Of a DNA stretch of 53,488 nucleotides, positions 1-53,488 are shown piece after piece (positions within the stretch are counted from its first letter, which is position 1; each line of letters starts with the position of its first letter). The notes under the pieces are model-generated. The model was not told the DNA's origin. It saw only the letters and a program-made list of their open reading frames with translations, and did not search any database. Both the position numbers and the translations under genes were made by a program. The DNA comes from a virus (Duplodnaviria > Caudoviricetes): the IMG/VR virus record IMGVR_UViG_3300020470_000011, positions 1 to 53,488 of that record; one strand, given 5' to 3'.

Positions 1-157
1 TTAATGGTTCATGCTTCACTACAGGTGGTTTACCTATTATATCCTCAACATCAGATACTATCTTCTTCTTAGAGATATGATATGGTGTTGGTGCATTTTG
101 TAAACACACCTGTAAACACAATAGTTGCTCATCATTAAATGTAAATGTATGACTCAT
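1..157 (-). CDS. small hypothetical protein, runs off the window edge
   Basis: Hand-translated MSHTFTFNDEQLLCLQVCLQNAPTPYHISKKK...; ATGA overlap with the upstream ORF. Confidence 0.6.
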   Translation of the reverse strand, partial: MSHTFTFNDEQLLCLQVCLQNAPTPYHISKKKIVSDVEDIIGKPPVVKHEPL

Positions 158-321
158 TTCTCTTTACTTCTATTGATTAAAGATATAAACTTATCATTAG
201 CAAATGTCCCACCCAGACACACATCTATCTCATCACCATCTTTCCAATTCTCAGTACCATCCTTCTTAGTGTGTGCTAATGCAATAGTTAAATCATCAAT
301 TATCTTTTGAGTTATCTTCAT
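154..321 (-). CDS. small hypothetical phage protein (55 aa)
   Basis: Hand-translated MKITQKIIDDLTIALAHTKKDGTENWKDGDEIDVCLGGTFANDKFISLINRSKEK; ATGA overlaps at both ends; below the ORF-track cutoff. Confidence 0.7.
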   Translation of the reverse strand: MKITQKIIDDLTIALAHTKKDGTENWKDGDEIDVCLGGTFANDKFISLINRSKEK

Positions 322-500
322 TTAATATACTCCACTTGATAAGGTGGCATCTTCTTAATCTCGACCTCAACAGTTTGTTGAGTGAGTATATTAACAAGTT
401 TATGATATGCTAATGCAGTGAATATTTGAGGTACAATGAATGCCACCATTGCAACTACCCAAAACATATAATAATAATTCTCTTTATTTTGTGTTCTCAT
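318..500 (-). CDS. small membrane protein
   Basis: MRTQNKENYYYMFWVVAMVAFIVPQIF..., one TM helix; start moved to the ATG at 500. Confidence 0.65.
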   Translation of the reverse strand: MRTQNKENYYYMFWVVAMVAFIVPQIFTALAYHKLVNILTQQTVEVEIKKMPPYQVEYIK

Positions 501-834
501 TTTTAGGAATGCCAGTGATATCAGTTGGTAAATCTTCATTTCCTGGATGATCTCTTATCACACCTTTATAATTCTTTTTATTATAAAAATGCTCATCCTC
601 TATCTCTAACTCATCCCAATCATTTGGATAGACTAACAAGTTAGTCTCTTTATATCCATGCATTGTATTGGGATCTTCTCTCCTATTTAAACTGAGGGTA
701 ATATATTGGTCACTAATAAAGTTAATAGTACCCTCATCTCCTTTAAACCTTGCTTTCTGCCCTCTCTTTAATGATTTAAGAATGTTTCTTATCTCCAATG
801 GGATTGCCTCCGCTAAGAATAATGGAATAGTCAT
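484..834 (-). CDS. hypothetical protein
   Basis: 116-aa ORF tightly packed in the operon. Confidence 0.7.
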   Translation of the reverse strand: MTIPLFLAEAIPLEIRNILKSLKRGQKARFKGDEGTINFISDQYITLSLNRREDPNTMHGYKETNLLVYPNDWDELEIEDEHFYNKKNYKGVIRDHPGNEDLPTDITGIPKNENTK

Positions 835-1037
835 CGTAGATGCAACTTATCATAAATTGATTCAATCTCTCTACGTTGTTCCTTAGTAACACCACCATAT
901 TTCTTATACAGTTGACCTTGATAAATGAAAAGTGCCTTCCTTAATGTTTTCTGTTCAGTCTCATTTAATAAGACTCGTATACATCTAGGATCTGATTCTT
1001 GTTGTTGGTTCTCTACATTTTTCATGCCAAATATCAT
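831..1037 (-). CDS. hypothetical protein
   Basis: 68-aa ORF, ATGA overlap with the next gene. Confidence 0.6.
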   Translation of the reverse strand: MIFGMKNVENQQQESDPRCIRVLLNETEQKTLRKALFIYQGQLYKKYGGVTKEQRREIESIYDKLHLR

Positions 1038-1052
1038 AAGTTTGGGTAATAC

Positions 1053-1088
1053 TATTTAACATTATAGCAGATTAAATTAATATTGCAA
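1053..1088 (-). promoter_or_regulatory. sigma70-type promoter plus late TAAATA motif
   Basis: TTGCAA-16 nt-TATAAT with TG extension, followed by TTAAATA, upstream of the gene at 1037. Confidence 0.55.
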
Positions 1089-1793
1089 GCGTTTGTGCTC
1101 GTCTTGATATAATTTCTCGACAGTGATGGGGTCAAACCCTGCTATACCATGGTCCATGATAGGTGGTTCGTTGTTTACCTCATGTCTGGTAAATAGTCCC
1201 TGCCTCACATCTGGGTCCATGAATTTAAATGTCATAATATATCTATTCAATGCATAACGTGGTGTTGGTGGTCTACCTGTGTGTGGTATACGACCATCAA
1301 ACATTACAACACGACCAGGTCTAGGTGTAACTGCACGATGTGCATCTAAGTTATGGTCATAGAATATAGTTTCGCCACCCCATGATGGATCCCACTTGGT
1401 ATTTAAATATATTAATACTGTCTTATTACTTGGCACATCATGTGGTGCATCTACATGAATACCAGGTGTATTTCCAAATCTAAGCACATTAATATAACAT
1501 GCATACATATGGGCACGAGGGGGCAAATTTGGGCATTTCGCTTCCAAATATCCAAGCACATCAAGATAGAGTGGATCATTACTTGCTTCAAGTCCTGCTG
1601 CTTGGAAGTAAGTAGGATTCTCAATAGGACAGAAATTATATAACTGATGAGTCCAATAACTATGCCTCATGTCAACATCAGGTGTATCTGGTGTTGGTTG
1701 CTCATCAGTTCTAATAAACCTATAAGGTAAGTATACTACCTTATACATCAGTTCATCAGATGCTAATCCAGTATCTACTACATCAATTAGCAT
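1077..1793 (-). CDS. Fe(II)/2-oxoglutarate dioxygenase (prolyl-hydroxylase-like)
   Basis: HVD...GGETIFY...PRPGRVVMFDGRIPH...RY: HxD/H triad and 2OG-binding Arg. Confidence 0.85.
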   Translation of the reverse strand: MLIDVVDTGLASDELMYKVVYLPYRFIRTDEQPTPDTPDVDMRHSYWTHQLYNFCPIENPTYFQAAGLEASNDPLYLDVLGYLEAKCPNLPPRAHMYACYINVLRFGNTPGIHVDAPHDVPSNKTVLIYLNTKWDPSWGGETIFYDHNLDAHRAVTPRPGRVVMFDGRIPHTGRPPTPRYALNRYIMTFKFMDPDVRQGLFTRHEVNNEPPIMDHGIAGFDPITVEKLYQDEHKRLQY

Positions 1794-2406
1794 AATAGTG
1801 CACTCCAATAATATTCATTGACATAACATATCTATCATCGTTTGAGTTATTCTTCTCAGTCTTGTGTGTCATCCATCCTGGAAAGAATAATACATCATTT
1901 GTTTTAACTTCAATAGGTGCCCAATCATATCCTTCATCATAATAATCATATACTAATGGTTCACCCATTTTATATGGTTGCAATGGATTCTTAACTAGTA
2001 ACCTACCACTATTCTCTGGCACGTGTAAATATGCAGCAACTGCAATAATAACATTCTGATGATGATGCTCTTCAGTGTATGCACCAGGTGGATGTACATT
2101 TATCCATGATGTATCTAATTGTTTAGTTAAATTCATGAATCTCATTTGTGACCATACATCATCAATGGTGCGGTACAAATAATTCTCTTGAAATTTCTTA
2201 AAACAATCCCAGTTGTGAGGTGGATCTCGTTTACTTATTATAACAGATGTGGTGCCACCATCTTTCTCATGTGTTTGAGCATTCTGTCTAATTATTTCTT
2301 CCTTAGCATGGTCTAAGTAAGTATCAACCTTATCTTTAATAGTATCAAATTCAAAATCATACTCACCCTTGAATATGTAAGGATGTGGATTAATGGGGAA
2401 GGGCAT
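1783..2406 (-). CDS. Fe(II)/2OG oxygenase, TIGR02466-like
   Basis: WINVHPPGAYTEEHHH...YLHVPENSG...FFPGWMTH...RYVMSMN; start at MPFPINPH. Confidence 0.85.
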   Translation of the reverse strand: MPFPINPHPYIFKGEYDFEFDTIKDKVDTYLDHAKEEIIRQNAQTHEKDGGTTSVIISKRDPPHNWDCFKKFQENYLYRTIDDVWSQMRFMNLTKQLDTSWINVHPPGAYTEEHHHQNVIIAVAAYLHVPENSGRLLVKNPLQPYKMGEPLVYDYYDEGYDWAPIEVKTNDVLFFPGWMTHKTEKNNSNDDRYVMSMNIIGVHYYAN

Positions 2407-3079
2407 AATATTTTCTATCAACTGTTTTCTTATAAGGTAATAGATGTTGCATAGGTATACTACACGACAGTCTCTTCTCACTTGGTTGTGCCCAGTGATA
2501 ATGTCTAACAGGAATGTATAACACATCACCTGGTTTCATTATAACATCTATCGCACAGTCTAGGTCATCTTCATTAACATTTAAATTATATGCTAATAGA
2601 TTACTACATCTATTATTATATACTTTCCAATGTGTTTCACCCTCTACCTGTAGAATAAAATTATTAGCGTAGTCCTCATGTACCTTAAATGATTTACATT
2701 CACCTATACCTGCATAGATGTGGAATGACCCCACTATCTTAGGAAAATGCTCTTCTAACTCTTTTAATATATCCTGTCTCTTTCTATCAATCCACTCAAA
2801 CTTCTCAATAATACATGTATGACCTTCAGCAAATATATTCATCATATCTACTGGGTCTGCATGATCTTCAGACCAGAAACGTGGATACTTAGGATACTCT
2901 ATAAAATTATTTGTATTCCTATTAATAAACTTTATATCATAGAATTGAGGATTATTTAAACACCATTCAACATCACTCCATGTAACATAGTCCTGAGGGT
3001 TGTCACATATACCAGGAAAATACTCTGGTTGATCATTTATAGTCCAGTCTCTAGACTTTAGCAGCGAAGATATCATCAT
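2390..3079 (-). CDS. JmjC/cupin-4 (ROX-like) protein hydroxylase
   Basis: FKVHEDYANNFILQVEGETHWKVY...MKPGDVLYIPVRHYH. Confidence 0.85.
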   Translation of the reverse strand: MMISSLLKSRDWTINDQPEYFPGICDNPQDYVTWSDVEWCLNNPQFYDIKFINRNTNNFIEYPKYPRFWSEDHADPVDMMNIFAEGHTCIIEKFEWIDRKRQDILKELEEHFPKIVGSFHIYAGIGECKSFKVHEDYANNFILQVEGETHWKVYNNRCSNLLAYNLNVNEDDLDCAIDVIMKPGDVLYIPVRHYHWAQPSEKRLSCSIPMQHLLPYKKTVDRKYYALPH

Positions 3080-3707
3080 CAGATAAGAAATTTAAATTCA
3101 ATGCAACTCTAAACTTGTGCTCACCATTTGGATTAGATGATGCATGGTATTGATGACCATCAAATACAAATAGTTTATTCGCTTCAGGTTTAACTCTCAA
3201 CCTCTCAGTATATGATTGTGTCCTCCCCTTATACCATCTCTCATCAATATTAAGACCTGAATTTGGGTCATCATACTGATCAAAGAATACAGTATCACCT
3301 GTACAATCATGCAAATAAAATAATGCAGCATAATGATCCTTCTCACTGTCTGTGTGAGGTGCATTATGGTGCATCTTACCGTTATTTAATTGTAATGCTA
3401 ATCTAACTCTTAGAAACTGTACAGGGCATGGCAAGGCATCTTGCACACTATCTAATACTGGTAACCAATGTGATAACCATGGTGACTCAACACCCTCTTG
3501 ATCTAATAATACATGTGTAAATCCTATTGCTTTCTCATCCTCTGGCATGTCCAGTAATTTAGTATCACCAAACATAAAACCATTAGTACTATAACTCACA
3601 TCATCTGATAAGAAATACCAAGGGAATCCATTCATTCCCTTAACTTGATCAAATAAGCGAGAGAGGTACGTTGGTGTTAATAGGTTTTCTACTTGGATAT
3701 ATTTCAT
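3051..3707 (-). CDS. Fe(II)/2OG dioxygenase
   Basis: PHTD...GDTVFF...FVFDGHQYHASSNP...RVALNLNF. Confidence 0.85.
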   Translation of the reverse strand: MKYIQVENLLTPTYLSRLFDQVKGMNGFPWYFLSDDVSYSTNGFMFGDTKLLDMPEDEKAIGFTHVLLDQEGVESPWLSHWLPVLDSVQDALPCPVQFLRVRLALQLNNGKMHHNAPHTDSEKDHYAALFYLHDCTGDTVFFDQYDDPNSGLNIDERWYKGRTQSYTERLRVKPEANKLFVFDGHQYHASSNPNGEHKFRVALNLNFLSDDDIFAAKV

Positions 3708-4329
3708 TATCACGTAGTTGATCAGAGAATAATTGTATATTAAATGATAGAGATATTCTATCATCATCACTTGAACTTGGGTCTACTGCATGCATTAACC
3801 ATGAAGGGAATAGAATAATATTATTCTCTTGAGGTGTAATATAATGCTCTAACTCATTAGCAGGATTCTCGAAGTGATCAAAATTATCTTGACAACCCCA
3901 TGACTCCTTCATACTGGTGTAATTAAAATCTCTAACAAATTTAATATCACCACTACAACATGTAGGTACTTTAACATAGAATACACCAGATAGCAAACTA
4001 CCTGCGTGGTGATGTATGTGATTCTTATCACCTCTAGTATTAATATTAATCCAAAGGTTAGTTACCCTTAAACTAAAATCTCTACATCCAAAATCCTCAG
4101 CAACTGCATATGCCATATGCTGCAGTCTTTGATGAAATGATGCTAATGGTGTTTGATCAATATAAGGTGGACGGAAATCATTTGATTGCCACCCTCCATC
4201 ATTAGATGCTACTCTACCTCTTGGATCTTCATCCTTAACATGGTATGCAAATGCTCTAATCTCATCTAGGTCTAAATCAAATGTATCCTGCCACAATTGG
4301 GTAGGAAATAATAATTCAGTCTTCATCAT
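3649..4329 (-). CDS. Fe(II)/2OG oxygenase, TIGR02466-like
   Basis: LFPT...SNDGGWQS...WININ...HHH...SGVFYVKVP...FPSWLMHAV...RISLSFN. Confidence 0.9.
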   Translation of the reverse strand: MMKTELLFPTQLWQDTFDLDLDEIRAFAYHVKDEDPRGRVASNDGGWQSNDFRPPYIDQTPLASFHQRLQHMAYAVAEDFGCRDFSLRVTNLWININTRGDKNHIHHHAGSLLSGVFYVKVPTCCSGDIKFVRDFNYTSMKESWGCQDNFDHFENPANELEHYITPQENNIILFPSWLMHAVDPSSSDDDRISLSFNIQLFSDQLRDNEIYPSRKPINTNVPLSLI

Positions 4330-4651
4330 TAAATACGAAATCTCTCTCAGTACACTCTGGATCTACATGCTTCTTATATAATGCTAGTGCTTCAACTGCA
4401 CCAGATAGTTTATTAAGCAAGTCTTTCTTAGTCTGCAATTCTTCTAGTGAAATCTTAGTAACTGTTGAGGTGTAGTGCATATTATCTAATGCTTTCTGCA
4501 ATTTAATATACTCTGCTTTCACAGTTTCATGTTGTTGCAAGAAGTTCATTACCAATTCATCAAAGGTAATAAGACCTTCAAGTGGTTTCACTTCCTGCTC
4601 TTCAATACCTGCTTCTTTAGCAAGGTCAACTACTTTAACGTCTTCTGGCAT
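4316..4651 (-). CDS. hypothetical coiled-coil protein
   Basis: 111-aa helical ORF translationally coupled within the enzyme operon. Confidence 0.7.
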   Translation of the reverse strand: MPEDVKVVDLAKEAGIEEQEVKPLEGLITFDELVMNFLQQHETVKAEYIKLQKALDNMHYTSTVTKISLEELQTKKDLLNKLSGAVEALALYKKHVDPECTERDFVFNDED

Positions 4652-5535
4652 TATTCAAACCTCTGTTTGTTTTTATTTAGTGCGAGTACTGCTTTATGTT
4701 TATCAATCCTTTCCTTCAATGATACCATTTCAATGAAGTGCATGTATCTATTATAATCCATGACTTTATTGTTTCTAATGTCCTCATCGTTGGCAGTCTC
4801 AATAACAACCTCCCAGTCCTTCCTATTAAATAGATTCCTATCCATTGGAATCCATTGTGCTAATGGTGTACCTGCTTTAATTAGATACTCACCCTCTTCT
4901 ACAGCATGCCAAAAGAGTTGCATATTAACTTCATAAGAGTATGAAGGATCTACAAATCCTGTTGCCACACTGAACCTTGGTTCAGGATAATAAGGTACTG
5001 GTATCTGCATGAATACAATATCCTTATGTGCTTGCACTCTCCAAGGTAATTCTAATTTAATAGTTTGCTCTGTTACTTCTCGTTGTTGATCAACTAAATC
5101 ACGAATACCTTCTGTCTGCTCTGGCACATGTCCTTTGACATATGTTGGACCTCCAGAGTCAAACATTACCTGTGCAACCCAACCAAAATCTTTCTTATCA
5201 CCAGTCATTTTGATAATAATATCTGCTGGCACTGTTACTACCCAACCTGTATCCATTAATCCTGTTAATGCAGGACATGTTACAGCATGGTTGAATAGTC
5301 CATCATAATTACCATCATAGTTTCCTGATACTTTGGAACTATAATGCTCCCACATATTCTTTAGTTTAACTGCAGGACATTTAGATGTCCTATTATAATA
5401 TGTTTTAAGGGCATCTTCTCTCCATTTCCTATGTAATTTATTAGCAGGAATCCATGGATGTAGTTCTGCTACACCTGGATGTAATGAGTAGAATCTAACC
5501 CATTTCTTATTCTTCTTTTTAAACAAATTAAACAT
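4651..5535 (-). CDS. hypothetical protein, possible dUTPase-like beta-clip fold
   Basis: 294 aa; CPAL..MDTGW, LELPWRV, TGFVD and IKAGTPLAQWIP resemble beta-clip-like proteins; function unknown. Confidence 0.55.
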   Translation of the reverse strand: MFNLFKKKNKKWVRFYSLHPGVAELHPWIPANKLHRKWREDALKTYYNRTSKCPAVKLKNMWEHYSSKVSGNYDGNYDGLFNHAVTCPALTGLMDTGWVVTVPADIIIKMTGDKKDFGWVAQVMFDSGGPTYVKGHVPEQTEGIRDLVDQQREVTEQTIKLELPWRVQAHKDIVFMQIPVPYYPEPRFSVATGFVDPSYSYEVNMQLFWHAVEEGEYLIKAGTPLAQWIPMDRNLFNRKDWEVVIETANDEDIRNNKVMDYNRYMHFIEMVSLKERIDKHKAVLALNKNKQRFE

Positions 5536-7105
5536 AGATATTATCCCTTAAATATTCATAATGTGTTGGTTGCTGTTGTGCCCATTGTAGCATATCTTGA
5601 CGCTCTTGTTGATATTTTGTGTGGATATCATTAATAGCATATTCAACTTCATGTGTCAATTTCTCCCTGAATAAACCTTGACTTAATGGAGAAATATTCT
5701 GCCCAGCAGCAATATAAAGCAAACCTTCAATACGACGTGGATTAAAGAATCTCTTGTCCATACTATCTATCAAATTTGCATAATCTTCTAGTGCTGATAC
5801 AGTAGACCTAGGGTCATTTACTAAATCAGGTTGGAAGGTCAGAGTATCTGTGCAATCTCTCCAATAATCATTATCCTCACGTGAACTGAGAGCATAATGT
5901 AATGCTACAAAGTTTTTAAATCCTTCTAATAGATTGTCAACAGTATGATTATATGCATCTCTATCGAATTTAGTTACCTTACCGTGTCTACATGCTAACT
6001 GATCTGATAAAAATATCAAGTTTTCATGTGTGGTCATTAAACCAGTAGATTCTAATGGTTCCAAGAATCCATAAGATAAACCAATACCAACTACATTCTT
6101 TTCCCATGCTACCTTATGCTTACCATGCTTAATCTTAATAGGCATTAATAGGCATTCTTGGGCAGATTTGGGATTATATCTCTTAGCAAGATATTGTCTG
6201 AATTCCCACTCAGCATCTGCATCACTAATATATTTACTGGAGTATACATATCCAGTCCCAACATTTTCCCACAGTGGTATATTCCATATCCATCCAGCAT
6301 TCATTGCTACACAATCTGTGTAGGTCTGCATCTGTTTCTCTCTATCTGTATAATCAATATGTGTTGCTAATGCCCTATCATTAAATAATAATTTATTAAA
6401 TGGTTTAAACTCTACACCCATATGTTGCTCAAGGAGTAGTGATTTAAATCCTGTGCAATCAACAAATAGATCAGCACTAACCATACCACCATCATCTGTA
6501 GTAACACCCTTGATACTACCATCAGGTCTCTTTAATACATCACCAACGTTACCTTTAACATAATGAACACCATTAGGTATAGCAATATTATCTCTTAGAT
6601 ACTCACCAAATTTACCAGCATCGAAATGATATGCAGTATCATCCTTGAATTGCCATTTTGATCCAGGTATCTCATCTGATATCCTACATTCATCTGCTAA
6701 GTATGTTGACTTATTAATAAACCTAGAGAATTCTTCAGGTGGATATAATTCAGGATGCATACATCTAATCTCAAAGAATCTCATGAGATTATCCTTCCAA
6801 TCACCTATATCCATCCTTCCAAATGGATACTGAAATGTCTCACCATTACCATCTCTAAAATTAGTAAACCCAATAGATGTCTTATAGGTTGCATTACATG
6901 CTGGCATCCAATCTCTATCTTCCAGTCTCAACCTCTTAAGGAACCTATTAAAATGTCCTAGTGTTGATTCACCTACACCAATAGTTTTAATATCAGGTGA
7001 TTCAATAAGACATATTTCTATATTAGGATGCTCTGTGGATAGAATAGCAGCAGACATCCACCCACTACTACCTCCACCTACAATACAAATAGATTCAACT
7101 TGCAT
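5528..7105 (-). CDS. flavin-dependent halogenase (tryptophan halogenase/PrnA family)
   Basis: GGGSSG FAD motif, GVGEST, ATYK (catalytic Lys), WIWNIP, FLEPLESTG. Confidence 0.92.
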   Translation of the reverse strand: MQVESICIVGGGSSGWMSAAILSTEHPNIEICLIESPDIKTIGVGESTLGHFNRFLKRLRLEDRDWMPACNATYKTSIGFTNFRDGNGETFQYPFGRMDIGDWKDNLMRFFEIRCMHPELYPPEEFSRFINKSTYLADECRISDEIPGSKWQFKDDTAYHFDAGKFGEYLRDNIAIPNGVHYVKGNVGDVLKRPDGSIKGVTTDDGGMVSADLFVDCTGFKSLLLEQHMGVEFKPFNKLLFNDRALATHIDYTDREKQMQTYTDCVAMNAGWIWNIPLWENVGTGYVYSSKYISDADAEWEFRQYLAKRYNPKSAQECLLMPIKIKHGKHKVAWEKNVVGIGLSYGFLEPLESTGLMTTHENLIFLSDQLACRHGKVTKFDRDAYNHTVDNLLEGFKNFVALHYALSSREDNDYWRDCTDTLTFQPDLVNDPRSTVSALEDYANLIDSMDKRFFNPRRIEGLLYIAAGQNISPLSQGLFREKLTHEVEYAINDIHTKYQQERQDMLQWAQQQPTHYEYLRDNIYV

Positions 7106-8570
7106 ATAGTGTCTCCTTATAATATTCAATGGGCAATGGCATATCTCTCAATTCATCTTCATCCCATCTCATGTCATTATAATCTGGAACATCATACCCA
7201 AAGAAATCCATCTCATTGTATATAACATCATTAAATGGATTCCATCCATGTCCTGCCATAATACAGAACAATCCTTCTTTTGCCAAGTTATCCATAGAGA
7301 ATTTATCAGCAAAATTAGATGACTCCTCCATAAAACTAACCTGTGCACCTGTAATAGAATCCTTACCTCCATATGGATATCTAATATTACTTACATGCCT
7401 CCAGTATGGTGTATCATTACGATTTGTCATAGCATAATGAGATGCAACAAATGATGCGAATGCATCAAATGTATAGTTACAATGATTATTAAATGTATCT
7501 CTCATAAACTGTGTGACATTCTTCTTCATCCCATCTTGGGAATGCATAACACGTAAGAAGTATAGCAGATAATTATGGATAGACAATAGACCATTTGATT
7601 CTAATGGTTCAACAAAACCAGCAGACAATCCAATGGATACTACATTACCCTTCCATGCCTCCTTCTTCCTACCTGTCTTAAATTTAATTAACCTAAACTC
7701 ATGATCATCATCTACACCTAAATGCTCTTTAAATTCTTGCTTCGCTGCTTCCTCACTTAGATAATCACTACAGAATACATATCCAGTACCAATCCTATTC
7801 CATGTTGGTACATTCCACACCCATCCAGAGGATAATGCAGTGCAGTCTGTCACTGGCACCATCTCCCAATCTGGATCACGACCATGCATACCATATGGTA
7901 TTTGTGTCACCCATGCTCTATCATTTGGTAGATAGTCATAGAAATCCTTCCAAGGTGAATCATTTAACAATGACTTAAACCCTGTGCAATCGAAATATAA
8001 ATCTGCTTCTGGTAAATTATTTACATCAACATCTTCTACATAATGCTTCACACCACGTGGTGTAGCATACTCATCTCTTAACCAATTTGCAAACTTAACT
8101 GCATTGAAATGGAAACCACTGTGCTTACGCAATCTATAATACTGCTCTGCATACTCACCTATTGGTAACCTATTCCATTTAGAACACTTTGCTGCAAGAT
8201 AATAATCATCAGCAAACTTATCATAACCCCACTTTGCCCTATATGCATACCAAAACCAGAAATCAGGTGTATAACCATCATTCCTAGGTACACCAAAGGG
8301 ATATTGCCAAGGTATATCATTAACATCATGAAAGTTTGTGAATCTAACACTAATCTTATAGGTAGCATCACATGCTGCCATCCAATCCTCATCCTGCAAC
8401 CCTAGAAAATTTAACCAGAGTCTAAAGAATTGAGTAGTAGATTCTCCCACACCTGTAGGTGGAATGCCTGGAGACTCGTACAAAGAAATATCCCAGTCAG
8501 GGTATGCCTTGACTAGGGTACTTGCTGTCATCCAACCAGCGGTTCCACCGCCAACAATAACAATCTTCAT
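7095..8570 (-). CDS. flavin-dependent halogenase (tryptophan halogenase/PrnA family)
   Basis: GGGTAG, GVGEST, ATYK, WVWNVP, FVEPLESNG. Confidence 0.92.
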   Translation of the reverse strand: MKIVIVGGGTAGWMTASTLVKAYPDWDISLYESPGIPPTGVGESTTQFFRLWLNFLGLQDEDWMAACDATYKISVRFTNFHDVNDIPWQYPFGVPRNDGYTPDFWFWYAYRAKWGYDKFADDYYLAAKCSKWNRLPIGEYAEQYYRLRKHSGFHFNAVKFANWLRDEYATPRGVKHYVEDVDVNNLPEADLYFDCTGFKSLLNDSPWKDFYDYLPNDRAWVTQIPYGMHGRDPDWEMVPVTDCTALSSGWVWNVPTWNRIGTGYVFCSDYLSEEAAKQEFKEHLGVDDDHEFRLIKFKTGRKKEAWKGNVVSIGLSAGFVEPLESNGLLSIHNYLLYFLRVMHSQDGMKKNVTQFMRDTFNNHCNYTFDAFASFVASHYAMTNRNDTPYWRHVSNIRYPYGGKDSITGAQVSFMEESSNFADKFSMDNLAKEGLFCIMAGHGWNPFNDVIYNEMDFFGYDVPDYNDMRWDEDELRDMPLPIEYYKETLYAS

Positions 8571-8590
8571 AACGAATTATATCTGTGGTT

Positions 8591-8619
8591 ATTATACTAT
8601 GGTGGTGACCAACCGTCAA
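8591..8619 (-). promoter_or_regulatory. sigma70-type (early) promoter for the halogenase/oxygenase operon
   Basis: TTGACG-17 nt-TATAAT, about 20 nt upstream of the ATG at 8570. Confidence 0.75.
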
Positions 8620-9022
8620 CCCACGCATCCCATGCCTTACGACCCTCTAGTTGAGTCTTCTTAGGATCTGGCACAAACTCTGCAATGGTACCTGGTTTAG
8701 TCGTAGTTGCCTTTACATTAGCAACATGATCCTTCCACGTAGTAGTACCATTAACCTGGTCTTTATACATCATATCCAACTGGTCTCCCACATCACCATA
8801 AGCGACATTACGGGCGACTCTTGCTAATTCTCTAAGATCTTCTTGTGTAGACCTATGGATTACCTCACCATTGACCATCTTATGTTCATAAGTTGTGTCA
8901 TCAGGTACTTCCATCCACTTCATATTTGCATCTGCACCTTCATAGATTTCAAATTTGTCTGCGGTATCAACAATATCTGTGATTTGACCGCTATCGCCAT
9001 TAACGATTGCCCATTTACTCAT
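8597..9022 (-). CDS. putative tail-fibre-associated/assembly protein
   Basis: R..AYGDVGDQLDMMYKD..GTTTWKDHV motif typical of small proteins next to marine phage fibre genes; GAAGGAG RBS. Confidence 0.55.
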   Translation of the reverse strand: MSKWAIVNGDSGQITDIVDTADKFEIYEGADANMKWMEVPDDTTYEHKMVNGEVIHRSTQEDLRELARVARNVAYGDVGDQLDMMYKDQVNGTTTWKDHVANVKATTTKPGTIAEFVPDPKKTQLEGRKAWDAWVDGWSPP

Positions 9023-9044
9023 GATAGTTTAATCTCCTTCGTTG

Positions 9045-9052
9045 TTATTTAT
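9045..9052 (-). promoter_or_regulatory. T4-like late promoter
   Basis: ATAAATA in the intergenic gap. Confidence 0.55.
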
Positions 9053-9873
9053 TAACCGTAGTATTCATAGACTACCACGATTCCCTCTCGACCTCTTGCA
9101 CCTCGGTTACCAAACTGAGATCCATTACCACCTGCACCCCATGCACAATGTGATTGATGCCTGTGTGAATAGTTACTTTGGTTGTGTGATGCAGGTTGGG
9201 AACTACCAAAATATGAAGCACCTGCAGCATGGTTGCCATAAGATGCCCAGTTACCATAACCATTACCTCCACCGCCATAAACGTTGAGGTCACCACCTGA
9301 TCCATTACCACCATATCCACCATTGTGTTGTCTGTCACAATTAGCACCTACTCCACCAGAAGCAGAGCAATATCCACCAAATGAGGATGAGTTACCATTA
9401 CCACCACAACCAGCATAGTTAGTACCACCACCTGGGTTTCCTACTGTAACTGATACTGAAGATGTATTAGTAACATCAATCACACGACGTGACATACCAC
9501 CAGCACCAGCAGATTCACATTTACCTGAACCTCCTCCACCAGCACCGATAACAACAACTTGAATTGATTTACAGTTATTAGGTCTATTCCAAGTACCACT
9601 AGATGTCCATACTTGCATAGATCTAAATCCTGCACCACCTCCACCACCTTCAAATTCTGTAGACCACGTTAGTTGACTTCCATCATTGCTGAGGAATCTA
9701 CCTGACTGACCTGAAAGAGATGGAACATTATAATTTGACGACCCTGTAATATCTCCGTTAACATTCAGATTGTTAACCTTAAGAGTTCCATTCGCAGTTA
9801 TCGAACCACTGCTGAAGGTAAACCCTCCCAGTCCTGAAATATCAGTGACGCTAGAAACCTTAAGAACACTCAT
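9052..9873 (-). CDS. glycine-rich fibre/adhesin-like protein, paralogue 3
   Basis: MQVWTSSGTWNRP..V.V.GAGGGG Gly-rich domain ending GIVVVYEY. Confidence 0.75.
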   Translation of the reverse strand: MSVLKVSSVTDISGLGGFTFSSGSITANGTLKVNNLNVNGDITGSSNYNVPSLSGQSGRFLSNDGSQLTWSTEFEGGGGGAGFRSMQVWTSSGTWNRPNNCKSIQVVVIGAGGGGSGKCESAGAGGMSRRVIDVTNTSSVSVTVGNPGGGTNYAGCGGNGNSSSFGGYCSASGGVGANCDRQHNGGYGGNGSGGDLNVYGGGGNGYGNWASYGNHAAGASYFGSSQPASHNQSNYSHRHQSHCAWGAGGNGSQFGNRGARGREGIVVVYEYYG

Positions 9874-10679
9874 CCGAAAAACTCCTGTACAATTACAACA
9901 CCTTCACGACCTCTTGCACCTCTGTTACCATGCTGAGATCCATTGCCACCTGCACCCCAAGCACAATGTGACTGGTGTCTGTGTGAATAGTTACCCTGAT
10001 TATGTCCAGCAGGTTGTGACCCACCTAAGAATGACACGCCAGCAGTATGGTTTGCGAATGACCAATAAGATCCATAACCATTTCCTCCACCACCGTAGAT
10101 ATTTAAATCTCCACCTGATCCATTACCACCATATCCTCCTGCATGCTGTCGTGAGCAGTTTGCTCCTACTCCACCACTTGCACTACAATAACTACCAAAC
10201 GATGATGAGTTACCATTACCACCACATCCTGAATAGTTAGTACCACCTCCTGGATTACCTACAGATACAGATACTGAAGAAACATTTGTTACATCTATTA
10301 CTCTTTCAGAGCAACCACCAGCACCAGCAGATTCGCAGTAACCACTGCCTCCTCCACCAGCACCTACTACAGTGACAATAATAGATGTGCAATTTTGTGG
10401 TCTAGTCCAAGTACCACTAGATGTCCAAACTTGCATAGACCGAATACCAGATCCAGCAGTAACTGCTGACCATTCAAATCCACTACCAGTTGACTTTAGT
10501 GCTTTACCTGCGTTACCACCGAGTGAGGGTACAATCCATGTGGATCCACCTCTTATGTCACCATTAATGACTAATGCAGAGCAAGTAAGAGTCGTTGACG
10601 CTGTGATACCTCCACCAGCGAGCATGAATCCTTCTGCCCCAGTTAAATCTTTTAATGCTGATACTTTAAGTTTTGACAT
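9870..10679 (-). CDS. glycine-rich fibre/adhesin-like protein, paralogue 2
   Basis: Same architecture; near-identical C-terminal domain. Confidence 0.75.
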   Translation of the reverse strand: MSKLKVSALKDLTGAEGFMLAGGGITASTTLTCSALVINGDIRGGSTWIVPSLGGNAGKALKSTGSGFEWSAVTAGSGIRSMQVWTSSGTWTRPQNCTSIIVTVVGAGGGGSGYCESAGAGGCSERVIDVTNVSSVSVSVGNPGGGTNYSGCGGNGNSSSFGSYCSASGGVGANCSRQHAGGYGGNGSGGDLNIYGGGGNGYGSYWSFANHTAGVSFLGGSQPAGHNQGNYSHRHQSHCAWGAGGNGSQHGNRGARGREGVVIVQEFFG

Positions 10680-10699
10680 AGGTCAATGATTCCTACTGC

Positions 10700-10706
10700 T
10701 ATTTAT
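10700..10706 (-). promoter_or_regulatory. T4-like late promoter
   Basis: ATAAATA overlapping the upstream stop codon, followed by AGGA RBS. Confidence 0.55.
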
Positions 10707-11512
10707 CCAAAGAACTCGTGTACTACCACAACACCTTCTCTTCCTCTCGCTCCACGGTTTCCATGCTGTGATCCATTTCCACCAGCACCCCAGGCACAAT
10801 GGGATTGGTGTCTATGAGAGTAGTTTCCTTGGTTGTGAGATGATGGTTGAGTACCACCCCAGTAACTAGCACCAGCAGTATGATTACCATATGAGTGGTG
10901 TGAACCATATCCACTTCCACCACCTCCATATATGTTTAACGCTCCACCAGATCCGTTACCGCCATATCCTCCTGCATGTTGTCTTTCACAATTTGCTCCA
11001 GCACCACCTGATGCTGAACAATAACCTCCAAAACTAGAAGAGTTACCACTTCCACCACAACCAGAGTAATTAGATCCTCCACCTGGGTTTCCGATAGTAA
11101 CTGATACTGAAGAAACATTTGATACATCTATTTGTCTTTGTGAGGTACCACCTGCACCTCCTGATTCACAAAATCCTGAACCACCGCCACCTGCACCTGT
11201 ACAGGTAACCATAATTGTAGAACAACCGCTTGGTTTATTCCACGTGCCATTAGATGTCCAAACTTGCATAGACCTGACACCTGAAGCAGAAGACAGGGTA
11301 CCCCATGTTAACGCACTACCATTATTGCTTACATATTCATCTGTATGACCTGAGGGATCTGGGAGAATATAAGCGGATGACCCCGAAATGTTGCCATCAA
11401 TTTGAATGTCATTAACAGTTAAAGTACCATTAGCAGTGATACCACCAGTAGAGAATGTAAATCCACCGATGCCACCTAAGTCTTTAATAGCTCCAATATT
11501 TAACTGTGCCAT
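10703..11512 (-). CDS. glycine-rich fibre/adhesin-like protein, paralogue 1
   Basis: Same architecture; near-identical C-terminal domain. Confidence 0.75.
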   Translation of the reverse strand: MAQLNIGAIKDLGGIGGFTFSTGGITANGTLTVNDIQIDGNISGSSAYILPDPSGHTDEYVSNNGSALTWGTLSSASGVRSMQVWTSNGTWNKPSGCSTIMVTCTGAGGGGSGFCESGGAGGTSQRQIDVSNVSSVSVTIGNPGGGSNYSGCGGSGNSSSFGGYCSASGGAGANCERQHAGGYGGNGSGGALNIYGGGGSGYGSHHSYGNHTAGASYWGGTQPSSHNQGNYSHRHQSHCAWGAGGNGSQHGNRGARGREGVVVVHEFFG

Positions 11513-11535
11513 ATTATTGGTGCTTCCTTACTTTT

Positions 11536-12096
11536 CTATTTATCATTATTTATGTCCGCAAATATATTAAACGCAATAGAAATGCGGTCTTCATCACTAT
11601 CATTCTCTTCTACATCATGTTCCAACCAACAAGGGAAAAATAATACCATCCCTTCCTCTGGGTCTATGTAGTGATATTCATGACCATCATTAAAATATTC
11701 ATGGTCAGGCATACATGTCATCAATGGACCTCTAGGGTCATAAAATCTAATTCTTCCTGAATTCTCAGGCACCTTCACATAATACACACCAGAAAGAAAA
11801 ATAGAAGTATCGAGGTGAACATGTCTTTGGTTCCTGTGACCCTTAGAGTTGACATTAACCCACGTGAAAATGGAGTATTCTTGAATCGGTTTATCTTCTC
11901 TCCTAGGGCATGCTTCTGTAATCGCATTAATCCATTCCTCATTGTAAAACAATTCTCCTTGATAACCACCTATATTAGAAAAAGTTTTAGATGGAGTATT
12001 GATAGCAAACTCTCTAATTTCTTTTTCCAATTGTCTGTTATCTAGATTTAATATATCACAATGTACTGGAGTTGGAAAGAAATTAAATGTTCTCAT
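11536..12096 (-). CDS. Fe(II)/2OG oxygenase, TIGR02466-like
   Basis: FFPT..SNIGGYQ..WVNVN..RHVH..SGVYYVKVP..FPCWLEHDV..RISIAFN. Confidence 0.9.
   Translation of the reverse strand: MRTFNFFPTPVHCDILNLDNRQLEKEIREFAINTPSKTFSNIGGYQGELFYNEEWINAITEACPRREDKPIQEYSIFTWVNVNSKGHRNQRHVHLDTSIFLSGVYYVKVPENSGRIRFYDPRGPLMTCMPDHEYFNDGHEYHYIDPEEGMVLFFPCWLEHDVEENDSDEDRISIAFNIFADINNDK
11537..11553 (-). promoter_or_regulatory. T4-like late promoter (tandem motif)
   Basis: Two ATAAATA copies upstream of 11512. Confidence 0.5.
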
Positions 12097-12383
12097 CACC
12101 ACTTACCCAAGGGACAGGTAGTATACCTAGTGTCCAATGTTTTATTGATTAATGCCATCACAATACGTTTGACATCCATAAAACATCCACACTCCATACA
12201 CTGACGTGTAACTGGATTCCACCTATCACAAGTATAGCATATTTCTATGTTTTTTGCAGCAATAGGGGCAAAATACTCTTTCTTTTGGTCAAGATCAGGC
12301 AAAATGAAGTCCCTATATTTACTGGACCATATTAAACCTGTTTCTTTTCCATTAATTACTTCTTTATCACCATCTTTACGCAT
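12096..12383 (-). CDS. small Cys-rich putative Zn-binding protein (DUF6171-like)
   Basis: CYTC...CMECGCFM...CPLGKW. Confidence 0.7.
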   Translation of the reverse strand: MRKDGDKEVINGKETGLIWSSKYRDFILPDLDQKKEYFAPIAAKNIEICYTCDRWNPVTRQCMECGCFMDVKRIVMALINKTLDTRYTTCPLGKW

Positions 12384-13380
12384 AATATGTAAGTACTACT
12401 TTTCCTGGTCCTCCCCAATGAGTACTATCACCCCTGCCATCATTATGTCTTCCACCCCTACTATAATTACTCTCATAATAAGGACTGGATGCCATCTGAT
12501 TAGGGACATTCTCACCATCTCCAGTGTATGTGGCAGCATTAGAGACGCTATATGACCCACTACCTCCTATATATCCTGATCCGCCACCGCCATTTCCACC
12601 GTTGGGTGACCCACCGCCACCTGCACCGCCAAAATAGCCTGCTCCCCCGCCACCAGCGTTGCAACCGTTGCCACCAGCAGCAGAAGCGTAGTTACCACCA
12701 TAGATTTGGTTAGGCCACCCTACACCACCACTACCTTCACCACCTCCGCAAGCAACGCCACCACGGAGTTGTTGACCATTACACTGACCACCAGAGGTAC
12801 AAGAACCTCCACCAGTCTGTCTATAACTACCTCCACCACCTTGATTTCCTGCAATACCACCAGAGTTTGATGGGTTTCCTCTTTGTCCTGAGTCTCCTCC
12901 TCCTGCACCACCACCGTGGCTATTTCCATTGGATGAGTCACCAGAACCTCCACCACCACCTGCTAACATAATAGAAGCGTTCCAGTCTGTGTCAGTATTA
13001 TTTCCATTCCAATTACTTGTAAATATTCCCGTATATCCTGCTCCTGACCCGTTATTCTGTCTACCAGGTCCACCACCACGACCAACAATGATTTTTAATG
13101 TGCCACCTGCTGATGTATTGATATCTCCTTCTGAGTATCCTCCTGCACCACCACGTGTATTAGTATCTCCTTCTGCACCACCTCCAGGTCCATATACATA
13201 TGCTCTTATACTATTTACATTTCCTGGAATACTAAATGATTGTTGTCCACCAGTATAGGTAAAGGTGCTCTCGGTGAAGGTACCACCGCCACCTCCTCCA
13301 CCACCTGCGCCACCACCGCCAGAAGCAGTGGGTCCAGATGATACAGGTAAATGTTGTCCAGAAAATCCAAACCTACCCAT
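12376..13380 (-). CDS. glycine-rich fibre/adhesin-like protein
   Basis: FTYTGGQQSF..GPGGG..AGGGGG repeats ending GKVVLTY; polyglycine domain. Confidence 0.75.
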   Translation of the reverse strand: MGRFGFSGQHLPVSSGPTASGGGGAGGGGGGGGTFTESTFTYTGGQQSFSIPGNVNSIRAYVYGPGGGAEGDTNTRGGAGGYSEGDINTSAGGTLKIIVGRGGGPGRQNNGSGAGYTGIFTSNWNGNNTDTDWNASIMLAGGGGGSGDSSNGNSHGGGAGGGDSGQRGNPSNSGGIAGNQGGGGSYRQTGGGSCTSGGQCNGQQLRGGVACGGGEGSGGVGWPNQIYGGNYASAAGGNGCNAGGGGAGYFGGAGGGGSPNGGNGGGGSGYIGGSGSYSVSNAATYTGDGENVPNQMASSPYYESNYSRGGRHNDGRGDSTHWGGPGKVVLTYYA

Positions 13381-13385
13381 AATTT

Positions 13386-14246
13386 TTATCCGTAATTAGA
13401 ACCAGAGCCAAACACTGTGTATGACTCAGTTTGTGACCCCGTTAGTGGTTTATTTATGATTGAAAATGATGTTACAGCATAAGTGCCACTCATTCCTGGT
13501 GCACTACCACCTGACCACTGAACAGTATGAGCTACTCCATTAAGATTAAGACTAGTTGGAACACCTGAACCACCAGCATTCTCACCAACTACAGTGATAC
13601 CAAAGGCAACATCTCCAGACGTTGGTACATTAGTTACTGACAGGGTATAATCTCCACCACCTGTCCTAGTAATATACAAAGAGTTGTTGTCATTGAAATC
13701 ATGACTAATATTACCACTAGAAGTATAGTGCTTCATCTCCTCTGCTGTCTCAGCAAAGTTAAGAATACCTGTTGATTTAATATCAACAGCAGTCACATCA
13801 GATACCTCAAGACTCATATCATCTTGACCACCAATAATATTCCACGTGGCACCATTCTCAATAGTGACTGTAAAACCGTTTGCAATAGTAATTGGACCTG
13901 CACTGAATCCATTAGTGAATTCAACACCACCATTAGCAATTGGACCTATTGTTAAATTCTCTGATATTGTGGTACCATTAGTCCTAACAATACTATTCTC
14001 ACCAACTGAGGGACCACCACCTCCAACTGTTGTCCAACCTGGGACACCTTGTTGAGCATCTTGTTTATAAATCTGTGCTGCATCTTCGGTGCTGTTGTAC
14101 ACCAAAGTACCATAAGCAGGTGCACCGAGTGCTGTTACTGCTGCTTGGTTTAAATTAGGAAGATTGAGTTGCTCAGTGACTTGTAGTGCCTCCATAATGG
14201 CACGAGTCGTTGCATCAATCTGATTACCAATTATCTTGGTGGACAT
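13386..14246 (-). CDS. virion structural/tail-fibre protein
   Basis: GTLVYN fibre motif; NGFSAGPITIANGFTVTIENGATW; C-terminal WSGGSAP beta domain. Confidence 0.65.
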   Translation of the reverse strand: MSTKIIGNQIDATTRAIMEALQVTEQLNLPNLNQAAVTALGAPAYGTLVYNSTEDAAQIYKQDAQQGVPGWTTVGGGGPSVGENSIVRTNGTTISENLTIGPIANGGVEFTNGFSAGPITIANGFTVTIENGATWNIIGGQDDMSLEVSDVTAVDIKSTGILNFAETAEEMKHYTSSGNISHDFNDNNSLYITRTGGGDYTLSVTNVPTSGDVAFGITVVGENAGGSGVPTSLNLNGVAHTVQWSGGSAPGMSGTYAVTSFSIINKPLTGSQTESYTVFGSGSNYG

Positions 14247-14267
14247 AAGATCACCTCTTTGTAATAT

Positions 14268-14274
14268 TATTTAT
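14268..14274 (-). promoter_or_regulatory. T4-like late promoter
   Basis: ATAAATA upstream of the GAGGTG RBS of the gene at 14246. Confidence 0.55.
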
Positions 14275-14275
14275 T

Positions 14276-17200
14276 TTAGATGACCAATTCACGTATCTGT
14301 ATGTTATCTCCAGTTTGAGGTGTTGTACCTACAGCGAAGTCAACAGCATTACCTGTTACTGTGTAGTCAATTCCTGGTCTCTGGCAGACACCATTTAAGA
14401 ATACCATTAATGAATATGCTGTATGTCCTGGAGAAATTGCAAACGTATTTGTAGTGCCATCTCCTGCATACATCACACCATTGTTACCATTATTAACACC
14501 AGTAGCAAGGGTATACTTGTCTGCACAACCATACTTACCAGTTACGTCAATATCACCAGTAACCTTCACGTTACCAGTAATCTTCATTCTATTGAGTGCG
14601 TCTGGTGCTTCACCAATACCATAATGAGTTACACCACTATATCTTTGAGATGTAATAGGTGCAGTATCGGATAGACCAAACTTATACCAAATACCAGTGT
14701 CATATATCCATCCTAAGAATGTACCTGGAGTCCAGTCAATATTATATGCAATATCACCACTATTATAAGCAGCACCTGCTGTAATAACTGGGTTACCAGT
14801 ACCATCATCCTCTGCTAGGAATGTATTCCTTAAAACAGTACCATCATCGTTAGATAAGGTAAAGTTTAGTGTCTGCAATGTATCCTGTGATGTTATCTTC
14901 TTCTGGAAGGTAACAGGACCAGAGAATACTGATTCCAACTGGTTAGATGCACCACCAATAACCGTTAGTTTATCGGTAAGCACAATCTCACTGAAGGTCT
15001 CAATAGTTGTACCTTCTTCACCCAACACGTTAAGTTGAGCAATATCTTCGTTAGTGATCTGACCTGTAACTGGGTTGATAACCTGGTTACCAACAAACAA
15101 CTCACCATCACTGTTAACACCAGAGTAGTATGCAACACCTGCTGCTTCTTTCAGTGACTGTGATAATCTAACTGCATCTTTACTTAATACTTCTACCTGT
15201 GTAGATGGGAATGCAGTTGAGTAGTTACCTGGACCAAATCCAAGATACTCAAACGTGTGACCTGATGCTCTGAGGATTGAGTATCTTCGCAATTCACAGA
15301 GTAGAGGTTGTACTGAGTTATCAGCATTTAGTTTGAGTGCAATCTTTCTTTCTTCTGCTTCACCTAGTCGTGCAGTAACACTAATACCATTCAATACGTT
15401 AGATGTAGTATTATATCCTAGGTTATTTTCAGATTCTAGTAAGAAGAATTGTGATGTCTCTTTAGTGACACTTCTTTGTGTATCCTCATTAGGAGTAGGA
15501 GATGCACCATCAGTAGTAGTAACTACACCTAGTGTCTCATTACTTGCAACAGATACAGATGCAGCAGGGTCTGCTACTGGGTTGTCTCTGTCAAATGCAG
15601 GATATAAATCTACAGTTGCCTGTGAGAATGCAAAGTCATTAAAGTTAGACGTTGAAGGTGATACTGAAGCATTCAATAGCGTCAGATAGTATACACCGTC
15701 AGTCACACCTCTTACAAATTCTTGATGAGTCTCTACAGCATATATGTAATATGTTTTACTGTATGCTGGACTATTGGTTTCACTACTTCGTGGTTGGATA
15801 ACAAAACCTGTAATAGGTGCTCTGGGTACAGGGAAGGCATCCTTGTCCAATACATAGCGGTACCTGTAAATCCTATCAACCAAGTTTCTAGCATCTGGTA
15901 CCCTCCTTACAAATGTAGTTGGTGTGAATCCAAGGTTTTGATATAGACTGTTTGCTTGCAGTGTAGTATAGATGGTATTTGCTGCTCCATCTACTTGTAA
16001 ATACCACTGACTATTTGCAGTATCAAACTTAATTGGTGAATCATCATCACCTGCCCTAGTACCTGTTACGCTAGTGCCTGAGGGGTTAATGTCTGCATAG
16101 TGTGTAGTAGGTTCACTAGCACCACTGGCAATCAAGAGCACATATAGTCTATCTGGGGTGTTAACGTCATCACGTCTAGCACCTACAGTATATCCTTGCA
16201 CCTTACTTGGTGGTCTAGCAGTCTCTACAGTATAACCATAGAGGAATAGTTTTGTTGGGTCTGCAACACTCTTCGTCTTATTAATATCAATGGTTACCCA
16301 GTTAATTGATATCTCATTAACATCATCTAATGACTTAGGTGGGATACAGTGTGTTATCTGCCCTGCTTTATCCTTCGTAAACGCTGCTGCTTTAAAGCCT
16401 TTAGATCGGAGAGAAGTGTTACCAAAGTTTGAGTTCGAGTTGGTAATCGAGAGGTCTCCTCCACTGTCAGAGAAGAAATGATCTCCGAATCCGACTGCGA
16501 ACACAGAGACGACTTGGATGAAAGCATCATTCGACGCTTTAATATGTCGATGTCGCCATCCCTTTCGGTATTTGGCGAGTCCATTAATGTGAGCACCTGA
16601 TCCCGCAGCTTGGGGTTCATACGCTCCAGTATTTTGGTTGTAAAGTACGAACGCTCGGTCATCTTTCTGTAGCGAAATGCCAGTAAACTGGGCAACAACC
16701 ATCGACTTAAATCCAGTGGCTTTGGCACCATCTGCATGCATGCCGTTAATACCCCAGACTGAGCGGAGACTACAGTTGAAAACATATGGAGACGCTGAGT
16801 CAACAGTGTCAATCTCCACTTTCACTAGGATGTTGCTACCTAGTGCATTACCAGATGGTTCAGAGGACATCTGGTAAGTAAATTGGTTACCTTGTGCACT
16901 GGTTACCAAGAATGATCCATTATAGAGGAGAGCATCTTGGTCAGTAGGACCAGTAACACCAGATATATTAACAGCGACACCCACGGAGAACCCATGATTC
17001 TTCGGGTTACCGAGTTCATCGACTGTAAATGCTGTTGCAGTTTGTCCATTTCTGATAATCTGAGATACAGCGAATTCATCAGAAATAGGACCAACGATTC
17101 TGTTTTCCTCGACCCTTGCTTGCATCTGGTCTTGTGCAGGAATACCAGAGGTGTCAGGAATAACAGCGTATCCTTTTGATATCTTTTGGTAATATAACTC

Positions 17201-17848
17201 TAGATCTGGTACATCAGCAAACTCAAAACATGTAAGTTTGTGGTGTGAGAAGTTTGGTGCAATCTGTGATAAATCATCACGATAATATACTCCAGTATTG
17301 TCACCATCAAAGAATGACATCTGCCAGAAGTAACATCCACCAGTTAGTTTGAATATACCAGAAGGTAGTGGTTCGTTAGCAGCAGTGATACCTAATGATC
17401 CTTGTACTGTTGGATAAGGTACAAATTTAGGTGTAATCTTAGTTCTTCTAAGGTCGGATCCAACTACTGAACAACCTCTGGGTACGATGATTCCACCGTT
17501 TACAGAGTTAAATTTGTGAAGTTCGTTAGAAGGAGAGGTAATATCAAAGTTTGTATTTTCGTTAAATGGTTGTATATTATTATAATCTGCAATTCCTGGC
17601 CTATTGTCTACTACGTACTCAGACGGATATAAGTAAATCGAGAATGCATCGAATTCATCATTACTCAGACCAACACGATATGAGAAACGTGCCACCTCTA
17701 AGAATGCACGTTGCAGTGTCTTAAATGGTCGTAGTGCTGAGTTACCTCGGTTATCGTAAGCATCAGACGCATCAAAATCGTCAGGGTTGACGTATATAAT
17801 ACGTCCAGTCCTTGACGTGATGATATTCTTTAGACGGGTTAGTGCCAT
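14276..17848 (-). CDS. large virion structural protein (tail fibre/baseplate-associated)
   Basis: 1190 aa; IIYVNPDD..D..DNRGNS..RPFKTLQRA N-terminus typical of cyanomyovirus virion proteins; C-terminal VFLNGV.Q.P..DY module. Confidence 0.8.
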   Translation of the reverse strand: MALTRLKNIITSRTGRIIYVNPDDFDASDAYDNRGNSALRPFKTLQRAFLEVARFSYRVGLSNDEFDAFSIYLYPSEYVVDNRPGIADYNNIQPFNENTNFDITSPSNELHKFNSVNGGIIVPRGCSVVGSDLRRTKITPKFVPYPTVQGSLGITAANEPLPSGIFKLTGGCYFWQMSFFDGDNTGVYYRDDLSQIAPNFSHHKLTCFEFADVPDLELYYQKISKGYAVIPDTSGIPAQDQMQARVEENRIVGPISDEFAVSQIIRNGQTATAFTVDELGNPKNHGFSVGVAVNISGVTGPTDQDALLYNGSFLVTSAQGNQFTYQMSSEPSGNALGSNILVKVEIDTVDSASPYVFNCSLRSVWGINGMHADGAKATGFKSMVVAQFTGISLQKDDRAFVLYNQNTGAYEPQAAGSGAHINGLAKYRKGWRHRHIKASNDAFIQVVSVFAVGFGDHFFSDSGGDLSITNSNSNFGNTSLRSKGFKAAAFTKDKAGQITHCIPPKSLDDVNEISINWVTIDINKTKSVADPTKLFLYGYTVETARPPSKVQGYTVGARRDDVNTPDRLYVLLIASGASEPTTHYADINPSGTSVTGTRAGDDDSPIKFDTANSQWYLQVDGAANTIYTTLQANSLYQNLGFTPTTFVRRVPDARNLVDRIYRYRYVLDKDAFPVPRAPITGFVIQPRSSETNSPAYSKTYYIYAVETHQEFVRGVTDGVYYLTLLNASVSPSTSNFNDFAFSQATVDLYPAFDRDNPVADPAASVSVASNETLGVVTTTDGASPTPNEDTQRSVTKETSQFFLLESENNLGYNTTSNVLNGISVTARLGEAEERKIALKLNADNSVQPLLCELRRYSILRASGHTFEYLGFGPGNYSTAFPSTQVEVLSKDAVRLSQSLKEAAGVAYYSGVNSDGELFVGNQVINPVTGQITNEDIAQLNVLGEEGTTIETFSEIVLTDKLTVIGGASNQLESVFSGPVTFQKKITSQDTLQTLNFTLSNDDGTVLRNTFLAEDDGTGNPVITAGAAYNSGDIAYNIDWTPGTFLGWIYDTGIWYKFGLSDTAPITSQRYSGVTHYGIGEAPDALNRMKITGNVKVTGDIDVTGKYGCADKYTLATGVNNGNNGVMYAGDGTTNTFAISPGHTAYSLMVFLNGVCQRPGIDYTVTGNAVDFAVGTTPQTGDNIQIRELVI

Positions 17849-17878
17849 TTAACGGAATCCTTCTTATATGTTATTTAG

Positions 17879-20059
17879 TTAACCACCCGCAGCGATTTTA
17901 GTCATATTAACTACAGGGAAATCATCGGATGCGGTTTCAAATCCGTTGACAACATAACTAAGGTCACCTGCTGAGGAATACACAAGTAGGTTTTGACCAG
18001 GACCCACTACTATAGAAGTATTCTTATCAGTTGTATTTGCAGCAAGTGCTTTATCATAAAATAGGTAATCCTCAGCATCAAAAATTCCAGTCTGGTCTGT
18101 ATGAATACCTGTGCTAATTGTTGCGACATCAAATGTCAAGTTAGCACCACCACCTCCTCCCAACTGGGAGTCATTAATTGTAAGAGTATCGGACGCAGCA
18201 TGACCATATCCACCATTTAATAGTGTGATAGTCGCTGCACCAGATCCATCTACCACTACAGTTACCTTAGTAGTTGTAAGATCTCCAGATCCACCTGTTG
18301 AGTTAGGTGAAATATTTGTGTAAGTACCTGCTGTCCTTGATGCATCAGCACCACCAACGTTATTAAACGTTAGCATCTTACCAGTCCTCACTGTCGTCAT
18401 GGTACGAGTACCATTGTTTAGTGTAGGAGTATCATAGAATGCGTCATTAACAGAGAATGCTTCTGACCCTTCTCCTAATGAAATCTTCAACTGACAGGTA
18501 TCTTTATTCCATGATTGGACAAACCCATAAGGTCCAGGAGTAACACCATTTGCTTGAATTGTTTGAGTAACAGCATTGATAGTAAACGTATCTGCTGCTG
18601 CAAGTGCTTCACCTTCCACATCATAGATGTATATCTCTGTATATGCAGGGTCAGCGTTAACAGTTGGGTTAAATCCAACGTCAAGTGTGGTGCCAGCAGG
18701 AGAACCATCTGCATATGCAAATAAGTTAGTCTGAGTTGTATCAGTAATCTCAATAGATGTATATGCTCCAGAAGTACCAGCAGTACCTACCTTACTAACT
18801 CCAGCAGTATATTCAGTACCTGACCCGTTAGGACCTTCAGAATCATCTGCAGAGAATTTTAGTGGATAGTTACTATTACTAGCATGCTCCAAATCATACT
18901 TATATGTCCTATCAATATTATATACAGGAGTCGTAGGTAAGATATGGTCTGTAGCATTAAGACCAGTCTCACTAACTACATATCTGTTATTAATAACTGC
19001 ACCAGATCCAGTATTAAATGCCAATACTGCAGAAGCATTAGATGCGGAACCAGTAATAGTCTCTGCCTCTGTCCAATAATTTAATAGATATACCCCATTA
19101 TCTGTTAATAGAGTTACAGTAACACCATTGTTATGGTCTACATCAGAAGTACCATAACGTGCTCTGCTAACAGTAAGGTCATTACCATTAACTGCAGTAA
19201 TCTCCAATAACTCATTATCAATAAGAATAATTCCACCAGAAATAAATCCAGTAGAATCAGCAACTGTTAGAGTGGTGTCACCAGCAACATAAGTTGCACC
19301 TTCATCAATCGTAGATGTAGTAGCAGATGCAGACCATGCATTAACTTGACTACCAGCAGGAATTGGTGCTGCAGTCGTGCCAAGTGCACTCCTTGTAATT
19401 GTTAATGTATTGTTAGCGGTATCAATACCTGAAGCATTAATAGTTACAATCTCAGTTGTAGCAGATGCTGCCTCTCCAATAGTGATATACATACCGTCAG
19501 CAAGACCAGTATTACGTGATATCTTTACAGATGTAGCAGCAGTATTTAACTCAGTATATTCAATATATGACTGTGTAGAACCTAGAATCCCTCTAAATGT
19601 AGCAGTTAAACCCGATGTTGATCCAGTAAGTGTCTCACCTCCTGAGAATGTGCCAGCAAGACTATCTGCTTGGAGTTGAGTCTGACTGATTGGTTTTACC
19701 TGCGTATAATAAGTGATGTCATCGGTTGGTTTAAAGACATCAAGAATCTTTGCAGTTGCATTATTAGTAGTATTAAATTGAGTGCCAGGAATAGCATCAG
19801 CAAGTTGGAATCCTGGGTTAAGAGTAATCTTATAAGCAGTAATAGGATTACCTTTAACAAACTTATATGTAGATGTATTCAGACCATCCAAATGCAGCAC
19901 TTGATCATAATCTCTAAGTGCAGCTCTATACGTTGCACCACTACCAGATTGATTACACACATTTAATACTGTGCTTCCTGTAACCGTAGTAGGTGTCCGA
20001 TATAAGACCGTATTTGTTGTTGCGCCTGGTTTATCGGCGGCTAATCTTCCTGCTGTCAT
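17879..20059 (-). CDS. virion structural protein
   Basis: 726 aa, Thr/Gly-rich beta modules (IDNE...V.R..GT...H). Confidence 0.75.
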   Translation of the reverse strand: MTAGRLAADKPGATTNTVLYRTPTTVTGSTVLNVCNQSGSGATYRAALRDYDQVLHLDGLNTSTYKFVKGNPITAYKITLNPGFQLADAIPGTQFNTTNNATAKILDVFKPTDDITYYTQVKPISQTQLQADSLAGTFSGGETLTGSTSGLTATFRGILGSTQSYIEYTELNTAATSVKISRNTGLADGMYITIGEAASATTEIVTINASGIDTANNTLTITRSALGTTAAPIPAGSQVNAWSASATTSTIDEGATYVAGDTTLTVADSTGFISGGIILIDNELLEITAVNGNDLTVSRARYGTSDVDHNNGVTVTLLTDNGVYLLNYWTEAETITGSASNASAVLAFNTGSGAVINNRYVVSETGLNATDHILPTTPVYNIDRTYKYDLEHASNSNYPLKFSADDSEGPNGSGTEYTAGVSKVGTAGTSGAYTSIEITDTTQTNLFAYADGSPAGTTLDVGFNPTVNADPAYTEIYIYDVEGEALAAADTFTINAVTQTIQANGVTPGPYGFVQSWNKDTCQLKISLGEGSEAFSVNDAFYDTPTLNNGTRTMTTVRTGKMLTFNNVGGADASRTAGTYTNISPNSTGGSGDLTTTKVTVVVDGSGAATITLLNGGYGHAASDTLTINDSQLGGGGGANLTFDVATISTGIHTDQTGIFDAEDYLFYDKALAANTTDKNTSIVVGPGQNLLVYSSAGDLSYVVNGFETASDDFPVVNMTKIAAGG

Positions 20060-20066
20060 TTGTTAA

Positions 20067-21410
20067 TTACCAACCTGCTTGAAAAAAGGATTGTAGTCTG
20101 AGTTGTCCTCCAAGGACAGGAGCTGAAATAGCACCACCAAAACTAATTGCTACAGCACTGATGTTATCAGTAGATAGCAACTGAGCATCACTATCAGGGA
20201 ATTGGATTTGCCTTGGGTTAGTGATGTTAGACATGTCAAAGGTGATGTCACCGTTGAGGTTGTCTGGATTATTTATCTTCACCAATTCCAGCGTTTTATT
20301 GTAGAGAGTTTGTGTCTTTCTCTCTGAAACTAATACGTTGGAAGCACCACCATTATTTAAGGGTGCAGTTGGTGTATCATCTGGGAAACTAAAGTCATAT
20401 GTTTGGTTATCCTCTATATTTGAAAGGTCAAATCTAATCTTCCTTCCATCACCATCTGCAGGGTCAGTATCTGAAAATACTGCTCCCTTATAAACTTTGT
20501 TAGTTAGAGTCTGTGTAGACTCAGTACCTACTACAGTAACATTCAAATCAGGAAAAACTACATTCCTATCTTGTGTTAAGTTAGAGGCATCGAAGATAAT
20601 ATAACGAGTAGGGTTATTTTCATCACTAGAAGGTGTATTTGAGAATGTGGGGTTAACCATATTCTTATTAAACACATTCTGACTTGTTATATCATCTAAT
20701 AGTGTAGATTGTGTCTGTGCAGCACCAAAGTCAGGTAGTTTATAAGTATGAGCACCTGGTGACTCCCATGAGTCAGTCTCAAACTTAGCAATCTTATCAG
20801 TTGCTGTAGATCCAGTGATCTGCAACTCAGCATCCTTGATAAGAATAGTCTTATTAGTTAACGTTTGGAATGTATCATTAGCAACTAATGTAGTAGATGT
20901 ATTAACACCAACATTAGGTAGATCAAAACGACGTGTGCCAGACTGTGTAGAAATTGTGTCAACGTTAAAGATTGCTCTCTTGGCAGGGTTTTGGTCACCT
21001 GCAATAATAAGGTTAACGTCTGTTTGAACTATCGGACCTGCAACTGTAAAGAATCCACTACCTTGTGGTTGTATCTCAATACTAGAAACTGCTGATGCAG
21101 TATCAATTGCTTTAATAAGCAATGTAGATGACCCATCAGTATTTGCTCTCCTACTATTGTAGAGAGATGCACTACCAAATGTTAATCCAATCTCATTGAT
21201 TGCAGATTGGTATATACCCGAATCTCGGTCAAGGTCAAATGCTACGCCTGGTGCTGTCGCTGATCCTGCACTAACTCCACGGAAAAGTTGATTAATCTTC
21301 GCTTTTCTATTTGGAATAAGAGGGTCAGAAATAACAATAGGCAAAATAGCTTCACCAGTTACCAAATCATTTGATATTGTCTCTAACTGGGATATTCTTT
21401 TAGTTGCCAC
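20067..21410 (-). CDS. virion structural/tail-fibre protein
   Basis: GTG start, KRISQL N-terminus, repeated QTLTNK motifs. Confidence 0.75.
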   Translation of the reverse strand: MATKRISQLETISNDLVTGEAILPIVISDPLIPNRKAKINQLFRGVSAGSATAPGVAFDLDRDSGIYQSAINEIGLTFGSASLYNSRRANTDGSSTLLIKAIDTASAVSSIEIQPQGSGFFTVAGPIVQTDVNLIIAGDQNPAKRAIFNVDTISTQSGTRRFDLPNVGVNTSTTLVANDTFQTLTNKTILIKDAELQITGSTATDKIAKFETDSWESPGAHTYKLPDFGAAQTQSTLLDDITSQNVFNKNMVNPTFSNTPSSDENNPTRYIIFDASNLTQDRNVVFPDLNVTVVGTESTQTLTNKVYKGAVFSDTDPADGDGRKIRFDLSNIEDNQTYDFSFPDDTPTAPLNNGGASNVLVSERKTQTLYNKTLELVKINNPDNLNGDITFDMSNITNPRQIQFPDSDAQLLSTDNISAVAISFGGAISAPVLGGQLRLQSFFQAGW

Positions 21411-21437
21411 AGAAATTCAACACAATTCTTACAGTTT

Positions 21438-21445
21438 TATTTATA
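21438..21445 (-). promoter_or_regulatory. T4-like late promoter
   Basis: Exact TATAAATA upstream of the structural operon. Confidence 0.65.
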
Positions 21446-21602
21446 CACCTTTAGGACTAGCCCTTGCCTTATTCCTTATAACTATACAGTCGTTAGTGTA
21501 ATCTACGGAAAAATCCAATTCATCATCGGGATCCCACATAAGTTCTTCGTACATTGCGTTCAACTTTTCCATATCTTCCCATAACGCATTTGGATTAGGC
21601 AT
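21441..21602 (-). CDS. small acidic hypothetical protein (53 aa)
   Basis: Hand-translated MPNPNALWEDMEKLNAMYEELMWDPDDELDFSVDYTNDCIVIRNKARASPKGV; AGGA RBS. Confidence 0.7.
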   Translation of the reverse strand: MPNPNALWEDMEKLNAMYEELMWDPDDELDFSVDYTNDCIVIRNKARASPKGV

Positions 21603-21656
21603 AATTTCCTAGGCAATAATTTTTGTTAAAATATCCTGGATCCAGGACTGTAGTCT

Positions 21657-21664
21657 TATAAATA
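21657..21664 (+). promoter_or_regulatory. T4-like late promoter
   Basis: Exact TATAAATA. Confidence 0.6.
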
Positions 21665-21738
21665 ATGGTAAGACGAGGAGAAAAACCATGAGTTAAAACC
21701 CCCTAATACATTATGAATTTTAAACTTCGGAGGGATTA

Positions 21739-21906
21739 ATGCATAACCTAAAATCACAAAATCAATTATCTGAGTGGAATCACTTAATTAGCAATGACTA
21801 TTGCATGACGGCAACACAACAAGAGTTACAAAATGACTACTTCGAGTGTATGGTAGAAAGCAGTAGTTATGAGCAGGAAAAGATATGTAGACAATTGCTT
21901 TGCTAG
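21739..21906 (+). CDS. small Cys-containing protein (55 aa)
   Basis: Hand-translated MHNLKSQNQLSEWNHLISNDYCMTATQQELQNDYFECMVESSSYEQEKICRQLLC; GGAGG RBS; own promoter and terminator. Confidence 0.75.
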   Translation: MHNLKSQNQLSEWNHLISNDYCMTATQQELQNDYFECMVESSSYEQEKICRQLLC

Positions 21907-21953
21907 AGTGATTCAACCTTAATCGCAAGATAACAGTGATTACTTAATCTCTC

Positions 21954-21978
21954 AAACCACCCCTTCGGGGGTGGTTTT
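21954..21978. terminator. bidirectional intrinsic terminator
   Basis: AAACCACCCC-TTCG-GGGGTGGTTT, perfect 10-bp stem with UUCG loop between convergent genes. Confidence 0.85.
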
Positions 21979-21981
21979 CTA

Positions 21982-22176
21982 TTAGTAATATGTAATTGGG
22001 TCTTGCACTTGTACCTCAATTGCATCAAATAGTCTGTTCAATGAATTTGAAAACTGTCTGTATCCTGATCCAACATATAATTGCCCAACGAATACTGATA
22101 CAGTAGCTACACCCCAGAAGATATAATAAAACCTACTCTTCACCTGTGCTCTTCGTTTCTCGCTCTTTAATGTCAT
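21982..22176 (-). CDS. small membrane protein
   Basis: Basic N-terminus followed by a TM segment (FYYIFWGVATVSVFVG). Confidence 0.7.
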   Translation of the reverse strand: MTLKSEKRRAQVKSRFYYIFWGVATVSVFVGQLYVGSGYRQFSNSLNRLFDAIEVQVQDPITYY

Positions 22177-22276
22177 CTTCGTCTCGATTTCGCCTCACTA
22201 TTCTATCATATTCTGCTGCATTGTCAATGATGGACTTTTTCAAGTCCTCTAAATCCCATTTAATTTCCTCGGTCAT
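22133..22276 (-). CDS. small hypothetical protein (47 aa)
   Basis: Hand-translated MTEEIKWDLEDLKKSIIDNAAEYDRIVRR...; ATGA overlap with the upstream gene. Confidence 0.55.
   Translation of the reverse strand: MTEEIKWDLEDLKKSIIDNAAEYDRIVRRNRDEDDIKERETKSTGEE
22200..22227 (-). promoter_or_regulatory. sigma70-type promoter
   Basis: TTGACA-16 nt-TAGAAT upstream of 22176. Confidence 0.5.
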
Positions 22277-22728
22277 AGTTGGAGTCCAGAAAAACTTAAA
22301 GACACCCTAGGACAATGACCTTTTGGATTATGATATACCCCTTCAGGTATATAAATGGCATCTCCTGGGGTTAGTCTATATTCTTTACCATCATCAAAAC
22401 CATAACTAGTCTCTCCAATTGCTTGAACAATTAACACATCAGTGTTATCATTATGTCTACCGAATGTCTCACTCATTAAAGAATATGACACATAAGTATG
22501 TAGACATTTCATTCTATAGTCTTTATATACTTTCTCACAAATAGGCAAAAACGAGGGTGGCCTATAGGTCCCCTCGCCAATAATTGTTGGAATAAAATTC
22601 TCTAGCATTGGTTTCTGAGTATACCCCCAGAAACCACTTATTGCATCTTCATCAATTTTAGAAATAGCATCGGCCCAAGATATATTAATCTCAGGAAAAT
22701 AATCCTTCTTAAACTTATACATTGTCAA
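22273..22728 (-). CDS. minimal JmjC/cupin oxygenase
   Basis: FGRHNDNTDVLIVQAIG...LTPGDAIYIPEGVYH...RVSLSF. Confidence 0.8.
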   Translation of the reverse strand: MTMYKFKKDYFPEINISWADAISKIDEDAISGFWGYTQKPMLENFIPTIIGEGTYRPPSFLPICEKVYKDYRMKCLHTYVSYSLMSETFGRHNDNTDVLIVQAIGETSYGFDDGKEYRLTPGDAIYIPEGVYHNPKGHCPRVSLSFSGLQL

Positions 22729-23443
22729 TGCGATCTAAATCCTTTCCAACTCTACCACGTGATGCAAATTCTGCAACTGATGGTGGAGTAAAGACCTTAG
22801 ACCTCTGCACTGCTTCCCAATCCTTATCGAAAATCTCTAGTCCTTTATCAGTAAGGACATGATTATACATTCCCTCAAAGATTTTAGGTGGCATAGTGAC
22901 TACGTGAGCACCATTCCAGAATGACCTAGTTACCTTATATACATCACGAATAGATGCAGATAAGATTTGAGTCTGGACATTGTGCACTCGATATACTTCA
23001 CTTATTGAGCGGACAATCTCCAATCCAGCAACAGAATTATCGTCCAACCTCCCAACAAAAGGAGAGACGTACGTAGCACCTGCCTTTGATGCAAGTATAG
23101 CCTGAGCTGCGTTAAAGATGAGCGTAACATTGACTTTAATTCCATTATTTGATAATACTTTACATGCAGCGAGTCCTCCTCGTGTGCATGGGACTTTAAT
23201 TGTAGCAACTTCTCCAAACTTTTGAGAAAGTCGTTTACCTTCTGCAACCATCTCATTACCATCACCCACTACTTCCATAGAGATATCTGGTAATCCGATG
23301 TCTACAATTTCTTGATAGACATCTTCAGGGTCTTGGCCACTCTTCATAATGAGTGTAGGATTTGTTGTTACTCCATCAACTAATCCTGTAGCGAAATGTT
23401 TACGAATTACTGCAGTGTCAGCTGTGTCGAGGAAGATTTTCAT
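22715..23443 (-). CDS. talC: transaldolase (TalC/FSA family)
   Basis: MKIFLDTAD, GVTTNPTL, IKVP Schiff-base Lys, VNVTLIF, YVSPFVGRLDD. Confidence 0.97.
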   Translation of the reverse strand: MKIFLDTADTAVIRKHFATGLVDGVTTNPTLIMKSGQDPEDVYQEIVDIGLPDISMEVVGDGNEMVAEGKRLSQKFGEVATIKVPCTRGGLAACKVLSNNGIKVNVTLIFNAAQAILASKAGATYVSPFVGRLDDNSVAGLEIVRSISEVYRVHNVQTQILSASIRDVYKVTRSFWNGAHVVTMPPKIFEGMYNHVLTDKGLEIFDKDWEAVQRSKVFTPPSVAEFASRGRVGKDLDRIDNV

Positions 23444-23549
23444 TTTGTTTGTTTATAAAAGCACGTAGTTCAGGAGTCTCATCCCACTCCCATAGGGTTT
23501 TTCGGCCTTTGGAGTCAATTTGCTCCCAAGATTTCTTTACGATATTCAA
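23418..23549 (-). CDS. small hypothetical protein (43 aa)
   Basis: Hand-translated, TTG start: MNIVKKSWEQIDSKGRKTLWEWDETPELRAFINK...; fills the gap. Confidence 0.45.
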   Translation of the reverse strand: MNIVKKSWEQIDSKGRKTLWEWDETPELRAFINKQNENLPRHS

Positions 23550-23551
23550 TT

Positions 23552-23818
23552 TCATTCCCTTACCTCATGAAAGTTTTCTACCCAGTCGCTTAGGTCATAT
23601 AGTATAGGATGGCATTCCTCTTCAACAAGGTATCCACTTAACCTATACATGTCTTGTAAAGTATAGGACTGATTCTTCTCAGCGTCAAGCCCTACCTCTT
23701 CCAACTGTTGCACTGCGACAGGAAGTTCTTCAAAAGTAAAAGGAATCCCTTGTATGTACCACATGTCAACTATTTCTTCATTTAGATAACAATAGTTGTG
23801 TGTGATACGTACCTTCAT
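23552..23818 (-). CDS. hypothetical protein
   Basis: 88 aa; MWYIQGIPFTFEEL...EECHP. Confidence 0.7.
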   Translation of the reverse strand: MKVRITHNYCYLNEEIVDMWYIQGIPFTFEELPVAVQQLEEVGLDAEKNQSYTLQDMYRLSGYLVEEECHPILYDLSDWVENFHEVRE

Positions 23819-24075
23819 CGGAAATCCTGTGTCATCTCCTGAAGTGATTGGTCTACAAACTGACGTGTCCCCACTGGGTCTGGGACAAACTCTTCAGGTT
23901 TTGGAATATTTAGCTCTGGCGTTTCAGGGTCTTCAGCTACTGAAGCAACTGGTGACACAAGCAGGATGATTCCACTAGGAGTGGTAATTTTAAGGGTATG
24001 ACCCTTAGATGCCAAACTCAAAGAGAAATCAGTATTCTTAGTAAATTCTTCTTGCGATAATGTGATGATATTCAT
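23815..24075 (-). CDS. hypothetical protein
   Basis: 86 aa, ATGA-coupled. Confidence 0.7.
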   Translation of the reverse strand: MNIITLSQEEFTKNTDFSLSLASKGHTLKITTPSGIILLVSPVASVAEDPETPELNIPKPEEFVPDPVGTRQFVDQSLQEMTQDFR

Positions 24076-24278
24076 GGTAAATACGTTATCATGTCCTCTG
24101 GAATATGATCCTTAAAGGTGGCTAGAGTCTCAGTAAAACCTTCTGCACCTTCCTCATCAAATTTCCAACATACTGTCTCATCGGCACCCTCATGATCCAT
24201 TATCTTAACTTGTCTCTTGGGGACATTGACCCAGATATGCTCCAGATAGGTGTCTGTGTCTCCTGTTATGTCTGCCAT
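24072..24278 (-). CDS. hypothetical protein
   Basis: 68 aa with GGAG RBS. Confidence 0.7.
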   Translation of the reverse strand: MADITGDTDTYLEHIWVNVPKRQVKIMDHEGADETVCWKFDEEGAEGFTETLATFKDHIPEDMITYLP

Positions 24279-24306
24279 AAAAAGGGATACTCCATTACTT
24301 CCGTCT

Positions 24307-24335
24307 ATTATACACTAGTTCAGCAAGACTGGCAA
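24307..24335 (-). promoter_or_regulatory. sigma70-type promoter
   Basis: TTGCCA-17 nt-TATAAT heading the operon that includes talC. Confidence 0.7.
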
Positions 24336-27026
24336 GCCATAGATTTGGGTGGGTCCAAAGGCACAACCCAACGCTGTGTATCCCGTTGCTGTCGAATATG
24401 ACGACATCCCAGTCACCACTTGGTTTATGATGGATCCTGAAGGGACAAACTCAGCGACTACACCCGTTGGTGCAGCTATGAAAGTGGCATGTAATCCATT
24501 TGTACTACCAGCAAGGATGTCTGCCATACTACATGGGACAGTTGTACCAATAGAAATTCTAACCTGTGATGGCGGTGCCACTGCAGGGAATGGTAAGTCG
24601 CATGTGATATCAACGATAGCACCCTTAACAATAGTAAACTGACCAGTTAATGCTGCAAATGGATTGAATAGAGCAATAAACTCAAATCTACCAGCATTTA
24701 GGAATGATGTAATCCAGTTTGCTTGGTTGACTATCTCACCATCAGCGATGTTTTCAATAGTATTACCCTCAATCTTAACGTTTTGAGAGTTTAACATCAA
24801 TGATTCAATACCAGCGACACTAACCTTAGCACCTTGTATCTTAACCTCACCAGTATATGCTATATCATGGTCTCCTTCCTTTCTAGCAGCAGACTTCTGC
24901 TCTGTAGAATCTTTAAGGTCACCTGACAATTGAGGACCATAACGTGTCCTACCCATGTGGTCAGCACCTGCAGGGAATGGAATCTGATCTACTGGATAGA
25001 AACCACCTAGGTTATCTCTCTTAAGAATTATTTCTCTCTGTCTATCAATACTTGATTTGTATAGGTCTGATGAAGAATCTGCTGCTGCTGACTGGTCTAA
25101 GGTACCTTGATCAACCTGACCAGAAGTAACATTAGTATCTACAGTATCTAAAGCACCACCTGTGCTATCTGTGTCAGGTGTCTTAGATGATCCCTCTGCA
25201 TCTGACTGTGGACCTTGAGAGTTGTGCTCATTCTTAGACCCTGATACCTCTTCATGGAAGTTACCCATGACCTTAAGATAGAAGTCACCCTCAACTGTTA
25301 GAGTATAGTTACCCTTAATAGTCTCACACTTATCCTTAGCAATAATCTTAGTCTGGTTGTTTGGTACATTAATATGCTCGTTACCATAACCATCTTGGAA
25401 ACTGGTTACACCTCCAGGACCAGATATAATTGACTTCTCTTTACCTGGCGTAGCATCATGTATCTGTCTAGCACCATTCAATGAGGATGATACCTGCATT
25501 AATTCAGGTACAATACCATTGAACATCTTATCAATATAACTTGTCCCTTCGTTTATCTTATCAGTAACAGTATTAACTCCTCCAATTATCTGGTCATATA
25601 AACCATCAACACTCTGATATGGAGTACCTTTAACAGCATCAGTTATATTATCACACTCTGTGGTACCTATGAGTGGGAACCACATCTTAGACTTCGGACG
25701 TTTTATCTTCCTGTTACAACTCTTCTTAAATAGTGCTCCTAGAATAGCAAGAAGGATTTGAATTAGACTTCCCCAATCTAATGAAGTGAAGTCAAATTCC
25801 ATAATCATGCTAACAGTATCACCTAGAGATCTAGCAGCACCTGCCAAACCCTTAGCAGCACTAACAGCACTAATAACATCACCTGCTACATCTCTTACAC
25901 GATTCATTGCAGATGTAATACCCTGAAGGATGCGGTTGCTTAATCCTTTAACAGCAGAATCAATTGCTTGACCGATCGCACTGCTGGCAATTTTATCGAC
26001 AGCAAGGCTAGCCATTTGGTTAGCAAAGTTTGCCGTGTCCGATAATGCCGACTGCACCAGTCCTAACCACATTGGTTTCTTAGCACAGAATAAATCAAAT
26101 ATCTGTGACAAGAATGCCATCAACATATTGATGACTGCAATAGGCACGAATTGAGATACAATCTTAACTACAATTGCTACCACCTCAGCGATTAACTTCG
26201 CTAACATTTCCTTCAGAGGTGCTAGGATACCAGATATACCACTAGATAAGAAATTCATCACCTTACCTAGGTGCTCTCTTACCTTATCTCCTGCCATCTT
26301 ATTGCCAGTGATAACACTGACGAAACCACCAGGACCAGAGCCCATAGCAGATGCCATCTCACCTAACTCAGTAAGCATCCTTGTTAGGTCAGTTTCAAAT
26401 CCTTTACCTGATGGACCTGCAACACCATCAGCAATACCGTTACCATTAACAGGTGGTTTAATTGGGTTGGTTACTGCATTACCAGGTACAGTCTGCTCTG
26501 CTGTGTTAATACCACCACCACGTGCTTCTTCAATAGCACCAGTAGAAGTAGCAGGTGTCTGACTTTGTACCTTAGGGAATGGGTTTCCTGATTTATCTTG
26601 TTGTCCAGCAAGTGTCTTCTGTGCTGGTGTATCAGTCTTTAATTCTTCTGCTTCTGCAGGATCTGCCAGTGTAGTATCTTTCTCACCTTCTAACTGCTGG
26701 AATCCTCTAAATGCACCCAATACACAAGGTAACTGTGCTTCTTCACCATCAAGGAAGAAACCTAATACCCATGCTCCTGGTTGTAATTCTGTTGTAGTAC
26801 CTGTACCTTTAGTCTGTGCTTTATCTGTAGGTAGAAGCACAGTAGCCCACGGTAAGATTGATGTAGGTAACTCTTTAAGATATGCTTTCTTACTCTCAAC
26901 ACCTGTATACCAACCAAGAATACGCACCTTAACACGACCCAGTTTGGAGGGGTCTTTATTAGACTCAACCTCTCCAACCCACCAAGTGTATTGGTCTCTT
27001 CCTAAGTAGTCGGTTTTAGCAGCCAT
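24315..27026 (-). CDS. gp5: baseplate hub subunit / tail spike (T4 gp5-like)
   Basis: WWVGEVE..DP.KLGRVKVRILG..LPWA..VLGFFLDG OB domain; beta-helix repeats ETIKGNYTLTVEGD. Confidence 0.9.
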   Translation of the reverse strand: MAAKTDYLGRDQYTWWVGEVESNKDPSKLGRVKVRILGWYTGVESKKAYLKELPTSILPWATVLLPTDKAQTKGTGTTTELQPGAWVLGFFLDGEEAQLPCVLGAFRGFQQLEGEKDTTLADPAEAEELKTDTPAQKTLAGQQDKSGNPFPKVQSQTPATSTGAIEEARGGGINTAEQTVPGNAVTNPIKPPVNGNGIADGVAGPSGKGFETDLTRMLTELGEMASAMGSGPGGFVSVITGNKMAGDKVREHLGKVMNFLSSGISGILAPLKEMLAKLIAEVVAIVVKIVSQFVPIAVINMLMAFLSQIFDLFCAKKPMWLGLVQSALSDTANFANQMASLAVDKIASSAIGQAIDSAVKGLSNRILQGITSAMNRVRDVAGDVISAVSAAKGLAGAARSLGDTVSMIMEFDFTSLDWGSLIQILLAILGALFKKSCNRKIKRPKSKMWFPLIGTTECDNITDAVKGTPYQSVDGLYDQIIGGVNTVTDKINEGTSYIDKMFNGIVPELMQVSSSLNGARQIHDATPGKEKSIISGPGGVTSFQDGYGNEHINVPNNQTKIIAKDKCETIKGNYTLTVEGDFYLKVMGNFHEEVSGSKNEHNSQGPQSDAEGSSKTPDTDSTGGALDTVDTNVTSGQVDQGTLDQSAAADSSSDLYKSSIDRQREIILKRDNLGGFYPVDQIPFPAGADHMGRTRYGPQLSGDLKDSTEQKSAARKEGDHDIAYTGEVKIQGAKVSVAGIESLMLNSQNVKIEGNTIENIADGEIVNQANWITSFLNAGRFEFIALFNPFAALTGQFTIVKGAIVDITCDLPFPAVAPPSQVRISIGTTVPCSMADILAGSTNGLHATFIAAPTGVVAEFVPSGSIINQVVTGMSSYSTATGYTALGCAFGPTQIYGLPVLLN

Positions 27027-27043
27027 AGTATATTGGTTTACTT

Positions 27044-27499
27044 TTATTTATCGATCAACACGAAAAGAAATTCTCCATCAGCAGGATCTTTACCATATAC
27101 TTGTTTACCAGTTGTGATATCATATCCTACATCTTTAGCCCTATAATCAACACCATTAAATCTAATAGTAGATTCTATTCTGGTGTTCCCTTGAAGACAT
27201 TCTCCATCAGTGCATCCATTCCACCAAACTCCGTCATATTGCCAAATGAAAGGACAGGAAGGACGATTAGTGATAAGATTAGTAGTTTTAGTATAAACGA
27301 TGTTTTCATCTAACTGTTGCCAATCATATTGAATATGATTATATGGATCACTCTCACCCTTATACTTATACCATGACTTAACAGTCATAATATTATGAGT
27401 ATTCTCTATTCTAATATCAATCTGAGGCCATGATGCAGGATTAGAAAATGCTTGTTTCTGATTCCTATAATGACCTACCGCTTCATCAAATCGCATCAA
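27044..27499 (-). CDS. cpeT: phycobiliprotein lyase, CpeT/CpcT-like
   Basis: GHYRNQKQAFSNPASW N-terminal motif and D.G.D..G.QVYG C-terminal motif. Confidence 0.8.
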   Translation of the reverse strand: MMRFDEAVGHYRNQKQAFSNPASWPQIDIRIENTHNIMTVKSWYKYKGESDPYNHIQYDWQQLDENIVYTKTTNLITNRPSCPFIWQYDGVWWNGCTDGECLQGNTRIESTIRFNGVDYRAKDVGYDITTGKQVYGKDPADGEFLFVLIDK

Positions 27500-28148
27500 T
27501 CTCTTTCCAACTACAAGGATCTACAATAGCAAATTCATTATGACCTGCATCGTCAGATCTAGTGACCATTATATCATATGATATAGAATAACGTGCAATA
27601 CTACCAAGATATGGTTCTACCTCATGCTCCAATGAAGAGGGGAATATCATTAATCTACTCTCCATGGGTGCATAAGTTGCATGACTATAACTTAAGTCAT
27701 TTAATGTCTCTACATGTATAGGCAGTCTATTAGGATTAGGTGAATGGAATTTAAGATACCCACCATTCATTACATTACCTGTCTTAAGATAATATACTGC
27801 ACTTAAACATGAATTTCTATGATTATGTTTATTAACCTTACCACCCTTCTCTACTATTACAGGCCATGCCTTTGATGCATATAATTTAATCTTATCTACA
27901 TCCACGTTAAACTTACTTAGGTATTGCTCACAATGAAAAGCAACCTGCATGTTTAACCAAGAGAATCTACTATCATTAAATAATTTATAGTCCCCGTGAG
28001 CATCACCCGTATAGCTATAATTCTCCTGCAATACAGGTAAATTCTTAGCATATATCCTCTCAAAATACTCAAGCATATGCTTTTGAATATTCTCGGAGGG
28101 GTCTAAATCTTCATGATATATTGCGGTTGGAAACCATAAATCAATCAT
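27486..28148 (-). CDS. Fe(II)/2OG oxygenase, TIGR02466-like
   Basis: WFPT..KHNH..SAVYY..IFPSSLEHEV..RYSISYD. Confidence 0.88.
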   Translation of the reverse strand: MIDLWFPTAIYHEDLDPSENIQKHMLEYFERIYAKNLPVLQENYSYTGDAHGDYKLFNDSRFSWLNMQVAFHCEQYLSKFNVDVDKIKLYASKAWPVIVEKGGKVNKHNHRNSCLSAVYYLKTGNVMNGGYLKFHSPNPNRLPIHVETLNDLSYSHATYAPMESRLMIFPSSLEHEVEPYLGSIARYSISYDIMVTRSDDAGHNEFAIVDPCSWKEIDAI

Positions 28149-28318
28149 ACATGTATCTCACATCGTATACAATCATCACACTCATATTCTTGTTTATATG
28201 TGTCAAGTTTGTTTATTAGTATATCATACTCTCGCATGATAAAGGAAGATCCTGCGTTACGTTGATACGCAACACAGGCATCTCTTAGTTGATGAATCTG
28301 CTGTTCATTGAATTGCAT
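28145..28318 (-). CDS. small hypothetical protein (57 aa) with Cys-rich C-terminus
   Basis: Hand-translated MQFNEQQIHQLRDACVAYQRNAGSSFIMREYD...ECDDCIRCEIHV; ATGA overlap. Confidence 0.65.
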   Translation of the reverse strand: MQFNEQQIHQLRDACVAYQRNAGSSFIMREYDILINKLDTYKQEYECDDCIRCEIHV

Positions 28319-28332
28319 GATACATCATCCTA

Positions 28333-28560
28333 TCAATCATCATATACAAGGCACTCAGGCTCATCAGGATGCTGATCGCAAAATAGTTCTATGCAATTAG
28401 GATCGTGATGGTCACCTGCAGTAATCTCTGCCTCATGATGCTCATAATACTCTTCCAAATCATGTAATTCTTCTTTGAAATGTCTACGAGCAGCAGGGTT
28501 CAAAGTAGGGTCACTAATAATCTCCCTGTCTTTTTGGATGTGCTGTTCTATGGTTTGCAT
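28333..28560 (-). CDS. cp12: CP12 Calvin-cycle inhibitor
   Basis: C-terminal ELFCDQHPDEPECLVYDD motif. Confidence 0.92.
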   Translation of the reverse strand: MQTIEQHIQKDREIISDPTLNPAARRHFKEELHDLEEYYEHHEAEITAGDHHDPNCIELFCDQHPDEPECLVYDD

Positions 28561-28588
28561 TTGAATTTACCAAAGAGTGTATAGGTAT

Positions 28589-30007
28589 TTATTGCTGTTC
28601 TGGGACAGAATCTCTGACTAATAATAGATTTGTCGTGATTCCCTGTCTTTGATATGTGTGAGTTAGAGCAGCGATAACATACTTACCACTGAATCTCTTA
28701 TCATGTTTTAGGTTTTTACCTTTCTCAATAGAGCCAGGAATTACAACCTTAATCAAAGAACCTGCTGCTAATGCAGTGTTTCCAGGAACTACTATTCTCA
28801 ATTGAATAGCTTTGAATAAATTATAGCGACCTGCAGCATATTGTGCAACTGCCATTGTGTCGTGATCAGGATTTGTCCCATTGTTAGGATTATTAACACC
28901 AGTCTGATTCTTAAGTCCAGGTAAAGCCCTTATCTTCATACGTGTAGGTTGTGCCTGTTTAAGAAACTCTGGTGTCTTAAATGGCATCCCTTGCTCAACT
29001 GTAGTTGCCTTATTAAAAATACCTGGCATAGTTATCTCCATCGCTTGATGGACAGTGCCACCAGGAGCACCTTTCTTATCTGATTTGTCATCACCACCAC
29101 CAGACTTTTTCTTACCTGATGTAGGTGCAAAACTATCTTTCTGTGCTGGTAATGATATACCAATAGCAGCAGATTTATAAGTACCTCTCCTCATATTACT
29201 GAGGTGATTTGCTTTATCTGGATATTGAATAGATTCAATAACATACTTACCACCATCAGGTGGATCAGTACCAGGTTGCACATAGGTATATGTAAACTGA
29301 GTCTTAGTTGCTTGACCATCACATATAGAATCTATAGATTTAAAATTAAACCCATTCCTATTCTCAAAGAATAAAAACCCAGACTGTTTCATACTAGTCT
29401 TAGATCCAGTAAGTCTAGTAACTTTATCTGTCATATACTGGATAGCATCAGATGGTTTCCAGTTAGCAGAAACAAATGTAATCTTAGAATGATTCTCAAA
29501 ATTCTCTGCAGTTATCTTATCATCTGCTTTAAGATATTCCTTACATATATGCTTAGGGACATTATCTACATCTTTAGCACCCTTACCAGGTCCAAATGCT
29601 TTAAGTATCTTTGTCATCTCATCATGATACATCTCTGGAGATACACAGTGTAGAATATACATCTGTCCTCTCTCAGACTTAATGATACTACCAATCTTAT
29701 ATACCTGTAGTGTAGTATCAAGAGACCCATGATCCAATGAGCTATCCGTTTTCATCTGAATAGTAATCTTCTCACCACCCTGTAGATTAGAATTAAAATC
29801 TATAGAGTCTAGGATACTAAAATCACACCGAAGAAATGATGCTTCAATAGATTCATGGTATTCAAAATCAACTACAAGATCTTGAATATCAAACACCTCT
29901 TCATTAACCAATTCTATTTCCATCTTCTTCAACTCAAATGCCCTGTTATTTCTATTAGGGGATTGAGATTGACTGTAGGTTGTATTAGCTTGTTGTACTA
30001 CACTCAT
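28589..30007 (-). CDS. putative baseplate hub protein (gp27-like)
   Basis: YHESIE, FLFFENRNGFNFKSID, VPGNT.L.AG, FSGKYVI..LTH motifs; position in the tail module. Confidence 0.55.
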   Translation of the reverse strand: MSVVQQANTTYSQSQSPNRNNRAFELKKMEIELVNEEVFDIQDLVVDFEYHESIEASFLRCDFSILDSIDFNSNLQGGEKITIQMKTDSSLDHGSLDTTLQVYKIGSIIKSERGQMYILHCVSPEMYHDEMTKILKAFGPGKGAKDVDNVPKHICKEYLKADDKITAENFENHSKITFVSANWKPSDAIQYMTDKVTRLTGSKTSMKQSGFLFFENRNGFNFKSIDSICDGQATKTQFTYTYVQPGTDPPDGGKYVIESIQYPDKANHLSNMRRGTYKSAAIGISLPAQKDSFAPTSGKKKSGGGDDKSDKKGAPGGTVHQAMEITMPGIFNKATTVEQGMPFKTPEFLKQAQPTRMKIRALPGLKNQTGVNNPNNGTNPDHDTMAVAQYAAGRYNLFKAIQLRIVVPGNTALAAGSLIKVVIPGSIEKGKNLKHDKRFSGKYVIAALTHTYQRQGITTNLLLVRDSVPEQQ

Positions 30008-30008
30008 G

Positions 30009-32801
30009 TTACATCAACTCCACTGGCTTTGTAGTAAATTCAGCGACCATACCAAACTTAGGTTGTAAGTATTCATCTGCATCTAAATGATCTCGACCTG
30101 GAATTACAATAGGATCTGCTGACTCACCTCCTGCTGCTGTAACTACTGCTGCTGCATCCTCTGTAACAGTTAAGTTAGCTTGAGATGCATTCATTGCTGC
30201 CTGTTGTTTCTCAAATTTTGCTTGATTCTCTTTCTGCTTTGCCTCCTCTAGACCAGCACCAACATCACCCATAGCAGAAGCAAATGCTTGTAATGCCTTC
30301 TTAAGTTGCTCCTCTGGACTAGCAGCTTTCTCTGCAGCAAGTTTCTTCTGCTCTTTCTTAGGTAATGATGCTTCATACCACTCCTGTATCTTAGGATCAG
30401 AAGCTATACTTGCAATCTTACTTGGGTCAACCTTCCTATTCCTTACGCTAGTGCCACTCTTGAATTGTGCTTTACGAGCAATTCTTTCCTTAGTATTAGC
30501 ATGCTGAATAAGCATCTTATACTCATCACTCCTAGGATCAACAGGTGCGAATCCCTGCCATGCACCAAATACTCCACCATGAGTCTTCTTAAGTGCACCT
30601 AGAATATTTACATTATACCCATCATGTGTAAACTCAATCTTATATGCTTGTTTCTTTCCACTCTCATCTTCAATATCAATATTCTTAGTGGTCTTCATAC
30701 CCGCTTGGTATGACTTCATATCAAACTCACCACCCTCAGCATACTTAGGCATGCCAAATCCACCAGCATGTGCTTGAGTTAATCTCTTTCTTGTTAAACC
30801 TTTATTCTGTCTTGTTGCAGGAGTATCAAATGGTACTACAAATGCTTTACCACCTTCTTTCATTCCTACCCACTCTCTACCATGACCAATGAAATCTACA
30901 CCACGTCCAGTAAGTGACACTGGGTAACCTGACATTGGACCATCTATCCAACCACCACCAGCTCTACCTCTCCTCTTGCGTCTATTTGCCTTTCCTCCAG
31001 GAGTTATAGTGCCTGGTGAATCATCAGCATTAAGTCTCTTCTGTCTCTCCTTGTTTCTTTCACCTTCTACCCTTGCTTTATCCTCTGCAATCTTCTTCTC
31101 TTTCCACTCATCATTGGTCATCCTGATCATATCATCATAATCTTTCTTCTTCCTATTATAATCCTGCTTCTCCTCATTATATGCTTGCATTGCTGCTGCA
31201 GCATCAGGATACTGCCCAATCTTTGTCATATCTTCTAGAGAATGAAGTCCATACTTCTTCTGTAAGTCTCTAAACTTCTTCTCCTTAGCACTCTCAACAA
31301 ATGGTGATCCTGGATGACTATCATCAGGGTCATTTGTAAAATCTCTGGTTGTATCTACTGTATGTGTTACAACTTTCTTCCTACTAGTAGACCCACCAAC
31401 TGGTACAGTTTCCTTCCATGTAGCAGTATTATTACTCTTATTGCCTCCACCTCCAGTGAAGAATTTAAGGACAGTAGTTAGTGCCTTAATACCTAAGAAT
31501 AAAGGCCAAAAGATTACTTTAAATCCAATACCAAGTATCTTACTGATCATTGGTATATGTGGTGCAACAGCATCTAAGATTTGATTAAAGAACTTACCAA
31601 GCACCTCAAAGAATTGACCAATTGGTTTCTTAATATCTGCTATCACATTATTAAATATCTTACCAATTTGACTAAACCATTTCTGCACAGGTTCAACAAT
31701 TGGTTCTAATAGACCACCTATTGCTTTACCTATAGGTGCACCAGCAGCAGAACCTATCATACCACCAACAATACCAGCACCAGGAATTCCTGTTGCAGCA
31801 CCTATTGCAGCACCTGCTGCTTGACCAACACCAGCACCTATACCAGTACCTGCTATCTCCATACCACTATTTTCTGGGTCTAAAGATGCAGTGAATGCTG
31901 CTGTGCCACCTACTGCTGCAGCATTAAATAACTTACCAAACTTACCAGTACTGAATGTCCTAAACTTAGACGCAAGTTTCCCTTGCTTGAACATATTCAT
32001 TATGCCCTTGCCTAAGGTTCCTACGACCCATGCTAAGGCTTTCACTGTTGCTACAGGTGATTTAAGGAATGCAAATGCAGCAAATAAAGGTGCAGCAGAT
32101 AGTATAAACTGCAATGCACCTAGCATTCCTTTAAAACTTAAAGGATTCTCTAAGAATTTAACTAGACCATCAAGAGAAGACCCAACTAAGAATCCTGTAA
32201 CATTAAATATAAACTTACCAAAGGCAGCAAGACCTTTGAATAACTTCTCAACCTTATCTGGGTTCTTTGATATCCAATCAAATATATGATACCCCAGAAT
32301 AATAGGTATGATCCATCGAAGCATTCTCAATAATCCACCAAAGAGACCTTGAATACCTCCCTTTATGGACTGCTTAAATGCTTTACCAATCTTCTTGAGG
32401 AATGGTGTTTTTTCTGCACCTTCTTCACTCTCATCTCTCTCTGCTTTCTTCCTTCTTAATGCTTCTGCATCATCCTTTGCTTTCTCTCTCTTCTCTCTTG
32501 CTTTATCTAATAATGCTTCTCTCTTAGCAATTGCTTTGTTATCAGATATCTGTGACCTAATACTATTACGCCAACTCTCTAGCATATTCTGAGAGTTTAA
32601 TGATATAGTATTGAGTGTTGCACCTAATGAATTAAGTCCAGCGGCTACTGTACCTAAACCCTTACCTACATTCTTCTCAACTACACTTAAATGTGCTGCT
32701 GCAGTAAGTGGAGTATATTTCTTTGCACCAGCAGTAACACCCTTATAAGATACCATCTTATAGAGTTTCGCTTTTTGTACTTTTACTCCTGGGTTTGCCA
32801 T
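30009..32801 (-). CDS. tail/tape-measure-like protein
   Basis: Coiled coil, hydrophobic helices and Gly/Ala-rich glycine-zipper segment. Confidence 0.55.
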   Translation of the reverse strand: MANPGVKVQKAKLYKMVSYKGVTAGAKKYTPLTAAAHLSVVEKNVGKGLGTVAAGLNSLGATLNTISLNSQNMLESWRNSIRSQISDNKAIAKREALLDKAREKREKAKDDAEALRRKKAERDESEEGAEKTPFLKKIGKAFKQSIKGGIQGLFGGLLRMLRWIIPIILGYHIFDWISKNPDKVEKLFKGLAAFGKFIFNVTGFLVGSSLDGLVKFLENPLSFKGMLGALQFILSAAPLFAAFAFLKSPVATVKALAWVVGTLGKGIMNMFKQGKLASKFRTFSTGKFGKLFNAAAVGGTAAFTASLDPENSGMEIAGTGIGAGVGQAAGAAIGAATGIPGAGIVGGMIGSAAGAPIGKAIGGLLEPIVEPVQKWFSQIGKIFNNVIADIKKPIGQFFEVLGKFFNQILDAVAPHIPMISKILGIGFKVIFWPLFLGIKALTTVLKFFTGGGGNKSNNTATWKETVPVGGSTSRKKVVTHTVDTTRDFTNDPDDSHPGSPFVESAKEKKFRDLQKKYGLHSLEDMTKIGQYPDAAAAMQAYNEEKQDYNRKKKDYDDMIRMTNDEWKEKKIAEDKARVEGERNKERQKRLNADDSPGTITPGGKANRRKRRGRAGGGWIDGPMSGYPVSLTGRGVDFIGHGREWVGMKEGGKAFVVPFDTPATRQNKGLTRKRLTQAHAGGFGMPKYAEGGEFDMKSYQAGMKTTKNIDIEDESGKKQAYKIEFTHDGYNVNILGALKKTHGGVFGAWQGFAPVDPRSDEYKMLIQHANTKERIARKAQFKSGTSVRNRKVDPSKIASIASDPKIQEWYEASLPKKEQKKLAAEKAASPEEQLKKALQAFASAMGDVGAGLEEAKQKENQAKFEKQQAAMNASQANLTVTEDAAAVVTAAGGESADPIVIPGRDHLDADEYLQPKFGMVAEFTTKPVELM

Positions 32802-32804
32802 CTA

Positions 32805-35369
32805 TTAACAGGTAAGCATTGGTATTGGTTTTGTTCTCACCACTGCTGGAGATCCTCCACCACTGTTATTTATTATAGGTTGACGGATTTGTCTGGTAAT
32901 TGTCATCACAGGAGGCACAAAGTTATCCATCTGTTTATCCCTAAATGCCTTCTCATCCATAATTGTCTTTGCCTGATTCCTATCCATAACCATAGATTTA
33001 ATATCACTACCAGACACATTATTATGTTTGATAACTGTTGGTGCTTGATTGAAAGTAGAAGCACGTCTTTCTCTAATAGACTGACCACCAGGACTATCAA
33101 ATGCTGCACCTAACTGTGCAAATGCTTTCTCTAAACCACCAAATACTTCATGTTGTTTTGATTGTGGGATTGGTTTTTCATCTTCTGTAGTTTGCTTATG
33201 ACTGACAGGCTCATATACAGAATCATTCTTAAGAATCTTCTTGACTGCTCCACCAAAAGGTGATTCCTTACCATAGTAATCTAAAGGATTCATTCTAGAC
33301 AATACTGCACTCTTAGGCATACCAGTATCAGCAGGATTTGTTGCCATCTCCCAGTGTAAATGTGGTCCTTCAGACCTACCAGTGTTACCAACATAACCTA
33401 CTACTTGACCCTTTGTTAACTTCTGACCCTTCTTAACCTTACAAGGTTCCATCAAATGAGCATAAAAATGTCCATAACCCTTATCATCTATCCAACTGAC
33501 ATAGTAACCATATCCACCATCCCAACCACAATCTTCAACTTCACCATCAGTAAATGCTACTAATTCTTCTCCTGTGGCAGCTGCTATATCAACACCCATA
33601 TGCATACCAGGAGACAGTTTGAAGTCCCTCATACCCATCTTAGATGTAACTACATGACCACCCTCAGCTAATGCTGGCATAGTCAATCCTAATATTCCTG
33701 CTAATGCTGCTCCTGTAACTAATCCACCCATACTCATCCATTTAACTCGATTTCTTATACTAACACGATTCTTAACAGTTACCAAGCCCCCTTCCTCATA
33801 TCCATCAAGGTTAAAGGCATTAAACGTTAAAGCATCTGCAAATCCAGCAAGCACAGACTTCGGATCCATTAATCGTTTAGCATTATTAATAACAAACTGG
33901 ATAACCTTACCCACTACCTTAAGGGCAGTACCCAATACAAATCCTACAAAATCTGCTAACCATTTAGCAGCTTTCATCAATAGACCACCTAATTGACCTA
34001 TTGCTTTAAATAATACCTGTAGAAACTCTGTTATACCAGTCTCTTTAGCAATACCCTTTACTATGTCCCATAACATCGTAAAGTATCTCTTAACAGGTTC
34101 AAATAATGGTTTGAGTAGAGGTATAAACGTCTTACCTAACCATTCACCTAAGAAACTACCAATAGCATTACCTACAATAGGTGCAAATGGTCCTAAGAAT
34201 GGACCTAGTAATGCTGTACCTGCTGCAGCACCTAAAAGACCACCTGCTGCTTGACCTATACCAGCACCAACTGCCTGTGTAGCATCTTCACCACTTGCTA
34301 TACCCGTAGCAGCTCTAGTAATACCACCAAATACAGCAAATCCCTTCTGAAATCCTGGTTTTAAGAAGTTACCTTTAACTCCCTTAGCAACCCTACCTGG
34401 AAATTTCCTTGCACCTCTAGTCTTCTTAAGAAATCCTGCTTTAAGATTCCTTCCTCTCTGAGTTGCAGTAGGTGCAACTCTCCTATTAAATATCTTCTCT
34501 TTACCTGCTCTACGAGCAGATTTCTGCATCTGTTCGTATTCACGTTTAGAGTATATTACTCCAGTCTTCTTGTCTCTATATCCTTTCTGTCTCCATGCAG
34601 CATTAGCACTTGCCTCTGCACCTTGCTCTGCTTGCTTGAAAAATACTTCTCTAACAAAGTTAATGTCTTGGAATAACTTCCAAGGCATAATCATATACTG
34701 TGCTGTCTTAAGTGCAGCAAGACCACCAACTAACTGTAGTGCTCCACCTATAAATCTAAATCCTCTCTTAACTGGTCCTTCACCAAAACCAATACCAAAC
34801 ATATTGGTGAGACCATCCATTATCTTAAAGATACCCCACCCAGAAATCTTAAATGCAAACTTAGCGAGGTTGAAAACCACCCTCATTATCTTCTCTGCTT
34901 GCTTCCCATGGGTGGATAACCATGAAAAGACTGCATACTTAACAAAGAAATCAAATATGGGAGTTAAAAATCCTGCAATAGTCTTAAGGAATCCTTTAAC
35001 TGGTTTCTTTATTTCTTCCTGTCTCTTAAGTGTTTCTTTATCTGCATCCTCTTCTGCTTGCTCTGCTGTCCTCTCTGCTTCCTTACGCTTATTGCGTCTG
35101 AACATAGAAAAAAACTTATCCAGAAATGACTTCTGTTTAAGTTTATCCTTTTTATCTTCGTCGTTTATATCGTCTAGTTTCTCCTGCCCTACGTCACTGA
35201 GCCATTCTTTCTGAAATTGAATGAGTTTATGTGTTTCAACAAAATTCTTACCAATGCTCTCTGTGACTTCGCCAGTACGATTAATACCCTTACGAATCTC
35301 ATTGAACCCATTTGTAAATGGTCCCTTGTCCGATAATGGTTTAATTTTGACGAAACTCTTTATTGTCAT
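32805..35369 (-). CDS. tail-associated protein with M23 (LytM) peptidoglycan endopeptidase domain
   Basis: HMGVDIA, YAHL and GNTGRSEGPHLHWE Zn-peptidase motifs after a tape-measure-like N-terminus. Confidence 0.8.
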   Translation of the reverse strand: MTIKSFVKIKPLSDKGPFTNGFNEIRKGINRTGEVTESIGKNFVETHKLIQFQKEWLSDVGQEKLDDINDEDKKDKLKQKSFLDKFFSMFRRNKRKEAERTAEQAEEDADKETLKRQEEIKKPVKGFLKTIAGFLTPIFDFFVKYAVFSWLSTHGKQAEKIMRVVFNLAKFAFKISGWGIFKIMDGLTNMFGIGFGEGPVKRGFRFIGGALQLVGGLAALKTAQYMIMPWKLFQDINFVREVFFKQAEQGAEASANAAWRQKGYRDKKTGVIYSKREYEQMQKSARRAGKEKIFNRRVAPTATQRGRNLKAGFLKKTRGARKFPGRVAKGVKGNFLKPGFQKGFAVFGGITRAATGIASGEDATQAVGAGIGQAAGGLLGAAAGTALLGPFLGPFAPIVGNAIGSFLGEWLGKTFIPLLKPLFEPVKRYFTMLWDIVKGIAKETGITEFLQVLFKAIGQLGGLLMKAAKWLADFVGFVLGTALKVVGKVIQFVINNAKRLMDPKSVLAGFADALTFNAFNLDGYEEGGLVTVKNRVSIRNRVKWMSMGGLVTGAALAGILGLTMPALAEGGHVVTSKMGMRDFKLSPGMHMGVDIAAATGEELVAFTDGEVEDCGWDGGYGYYVSWIDDKGYGHFYAHLMEPCKVKKGQKLTKGQVVGYVGNTGRSEGPHLHWEMATNPADTGMPKSAVLSRMNPLDYYGKESPFGGAVKKILKNDSVYEPVSHKQTTEDEKPIPQSKQHEVFGGLEKAFAQLGAAFDSPGGQSIRERRASTFNQAPTVIKHNNVSGSDIKSMVMDRNQAKTIMDEKAFRDKQMDNFVPPVMTITRQIRQPIINNSGGGSPAVVRTKPIPMLTC

Positions 35370-35554
35370 CAGAGAGACATACGATTTTCTTCTTGTTTTT
35401 GCCGTCTTTCCTCTTCAGCAATATGTGCTAAAAGGAGATTCACGTATACATCTCTTTCCCACGGCATCATATTTTCTAACTCAGTTAATGAGTATTTGTG
35501 ATGCTGCATTAATGCAAAGTTAGTCTTGTATAAATTTTCAAGACTATCATGCAT
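35369..35554 (-). CDS. gp51: baseplate hub assembly catalyst
   Basis: NFALMQHHKYSLTELENMMPWER. Confidence 0.85.
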   Translation of the reverse strand: MHDSLENLYKTNFALMQHHKYSLTELENMMPWERDVYVNLLLAHIAEEERRQKQEENRMSL

Positions 35555-35559
35555 TAGGG

Positions 35560-36264
35560 CTACTCGAAAAAACTTGCTAATCCCTCCAGCACTAACTCAC
35601 TAGTAACTTTAGTTTTAGGATTGGTAACCTCCAAAGTATATGATAGTTTAGGCATAGTCTCAAAGAATGATTGAATCTTCTGGAACTGGTCAGAATTCAA
35701 ATTCTCAAGAAACTCAAGTGCTTCCTTCTTAGTAAAGGAATCATAAACTTCTTCTTGGTCATATACTTGGTCGATACAACCAGCAGCAAGTTCAAAGATA
35801 TCATCCAAATTAGGATTATCAGTTAGGTTCTGTTGAATGAATACATCCAATGAAGGATACTTCATAACAATACCTACGTTATCATCCAATTGAATCTTCT
35901 TATCATGGTCATCTGGAACCTGTACTTCTACTTGCTCCAATGGTACCTGCACCTTCACCTCAGTCTCATTATCATCAGGTGCTGTGACCTTAAACTCACT
36001 TGTTTCACCAACTGCTTTAGACCTAATACGAAGGAAAATATATTCAATCTCAAAAGTAGCGAGATTCTCAACTTTAGTCTTTAAGTTTGTGCAGTTTTTA
36101 ATTATAGTCTTCACTGCTTTAATCATCTCTTTGTCGTTTTGCGACTCCATAGCGAGATAAAGCAATTTCTCCTCTTTCACTAGAAAGGGACGGTATGATA
36201 CTTTAGTGCCTGAAACAGGCAACTCCATCTCATACTCAGGTATGGCTAACTTAGGTAAAGGCAT
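35560..36264 (-). CDS. gp26: baseplate hub subunit
   Basis: MPLPK..YRPFLVKEEK..EYIFLRIRSKAVGE..FFETMPKL..LEGLASFF. Confidence 0.9.
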   Translation of the reverse strand: MPLPKLAIPEYEMELPVSGTKVSYRPFLVKEEKLLYLAMESQNDKEMIKAVKTIIKNCTNLKTKVENLATFEIEYIFLRIRSKAVGETSEFKVTAPDDNETEVKVQVPLEQVEVQVPDDHDKKIQLDDNVGIVMKYPSLDVFIQQNLTDNPNLDDIFELAAGCIDQVYDQEEVYDSFTKKEALEFLENLNSDQFQKIQSFFETMPKLSYTLEVTNPKTKVTSELVLEGLASFFE

Positions 36265-36288
36265 AACGATTAATTATATTATCTTTAT

Positions 36289-37023
36289 TTAGACACCAAA
36301 TCGAGCAACATCTTTCTGTGAAGATACAAACCCTAATTGTTCAGATACATCACCAAACTCGTTGATAAATCTATCACTAGTATTGGGTCCGAATCCTAAC
36401 ACATCATCAGCAATAGTGTCAAATCTATATCTCTCAAATGCAAAACTAATATTCATCTTTATTAGGTCTGCCTCATCATTATCGAGAGTTATTTCTTGCA
36501 TATCTACTGGATATGCAGAGAAGAATTGCCATGCACCAGTAGACCTATTAAGTCTCTGCTGATAACGCATTCCATTCTTACTTAGTCCATCATATATGAC
36601 ATTAGATCCCAATTCCCATTTAGATATGATTATCTGACTTGTATACTCATCGTAGAAGGTAGTCCTATTCTCTGCATCTGTAGCAGTATAATTCATCCAT
36701 CTCTCAAATATTGTCCTATGAAGTAAATCCTTAGTAAGTACAAAAGATATAGTCAACTCTCCTGGTGCGACACCAGTAGCATATTTACGTTGCATACCAA
36801 CATCTTTTACTTCACTAGTAGTAATCCTTCTTCCAGGAATCACTACATTGTCAGCAAAATAATTAATTGCATCAGCAACATCCCTGACATTACGACGAAT
36901 AACAGGGTCGTTATACATTATTGCAGGTGGAAGGGATACTCTAACCTCATAGAGATTACTACGTGCTGGTTCTTTAGCACCAGACGTAACTAACTCCTTA
37001 AACCTCTCGAATCCATTTGCCAT
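36289..37023 (-). CDS. tail tube-fold baseplate protein (gp54/gp19-like)
   Basis: ARSNLYEV, IPGR and AYP motifs of the tube-protein fold. Confidence 0.6.
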   Translation of the reverse strand: MANGFERFKELVTSGAKEPARSNLYEVRVSLPPAIMYNDPVIRRNVRDVADAINYFADNVVIPGRRITTSEVKDVGMQRKYATGVAPGELTISFVLTKDLLHRTIFERWMNYTATDAENRTTFYDEYTSQIIISKWELGSNVIYDGLSKNGMRYQQRLNRSTGAWQFFSAYPVDMQEITLDNDEADLIKMNISFAFERYRFDTIADDVLGFGPNTSDRFINEFGDVSEQLGFVSSQKDVARFGV

Positions 37024-37502
37024 TACTTAAGTCTACCCCAAATGATTGCACTAGGTACTTCCAGAATTTTACCAATACCTTTAGGTTGTATAACAAATTG
37101 TTCTACAGGTAAAGGTGTCATATCATTCAATTCCTCATTAGGTACATTATATACTCTAGTAGCACTACTCATAAAGTATTTATGGTGGCAACGCATAGGA
37201 TATGACAATGCACCATCTGCCCAATTACCAGCAACCATTTTCCTTGTCCCTGGTCTCAAATAATGTAAATTACCACCAGAAAACTGCATTTTATCATAAT
37301 CTACATCTGTGATTAATACCATAGGAAAGGTATCCCACCATGGTAAATCAGGTGTTTGTGCTGAATAGTTGAAAAATATGATATCACCAACCTGAAAAGC
37401 ACCTTCATATTCCTGCAGTCCAAAGGTCAATTGCTCTCTATACCATGACTTACTCTGTGGTATGCCACTTGCTAATTCTTTTACGTCTGTGAATATACTC
37501 AT
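37023..37502 (-). CDS. gp2: DNA end protector protein
   Basis: LPWWDTFP, GGNLHYL, LPVEQF. Confidence 0.75.
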   Translation of the reverse strand: MSIFTDVKELASGIPQSKSWYREQLTFGLQEYEGAFQVGDIIFFNYSAQTPDLPWWDTFPMVLITDVDYDKMQFSGGNLHYLRPGTRKMVAGNWADGALSYPMRCHHKYFMSSATRVYNVPNEELNDMTPLPVEQFVIQPKGIGKILEVPSAIIWGRLK

Positions 37503-37933
37503 AAATTTAGATGATGCTCTGTGAGTATAATAAAATTCATCCCTTTACCTTGACAATATTTCCTTGCTGCCTTCCATTTAGCAGCATTCACATTATATGT
37601 CTTGACTTCACTTAAAAACGTCCTGGACTTCTGTTTATTACGTTTCGGTGGGAGAGTTTGTTTATGAGGTTTAATTTCGATAATGTTCTTTGCGAGTCTT
37701 CCGTCTTTGGTTCGTGCTTTGACGTAGAAATCAGGAAAATAACGGTGAATCCTGAGATCCAAAGGACTCCTGTAAGGAATAATAATTTCTTCACTACCCC
37801 ACTCCAATACGTTTACATTGCGATCACACCAGTGCATAAACTTCTTTTCCCACAAACTCCTATAAATAATGTTTGTAGGATCACCCTTATACTTATTTCT
37901 ATTTGATGGTCTATATTTACCAGAGTAACTCAT
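37499..37933 (-). CDS. gp4: head completion nuclease
   Basis: KYKGDPTNIIYRSLWE..HRYFPDF..IEIKP..KW.AA. Confidence 0.92.
   Translation of the reverse strand: MSYSGKYRPSNRNKYKGDPTNIIYRSLWEKKFMHWCDRNVNVLEWGSEEIIIPYRSPLDLRIHRYFPDFYVKARTKDGRLAKNIIEIKPHKQTLPPKRNKQKSRTFLSEVKTYNVNAAKWKAARKYCQGKGMNFIILTEHHLNL
37861..37868 (+). promoter_or_regulatory. late promoter for gp48 (inside gp4)
   Basis: Exact TATAAATA about 65 nt before the gp48 ATG. Confidence 0.55.
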
Positions 37934-38915
37934 GACCTTAGTATTCCCAAAAAGTAAACCAATTGGAGTGAACTCGGCAAATAGCAGAGAAGCTATTCGT
38001 GGAGAAGCAGCCTTTCCAACTAGGGTTATAGACTACCTTAAATTAGATATTTATAGTCATGAACAGAATACTATCCAAGACACTATCTTTCTCTATTTAC
38101 CCAAACAGTTAAGTGAAGACTATCAAGTCCAATATCAGAAAGTAACATTAGGTCCAGCAGGTGCTCAAGCAATAGGTATGGCAGGTGCTGCTATTGATGC
38201 AGGTGGTATAGGAGAAGGTTTTGGTCAACAAATTGAAGCATTCGCAAAAGCAGCAAAACCAGCATTAGGTTTCTCTGCAGGTAGTAAAGCAATTAATACA
38301 GCAATTGGTCTTACAGGTCAAGCAGCAGGTGGTCTTGATACTAATAGTCTTGCAGCATTAACCACAAAAAGAGTTTTCAACCCATACGAAGAAGCAGTCT
38401 TCCAGGGTACAGATTTCCGTTTAAGGTCATTTAAATTCGATTTGGTACCAAAAAGTGCTGATGATGTATCAGTAATATACGAAATCGTCCATAAGCTACG
38501 ACTCGCATTGCTACCAGGTAAAGATGGCCAGAATTGGTTAACCCTCCCTGAATATTTCCGTATCTCTATTGTTAGATACTCTGATAATGGTATAAATGAG
38601 ACTATCACCAACCCTCAAACTGGTGGTCGAGGTGGTGTATTAAACGCATTAATGCAATTCCCAACTAAACTAGTATTGAAGAATTTAGGATTGAATTTGG
38701 CACCTCAGGGTAACTACAGTAGTATTCAATCATGGTCTCCAGGTAACCAAATGACCGACTTTGGTCCTACTGCATATTCTATGCAACTTGATTTCCAAGA
38801 AACATCCTTCCTTACCAAGGAATCCTTTGGAATCGACTCATCAACAAATAATGGGTATTTTAATTATGAGAATAGTGGTCCAACACCACCAGTACAAACC
38901 TTTGTTCAAGCGTAA
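37932..38915 (+). CDS. gp48: baseplate tail-tube cap
   Basis: FLYLP, FNPYEEAVFQG..LRSFKFDLVPKS..LDFQE. Confidence 0.8.
   Translation: MTLVFPKSKPIGVNSANSREAIRGEAAFPTRVIDYLKLDIYSHEQNTIQDTIFLYLPKQLSEDYQVQYQKVTLGPAGAQAIGMAGAAIDAGGIGEGFGQQIEAFAKAAKPALGFSAGSKAINTAIGLTGQAAGGLDTNSLAALTTKRVFNPYEEAVFQGTDFRLRSFKFDLVPKSADDVSVIYEIVHKLRLALLPGKDGQNWLTLPEYFRISIVRYSDNGINETITNPQTGGRGGVLNALMQFPTKLVLKNLGLNLAPQGNYSSIQSWSPGNQMTDFGPTAYSMQLDFQETSFLTKESFGIDSSTNNGYFNYENSGPTPPVQTFVQA
38048..38055 (-). promoter_or_regulatory. late promoter for the gp4 operon (inside gp48)
   Basis: Exact TATAAATA on the minus strand about 115 nt before the gp4 ATG. Confidence 0.5.
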
Positions 38916-39778
38916 TGTCTAATTATTTCTCATATCTACCAAATGTCTATACTAGGTCATCTAGTTATAGGTCAAATAATGTAGATCCTTATGTTTTATC
39001 GAAAAATATCTTTAGACGCATCAAAATACGTGAAGAGTTAGATGACGTTATTTTAGGGTTTTCGCAATATACCATTAAAAACAACCAAAGACCAGATCAA
39101 GTAGCAAAAGAGTTTTACGGTGATGACCAATATGACTGGGTTGTCCTTCTTTGTAACAATATACTGAATCTTTACGAAGAATGGCCTATGACTGAATTGG
39201 AGCTAGAAAACTATATTGACAGTGAATATGGCACTCAGCAAGATTCAGTGCATCACTGGGTTACTCAAAAAATCACAGATTCTAAAGGTAGAACCCTATT
39301 AAAAGATGGCATCCAAGTGCCAGAAAACTTCACTTATAGGAGACCAGACGGAACTGTGGTAGAAAAGGCAGATACCGTTAGACCCATATCTGTCTATGAT
39401 TACGAAAGTGAGAAAAATGAGTATAAACGCAATATTTACCTTTTGAGGAAAGATTACCTAACTGGGTTTGTAGAGGAATTTAGCACTTTGGTCAAATATC
39501 TTCCAAATGGCGAAATAGACGATGAAACCAATACTAAGAGATCTCGAAATACCATCGAAGAGAAGTTTCAGACCGTTAAACCGACTTATAGCACAAATAT
39601 CGGTCAGACAAGTTCTATCGATTTTGCTGTAGAGCAAGATTACTCATCTAGGACATTTGCTATCGGTGGTCAGGTTATTAGTGAAGGTGATGTATTAGCA
39701 GATGGCAGCACAGTAGCTACAACCACAGCAGGGTCAACCGACCTCACGACCACAACTAACCAATATGGCACAGGATAG
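38915..39778 (+). CDS. gp53: baseplate wedge subunit
   Basis: YFSYLPN, RPDQVAKEFYGD..YDWVVLLCNNI..EWP. Confidence 0.9.
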   Translation: MSNYFSYLPNVYTRSSSYRSNNVDPYVLSKNIFRRIKIREELDDVILGFSQYTIKNNQRPDQVAKEFYGDDQYDWVVLLCNNILNLYEEWPMTELELENYIDSEYGTQQDSVHHWVTQKITDSKGRTLLKDGIQVPENFTYRRPDGTVVEKADTVRPISVYDYESEKNEYKRNIYLLRKDYLTGFVEEFSTLVKYLPNGEIDDETNTKRSRNTIEEKFQTVKPTYSTNIGQTSSIDFAVEQDYSSRTFAIGGQVISEGDVLADGSTVATTTAGSTDLTTTTNQYGTG

Positions 39779-39806
39779 GTATTTTTACTTATCGACCCTA
39801 CAGGAC

Positions 39807-39838
39807 AAAAAAATACCCCCGATTTTTTCGGGGGTTTT
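39807..39838. terminator. bidirectional intrinsic terminator
   Basis: ACCCCCGA-5 nt-TCGGGGGT stem flanked by A-run and T-run between convergent genes. Confidence 0.8.
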
Positions 39839-39864
39839 GCTTGATCAAAAAGTCGAATAATATA

Positions 39865-40191
39865 TCAATGTCTTCTACCTCTGCATGGTTCCCACTGGAG
39901 GTGGTCACGATGCTCATAGTAACCAGGGATGTATTGGTTTGAACTTCCAAGGTAATGACCTGGAATCCAGTATTTCCTGCTTACTACCACTTCACACATT
40001 CTACGTCTAGGACGTGGACGGTGGTGATGGTGGTCATATCTCCAATCATGCCAGTGTCCTGACCCGTGATCGTGTCCATGATGGTAGGATTCTGCAAAAG
40101 GCTCCCAGAATTCCTTCCAAGTTAGTGCTTCTGCTTTCGCAGGTGCGAGTGGCAGAAACACAAGTGGGAGCATTAGCAGAAACTTTTTCAT
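39865..40191 (-). CDS. secreted His-rich protein
   Basis: Signal peptide MKKFLLMLPLVFLPLAPAKA; His cluster; YWIPGHY/YIPGYY repeats. Confidence 0.7.
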   Translation of the reverse strand: MKKFLLMLPLVFLPLAPAKAEALTWKEFWEPFAESYHHGHDHGSGHWHDWRYDHHHHRPRPRRRMCEVVVSRKYWIPGHYLGSSNQYIPGYYEHRDHLQWEPCRGRRH

Positions 40192-41105
40192 TAGTCCTCG
40201 TTAGCGAGAGCAGCGAAGTAAGAAAGGTCTGGTGATTCACCCGACTCTTCTATTTCTTCTATCTTAGCACCAAACCCACTCTTTTGTGGGGGTGTAGGGT
40301 CCGCTTTAACAACTGGACTAGTCAGAGGTACCAAATCCTCATCTTCCTCTGTCTGGACTACAGGTCTAGTGGACTTATTAAGTACCAAATTCAGACGTGC
40401 TGATAGTTCTTCATAGGATTTGAAGTTCTTGAGGTCAGTAAACTCTTTAAGAGAATACTGTGACTTCCAGACCTTCTCAAGTGCTTCATCATCTAGTCCA
40501 CCTGCAACAGATGGTGCATCAAACTCACTCTTGTCATAATTCCAGTAACCACCGATTGTTTGAATCTTAATCTTGAAGTTAGCACCCTTCCATAGATCAA
40601 ATGGATTGATGGGAGTCTCATCTTCAAACTGTGGTTGCATCGCTGATGCAATTTTATCATGAATCTTCTTCCCATACTTGTATAGGAATACTTTACCCTC
40701 ATTCTCTGGGTGAAGTTGATCTTTAATAACAAGAATGTTACTGTAATAAGAAAGCTTACGCTTCTGCTTACGTGCAGTGTCCTTGTCAGCATCTAGTCCA
40801 CTATTCCATAGTGTCCTATTCAATTCTCCAACTGGATCCTTCTGGTTGAGAGTAGTGAGAGAATTCTCAATGTACCAACCACCTGGTCCTTGGAATGCGT
40901 GACTCCATACCTGTGCCCAAGGGAGATCTTCTCCATCTGGTTCAGGAAGGAAACGAATAACGGCATAACCGTTACCACTCTTGTCTACCTCTGGTTTCCA
41001 GAGTCTTTCATCTGGACCACGCCCCTGAGGCTTGGACATGTTTTCAATCTGTTGTGTAAGCTTAGCAAACTTACCAGACTTGCTCTTTAATGATGCGAAT
41101 GACAT
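40191..41105 (-). CDS. gp32: single-stranded DNA-binding protein
   Basis: DERLWKP..GNGYAVIRFLP..YGKKI..GANFK..NYDKSEF; acidic tail. Confidence 0.96.
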   Translation of the reverse strand: MSFASLKSKSGKFAKLTQQIENMSKPQGRGPDERLWKPEVDKSGNGYAVIRFLPEPDGEDLPWAQVWSHAFQGPGGWYIENSLTTLNQKDPVGELNRTLWNSGLDADKDTARKQKRKLSYYSNILVIKDQLHPENEGKVFLYKYGKKIHDKIASAMQPQFEDETPINPFDLWKGANFKIKIQTIGGYWNYDKSEFDAPSVAGGLDDEALEKVWKSQYSLKEFTDLKNFKSYEELSARLNLVLNKSTRPVVQTEEDEDLVPLTSPVVKADPTPPQKSGFGAKIEEIEESGESPDLSYFAALANED

Positions 41106-41149
41106 TAGTATTTGTCTCCGAAGTTGTATTGTGATATTGCTACTGGATT

Positions 41150-41178
41150 ATAGTAGCATACTATTTAGGCTCTGTCAA
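41150..41178 (-). promoter_or_regulatory. composite sigma70 and late promoter for gp32
   Basis: TTGACA-17 nt-TACTAT with CTAAATA inside the spacer. Confidence 0.65.
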
Positions 41179-41514
41179 GAGCTCGTTTCTCCACCCTCTG
41201 AGCTTAGATTCCATCTGGTCTAGCACCATGGTAAGGTTGAGTCCACCACTATACTCTGTGGACATCACCTCTATCCTGTCTTTAATTGCTTTTGCTGATT
41301 CATCATCTTGTAACTCATTTGCTGCAAGTTGTAACCGTGCATAGAATACCTTCTGCTTCGCTACTAACTCCAGAGTCTTCTCAATGTGATCCAACCTCTC
41401 TTTAGGAGAAAATTCTTTAAGACCAGCAGACATCTTTAGAAGCTGAGTATAGCACTCCTGTATCTCTTCTAATTCTCTCTTGACTACCTCAGATTCAAAA
41501 AACATATCCGTCAT
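41161..41514 (-). CDS. DUF1825-like protein
   Basis: FFESEVVK.EL..KQKVFYARL. Confidence 0.7.
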   Translation of the reverse strand: MTDMFFESEVVKRELEEIQECYTQLLKMSAGLKEFSPKERLDHIEKTLELVAKQKVFYARLQLAANELQDDESAKAIKDRIEVMSTEYSGGLNLTMVLDQMESKLRGWRNELLTEPK

Positions 41515-41756
41515 AGTTTTAAAACTCCTCTACTTGTACGTTTAATGTAGTTTAATTGTTGTGCGTCCCATTTAATCTTATCCTTGAGTGGTTTAGAGAT
41601 GAGTTTGTTAACAGTCTCAACTTCTATCTCATACTCTTCACATACTGATGCGACACCTTCGATATAATTTATAAGACCTTGACTCTCCTTCACCCTGTCT
41701 TCAACAAGGGAAGTAAACTTACCTTGTGTCATAAATTTCTCCTCAATTTCTTTCAT
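41511..41756 (-). CDS. gp33: late-promoter transcription coactivator
   Basis: KLISKPLKDKIKWDAQQLNYIKRTSR. Confidence 0.88.
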   Translation of the reverse strand: MKEIEEKFMTQGKFTSLVEDRVKESQGLINYIEGVASVCEEYEIEVETVNKLISKPLKDKIKWDAQQLNYIKRTSRGVLKL

Positions 41757-42414
41757 TATTATCCTCCCAATAAGTTTTTATCCACTCAATGAGAGTATCA
41801 ATATAGGGTATTTTATCATACTTTTGAGCAACTTGTATAGTGCCATCCTCTGCAACAGATAATGTTACAAGTTTGTCCACCTCTACACCTGTCATCTCAT
41901 AATACATGTAAGCATACGCTGCTTCCTGCACAAAGAATTTCTCTAGGTGCTCCTCTTTCTTAATGTTTTTAGTTGTCTTGAAGTCAATTATAGCAAGCTC
42001 ATTATCAAACTCAGCAATGCAATCAACACGACCAGCAATGCATAGACGCTTAGAAAAAAGAGGGGCTTCAATAGCGTGAATATTACTAATGCGATCAAGA
42101 GTCTCACGAGCAGCCCTAAAAAGGTACGTGGGAAGACCCTTGCTCTCCTCAATTTTTTCCAATTCATTTTTAAGATAATGCTCCACTAAACTATGATATT
42201 GAGACCCTCTCCATGCAGCAGCACGACGGACCTTCTCTGCTTCAGCAAACCCGACTCGTTGCTGCCACTTTAGTATACCATCTTTAGTAGCGTTGCCAAC
42301 CACTGTTGTAACACTTGGCATCCATACATCATCAAGCTTATAGAAACGACCACTGTCGAGTGTCCTGCTAGGTAACTCTTTTATGGGAGCTGCAGGACCA
42401 ACATAATTAAACAT
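41743..42414 (-). CDS. PD-(D/E)XK exonuclease
   Basis: PSVTT, IAGRVDCIAEFD..IIDFKT, Q..AY. Confidence 0.88.
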   Translation of the reverse strand: MFNYVGPAAPIKELPSRTLDSGRFYKLDDVWMPSVTTVVGNATKDGILKWQQRVGFAEAEKVRRAAAWRGSQYHSLVEHYLKNELEKIEESKGLPTYLFRAARETLDRISNIHAIEAPLFSKRLCIAGRVDCIAEFDNELAIIDFKTTKNIKKEEHLEKFFVQEAAYAYMYYEMTGVEVDKLVTLSVAEDGTIQVAQKYDKIPYIDTLIEWIKTYWEDNNERN

Positions 42415-43181
42415 TAATTAAATCCTAGATTGTTTTTAGCGATAAGGTATTCTCTGATGAAACCAGACCTTACGATATCATTGATGTTAAACTCTACCAA
42501 CTCAAAGGATGGCATAGTCTGTGTAATCTTCATGAAGTCTAGCACACCAGTCCTCTCATTAGCCTTAACTAAGTCAGACTGTGAATAATCTCCAGAGAAT
42601 ATAATCCTGCTGTCTTGACCAACACGAGTGACAATACTATCTAACTCGTGGAAGTTTAAGTTAGAGAACTCATCTACTATTATAATAGCCCTGTCAAGGG
42701 TGACACCACGCAAGAAGGAAGTAGACCAGAAGTCTATTGACCCTTGCCCTCTTAGATTATCATATAACATGCGAAATGCTCCTTCATCAGGCATGTTAAA
42801 CATATATCGTACCATATTTCTGTATGGTATTTGATACAAGTCAGACTTATCCTCATGGTCACCAGGTAAGAAACCAATCTCTCTTGTAGGTACAAGAGAC
42901 CTGACCATGAATACCTTAGTGTAAGGAGTGGAAGGGTCTAAGACTGACTTCAATGCTAGGTACAGACTAATGAATGTCTTACCAGTACCTGCAGCACCAT
43001 GTAGAACAAGGTTCTTCCCCTCACCATATGCATTGAATACATTTGTCTGATTGTCTGTTAATGGTTCAATAACCCTGAGATGGTCAAGGTTTATTGGGGG
43101 TTTCTTCTTCATTGCTCTTGATACAGTCCCGTTCCCGTTGCCGTTCCCGTTTCCATTCGTTTTCTTCTTTCTTGCTGGCAT
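42414..43181 (-). CDS. phoH: PhoH-family ATPase
   Basis: GAAGTGKT, IGFLPG, RGVTLD, IIVDE, DIVRSG. Confidence 0.95.
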   Translation of the reverse strand: MPARKKKTNGNGNGNGNGTVSRAMKKKPPINLDHLRVIEPLTDNQTNVFNAYGEGKNLVLHGAAGTGKTFISLYLALKSVLDPSTPYTKVFMVRSLVPTREIGFLPGDHEDKSDLYQIPYRNMVRYMFNMPDEGAFRMLYDNLRGQGSIDFWSTSFLRGVTLDRAIIIVDEFSNLNFHELDSIVTRVGQDSRIIFSGDYSQSDLVKANERTGVLDFMKITQTMPSFELVEFNINDIVRSGFIREYLIAKNNLGFN

Positions 43182-43183
43182 AA

Positions 43184-43414
43184 TTAAGTAAACCTCGAAA
43201 GGTTAGCACGTGGGTGTTGTTCTTGGACTTTACTCATTACTTCTTTGAATCCATCCGATTGCTTGGGATCTCCATATGTTACTCCACCAGTCCCTGCGGA
43301 CCAGTCTTTATCCCAGTCGGGATTATCCCTTCTCCATTCGTCATAAGCTTTCATGGACATAGAGAGTTCTTTTTTCTCTCCAGTAGATTTATTTATAACA
43401 GGGTATGTTGGCAT
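43184..43414 (-). CDS. conserved hypothetical phage protein
   Basis: MPTYPVINKSTGE...GFKEVMSKV; TAATG coupling to thyX. Confidence 0.75.
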   Translation of the reverse strand: MPTYPVINKSTGEKKELSMSMKAYDEWRRDNPDWDKDWSAGTGGVTYGDPKQSDGFKEVMSKVQEQHPRANLSRFT

Positions 43415-44121
43415 TAGTCTATCCTTAAACATGGTTGTGTGTCACCCCAGTCATTATCATAACGACAATCACAGTCATCAACATCAGGACACCATCCTAG
43501 TGCCTTAGATATAGTGGGGAAGTTACAGATGAAGTGGTCACGACATAGGTTTGCTATGTCCATGTGCTCCTTCTGTGTGCCATGACCTGTGCGTAGTTGG
43601 ATGTAATGCATCCATGACCTTGCACTACCAGTCATGTATATCCTAGTGGGTGTTGCTAGAGGGAGAACAAACCTCGCACACTCCTTCGCAATGCCCTTAG
43701 ATAATAGTTCACTGTATAAGTCCATCCCTTCTTGGAAGTATTGCGAAATTCGGCCTTGTAAGAACGCCTTCTCGGTTTCGTCGATGTCATCTATACTATT
43801 CTGTCTATTCTTGGTGTCCTGTCTCCTTAGGTCTGGCACCTCTGGTTTCTCAAGAAGATTAGCGTCAGCATATCTCTGACTGAACTCTTGGAATGTGAAG
43901 CTACGATGCCTCAGTATTTGAGCTGCAATACCACGAGTGGTATTAATCTCTAAGGTCATGTGTGCTTGCTCGAAGATAGACCAGTGTCCATGCTCTATAC
44001 AATACTTTAAAAGACCAGCAACCTTAGGGTTGTCTTGGTTGTTTGGATTGGATACTCTTGCGACATATCCTATAGTTTTTTCTGCGTCTGGTGTGACGCT
44101 TACTAAACATACTTTAGTCAT
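43414..44121 (-). CDS. thyX: flavin-dependent thymidylate synthase
   Basis: HWSIFE, RHRSFTFQEFSQRY, E.ARFVLP. Confidence 0.96.
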   Translation of the reverse strand: MTKVCLVSVTPDAEKTIGYVARVSNPNNQDNPKVAGLLKYCIEHGHWSIFEQAHMTLEINTTRGIAAQILRHRSFTFQEFSQRYADANLLEKPEVPDLRRQDTKNRQNSIDDIDETEKAFLQGRISQYFQEGMDLYSELLSKGIAKECARFVLPLATPTRIYMTGSARSWMHYIQLRTGHGTQKEHMDIANLCRDHFICNFPTISKALGWCPDVDDCDCRYDNDWGDTQPCLRID

Positions 44122-44281
44122 ACCAATGTCTGATTACTCCGCTAACGATAAAACAATTAGTAATGAGATAAGAAAGGAATATAATAGTCCGTACGATAAC
44201 AACGTGGTTGTCGTAGCGTTTAGTTCTTTCGTCAGAGAAACTACCCAACGCATACTTCCATATCCTCCACCATCTAGTCAT
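44114..44281 (-). CDS. small membrane protein (55 aa)
   Basis: Hand-translated MTRWWRIWKYALGSFSDERTKRYDNHVVIVRTIIFLSYLITNCFIVSGVIRHWYD. Confidence 0.7.
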   Translation of the reverse strand: MTRWWRIWKYALGSFSDERTKRYDNHVVIVRTIIFLSYLITNCFIVSGVIRHWYD

Positions 44282-44519
44282 TCTTCTTCAAAAGAATACG
44301 AGAGACTACATAGAGTCCCATTGCTGACCAGTAACCTAAGACAGGTAGTCCAAAGATGCCTGGTATACATAGATTCCATACTAACATAAGAACCAAGGGA
44401 GATACAAATAGATTAGCGATTGCTGTTGTTGCTTGCTTACCCATCTCTATATTCTTTTCATCCTCTGTCATTTCCTCGACAGGTTTAGATGCCTTACGAG
44501 GGTCAAAATATACTGTCAT
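44274..44519 (-). CDS. small membrane protein
   Basis: Two hydrophobic segments. Confidence 0.7.
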   Translation of the reverse strand: MTVYFDPRKASKPVEEMTEDEKNIEMGKQATTAIANLFVSPLVLMLVWNLCIPGIFGLPVLGYWSAMGLYVVSRILLKKND

Positions 44520-45061
44520 TCTATAATGTCCTCCAACTTGAATAGTGATAGAAATTCTATCTTATTATGATCCCATATCTCATGGTCATCCATACGATCT
44601 ACAATAGCAACTACCCTATTAACTGTGTAACCTGCACCACGTAGGACATTAACTGCCTTCATAGCACTACCTCCAGTGGTAGTTACATCCTCTAGGACAG
44701 TTACAACTGACCCTTTAGGTGGTTTGTTACCTTCAATGACTTCCTTTGTACCATATCCTTTAGGATTCTTCCTAACAATTAGAGCATCGATGTTACCACC
44801 CTTATAGAATGCTCTCTGTGCTACTCCAACAACCAATGGGTCTCCACCTAGAGTAAGACCACCAACTGCTACTGACTTAGGGTCTAGCATCTTTACCATC
44901 AAGGATGATAGGAGTGCATTACCTTCACATGATAGAGTAACAGGTTTGCAATTAATATAATGCTCTGACTCTTTACCTGAAGACAATACATACTGACCCT
45001 TCTTATACGCTTTCTCCTTTAATAGATTGAGTAGAGTCTCCTTATGAATAGTATCTGTCAT
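44516..45061 (-). CDS. pyrE: orotate phosphoribosyltransferase
   Basis: LSSGK.S..Y, VRK..K.YG, VLEDVTTTGGS PRPP loop. Confidence 0.93.
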   Translation of the reverse strand: MTDTIHKETLLNLLKEKAYKKGQYVLSSGKESEHYINCKPVTLSCEGNALLSSLMVKMLDPKSVAVGGLTLGGDPLVVGVAQRAFYKGGNIDALIVRKNPKGYGTKEVIEGNKPPKGSVVTVLEDVTTTGGSAMKAVNVLRGAGYTVNRVVAIVDRMDDHEIWDHNKIEFLSLFKLEDIIE

Positions 45062-45366
45062 TTCTTCTTCCTCTTAGGTGGTGTCATTAAAGGATTGTTA
45101 TACTGACCTGGTGCTCTAGTGCCCTTAGTATAATTCATTTTCTGCATAACATTACCAAGCATATCATAGTATGTGTCATGGATGTCAACAGCGTTGCCCA
45201 TTACTAGGTCAAACCATGTCTCATTATCCTTCTTCAACTCTAGCAAATATGCATTGGTTGGCAACGCTCTATCTTCACCAGCATCAGGAGTGATACCAGT
45301 TGCAATTATAGAACACCCCAATCCTCTGCTGTTAATGTCAGCAACTTGGTCATCGGTTAATTTCAT
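45058..45366 (-). CDS. hypothetical protein
   Basis: 102 aa, coupled ORF. Confidence 0.7.
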   Translation of the reverse strand: MKLTDDQVADINSRGLGCSIIATGITPDAGEDRALPTNAYLLELKKDNETWFDLVMGNAVDIHDTYYDMLGNVMQKMNYTKGTRAPGQYNNPLMTPPKRKKK

Positions 45367-45803
45367 CTACCTCTGCCACCCCATTCAATAGATGGGAATG
45401 CTTCTTGAACTGCTGCCTTAGTGATTCTATATCTCTTATGCAATGTCTTATTGATTGCCTTAACAACTACCTCTGCCTCACTCTCATGAAGACCTTCAAG
45501 TAATTGAATAAACATACTCTCTATCTTCATAGGTTTGAGTGTATCATCACCACCCTTGAAGAAGCGATAGAGTTTCTTTGCCTCCTTCTCTAGGAGTGTG
45601 TGCTCAGTACCTTTTGGTGCCTCATTCTTACGATAAGGTACGTCCTCACCAAGTGGGACAGCAGGTGTCAAACTCTCATCAAAATTCATAATAAACACAG
45701 ACCTTAGAGCAGGAGTGTTATTATCCTGAAGGATCTTCACCTTCTGTGCTTTCGTCTTGGCATTGTGAGCCTTCTGAAGCACTTCAGATATCATTAGTTT
45801 CAT
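45363..45803 (-). CDS. conserved T4-like hypothetical protein
   Basis: ESMFIQLLEGLHESEAE motif. Confidence 0.75.
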   Translation of the reverse strand: MKLMISEVLQKAHNAKTKAQKVKILQDNNTPALRSVFIMNFDESLTPAVPLGEDVPYRKNEAPKGTEHTLLEKEAKKLYRFFKGGDDTLKPMKIESMFIQLLEGLHESEAEVVVKAINKTLHKRYRITKAAVQEAFPSIEWGGRGR

Positions 45804-45806
45804 AGC

Positions 45807-46046
45807 TTACTCGTCTTCATCGTATATTGTATCATCTTCGTCAGTAATACGCAAGTAAAGAAGCTCAGTAGGGTCTACTGGTCCATCTTCTGTTTGCATT
45901 TCAGGGTGCATAACGACAGCAGCATACTCTGCTCTCTCCTTCCACTGGTCGAAGACATCTTTTATGTTCCATGATACCACAAAACCTAAAAGAAAACTAC
46001 CTATAGTTAGGAAGAATGCGATGTATAAAAAAGAAACATCTGCCAT
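45807..46046 (-). CDS. membrane-anchored hypothetical protein
   Basis: N-terminal TM segment, HPEM motif; GGAGGTG RBS. Confidence 0.7.
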   Translation of the reverse strand: MADVSFLYIAFFLTIGSFLLGFVVSWNIKDVFDQWKERAEYAAVVMHPEMQTEDGPVDPTELLYLRITDEDDTIYDEDE

Positions 46047-46069
46047 GGGTAACACCTCCTAACTTTTTT

Positions 46070-46423
46070 TTATTTAGTAGTTTTCTTTGGTCTGCCTGGT
46101 CTACGGTTATCATAATATTCCTGGGCATCATCTATTAGTGATTGGAAATACTTCCTAATCTTTCTCGCTTGTGGTTTGGGGACATTATTATATGCCTCAG
46201 ACATATACTTATCCCTTGCAATGTATTGACTCAACTCACTCACTACTTGATTTAACTCACCCATAGAGGATGAATTAATTAATTCACCTGTCTGTTTGCG
46301 TGTCCACTTAGCAGACGTGAGATAAGTTTTCATATTAAATAGGAATCTCCCATTGAGCATCGCTTCGTCGATTGCTCTGTCAATGATTGTATAGAGTTCC
46401 TCGGAGTTGGCATCCATGTACAT
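46070..46423 (-). CDS. conserved hypothetical protein
   Basis: EAY..PKPQARKIRKY..RRPGRP. Confidence 0.75.
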   Translation of the reverse strand: MYMDANSEELYTIIDRAIDEAMLNGRFLFNMKTYLTSAKWTRKQTGELINSSSMGELNQVVSELSQYIARDKYMSEAYNNVPKPQARKIRKYFQSLIDDAQEYYDNRRPGRPKKTTK

Positions 46424-46680
46424 CAGACGTAAGAATTTTCTCGCAGGTATTTAACAGTTTCAGTGCAACCACCCATCTTATGTCCTGAGATGATTACTTG
46501 AGGGAATGTGGCTGATTGACCAAACTCCTGCTTAAACTGCTCTCTAGTAAAGTTAACATTTAATTTGTATTCTGCATAGCCCCAACCCTTCTGATTGTAA
46601 ACTTCCTTAATCTTTGTGCAGTAAGGGCATCCTTCACGGGTATAAATGGCAGTGTTGCCAGGTCTTTTTGTTTCGGCCAT
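46423..46680 (-). CDS. nrdC: glutaredoxin
   Basis: CPYC, TFPQV, GG motifs. Confidence 0.92.
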   Translation of the reverse strand: MAETKRPGNTAIYTREGCPYCTKIKEVYNQKGWGYAEYKLNVNFTREQFKQEFGQSATFPQVIISGHKMGGCTETVKYLRENSYV

Positions 46681-46699
46681 ATTAATAATAGTAGGAAAG

Positions 46700-46726
46700 A
46701 AAAAAGGGTCTCATTAGAGACCCTTT
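46700..46726 (-). terminator. intrinsic terminator
   Basis: AAAGGGTCTC-4 nt-GAGACCCTTT stem followed by U-tract on the minus strand. Confidence 0.8.
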
Positions 46727-46750
46727 ATTTAGTTATATATTAACCTGCTC

Positions 46751-47140
46751 TTAGAATGTGAATTTCACACCTGCTTTAGCACCCCAGTTAACTAGAGAGT
46801 CACCATTGGAATCTTCATCAGTGATTCCAGACAACTCACCGTAAAGTGAAGTAGCATCAGCAATAGCGTAAGAAAGACCAGCCTTACCAGAGAAGTCAAG
46901 GTCTGTGTCATCAGTTGACTCAGCGTGACTTACAGCAGGACCACCTTGCACGTAGTATGCAAGCTTACCTGTGTCATTTACTCCCTCATATCCAAGATGG
47001 ATATCTGTAGTAGCAGAAGAATACTCTCCGTCAGGGTAAGAAAGGTTGCTCTCAACATTCACATATGGACCAGCAAAAGCTGCACCAGCGAGAAGGAATG
47101 GAGATGCTGCCAAAGCAGCGATTGTTGATTTGATTGACAT
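46751..47140 (-). CDS. small exported outer-membrane beta-barrel-like protein
   Basis: Signal peptide ending AFA; amphipathic beta strands; C-terminal GVKFTF resembling a BAM signal. Confidence 0.75.
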   Translation of the reverse strand: MSIKSTIAALAASPFLLAGAAFAGPYVNVESNLSYPDGEYSSATTDIHLGYEGVNDTGKLAYYVQGGPAVSHAESTDDTDLDFSGKAGLSYAIADATSLYGELSGITDEDSNGDSLVNWGAKAGVKFTF

Positions 47141-47151
47141 GTTTTTGTTTA

Positions 47152-47282
47152 AGTGTCTCGCAATACAAGACTGCGGATGTTACAATCCCTCGACATGGGA
47201 TTGTTTCTTTCGTTACGAGACCTAGCTCAAATTTGCGGAATTCGGAATGTTACGATAGATGAAGCGTCCTTCATCTGAAGAA
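47152..47282 (-). ncRNA. structured 5' leader RNA, probably manA RNA motif
   Basis: Hairpins AGATGAAG/CTTCATCT, ACAATCCC-ATGTCGA-GGGATTGT and CATCCGCAG..TTGCGAGA match my recollection of manA. Confidence 0.65.
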
Positions 47283-47283
47283 G

Positions 47284-47318
47284 TATTTATAATACTTTAT
47301 TTTGCGGTTAACCGTCAA
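47284..47318 (-). promoter_or_regulatory. sigma70 and late composite promoter
   Basis: TTGACG-18 nt-TATTAT overlapping TATAAATA. Confidence 0.6.
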
Positions 47319-47338
47319 GGGGGGTTGTGCCAGTTCTA

Positions 47339-47941
47339 TTACTGGTACGTGTAAGAAGAGTCACCCACATCCACGTGACCTTTAGGCATGACATTAAATG
47401 CCAGTGAAAATCTATCAATATTTGAATAGTTTTTCAATACCTTATGCCTTACATCACTTGGGAATAAAATAATGGTACCTCTTTCAGGTGATACCCTGTA
47501 ATCAGTAGCATTAAATTCATTCATGTTAGCAGGTGTCACATAAACACCTGAAGGTGGATCTACAAACTGTAGTTGGGATGAATCATCATCATACACATCA
47601 TAGTATACCACACCAGAGAACCAACTGTTGGTATGAGCATGCTCATTCGCAAATCCTCCAGGAAATGTTACTGTAAACCACGAAGTTGTTATCTGCACAT
47701 CACAATGATACCCTAGGTAACAGACACACTCTCTTACTCTACGAGTAAGGTAGTCCAGCACTGCAGGTTTATTGTGTAGCACATGCTTATTAGTTGTTAC
47801 CCCACCATCCTGTCCTGAATCCTCATTATCAAGACCAAATTCATATTCATTACACATCTCAGTGAGGATATCACAGACATCCTCATTGATTTTAGATGAT
47901 GCTAGGGGTTTAGGGAAAAGATAATCAAGATTCCACGTCAT
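47339..47941 (-). CDS. Fe(II)/2OG oxygenase, TIGR02466-like
   Basis: LFP..EHAHTNSWFSGVVY..LFPSDVRH..RFSLAFN. Confidence 0.88.
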   Translation of the reverse strand: MTWNLDYLFPKPLASSKINEDVCDILTEMCNEYEFGLDNEDSGQDGGVTTNKHVLHNKPAVLDYLTRRVRECVCYLGYHCDVQITTSWFTVTFPGGFANEHAHTNSWFSGVVYYDVYDDDSSQLQFVDPPSGVYVTPANMNEFNATDYRVSPERGTIILFPSDVRHKVLKNYSNIDRFSLAFNVMPKGHVDVGDSSYTYQ

Positions 47942-48137
47942 TTAAGGGTACCATCCTAATGAATTGCTCATTCAAATTATAGAACAATTTATAGTTACGA
48001 GTGTTAACCCAGTAACCTTTTATTTCACTACCATCACAGTGGTATCCATACCCTGTAACTGGTTCTTCTACTCCATCTATCCTAAAAGTCTTGTGACTAC
48101 CAATGTAAGACCCATACTTCTCCTCCAGATTAATCAT
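47925..48137 (-). CDS. hypothetical protein
   Basis: Start at MINLEEKYG. Confidence 0.7.
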   Translation of the reverse strand: MINLEEKYGSYIGSHKTFRIDGVEEPVTGYGYHCDGSEIKGYWVNTRNYKLFYNLNEQFIRMVPLNDVES

Positions 48138-48513
48138 TTTCTTCTTCGGTTTTGGACAGTTTAGCACGAAGTTCATCTTCCTGCTCGACTGTTAAGGCAT
48201 TGTTATTTATGTCGGTTTCCTGACCTTCTTCCTTCCTTGGATCAATATACTCGGCCATTGTCTGAAGATTCTGCTGCAAATCTTCAGGGGGTGTCCAGCT
48301 ACTACCCTTCGGTTTGTAATCGAGACCTTTAATCTCTGCGATAGGACTCCTCCAATACTTCTGCATCTTCTTGAGCATCTTCTTCTTGCCCTTAGGGTCA
48401 TCCTTATACTTCTCGATGACCTTCTTAAGTGTCCTCAACTCACGTGAAGACCTCTCTAAAGATCTCTCTGCTGCAATCTCACCTGCTGTGAAACCGTCGA
48501 ATCCTTGTGCCAT
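48130..48513 (-). CDS. hypothetical protein
   Basis: 127 aa, TAATG coupling. Confidence 0.7.
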   Translation of the reverse strand: MAQGFDGFTAGEIAAERSLERSSRELRTLKKVIEKYKDDPKGKKKMLKKMQKYWRSPIAEIKGLDYKPKGSSWTPPEDLQQNLQTMAEYIDPRKEEGQETDINNNALTVEQEDELRAKLSKTEEEND

Positions 48514-51500
48514 TAGCTCGTCACCTCCGTAATGATTACCTTAAATTTAACTCTGAATTTAGTTTTGTCCGTGCCACTATACCATACCATAGAATCTTTG
48601 TTGTGTGACTCCATGTAGAACGCTTCCTTAGCTGTCCTACGTACCAACTCATCATCCTCAAACCAAGAGACGATAGGTCTTGATGGCATCTGGAATGATG
48701 GCTCGTAGTCAGGGTAGTATGGTGACTGTGTAGTGTCCTCAGTCAGTGGATCCCTAGTAGGAGGCCACGTTAAGACAAACTCTGATGCAGTAGTGTATCC
48801 TGACCCTTCCTCCACAACATCAATGATATGAATCATTGCTTGCCAGTAGTGGACTGTCCTTGCACCTGTCTGTAACTCTGCTAGGACTGGATAGAATGTG
48901 ATACCTACCCTTATCTTACATGCATCCTGATAGTTTGATCCACCTGTACCATGATAGTTATCTAAAGTATAGTCATGGATAAAAGTAACAGGAGAGAAGT
49001 AAGTATCCCTCTGTGGATTCAGTGCTCTACCATCCCAGATACTATCAACAACAGCACCATATCCTGCTGTCTTATTCTCACCCATAGTATACCAAGGTAC
49101 TGAGTTCTTTGCAAACGTAGTAGGTCCAGCAGTCAAGAGTGTTGCTCTATCAGATGCACTGATGCTAGTGCCACTCAGTGTTTCAAACCTAGTGCATAAG
49201 AAATTCTCAAGCAAGAAGTTATAGACACCAGTATTATTTCTATACTTGTATGACTCTAGTATAGTACCAGAGAAGTATTCATTCTTATCATAAAGATATC
49301 CTGTATCACAGTAAGCACCAGGTAAGTTAGGCATGGAAGGATTATTAATTATCCTACTGTTACCAGGAATATCAGGGTTAGCTTGTAGTGACCCATGCAT
49401 AGCGACAGGTCCACCACCAGACCATACTTCTACCCATGGATATCCAGGGTCAGGAGTATTATCTTCCACCCATGACTCAGTATACTTAGCACCTGCTTCC
49501 CATTCAAACTCCAACTTATTAGATGGACGGAACTGCATTGCTAGTCCTCTTACAAAACCAACAGTAGAAGTATTAACTTGGTTGTGTGTTGGGTTACCTT
49601 GTGTCTCACCATGGACAGCATCATCAGAAGTTGTGCCAAGAGTTAACTTGAATACACCATCATAATTTTCATTAGTTAAGTCAAAGAATCCCATCTCTAA
49701 TGATATGTCACCATAGACAGGACCATGGTCAATACTTACTACTTGGAATGTAAGTTCATCACCTGTTGCTAGGTCTATATCTTGGTCATATAAATCCTGT
49801 CCTATTAGAGGCCAATACTTTGCTTCAAATTGTTTAGTGAATAAATCTACACCATTCTTCTTCATCTTGATGGTAAATTTAATACAGTCACCAAACAATC
49901 CACCAGTGATACCACCCATTGATATAACTCTGACCTTACCACCTGCTGCTACCTTAATTGTCTGATTGTCATGCACTCTAACACTATAGGGACCATTACA
50001 TGAGTCACACTCCCAATCTATATCATTAGAAGTAAAGGTAGGTAACCTCTCACCACAGTCCAATCGTCTCATGATTACATCCTTAAAGGAACTAGTAAGG
50101 ACTCTAGTATCACACTTAGTATCATTATTAATCTTTCTCATCACCTTAGGTGGTGCAGCACCAGCATAGAGATAACATTGGATACCTTCATAAGCATATC
50201 CATTGTAAGACCATCTAACTTGGTGCCACAATCTCAGGTCATCATAATCATCATCACCATTGAGTAAGTCTTCCCACATTTGATGTGCTTTACCATGCCA
50301 TTTAGTATGGTCTTTATCATTAGGATTCCATAGGTTATCACCAAACATACAATAGTTACTCTGTGCTGTAGAGATTCCTATCGCACTGAAACCATCACCG
50401 AGTGGATTGAATGCTACCTCTTGGTTAATAGTCAATGTATTCTGGCCACCACCATCAGGGATCAAGAAATATCCCATGGTGCCACCTGCATACTGCTTCA
50501 ACTTGGCATTAGGTACGTTAGCAGTGTACATATTGGTGCCACCCCTAGCACTGGTGACTACTACCCTTCCATACTTGGGTCCAGTCTCATCTGCTAGGTA
50601 AAATCCTACAGCATTATCAAATCCAGCAGACCCTTTCTCAACATCCATGATGATACTCAAGTCTGCTGATACATTCTTAGGTATACGATAGACCCACTTA
50701 TTCTTTATCTGTTTGGGTCCACCACCTTCATAGTCACCCTCGATAGTATATCTGTGGTCAAATGGATTACTACTATGGAATCTATGCAATGCTTCTGCTT
50801 GCTCACCTGCTGCTAAGTAACTTGTCATTGAGCTAGCAGTTGGGAAGACATGCCCTAGCACCTCTACAAATTGCATGCCAGTAGCATTCATAGTTACTCT
50901 CTCACCAGCACCCTCAGAGTCTGGTTGACCTGGGTTAGTAGTGAGGAAAGTATCTATCTTACTGCTTGAGTAGTACTTAAAGAGTGGTTTTGTTACACCA
51001 GGAATAGGATCCTTAAGAGCATAGAAATGTGGTGCTTGATTGGTCAATGAATATCCTGATGGTGGTATGGATGTCAATTGATAAGCATGGTCACTACCAG
51101 TCTGCTCCGATGCAATAATAAAGTTAGCATTACAATCACTACCATGAGTGTCCTTCATGCATAGTCTCTTACCGTTATCAACCACAGTAAATCCACCAGT
51201 GATACCATTATAGGTCACAGTATTAGTGCCAGCACCACTCAATACTATAGTATGAGTGACAGAACCAGACCTACCTGATTGTGTCCATGTCTTACCACCA
51301 AATTGTATATTATTTACTGCCTGTCCATAAGTATTAGGATTATCATTCCATTCTAATCTTATCTGTAATACTGCATCACCACTACCTGTAGCAATTAGAT
51401 TACCTGATGCATCAAAGTTGACAGTCAATGGATTTGCTTCACCCAATCTAGCTTCATAGATTGCTACCCTGTCTGGGAAACAATTCTTAATGCATACCTC

Positions 51501-52262
51501 ATCCTTGTTACCACTCCATCCATTAGGCCAGTAAGCATCACAGTCTGCCTTAGGTGGTTTCCATTGACCTCCAAAGTAAGGACGGAACATACACTCTAGT
51601 GCATTCCTAACACACCTATCAAACTCATCTGGATCTCCACCATCATCCTTACAAAAATATACTACTCCAGTATTAATATGCTCCCAGTATCCATCTTCTA
51701 ATTTCTTAAGGAGGTTTTGTTTCTTTAATTTAACAACCTCTATACAATCATCACCTCCACCACCCCATCTAATATTCCACGTGGGGTCAGGAGGTGTTGG
51801 TGGATCAATAATGATAACACCATCATCAATAGGTAAATCTGGAAACCATATCTTTATTTCTTTAAGAGGATCACCCCAGTCCCACGTGCTCGTCGCTGGT
51901 GGTGGTATTGTATCTGGTAGTGGTGCAAGAGGAGGTAGGTCTGGATAACATCTACCAACTAACTGCTGAATAACCTCCGAAGGTGTAGGCACAGGGTCTG
52001 AATCTGGTGGTACAAATGGTACCATAGGAAACTGTGAATCCAATTGATTGGGTTCCAGTGGGACTGGTGCACTATAACATCTACCAACTAAACTCTGTAT
52101 GATTTCTGCTGGTGATTGTTGAGGTGCTACTGGTCCTGCAGATGTACTACTAGTAACTGGAGTGTAAGGGTTGAGTCCATCTAAAGCACTAGGACTCAAG
52201 ACCTCACCCATACCACCTGAGTAACATCTCTCTACTAATTGTCTTATAATCTCCGCAGACAT
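48513..52262 (-). CDS. large multidomain protein (DUF4114-like domain), possibly virion-associated
   Basis: 1249 aa; AGFDNAVGFY...WEDLLNGDDDYDDL; Pro-rich repeated N-terminus; TAAATA upstream at 52284. Confidence 0.65.
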   Translation of the reverse strand: MSAEIIRQLVERCYSGGMGEVLSPSALDGLNPYTPVTSSTSAGPVAPQQSPAEIIQSLVGRCYSAPVPLEPNQLDSQFPMVPFVPPDSDPVPTPSEVIQQLVGRCYPDLPPLAPLPDTIPPPATSTWDWGDPLKEIKIWFPDLPIDDGVIIIDPPTPPDPTWNIRWGGGGDDCIEVVKLKKQNLLKKLEDGYWEHINTGVVYFCKDDGGDPDEFDRCVRNALECMFRPYFGGQWKPPKADCDAYWPNGWSGNKDEVCIKNCFPDRVAIYEARLGEANPLTVNFDASGNLIATGSGDAVLQIRLEWNDNPNTYGQAVNNIQFGGKTWTQSGRSGSVTHTIVLSGAGTNTVTYNGITGGFTVVDNGKRLCMKDTHGSDCNANFIIASEQTGSDHAYQLTSIPPSGYSLTNQAPHFYALKDPIPGVTKPLFKYYSSSKIDTFLTTNPGQPDSEGAGERVTMNATGMQFVEVLGHVFPTASSMTSYLAAGEQAEALHRFHSSNPFDHRYTIEGDYEGGGPKQIKNKWVYRIPKNVSADLSIIMDVEKGSAGFDNAVGFYLADETGPKYGRVVVTSARGGTNMYTANVPNAKLKQYAGGTMGYFLIPDGGGQNTLTINQEVAFNPLGDGFSAIGISTAQSNYCMFGDNLWNPNDKDHTKWHGKAHQMWEDLLNGDDDYDDLRLWHQVRWSYNGYAYEGIQCYLYAGAAPPKVMRKINNDTKCDTRVLTSSFKDVIMRRLDCGERLPTFTSNDIDWECDSCNGPYSVRVHDNQTIKVAAGGKVRVISMGGITGGLFGDCIKFTIKMKKNGVDLFTKQFEAKYWPLIGQDLYDQDIDLATGDELTFQVVSIDHGPVYGDISLEMGFFDLTNENYDGVFKLTLGTTSDDAVHGETQGNPTHNQVNTSTVGFVRGLAMQFRPSNKLEFEWEAGAKYTESWVEDNTPDPGYPWVEVWSGGGPVAMHGSLQANPDIPGNSRIINNPSMPNLPGAYCDTGYLYDKNEYFSGTILESYKYRNNTGVYNFLLENFLCTRFETLSGTSISASDRATLLTAGPTTFAKNSVPWYTMGENKTAGYGAVVDSIWDGRALNPQRDTYFSPVTFIHDYTLDNYHGTGGSNYQDACKIRVGITFYPVLAELQTGARTVHYWQAMIHIIDVVEEGSGYTTASEFVLTWPPTRDPLTEDTTQSPYYPDYEPSFQMPSRPIVSWFEDDELVRRTAKEAFYMESHNKDSMVWYSGTDKTKFRVKFKVIITEVTS

Positions 52263-52286
52263 ATCTTACAGATCCCTACGCAATAT

Positions 52287-52976
52287 TTAGGCAAACTGCC
52301 TGAGCTGTTGTAAGATGTGCTTGTATGCTACCACTATATCTCCTTCGTCTTTTCTAAAAAGATCCTTATCGAATCTCTCTTTCGTTCCTTTCTTCCAGAG
52401 TCGCATGTTGTCAGGTGATAATTCATCAGCCAGGAATAAATCGCCGTGAGCATCGTATCCAAACTCCAATTTAAAATCTACAAGGTCAATACCACAAAGG
52501 GTGAACAGTGATTGCAACTGATAGTTAACCATCAATGCTTGCTCCTTCATAGGTTCTGGGTCTATACCCATGAGTCTTACCCTATCATAGGTAAGTAAAG
52601 GATCATCCTTAGCATCATCCTTAAGGAAGTACTCCACTATAGGAGGATTGATAAGTGTTCCTTCAGTTATGTTTGTATTCTTTACTATACTACCAGCAGC
52701 AATGTTTCTTACGATAACTTCTACTGGTATGATGGTAAGTTTTCTACAAAGCATAGTGTCTAGACCATCAGTCCCTAGGAAGTGAGTCTTAACACCTTGC
52801 TTCTCCATCATCTCAAAGAGAAGTGCAGATATCAAACAACATATCTTACCCTTCTCTTCAGGAAACTCCACCTGTCTACCATTCCATGCTGTTACTTTAT
52901 CATGGAATTTAATCTTTACCTTTTGTGGATCAACATCATAGACAGACTTAACTTTACCTTCATTAATTAAATTCAT
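52287..52976 (-). CDS. purC: SAICAR synthetase
   Basis: EGKVKSVY, IPVEVIVRNIAAGS, LVDFKLEFG, LADELSPD..RLW, DKDLFR. Confidence 0.96.
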   Translation of the reverse strand: MNLINEGKVKSVYDVDPQKVKIKFHDKVTAWNGRQVEFPEEKGKICCLISALLFEMMEKQGVKTHFLGTDGLDTMLCRKLTIIPVEVIVRNIAAGSIVKNTNITEGTLINPPIVEYFLKDDAKDDPLLTYDRVRLMGIDPEPMKEQALMVNYQLQSLFTLCGIDLVDFKLEFGYDAHGDLFLADELSPDNMRLWKKGTKERFDKDLFRKDEGDIVVAYKHILQQLRQFA

Positions 52977-53311
52977 TGGCTCCAGTCTTGATAGGGTGGT
53001 TCTTCTTCTCCAACAGGATATTTAAAGTGCTCAGTGTCGAAATAGGATGGAGGTAAAGGTTTAACATCATCATATGCACCTTCCATCCTCTTCTTATGCT
53101 CTCGCTCATCCAATATTTCATTAATAAGTATCTTCATCTCCTTTACATACTCAGGAGTAAATAACCTACGAGGTCTAACCACCATAGGTTTATGAACCTG
53201 CTTCTTATACTCAGGAGATGCCTTCCACTTAGCAAGGTCTTCTGGAGTCATAGGACCACCCATTCCTTGAGTGTCTATGTAACTGCCTGGTTTAAGAGGA
53301 TTATCTGTCAT
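52973..53311 (-). CDS. hypothetical protein
   Basis: 112 aa, ATGA overlap with purC. Confidence 0.7.
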   Translation of the reverse strand: MTDNPLKPGSYIDTQGMGGPMTPEDLAKWKASPEYKKQVHKPMVVRPRRLFTPEYVKEMKILINEILDEREHKKRMEGAYDDVKPLPPSYFDTEHFKYPVGEEEPPYQDWSQ

Positions 53312-53391
53312 GGATTAAAGTTAGGGTCATAGTAGCAAAGCATTGCTGTGGATGATAGTGCTAACGCACCAATGATTAGTAAGATAGGCAT
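53308..53391 (-). CDS. tiny hydrophobic peptide (27 aa)
   Basis: Hand-translated MPILLIIGALALSSTAMLCYYDPNFNP; ATGA overlap; TGTGGTATAAT extended -10 upstream. Confidence 0.4.
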   Translation of the reverse strand: MPILLIIGALALSSTAMLCYYDPNFNP

Positions 53392-53488
53392 AGTATTTCT
53401 AACGATAGTTTATTATACCACATTGTCAACCCATTTCTCAGCAAGAATTGATTCGTAATCATTTCCAACGAGTTTGTGGTGTGTCACC

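Follow-up and report, generated by a model that had tools for sequence, protein, structure and literature searches.

The region between positions 1077 and 13380 of the analysed window (the whole stretch of 53,488 nucleotides, from a marine cyanophage) is best read as an accessory enzyme cassette that is functionally tied to a receptor-binding fibre module. All genes of the region lie on the minus strand, and they encode three Gly-rich proteins of the PF21722 family, a fourth Gly-rich protein, six oxygenases of the 2OG/JmjC type and two flavin halogenases, a content and orientation already described in a sequence-only reading and upheld here by the open reading frames and Pfam matches. We propose, with a probability of roughly 0.38, that the enzymes tailor the Gly-rich fibre or a different late protein of the virion. 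The main rival is that they are directed at the host, and several of the observations below fit this equally well.

Gene order of the module

The upstream neighbour of the module is F, a 1190-aa tail fibre protein (14276..17848, minus strand as are all features below; phrog_529 tail fiber protein, E 0), followed by s, a fibre-associated protein of 286 aa (13386..14246; phrog_29506, E 9.4e-81). Then come a 334-aa protein with 34% Gly (12376..13380; phrog_1589, E 1e-7), a 95-aa Cys-rich protein with a CxxC...CxxC pattern (12096..12383; phrog_13558, E 4.1e-7) that had no match in Pfam or NCBIfam, and oxygenase 6 (188 aa, 11536..12102; PF13759, E 9.1e-26), which sits among the fibre genes. Next are Gly-rich fibre protein 3 (269 aa, 10703..11512; Gly_rich_2 PF21722, E 4.2e-8), protein 2 (269 aa, 9870..10679; PF21722, E 3.8e-9) and protein 1 (273 aa, 9052..9873; PF21722). 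Four fibre-like Gly-rich genes had been proposed; three of them carry PF21722, and the fourth (12376-13380) matches no Pfam family. The 141-aa protein t, a putative fibre chaperone (8597..9022; phrog_1787, E 3.9e-24), closes this part.

Directly before the first halogenase is a sigma-70-like promoter, TTGACG-17-TATAAT (8591..8619, 11/12). Behind it follow halogenase A (491 aa, 7095..8570; PF04820, E 1.8e-90), a VirX1 paralogue, halogenase B (533 aa, 5528..7129; PF04820, E 3.3e-106), the VirX1 orthologue, the 294-aa protein P (4651..5535; phrog_7084, E 1e-50) and the 111-aa protein c (4316..4651), a putative coiled-coil protein in the sequence-only reading, for which no family was matched. The remaining genes encode oxygenase 5 (226 aa, 3649..4329; PF13759, E 3.2e-23), the oxygenase-like protein 4 (3051..3770, likely start MKYIQ, about 218 aa; phrog_274, E 1.1e-34), the JmjC/cupin oxygenase 3 (229 aa, 2390..3079; JmjC_2 PF08007, E 3.2e-18), oxygenase 2 (1783..2529, likely start MPFPIN; PF13759, E 4.2e-16) and the prolyl-hydroxylase-like oxygenase 1 (1077..1808, likely start MLIDVV; PF13640, E 8.7e-12). 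The genes from 8570 to 1077 had been taken for one operon; their packing is indeed tight, but the sigma-70-like site at 8619-8591 and the late-type CTAAATA at 4674-4680 indicate that they probably do not form one simple operon.

The cassette is linked near-obligately to a fibre module

Of 115 IMG/VR loci fetched, 74 are unique, and gene order was compared in these. Both scans were seeded by the window's own proteins and the closest matches were kept (the best 80 of 217 in one of them), so that the loci are related and may owe a large part of their shared order to common descent, a point against tailoring. A halogenase lies directly behind t at 64 of the 65 loci that have Gly-rich genes, t and at least 600 nt downstream, and conversely Gly-rich genes and t lie directly upstream at 61/62 halogenase loci with at least 2.5 kb upstream. 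Where at least 3.5 kb of downstream DNA is present (57 loci), an oxygenase is found in 56, P comes next in 52 and a JmjC gene occurs in 51. The phage records matched by two Gly-rich queries all contain VirX1-type halogenases (12/12 and 11/11), and the same order is seen in isolates of several genera, namely Syn9, P-TIM40, S-CREM1, S-WAM1, P-RSM6, S-SZBM1 and S-RIM44. The sequence-only reading named three outcomes that would refute it, one of them a lack of such linkage in relatives of the phage; the linkage proves very strong, so that this refutation fails.

The genes of the window recur, identically ordered, in Syn9 (gp38-gp54), Syn10 and P-TIM40 (gp042-gp054): Gly-rich “tail fiber assembly” genes, a small protein, two halogenases, a gp43-like protein and oxygenases. 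No function assignment for this block was found in the literature searched. The window differs from these phages in a block DNA identity too low for megablast, in its three Gly-rich copies with an embedded oxygenase and a Cys-rich gene, and in having five downstream oxygenases and the sigma-70-like site before the halogenase. What is new is the recurrence of the published Syn9/P-TIM40 order at 64/65 informative unique loci, together with its occurrence in more than one genomic setting and a tip swap in S-RIM44.

The linkage is found in at least two genomic settings, since the module stands after the fibre genes v-f-F-s in one and between a 10.5-kb structural gene and gp13 in the other (S-RIM44). 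Within the species S-RIM44, isolate KX349294 carries the entire block, whose place is taken in isolate KX349295 by another tip-like protein, related at its N-terminus, together with a 121-aa protein and a single oxygenase-like gene. At one further locus a cluster of three tip-like paralogues, not Gly-rich and by eye C1q/TNF-like in appearance, lies opposite the halogenases and an extended series of oxygenase-like ORFs.

In the main rival explanation, the halogenases and oxygenases would target the host during infection, either its proteins (ribosomal ones, for instance, like ROX-type JmjC enzymes) or its metabolites, and the fibre neighbourhood is a variable island that collects accessory genes which are afterwards co-inherited. 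We regard this as only somewhat less likely than tailoring. Enzymes of both kinds also occur elsewhere. The window itself contains two extra 2OG oxygenases away from the fibre tips (27486-28148 and 47339-47941), S-B64 has 2OG oxygenases near uvsY and a long halogenase that adjoins gp46-like genes far from fibres, and the short-type cyanophage halogenase is found near psbA, talC and hli or between terminase genes. Oxygenases are numerous and scattered, being present in 14/16 genomes and interpreted there as having 2OG or DNA-repair functions, and hot spots have been described near gp5 (PMC3037559); S-CREM1 has ten oxygenase ORFs in nine clades (PMC9964418). Fibres of a related kind are also known without these enzymes: a sister Gly-rich subfamily occurs in 88 records including S-RIM2, S-RIM12 and P-RSM1, three phages that are not among the matches listed in the halogenase searches. 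Set against this, the order of Gly-rich genes, t, halogenase, P and oxygenases is kept down to about 42% fibre identity and in two or three settings, the DNA further downstream varies while the module order holds, and S-RIM44 exchanges the tip gene together with the whole block. Furthermore, the halogenase-free S-RIM2 and P-RSM1 still have one oxygenase among their fibre genes, in keeping with tailoring.

The promoter-like motifs speak for both sides. The sigma-70-like site is the top site in 18 kb. Sites of at least 10/12 precede the first halogenase at 28/82 loci (background 1.1%), all 28 of them in the window's clade (28/37 clade loci), and are found at no more than two loci for each of the other module genes. 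The conservation of this site points to a transcription unit of its own that is possibly early, early cyanomyovirus promoters being described as sigma-70-like (PMC2984593), and this favours the host-directed explanation. For the late promoter of cyanomyoviruses the same source gives NATAAATA (PMC2984593). CTAAATA is located 24-30 nt before the ATG of F and 23 nt before that of c, AATAAATA is found upstream of both s and t, and GATAAATA upstream of Gly-rich fibre protein 3. TAAATA precedes gene starts by 8-50 nt, for v at 23/25 loci, for F at 31/35, for s at 43/51, for t at 66/84 and for c at 28/31, and it also precedes the first halogenase at 27/44 clade-B loci (background 2.6%). The late-type motifs argue for tailoring of a late protein. 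Those before t, c and the halogenase argue against host-directed enzymes, and so does the short intergenic stretch, 8-57 nt in many loci, that separates t from the first halogenase.

Relatives of the enzymes and of protein P

Halogenase A matches VirX1 of cyanophage Syn10 (PDB 6qgm) with E 2.1e-85, and its motifs GGGTAG, WVWNVP, ATYK and FVEPLES are intact. The match of halogenase B is full-length (E 4.2e-156, residues 9-532), with the GxGxxG and WxWxIP motifs and the Lys and Glu residues shared (GGGSSG, WIWNIP, ATYK and FLEPLES, all intact), and its identity to the Syn9, Syn10 and P-TIM40 genes is 46.8-49.9% (46.8% to Syn10/Syn9). This orthology gives no function, VirX1 having no established natural substrate.

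An improbable alternative is that one or both halogenases and some of the oxygenases turn a free aromatic compound (tryptophan, indole or phenol) into a halogenated and oxidised product that serves as an antibiotic, grazing deterrent or signal, which is also the published guess for phage prnA. After VirX1 the closest solved relatives are free-tryptophan halogenases (E 1e-74 to 1e-56), nearer than 5uao (E 1.6e-50, partial), which weighs against tailoring, and oxygenase 2 faintly resembles PhyH and methylphosphonate hydroxylase. VirX1 is reported to halogenate many small heteroaromatics in vitro (PMC8407142), and a role in “antibiotic protection” has been proposed and termed speculative (PMC2984593, PMC9964418). 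The enzyme is, however, described as a trimer with a large open site that accepts bulky phenols and is listed there without a gene cluster (PMC8407142), both of which suit tailoring. The 39 window proteins scanned include no scaffold, carrier, ligase or exporter, and the absence of NRPS, PKS and transporter genes noted earlier was confirmed in the same set, in which small ORFs are partly covered. Chemistry on small molecules would moreover leave the near-obligate place behind the putative fibre chaperone unexplained.

It also fits poorly with the two oxygenases that resemble protein hydroxylases, an observation in favour of tailoring, as the nearest solved relatives of both hydroxylate proteins. 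Oxygenase 3 matches NO66 and MINA53 (E 2.4e-8) and has an HED...H motif; oxygenase 1 weakly matches the HIF prolyl hydroxylases (E 0.003-0.008) and has HVD...H. Proteins are the substrates of these families, both the ROX-type JmjC hydroxylases (NO66, MINA53) and the prolyl hydroxylases (PHD/EGLN and the viral collagen prolyl hydroxylases). The JmjC or double-stranded beta-helix core and the HxD/E...H motif are common to these families and the window oxygenases, but the phage NO66/MINA53-like protein has 229 aa, half their length, with about 95 residues matched, and the match of oxygenase 1 to the PHD enzymes is weak (E 0.003). Oxygenase 6 (93.6 bits, above the cut-off) and oxygenase 5 (97.8 bits) match TIGR02466; the former has HLD...H and two uncharacterised PDB relatives, 3bvc and 2rg4, and the latter by eye has HxH at the position of the HxD. 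Oxygenase 2 scores 55 bits against TIGR02466, below the cut-off, and by eye has Asn in place of Asp. Of the five oxygenases placed downstream of the halogenases in the sequence-only reading, four reach the Pfam cut-off; protein 4 (3051-3770) does not (DUF6445, 17 bits against a cut-off of 24), and it matches phrog_274, labelled “DNA endonuclease V”, and the 2OG oxygenases of phrog_81 (E 8.9e-7), with HTD...H present. In S-TIM4, a non-particle 2OG gene is reported to be mutated on adaptation to poor hosts, in line with tailoring, and the stretch of ORFs 23-27 to be rich in mutations (PMC6224464).

Protein P had been called beta-clip-like, which is corrected here to a dUTPase-like core with helical extensions on the basis of its predicted fold. 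The AF2 model (pLDDT 87.6) matches dUTPases in Foldseek (E 6.4e-4, prob 1.00, TM(target) 0.5-0.6), the profile match to the Wsv112 dUTPase has an E of 0.23, and PAD, PWR, GFVDPSY and AGTPLAQ look by eye like counterparts of the dUTPase motifs, with D105, R166, G193 and D196 invariant. P thus has the modelled fold of a nucleotide enzyme, which counts against tailoring. That P handles a pyrimidine nucleotide which a halogenase or the oxygenases modify, thereby altering phage DNA or RNA, is very improbable even though 2OG oxygenases were proposed for DNA repair (PMC3037559), given that the oxygenases match no TET/JBP or AlkB family in Pfam or NCBIfam, the cassette sits with the fibre genes and apart from those for replication, a thymidylate synthase is encoded by the phage itself, the match to the dUTPase fold is only modest, with helices in place of the C-terminal dUTPase arm in the model, and some halogenase loci, e.g. 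S-WAM1 and P-RSM6, have no counterpart of P.

Gly-rich fibres as candidate substrates

The AF2 model of Gly-rich protein 2 (pLDDT 82) matches the Pam3 fibre 7ypx_A (Foldseek E 1.7e-8) and, in Bxb1, the tail tip 9d93 (E 1.4e-6). Judged by this model, the Gly-rich proteins look like real receptor-binding fibres, which favours tailoring, and the likeness of the model to Pam3 gp24 is, like the dUTPase-like core of P, a new observation. Compared with gp24 (7ypx, 7yfw), the TM-score is 0.53-0.56, the identity 26-27% and the length 269 against 280 residues, and a small gene follows the Gly-rich genes as gp25 follows gp24. The window differs in having three Gly-rich paralogues, which are putative virion components. 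Pam3 gp24 is reported to have the 162-residue chaperone gp25 and to fold in E. coli given this chaperone alone, without modifying enzymes, which counts against tailoring (PMC9608196). A sequence comparison of t with gp25 gave no match, and the Atlas leads for t, XkdW and DUF2977, are weak. In the gene orders of the scanned loci the position of t between the Gly-rich genes and the halogenase is constant, and from position and size t is probably the assembly chaperone of the Gly-rich fibres.

The virion proteome of S-SZBM1 (30 proteins) includes v, f, F (ORF52) and s (S-SZBM1_51, 1 peptide), and the Gly-rich proteins, ORF50 and the halogenase were not detected in it. This speaks against tailoring, but is weakened by the small number of tryptic peptides to be expected (3 to 8 of 7-30 residues). 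A single Trp is invariant in the fibres, and the sister subfamily of halogenase-free phages has it too, a further point against tailoring, and Tyr149 is invariant and specific to the window's fibre subfamily.

MibH provides a precedent for the tailoring of RiPPs by halogenation of peptide Trp. The likeness is that in the window a flavin halogenase adjoins a protein made on the ribosome, without NRPS or PKS; the differences are that neither a precursor peptide with leader and core nor a protease, a recognition element or an exporter was found, that the putative substrate is a folded fibre of 270 aa, and that the halogenases resemble 5uao less than they do free-tryptophan halogenases. The earlier proposal is borne out in part, by the linkage and the fibre-like nature of the Gly-rich proteins; its core, a RiPP-like machinery with the fibres as substrates, is not.

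In the tailoring model that we prefer, each of the three 270-aa Gly-rich proteins would form a small but complete trimeric fibre resembling Pam3 gp24, with a TNF-like and a glycine-rich domain, and t would assist in their assembly. The halogenases, P and the oxygenases would be expressed at least partly from late-type promoters, alongside the virion genes, and the enzymes would covalently modify a protein produced at that time, most likely at side chains of the adjoining Gly-rich fibres, where Tyr149, invariant and specific to the subfamily, and also the His and Asn residues are candidates, or in another late virion protein. Such a modification may alter receptor binding or particle stability. 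The arrangement of halogenases and oxygenases with fibre genes, conserved in many related phages, means that the possible self-decoration of fibres by a phage merits direct experiment.

The enzyme cassette and its source phage

The source of the window is a T4-like cyanomyovirus, with a gp5 baseplate hub, transaldolase, tail tube, baseplate wedge, gp32-like SSB, PhoH, ThyX and purine genes among its genes and with Kyanoviridae as the best protein matches; the window takes up the entire IMG/VR virus record (53,488 bases), which is judged to be about 29% complete. A megablast search with the first 14.3 kb of the window found no close isolate, the coverage being at most 2%. Near-identical DNA (58-96% of the sampled words of window positions 3500-13400) occurs in marine or seawater metagenome DNA runs from 11 studies dated 2014-2025, and the phage lineage is therefore widespread; no RNA run was among the listed datasets with such DNA.

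Every gene between positions 1077 and 21410 lies on the minus strand, and the packing is tight. The sequence-only reading, two halogenases and six oxygenases adjoining Gly-rich fibre-like genes, was borne out by Pfam, PHROG and motif evidence with small corrections. Within the cassette (1077-13380) Pfam gave two matches to PF04820, three to PF13759, one to PF13640, one to JmjC_2 and three to PF21722, and no family for the 334-aa Gly-rich (12376-13380), 95-aa Cys-rich, 111-aa (c, 4316-4651), 141-aa (t, 8597-9022) and 294-aa (P, 4651-5535) proteins. The 334-aa, 95-aa, 141-aa and 294-aa proteins fall in PHROG families without known function, and the 111-aa protein in none.

Both halogenases, A (7095-8570) and B (5528-7129), match most of the length of the PF04820 model; one of them scores 356.3 bits and the other 304.4, where the curated cut-off is 21. 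The flavin site GxGxxG, WxWxIP and a catalytic Lys and Glu are the motifs of flavin-dependent halogenases in the available text of PMC8407142, and both proteins keep GxGxxG, WxWx(I/V)P, the ATYK lysine and the EPLES glutamate, with Val replacing Ile in halogenase A (WVWNVP). Both are predicted flavin-dependent tryptophan-type halogenases. Halogenase B matches VirX1 (6qgm) over the full length (E 4.2e-156) and is its orthologue; halogenase A (E 2.1e-85 to VirX1) is the upstream paralogue. A scan of 39 window proteins revealed no flavin reductase, a part that a host enzyme could fill. In the Pelagibacter phage HTVC008M (8424-10383 of locus L012), a halogenase of a different, short type and a PhyH-type oxygenase separate the gene of the small terminase subunit from that of the large one, within the late structural block.

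A family model scored above its cut-off for five of the six oxygenases (PF13640, PF08007 and three times PF13759). Oxygenase 4 (3051-3770) has a sub-threshold Pfam match, matches to phrog_274 and phrog_81, and an HTD...H motif. The iron-binding HxD/E...H triad is present in oxygenases 1 (1077-1808), 3 (2390-3079), 4 and 6 (11536-12102). Judged by eye on the sequence, the acid position is His (HxH) in oxygenase 5 (3649-4329) and Asn in oxygenase 2 (1783-2529), both PF13759 proteins on the minus strand, which may be inactive or have an altered chemistry. Oxygenase 3 shares the JmjC core with the ROX ribosomal oxygenases (NO66/MINA53/YcfD), the match being confined to residues 104-199, but with 229 aa against the 442-489 aa of the matched chains it lacks their dimerisation and winged-helix domains. 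An assignment of oxygenase 1 to the FlmC family 2OG-Fe(II) oxygenases of NCBIfam was rejected, since its 75 bits fall far below the cut-off of 240; FlmC of Caulobacter is described as cytidylyltransferase-like (PMC7591256).

Two further phrog_81 2OG-Fe(II) oxygenases, one of them beside gp5, lie outside the cassette at 27486-28148 and 47339-47941 (-), and oxygenase-type genes number eight in the 53 kb of the window. In public annotations, several oxygenase-like genes of Syn9, P-TIM40 and two more loci (L007 and L008) are labelled "DNA endonuclease V" or "minor coat protein". The labels go back to phrog_274 and phrog_1644 and seem mistaken, since the proteins show features of 2OG oxygenases.

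In the model of protein P (pLDDT 87.6), residues from about 98 to 232 form a core that resembles dUTPase, and helices are added at both ends. The core matches the dUTPase/dCTP-deaminase fold, whereas the C-terminal arm of dUTPases is replaced by helices. Foldseek against dUTPases gave E 6.4e-4 at a probability of 1.00 with TM scores of 0.5-0.6 on the target, and the P profile matched Wsv112 at E 0.23. Stretches resembling dUTPase motifs were recognised by eye, and D105, R166 and D196 are invariant. Pfam gave no dUTPase match for P and DUF6065 in only 2 of 36 members; in the Atlas, DUF6065 is found on 16-30% of the members of the clusters nearest to P. A search for fused forms of P among longer proteins, in itself weak evidence, found none.

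Probable Gly-rich fibres and the 141-aa protein

Gly-rich proteins 1-3 (9052-9873, 9870-10679 and 10703-11512) score above the cut-off of PF21722. An AlphaFold2 model of protein 2, built from 73 sequences (pLDDT 82), was closest in Foldseek to the Pam3 fibre (7ypx_A, E 1.7e-8; 7yfw_a, E 2.4e-7; probability 1.00), followed by two tail-tip chains of the mycobacteriophage Bxb1 (E about 1e-6) and then by the glycine-rich domains of ALK/LTK. A fold search was needed to see the likeness to Pam3, as the Gly-rich profile had no match among PDB sequences. According to PMC9608196, Pam3 gp24 has 280 residues and forms a trimeric fibre made up of a docking helix, a TNF-like domain and a receptor-binding domain rich in glycine; it requires gp25, a chaperone of 162 residues. 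Pam3 thus has a fibre followed by gp25, while the window has three fibre-like copies and then one 141-aa gene, t, which stands directly behind the Gly-rich genes in all loci. Because the Pam3 layout is repeated threefold before this single gene, we read the Gly-rich genes as probably encoding complete small receptor-binding fibres, not "assembly" proteins, and t, on position and size, as a probable fibre chaperone. Between t and Pam3 gp25 no sequence likeness was detectable, and the Atlas leads for t were weak.

The virion proteome of S-SZBM1, as far as Table 1 of PMC9146016 gives it, lists homologues of the fibre-region genes v, f, F and s upstream of the cassette, and lacks the Gly-rich proteins, ORF50 and the halogenase. 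The absence of the Gly-rich proteins counts against a tailoring of the fibres by the enzymes. Its weight is reduced since only 3-8 usable tryptic peptides are expected from each Gly-rich protein and the search would miss modified ones.

Compared with three sequences of a sister subfamily, the halogenase-linked Gly-rich subfamily has invariant residues of its own, among others E116, Y149, N174, H179, H233, H235, R253 and R258. An HxHxxH cluster and Tyr149 are invariant in the halogenase-linked subfamily and not kept in the sister subfamily, while an invariant W91 is common to both. The subfamily-specific residues are candidate modification sites at most. In the clade of the window each Gly-rich protein contains 6-8 Cys (alignments A1 and A3), and other clades mostly have other residues at those positions.

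Linkage, gene order and predicted promoters

The gene order of the window recurs in Syn9 (gp38-gp54), P-TIM40, S-CREM1, S-WAM1, P-RSM6, S-SZBM1 and some S-RIM44 isolates, and the block belongs to an already published gene arrangement. For quantification of the linkage, IMG/VR was scanned with halogenase B (42 loci) and with the Gly-rich alignment (the 80 best of 217 matching stretches, which represent 76 loci). ORFs were labelled by blastp with the window proteins, and removal of duplicates left 74 of 115 loci; three loci (L040, L042 and L050) were kept out of the counts, the flank at their first halogenase being too short. A halogenase followed directly after t in 64 of the 65 Gly-rich+t loci with room downstream, and Gly-rich+t directly preceded the halogenase in 61 of the 62 halogenase loci with room upstream. 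The one locus that departs from the order in either count is L123, where an oxygenase separates t from the halogenase. In the 57 loci with 3.5 kb downstream, P came next in 52, and at least one oxygenase was present in 56, at least two in 55 and the JmjC gene in 51. Two halogenases were found in 33 loci and one in 29.

The claim that the enzymes are linked to Gly-rich fibre genes in related phages therefore holds in these counts, with a caveat of kinship. Both scans were seeded from the window and kept the nearest matches, so that the loci are its relatives and a large part of the linkage is inherited gene order. Pairwise identities of s, the Gly-rich protein, t, the halogenase, P and the JmjC protein are all correlated (Spearman 0.57-0.88), and discordant pairs are few; for example, of 30 pairs with a near-identical first Gly-rich gene, four have halogenases that are at most 75% identical.

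Some evidence goes past inherited order, namely two collinear settings of the block, a swap in S-RIM44, the locus L040, and lone oxygenases of the fibre region. The block stands either behind the v-f-F-s fibre genes, as in the window, or collinear behind a 10.5-kb structural gene and before the neck gene gp13 (S-RIM44 and many IMG/VR loci). Within Vellamovirus rhodeisland44 (S-RIM44), KX349294 has the whole block, and KX349295 has at the same place a shorter cassette of a 294-aa tip-like protein (not Gly-rich, related at the N-terminus), a 121-aa protein, a 199-aa protein that resembles a PF13759 oxygenase by eye, and a gene of 66 aa. The downstream flanks of the two are 95-97% identical and the upstream fibre gene is diverged; the swap could be a plain exchange of everything between two conserved flanks. 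In L040 (1-21596) a long series of ORFs of 200-240 aa has a halogenase at either end; at least six of these ORFs match window oxygenases and one looks like P. Convergent to the series, on the opposite strand, stands a cluster of fibre genes that includes three paralogues for tip-like proteins of 311-319 aa (not Gly-rich, C1q/TNF-like by eye), followed by a 113-aa gene and a 169-aa gene, the latter oxygenase-like by eye; no Gly-rich gene lies within the 21.6 kb. A single oxygenase among the fibre-region genes is found in the halogenase-free phages S-RIM2 and P-RSM1, as well as in P-RSM6 and the window.

Searches with tblastn using two Gly-rich queries returned 12 and 11 phage records, all carriers of VirX1-type halogenases, though the low-complexity filter makes this search insensitive. 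With profile A1 no Gly-rich gene was found in S-MbCM6, Syn1 and HTVC008M, which carry short-type halogenases, or in KX349295. The sister subfamily occurs in 88 records, including S-RIM2, S-RIM12, P-RSM1 and S-BM1, and its organisms are absent among the halogenase matches listed; the existence of this subfamily without halogenases counts against fibre tailoring. In S-B64, profile A1 finds a Gly-rich gene 86 kb from the halogenase. We rejected S-B64 as a case of unlinked co-occurrence: the gene belongs to the sister subfamily, which is common in phages absent among the halogenase matches listed, and S-B64 is therefore not evidence on linkage.

PMC2984593 gives NATAAATA as the late promoter of cyanomyoviruses and likens their early promoters to sigma-70 sites; a middle pattern may result where a gene has both. 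We counted TAAATA located 8-50 nt before the start codon in 84 unique loci (background 2.6%). The motif precedes v in 23/25 loci, F in 31/35, s in 43/51, the first Gly-rich gene in 51/77, t in 66/84 and c in 28/31, against P in 2/61, the first oxygenase in 0/64, the second oxygenase in 0/60 and the JmjC gene in 3/60. By these counts, transcription of the enzymes seems to begin at late-type starts in front of t (AATAAATA, window 9046-9053) and in front of c (CTAAATA, window 4674-4680). The window has eight CTAAATA sites, all on the coding strand.

The best sigma-70-like site of 18 kb (8619-8591 (-), 11/12) lies about 20 nt before halogenase A, and this speaks against a purely late reading. Sites of this type scoring at least 10/12 (TTGACA-17-TAnnnT) precede the first halogenase in 28/82 loci, against a background of 1.1% and at most 2 loci at any other module gene. 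All 28 belong to the 37 loci that make up the window's clade. The sister clade has 44 loci, and there TAAATA precedes the first halogenase in 27 and neither motif does so in 17. Together with the late-type starts, the sigma-70-like site suggests that the halogenase unit may be both early and late in the window's clade.

Possible substrates and significance

The single most likely reading, to which we give a probability of a little under two in five, is that the block is functionally tied to the fibre module and acts on a late virion protein. On the side of fibre tailoring we count that VirX1 forms a trimer, has a large, open site and is listed with no gene cluster (PMC8407142), that a 2OG oxygenase was found in an S-SCSM2R virion preparation (PMC12801897, in part), and that a non-particle 2OG gene was mutated in S-TIM4 adapting to poor hosts (PMC6224464, in part). 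Several observations count against it. The Pam3 fibre folds in E. coli with the chaperone alone, as stated in the accessible part of PMC9608196. Oxygenases are scattered, with two elsewhere in the window and others near uvsY in S-B64. Short-type halogenases sit among psbA, hli and talC or between terminase genes, some adjoining a PhyH-like oxygenase. By sequence, the two halogenases are nearer to free-Trp halogenases than to 5uao, which we take to be MibH. The label "RiPP-like" did not survive, as no leader/core precursor, recognition element, leader protease or exporter was among the family matches of the region.

Enzymes directed at the host are a possible alternative that we hold somewhat unlikely, and halogenation of host metabolites is among the published guesses; the sigma-70-like site before halogenase A speaks for this alternative, and the late-type starts and the conserved gene order behind the fibre genes speak against it. 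Distinctly less likely is small-molecule chemistry, for which the nearness to free-Trp halogenases speaks and against which the lack of an export gene among the 39 window proteins scanned counts; antibiotic protection has been the published guess for phage halogenase genes (PMC2984593, in part; PMC9964418), and DNA repair or 2OG balance have been the guesses for phage 2OG oxygenases (PMC3037559). Nucleotide chemistry is very improbable for the block, even if a nucleotide ligand is suggested by the predicted dUTPase fold of P, which thereby counts against fibre tailoring. In the limited literature set searched we found no published link of these enzymes to fibres and no proposal of fibre modification, and PMC7238727 makes no mention of the cassette genes.

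Returning to the virion as the target, a more specific version, which we regard as unlikely, is that the natural substrates of VirX1-type halogenases are side chains of the phage's own Pam3-like fibres, with Tyr149 and the His residues invariant only in the halogenase-linked subfamily as candidates, and that the oxygenases add hydroxyl groups to the same virion proteins or to neighbouring ones. VirX1 is widely used as a biocatalyst, and halogenases of its type have a fixed place in a module starting with Pam3-like fibres and a probable chaperone; this fixed place makes its natural role a concrete experimental question. Syn9, Syn10 and P-TIM40 are culturable carriers for a direct test, and among the natural isolates of S-RIM44 some have the block and others lack it. 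If the fibres are unmodified, the block would still be a conserved enzyme set that guides the search for a host target. Modified fibres, in contrast, would mean the first halogenated virion, a new phage route to a change of host range with the fibre sequence unchanged, and possibly a biological sink of bromide and iodide in the sea. Should the specific version be true, abundant marine phages would release halogenated and hydroxylated virions, and host recognition would be subject to a virus-encoded and swappable chemical retuning.
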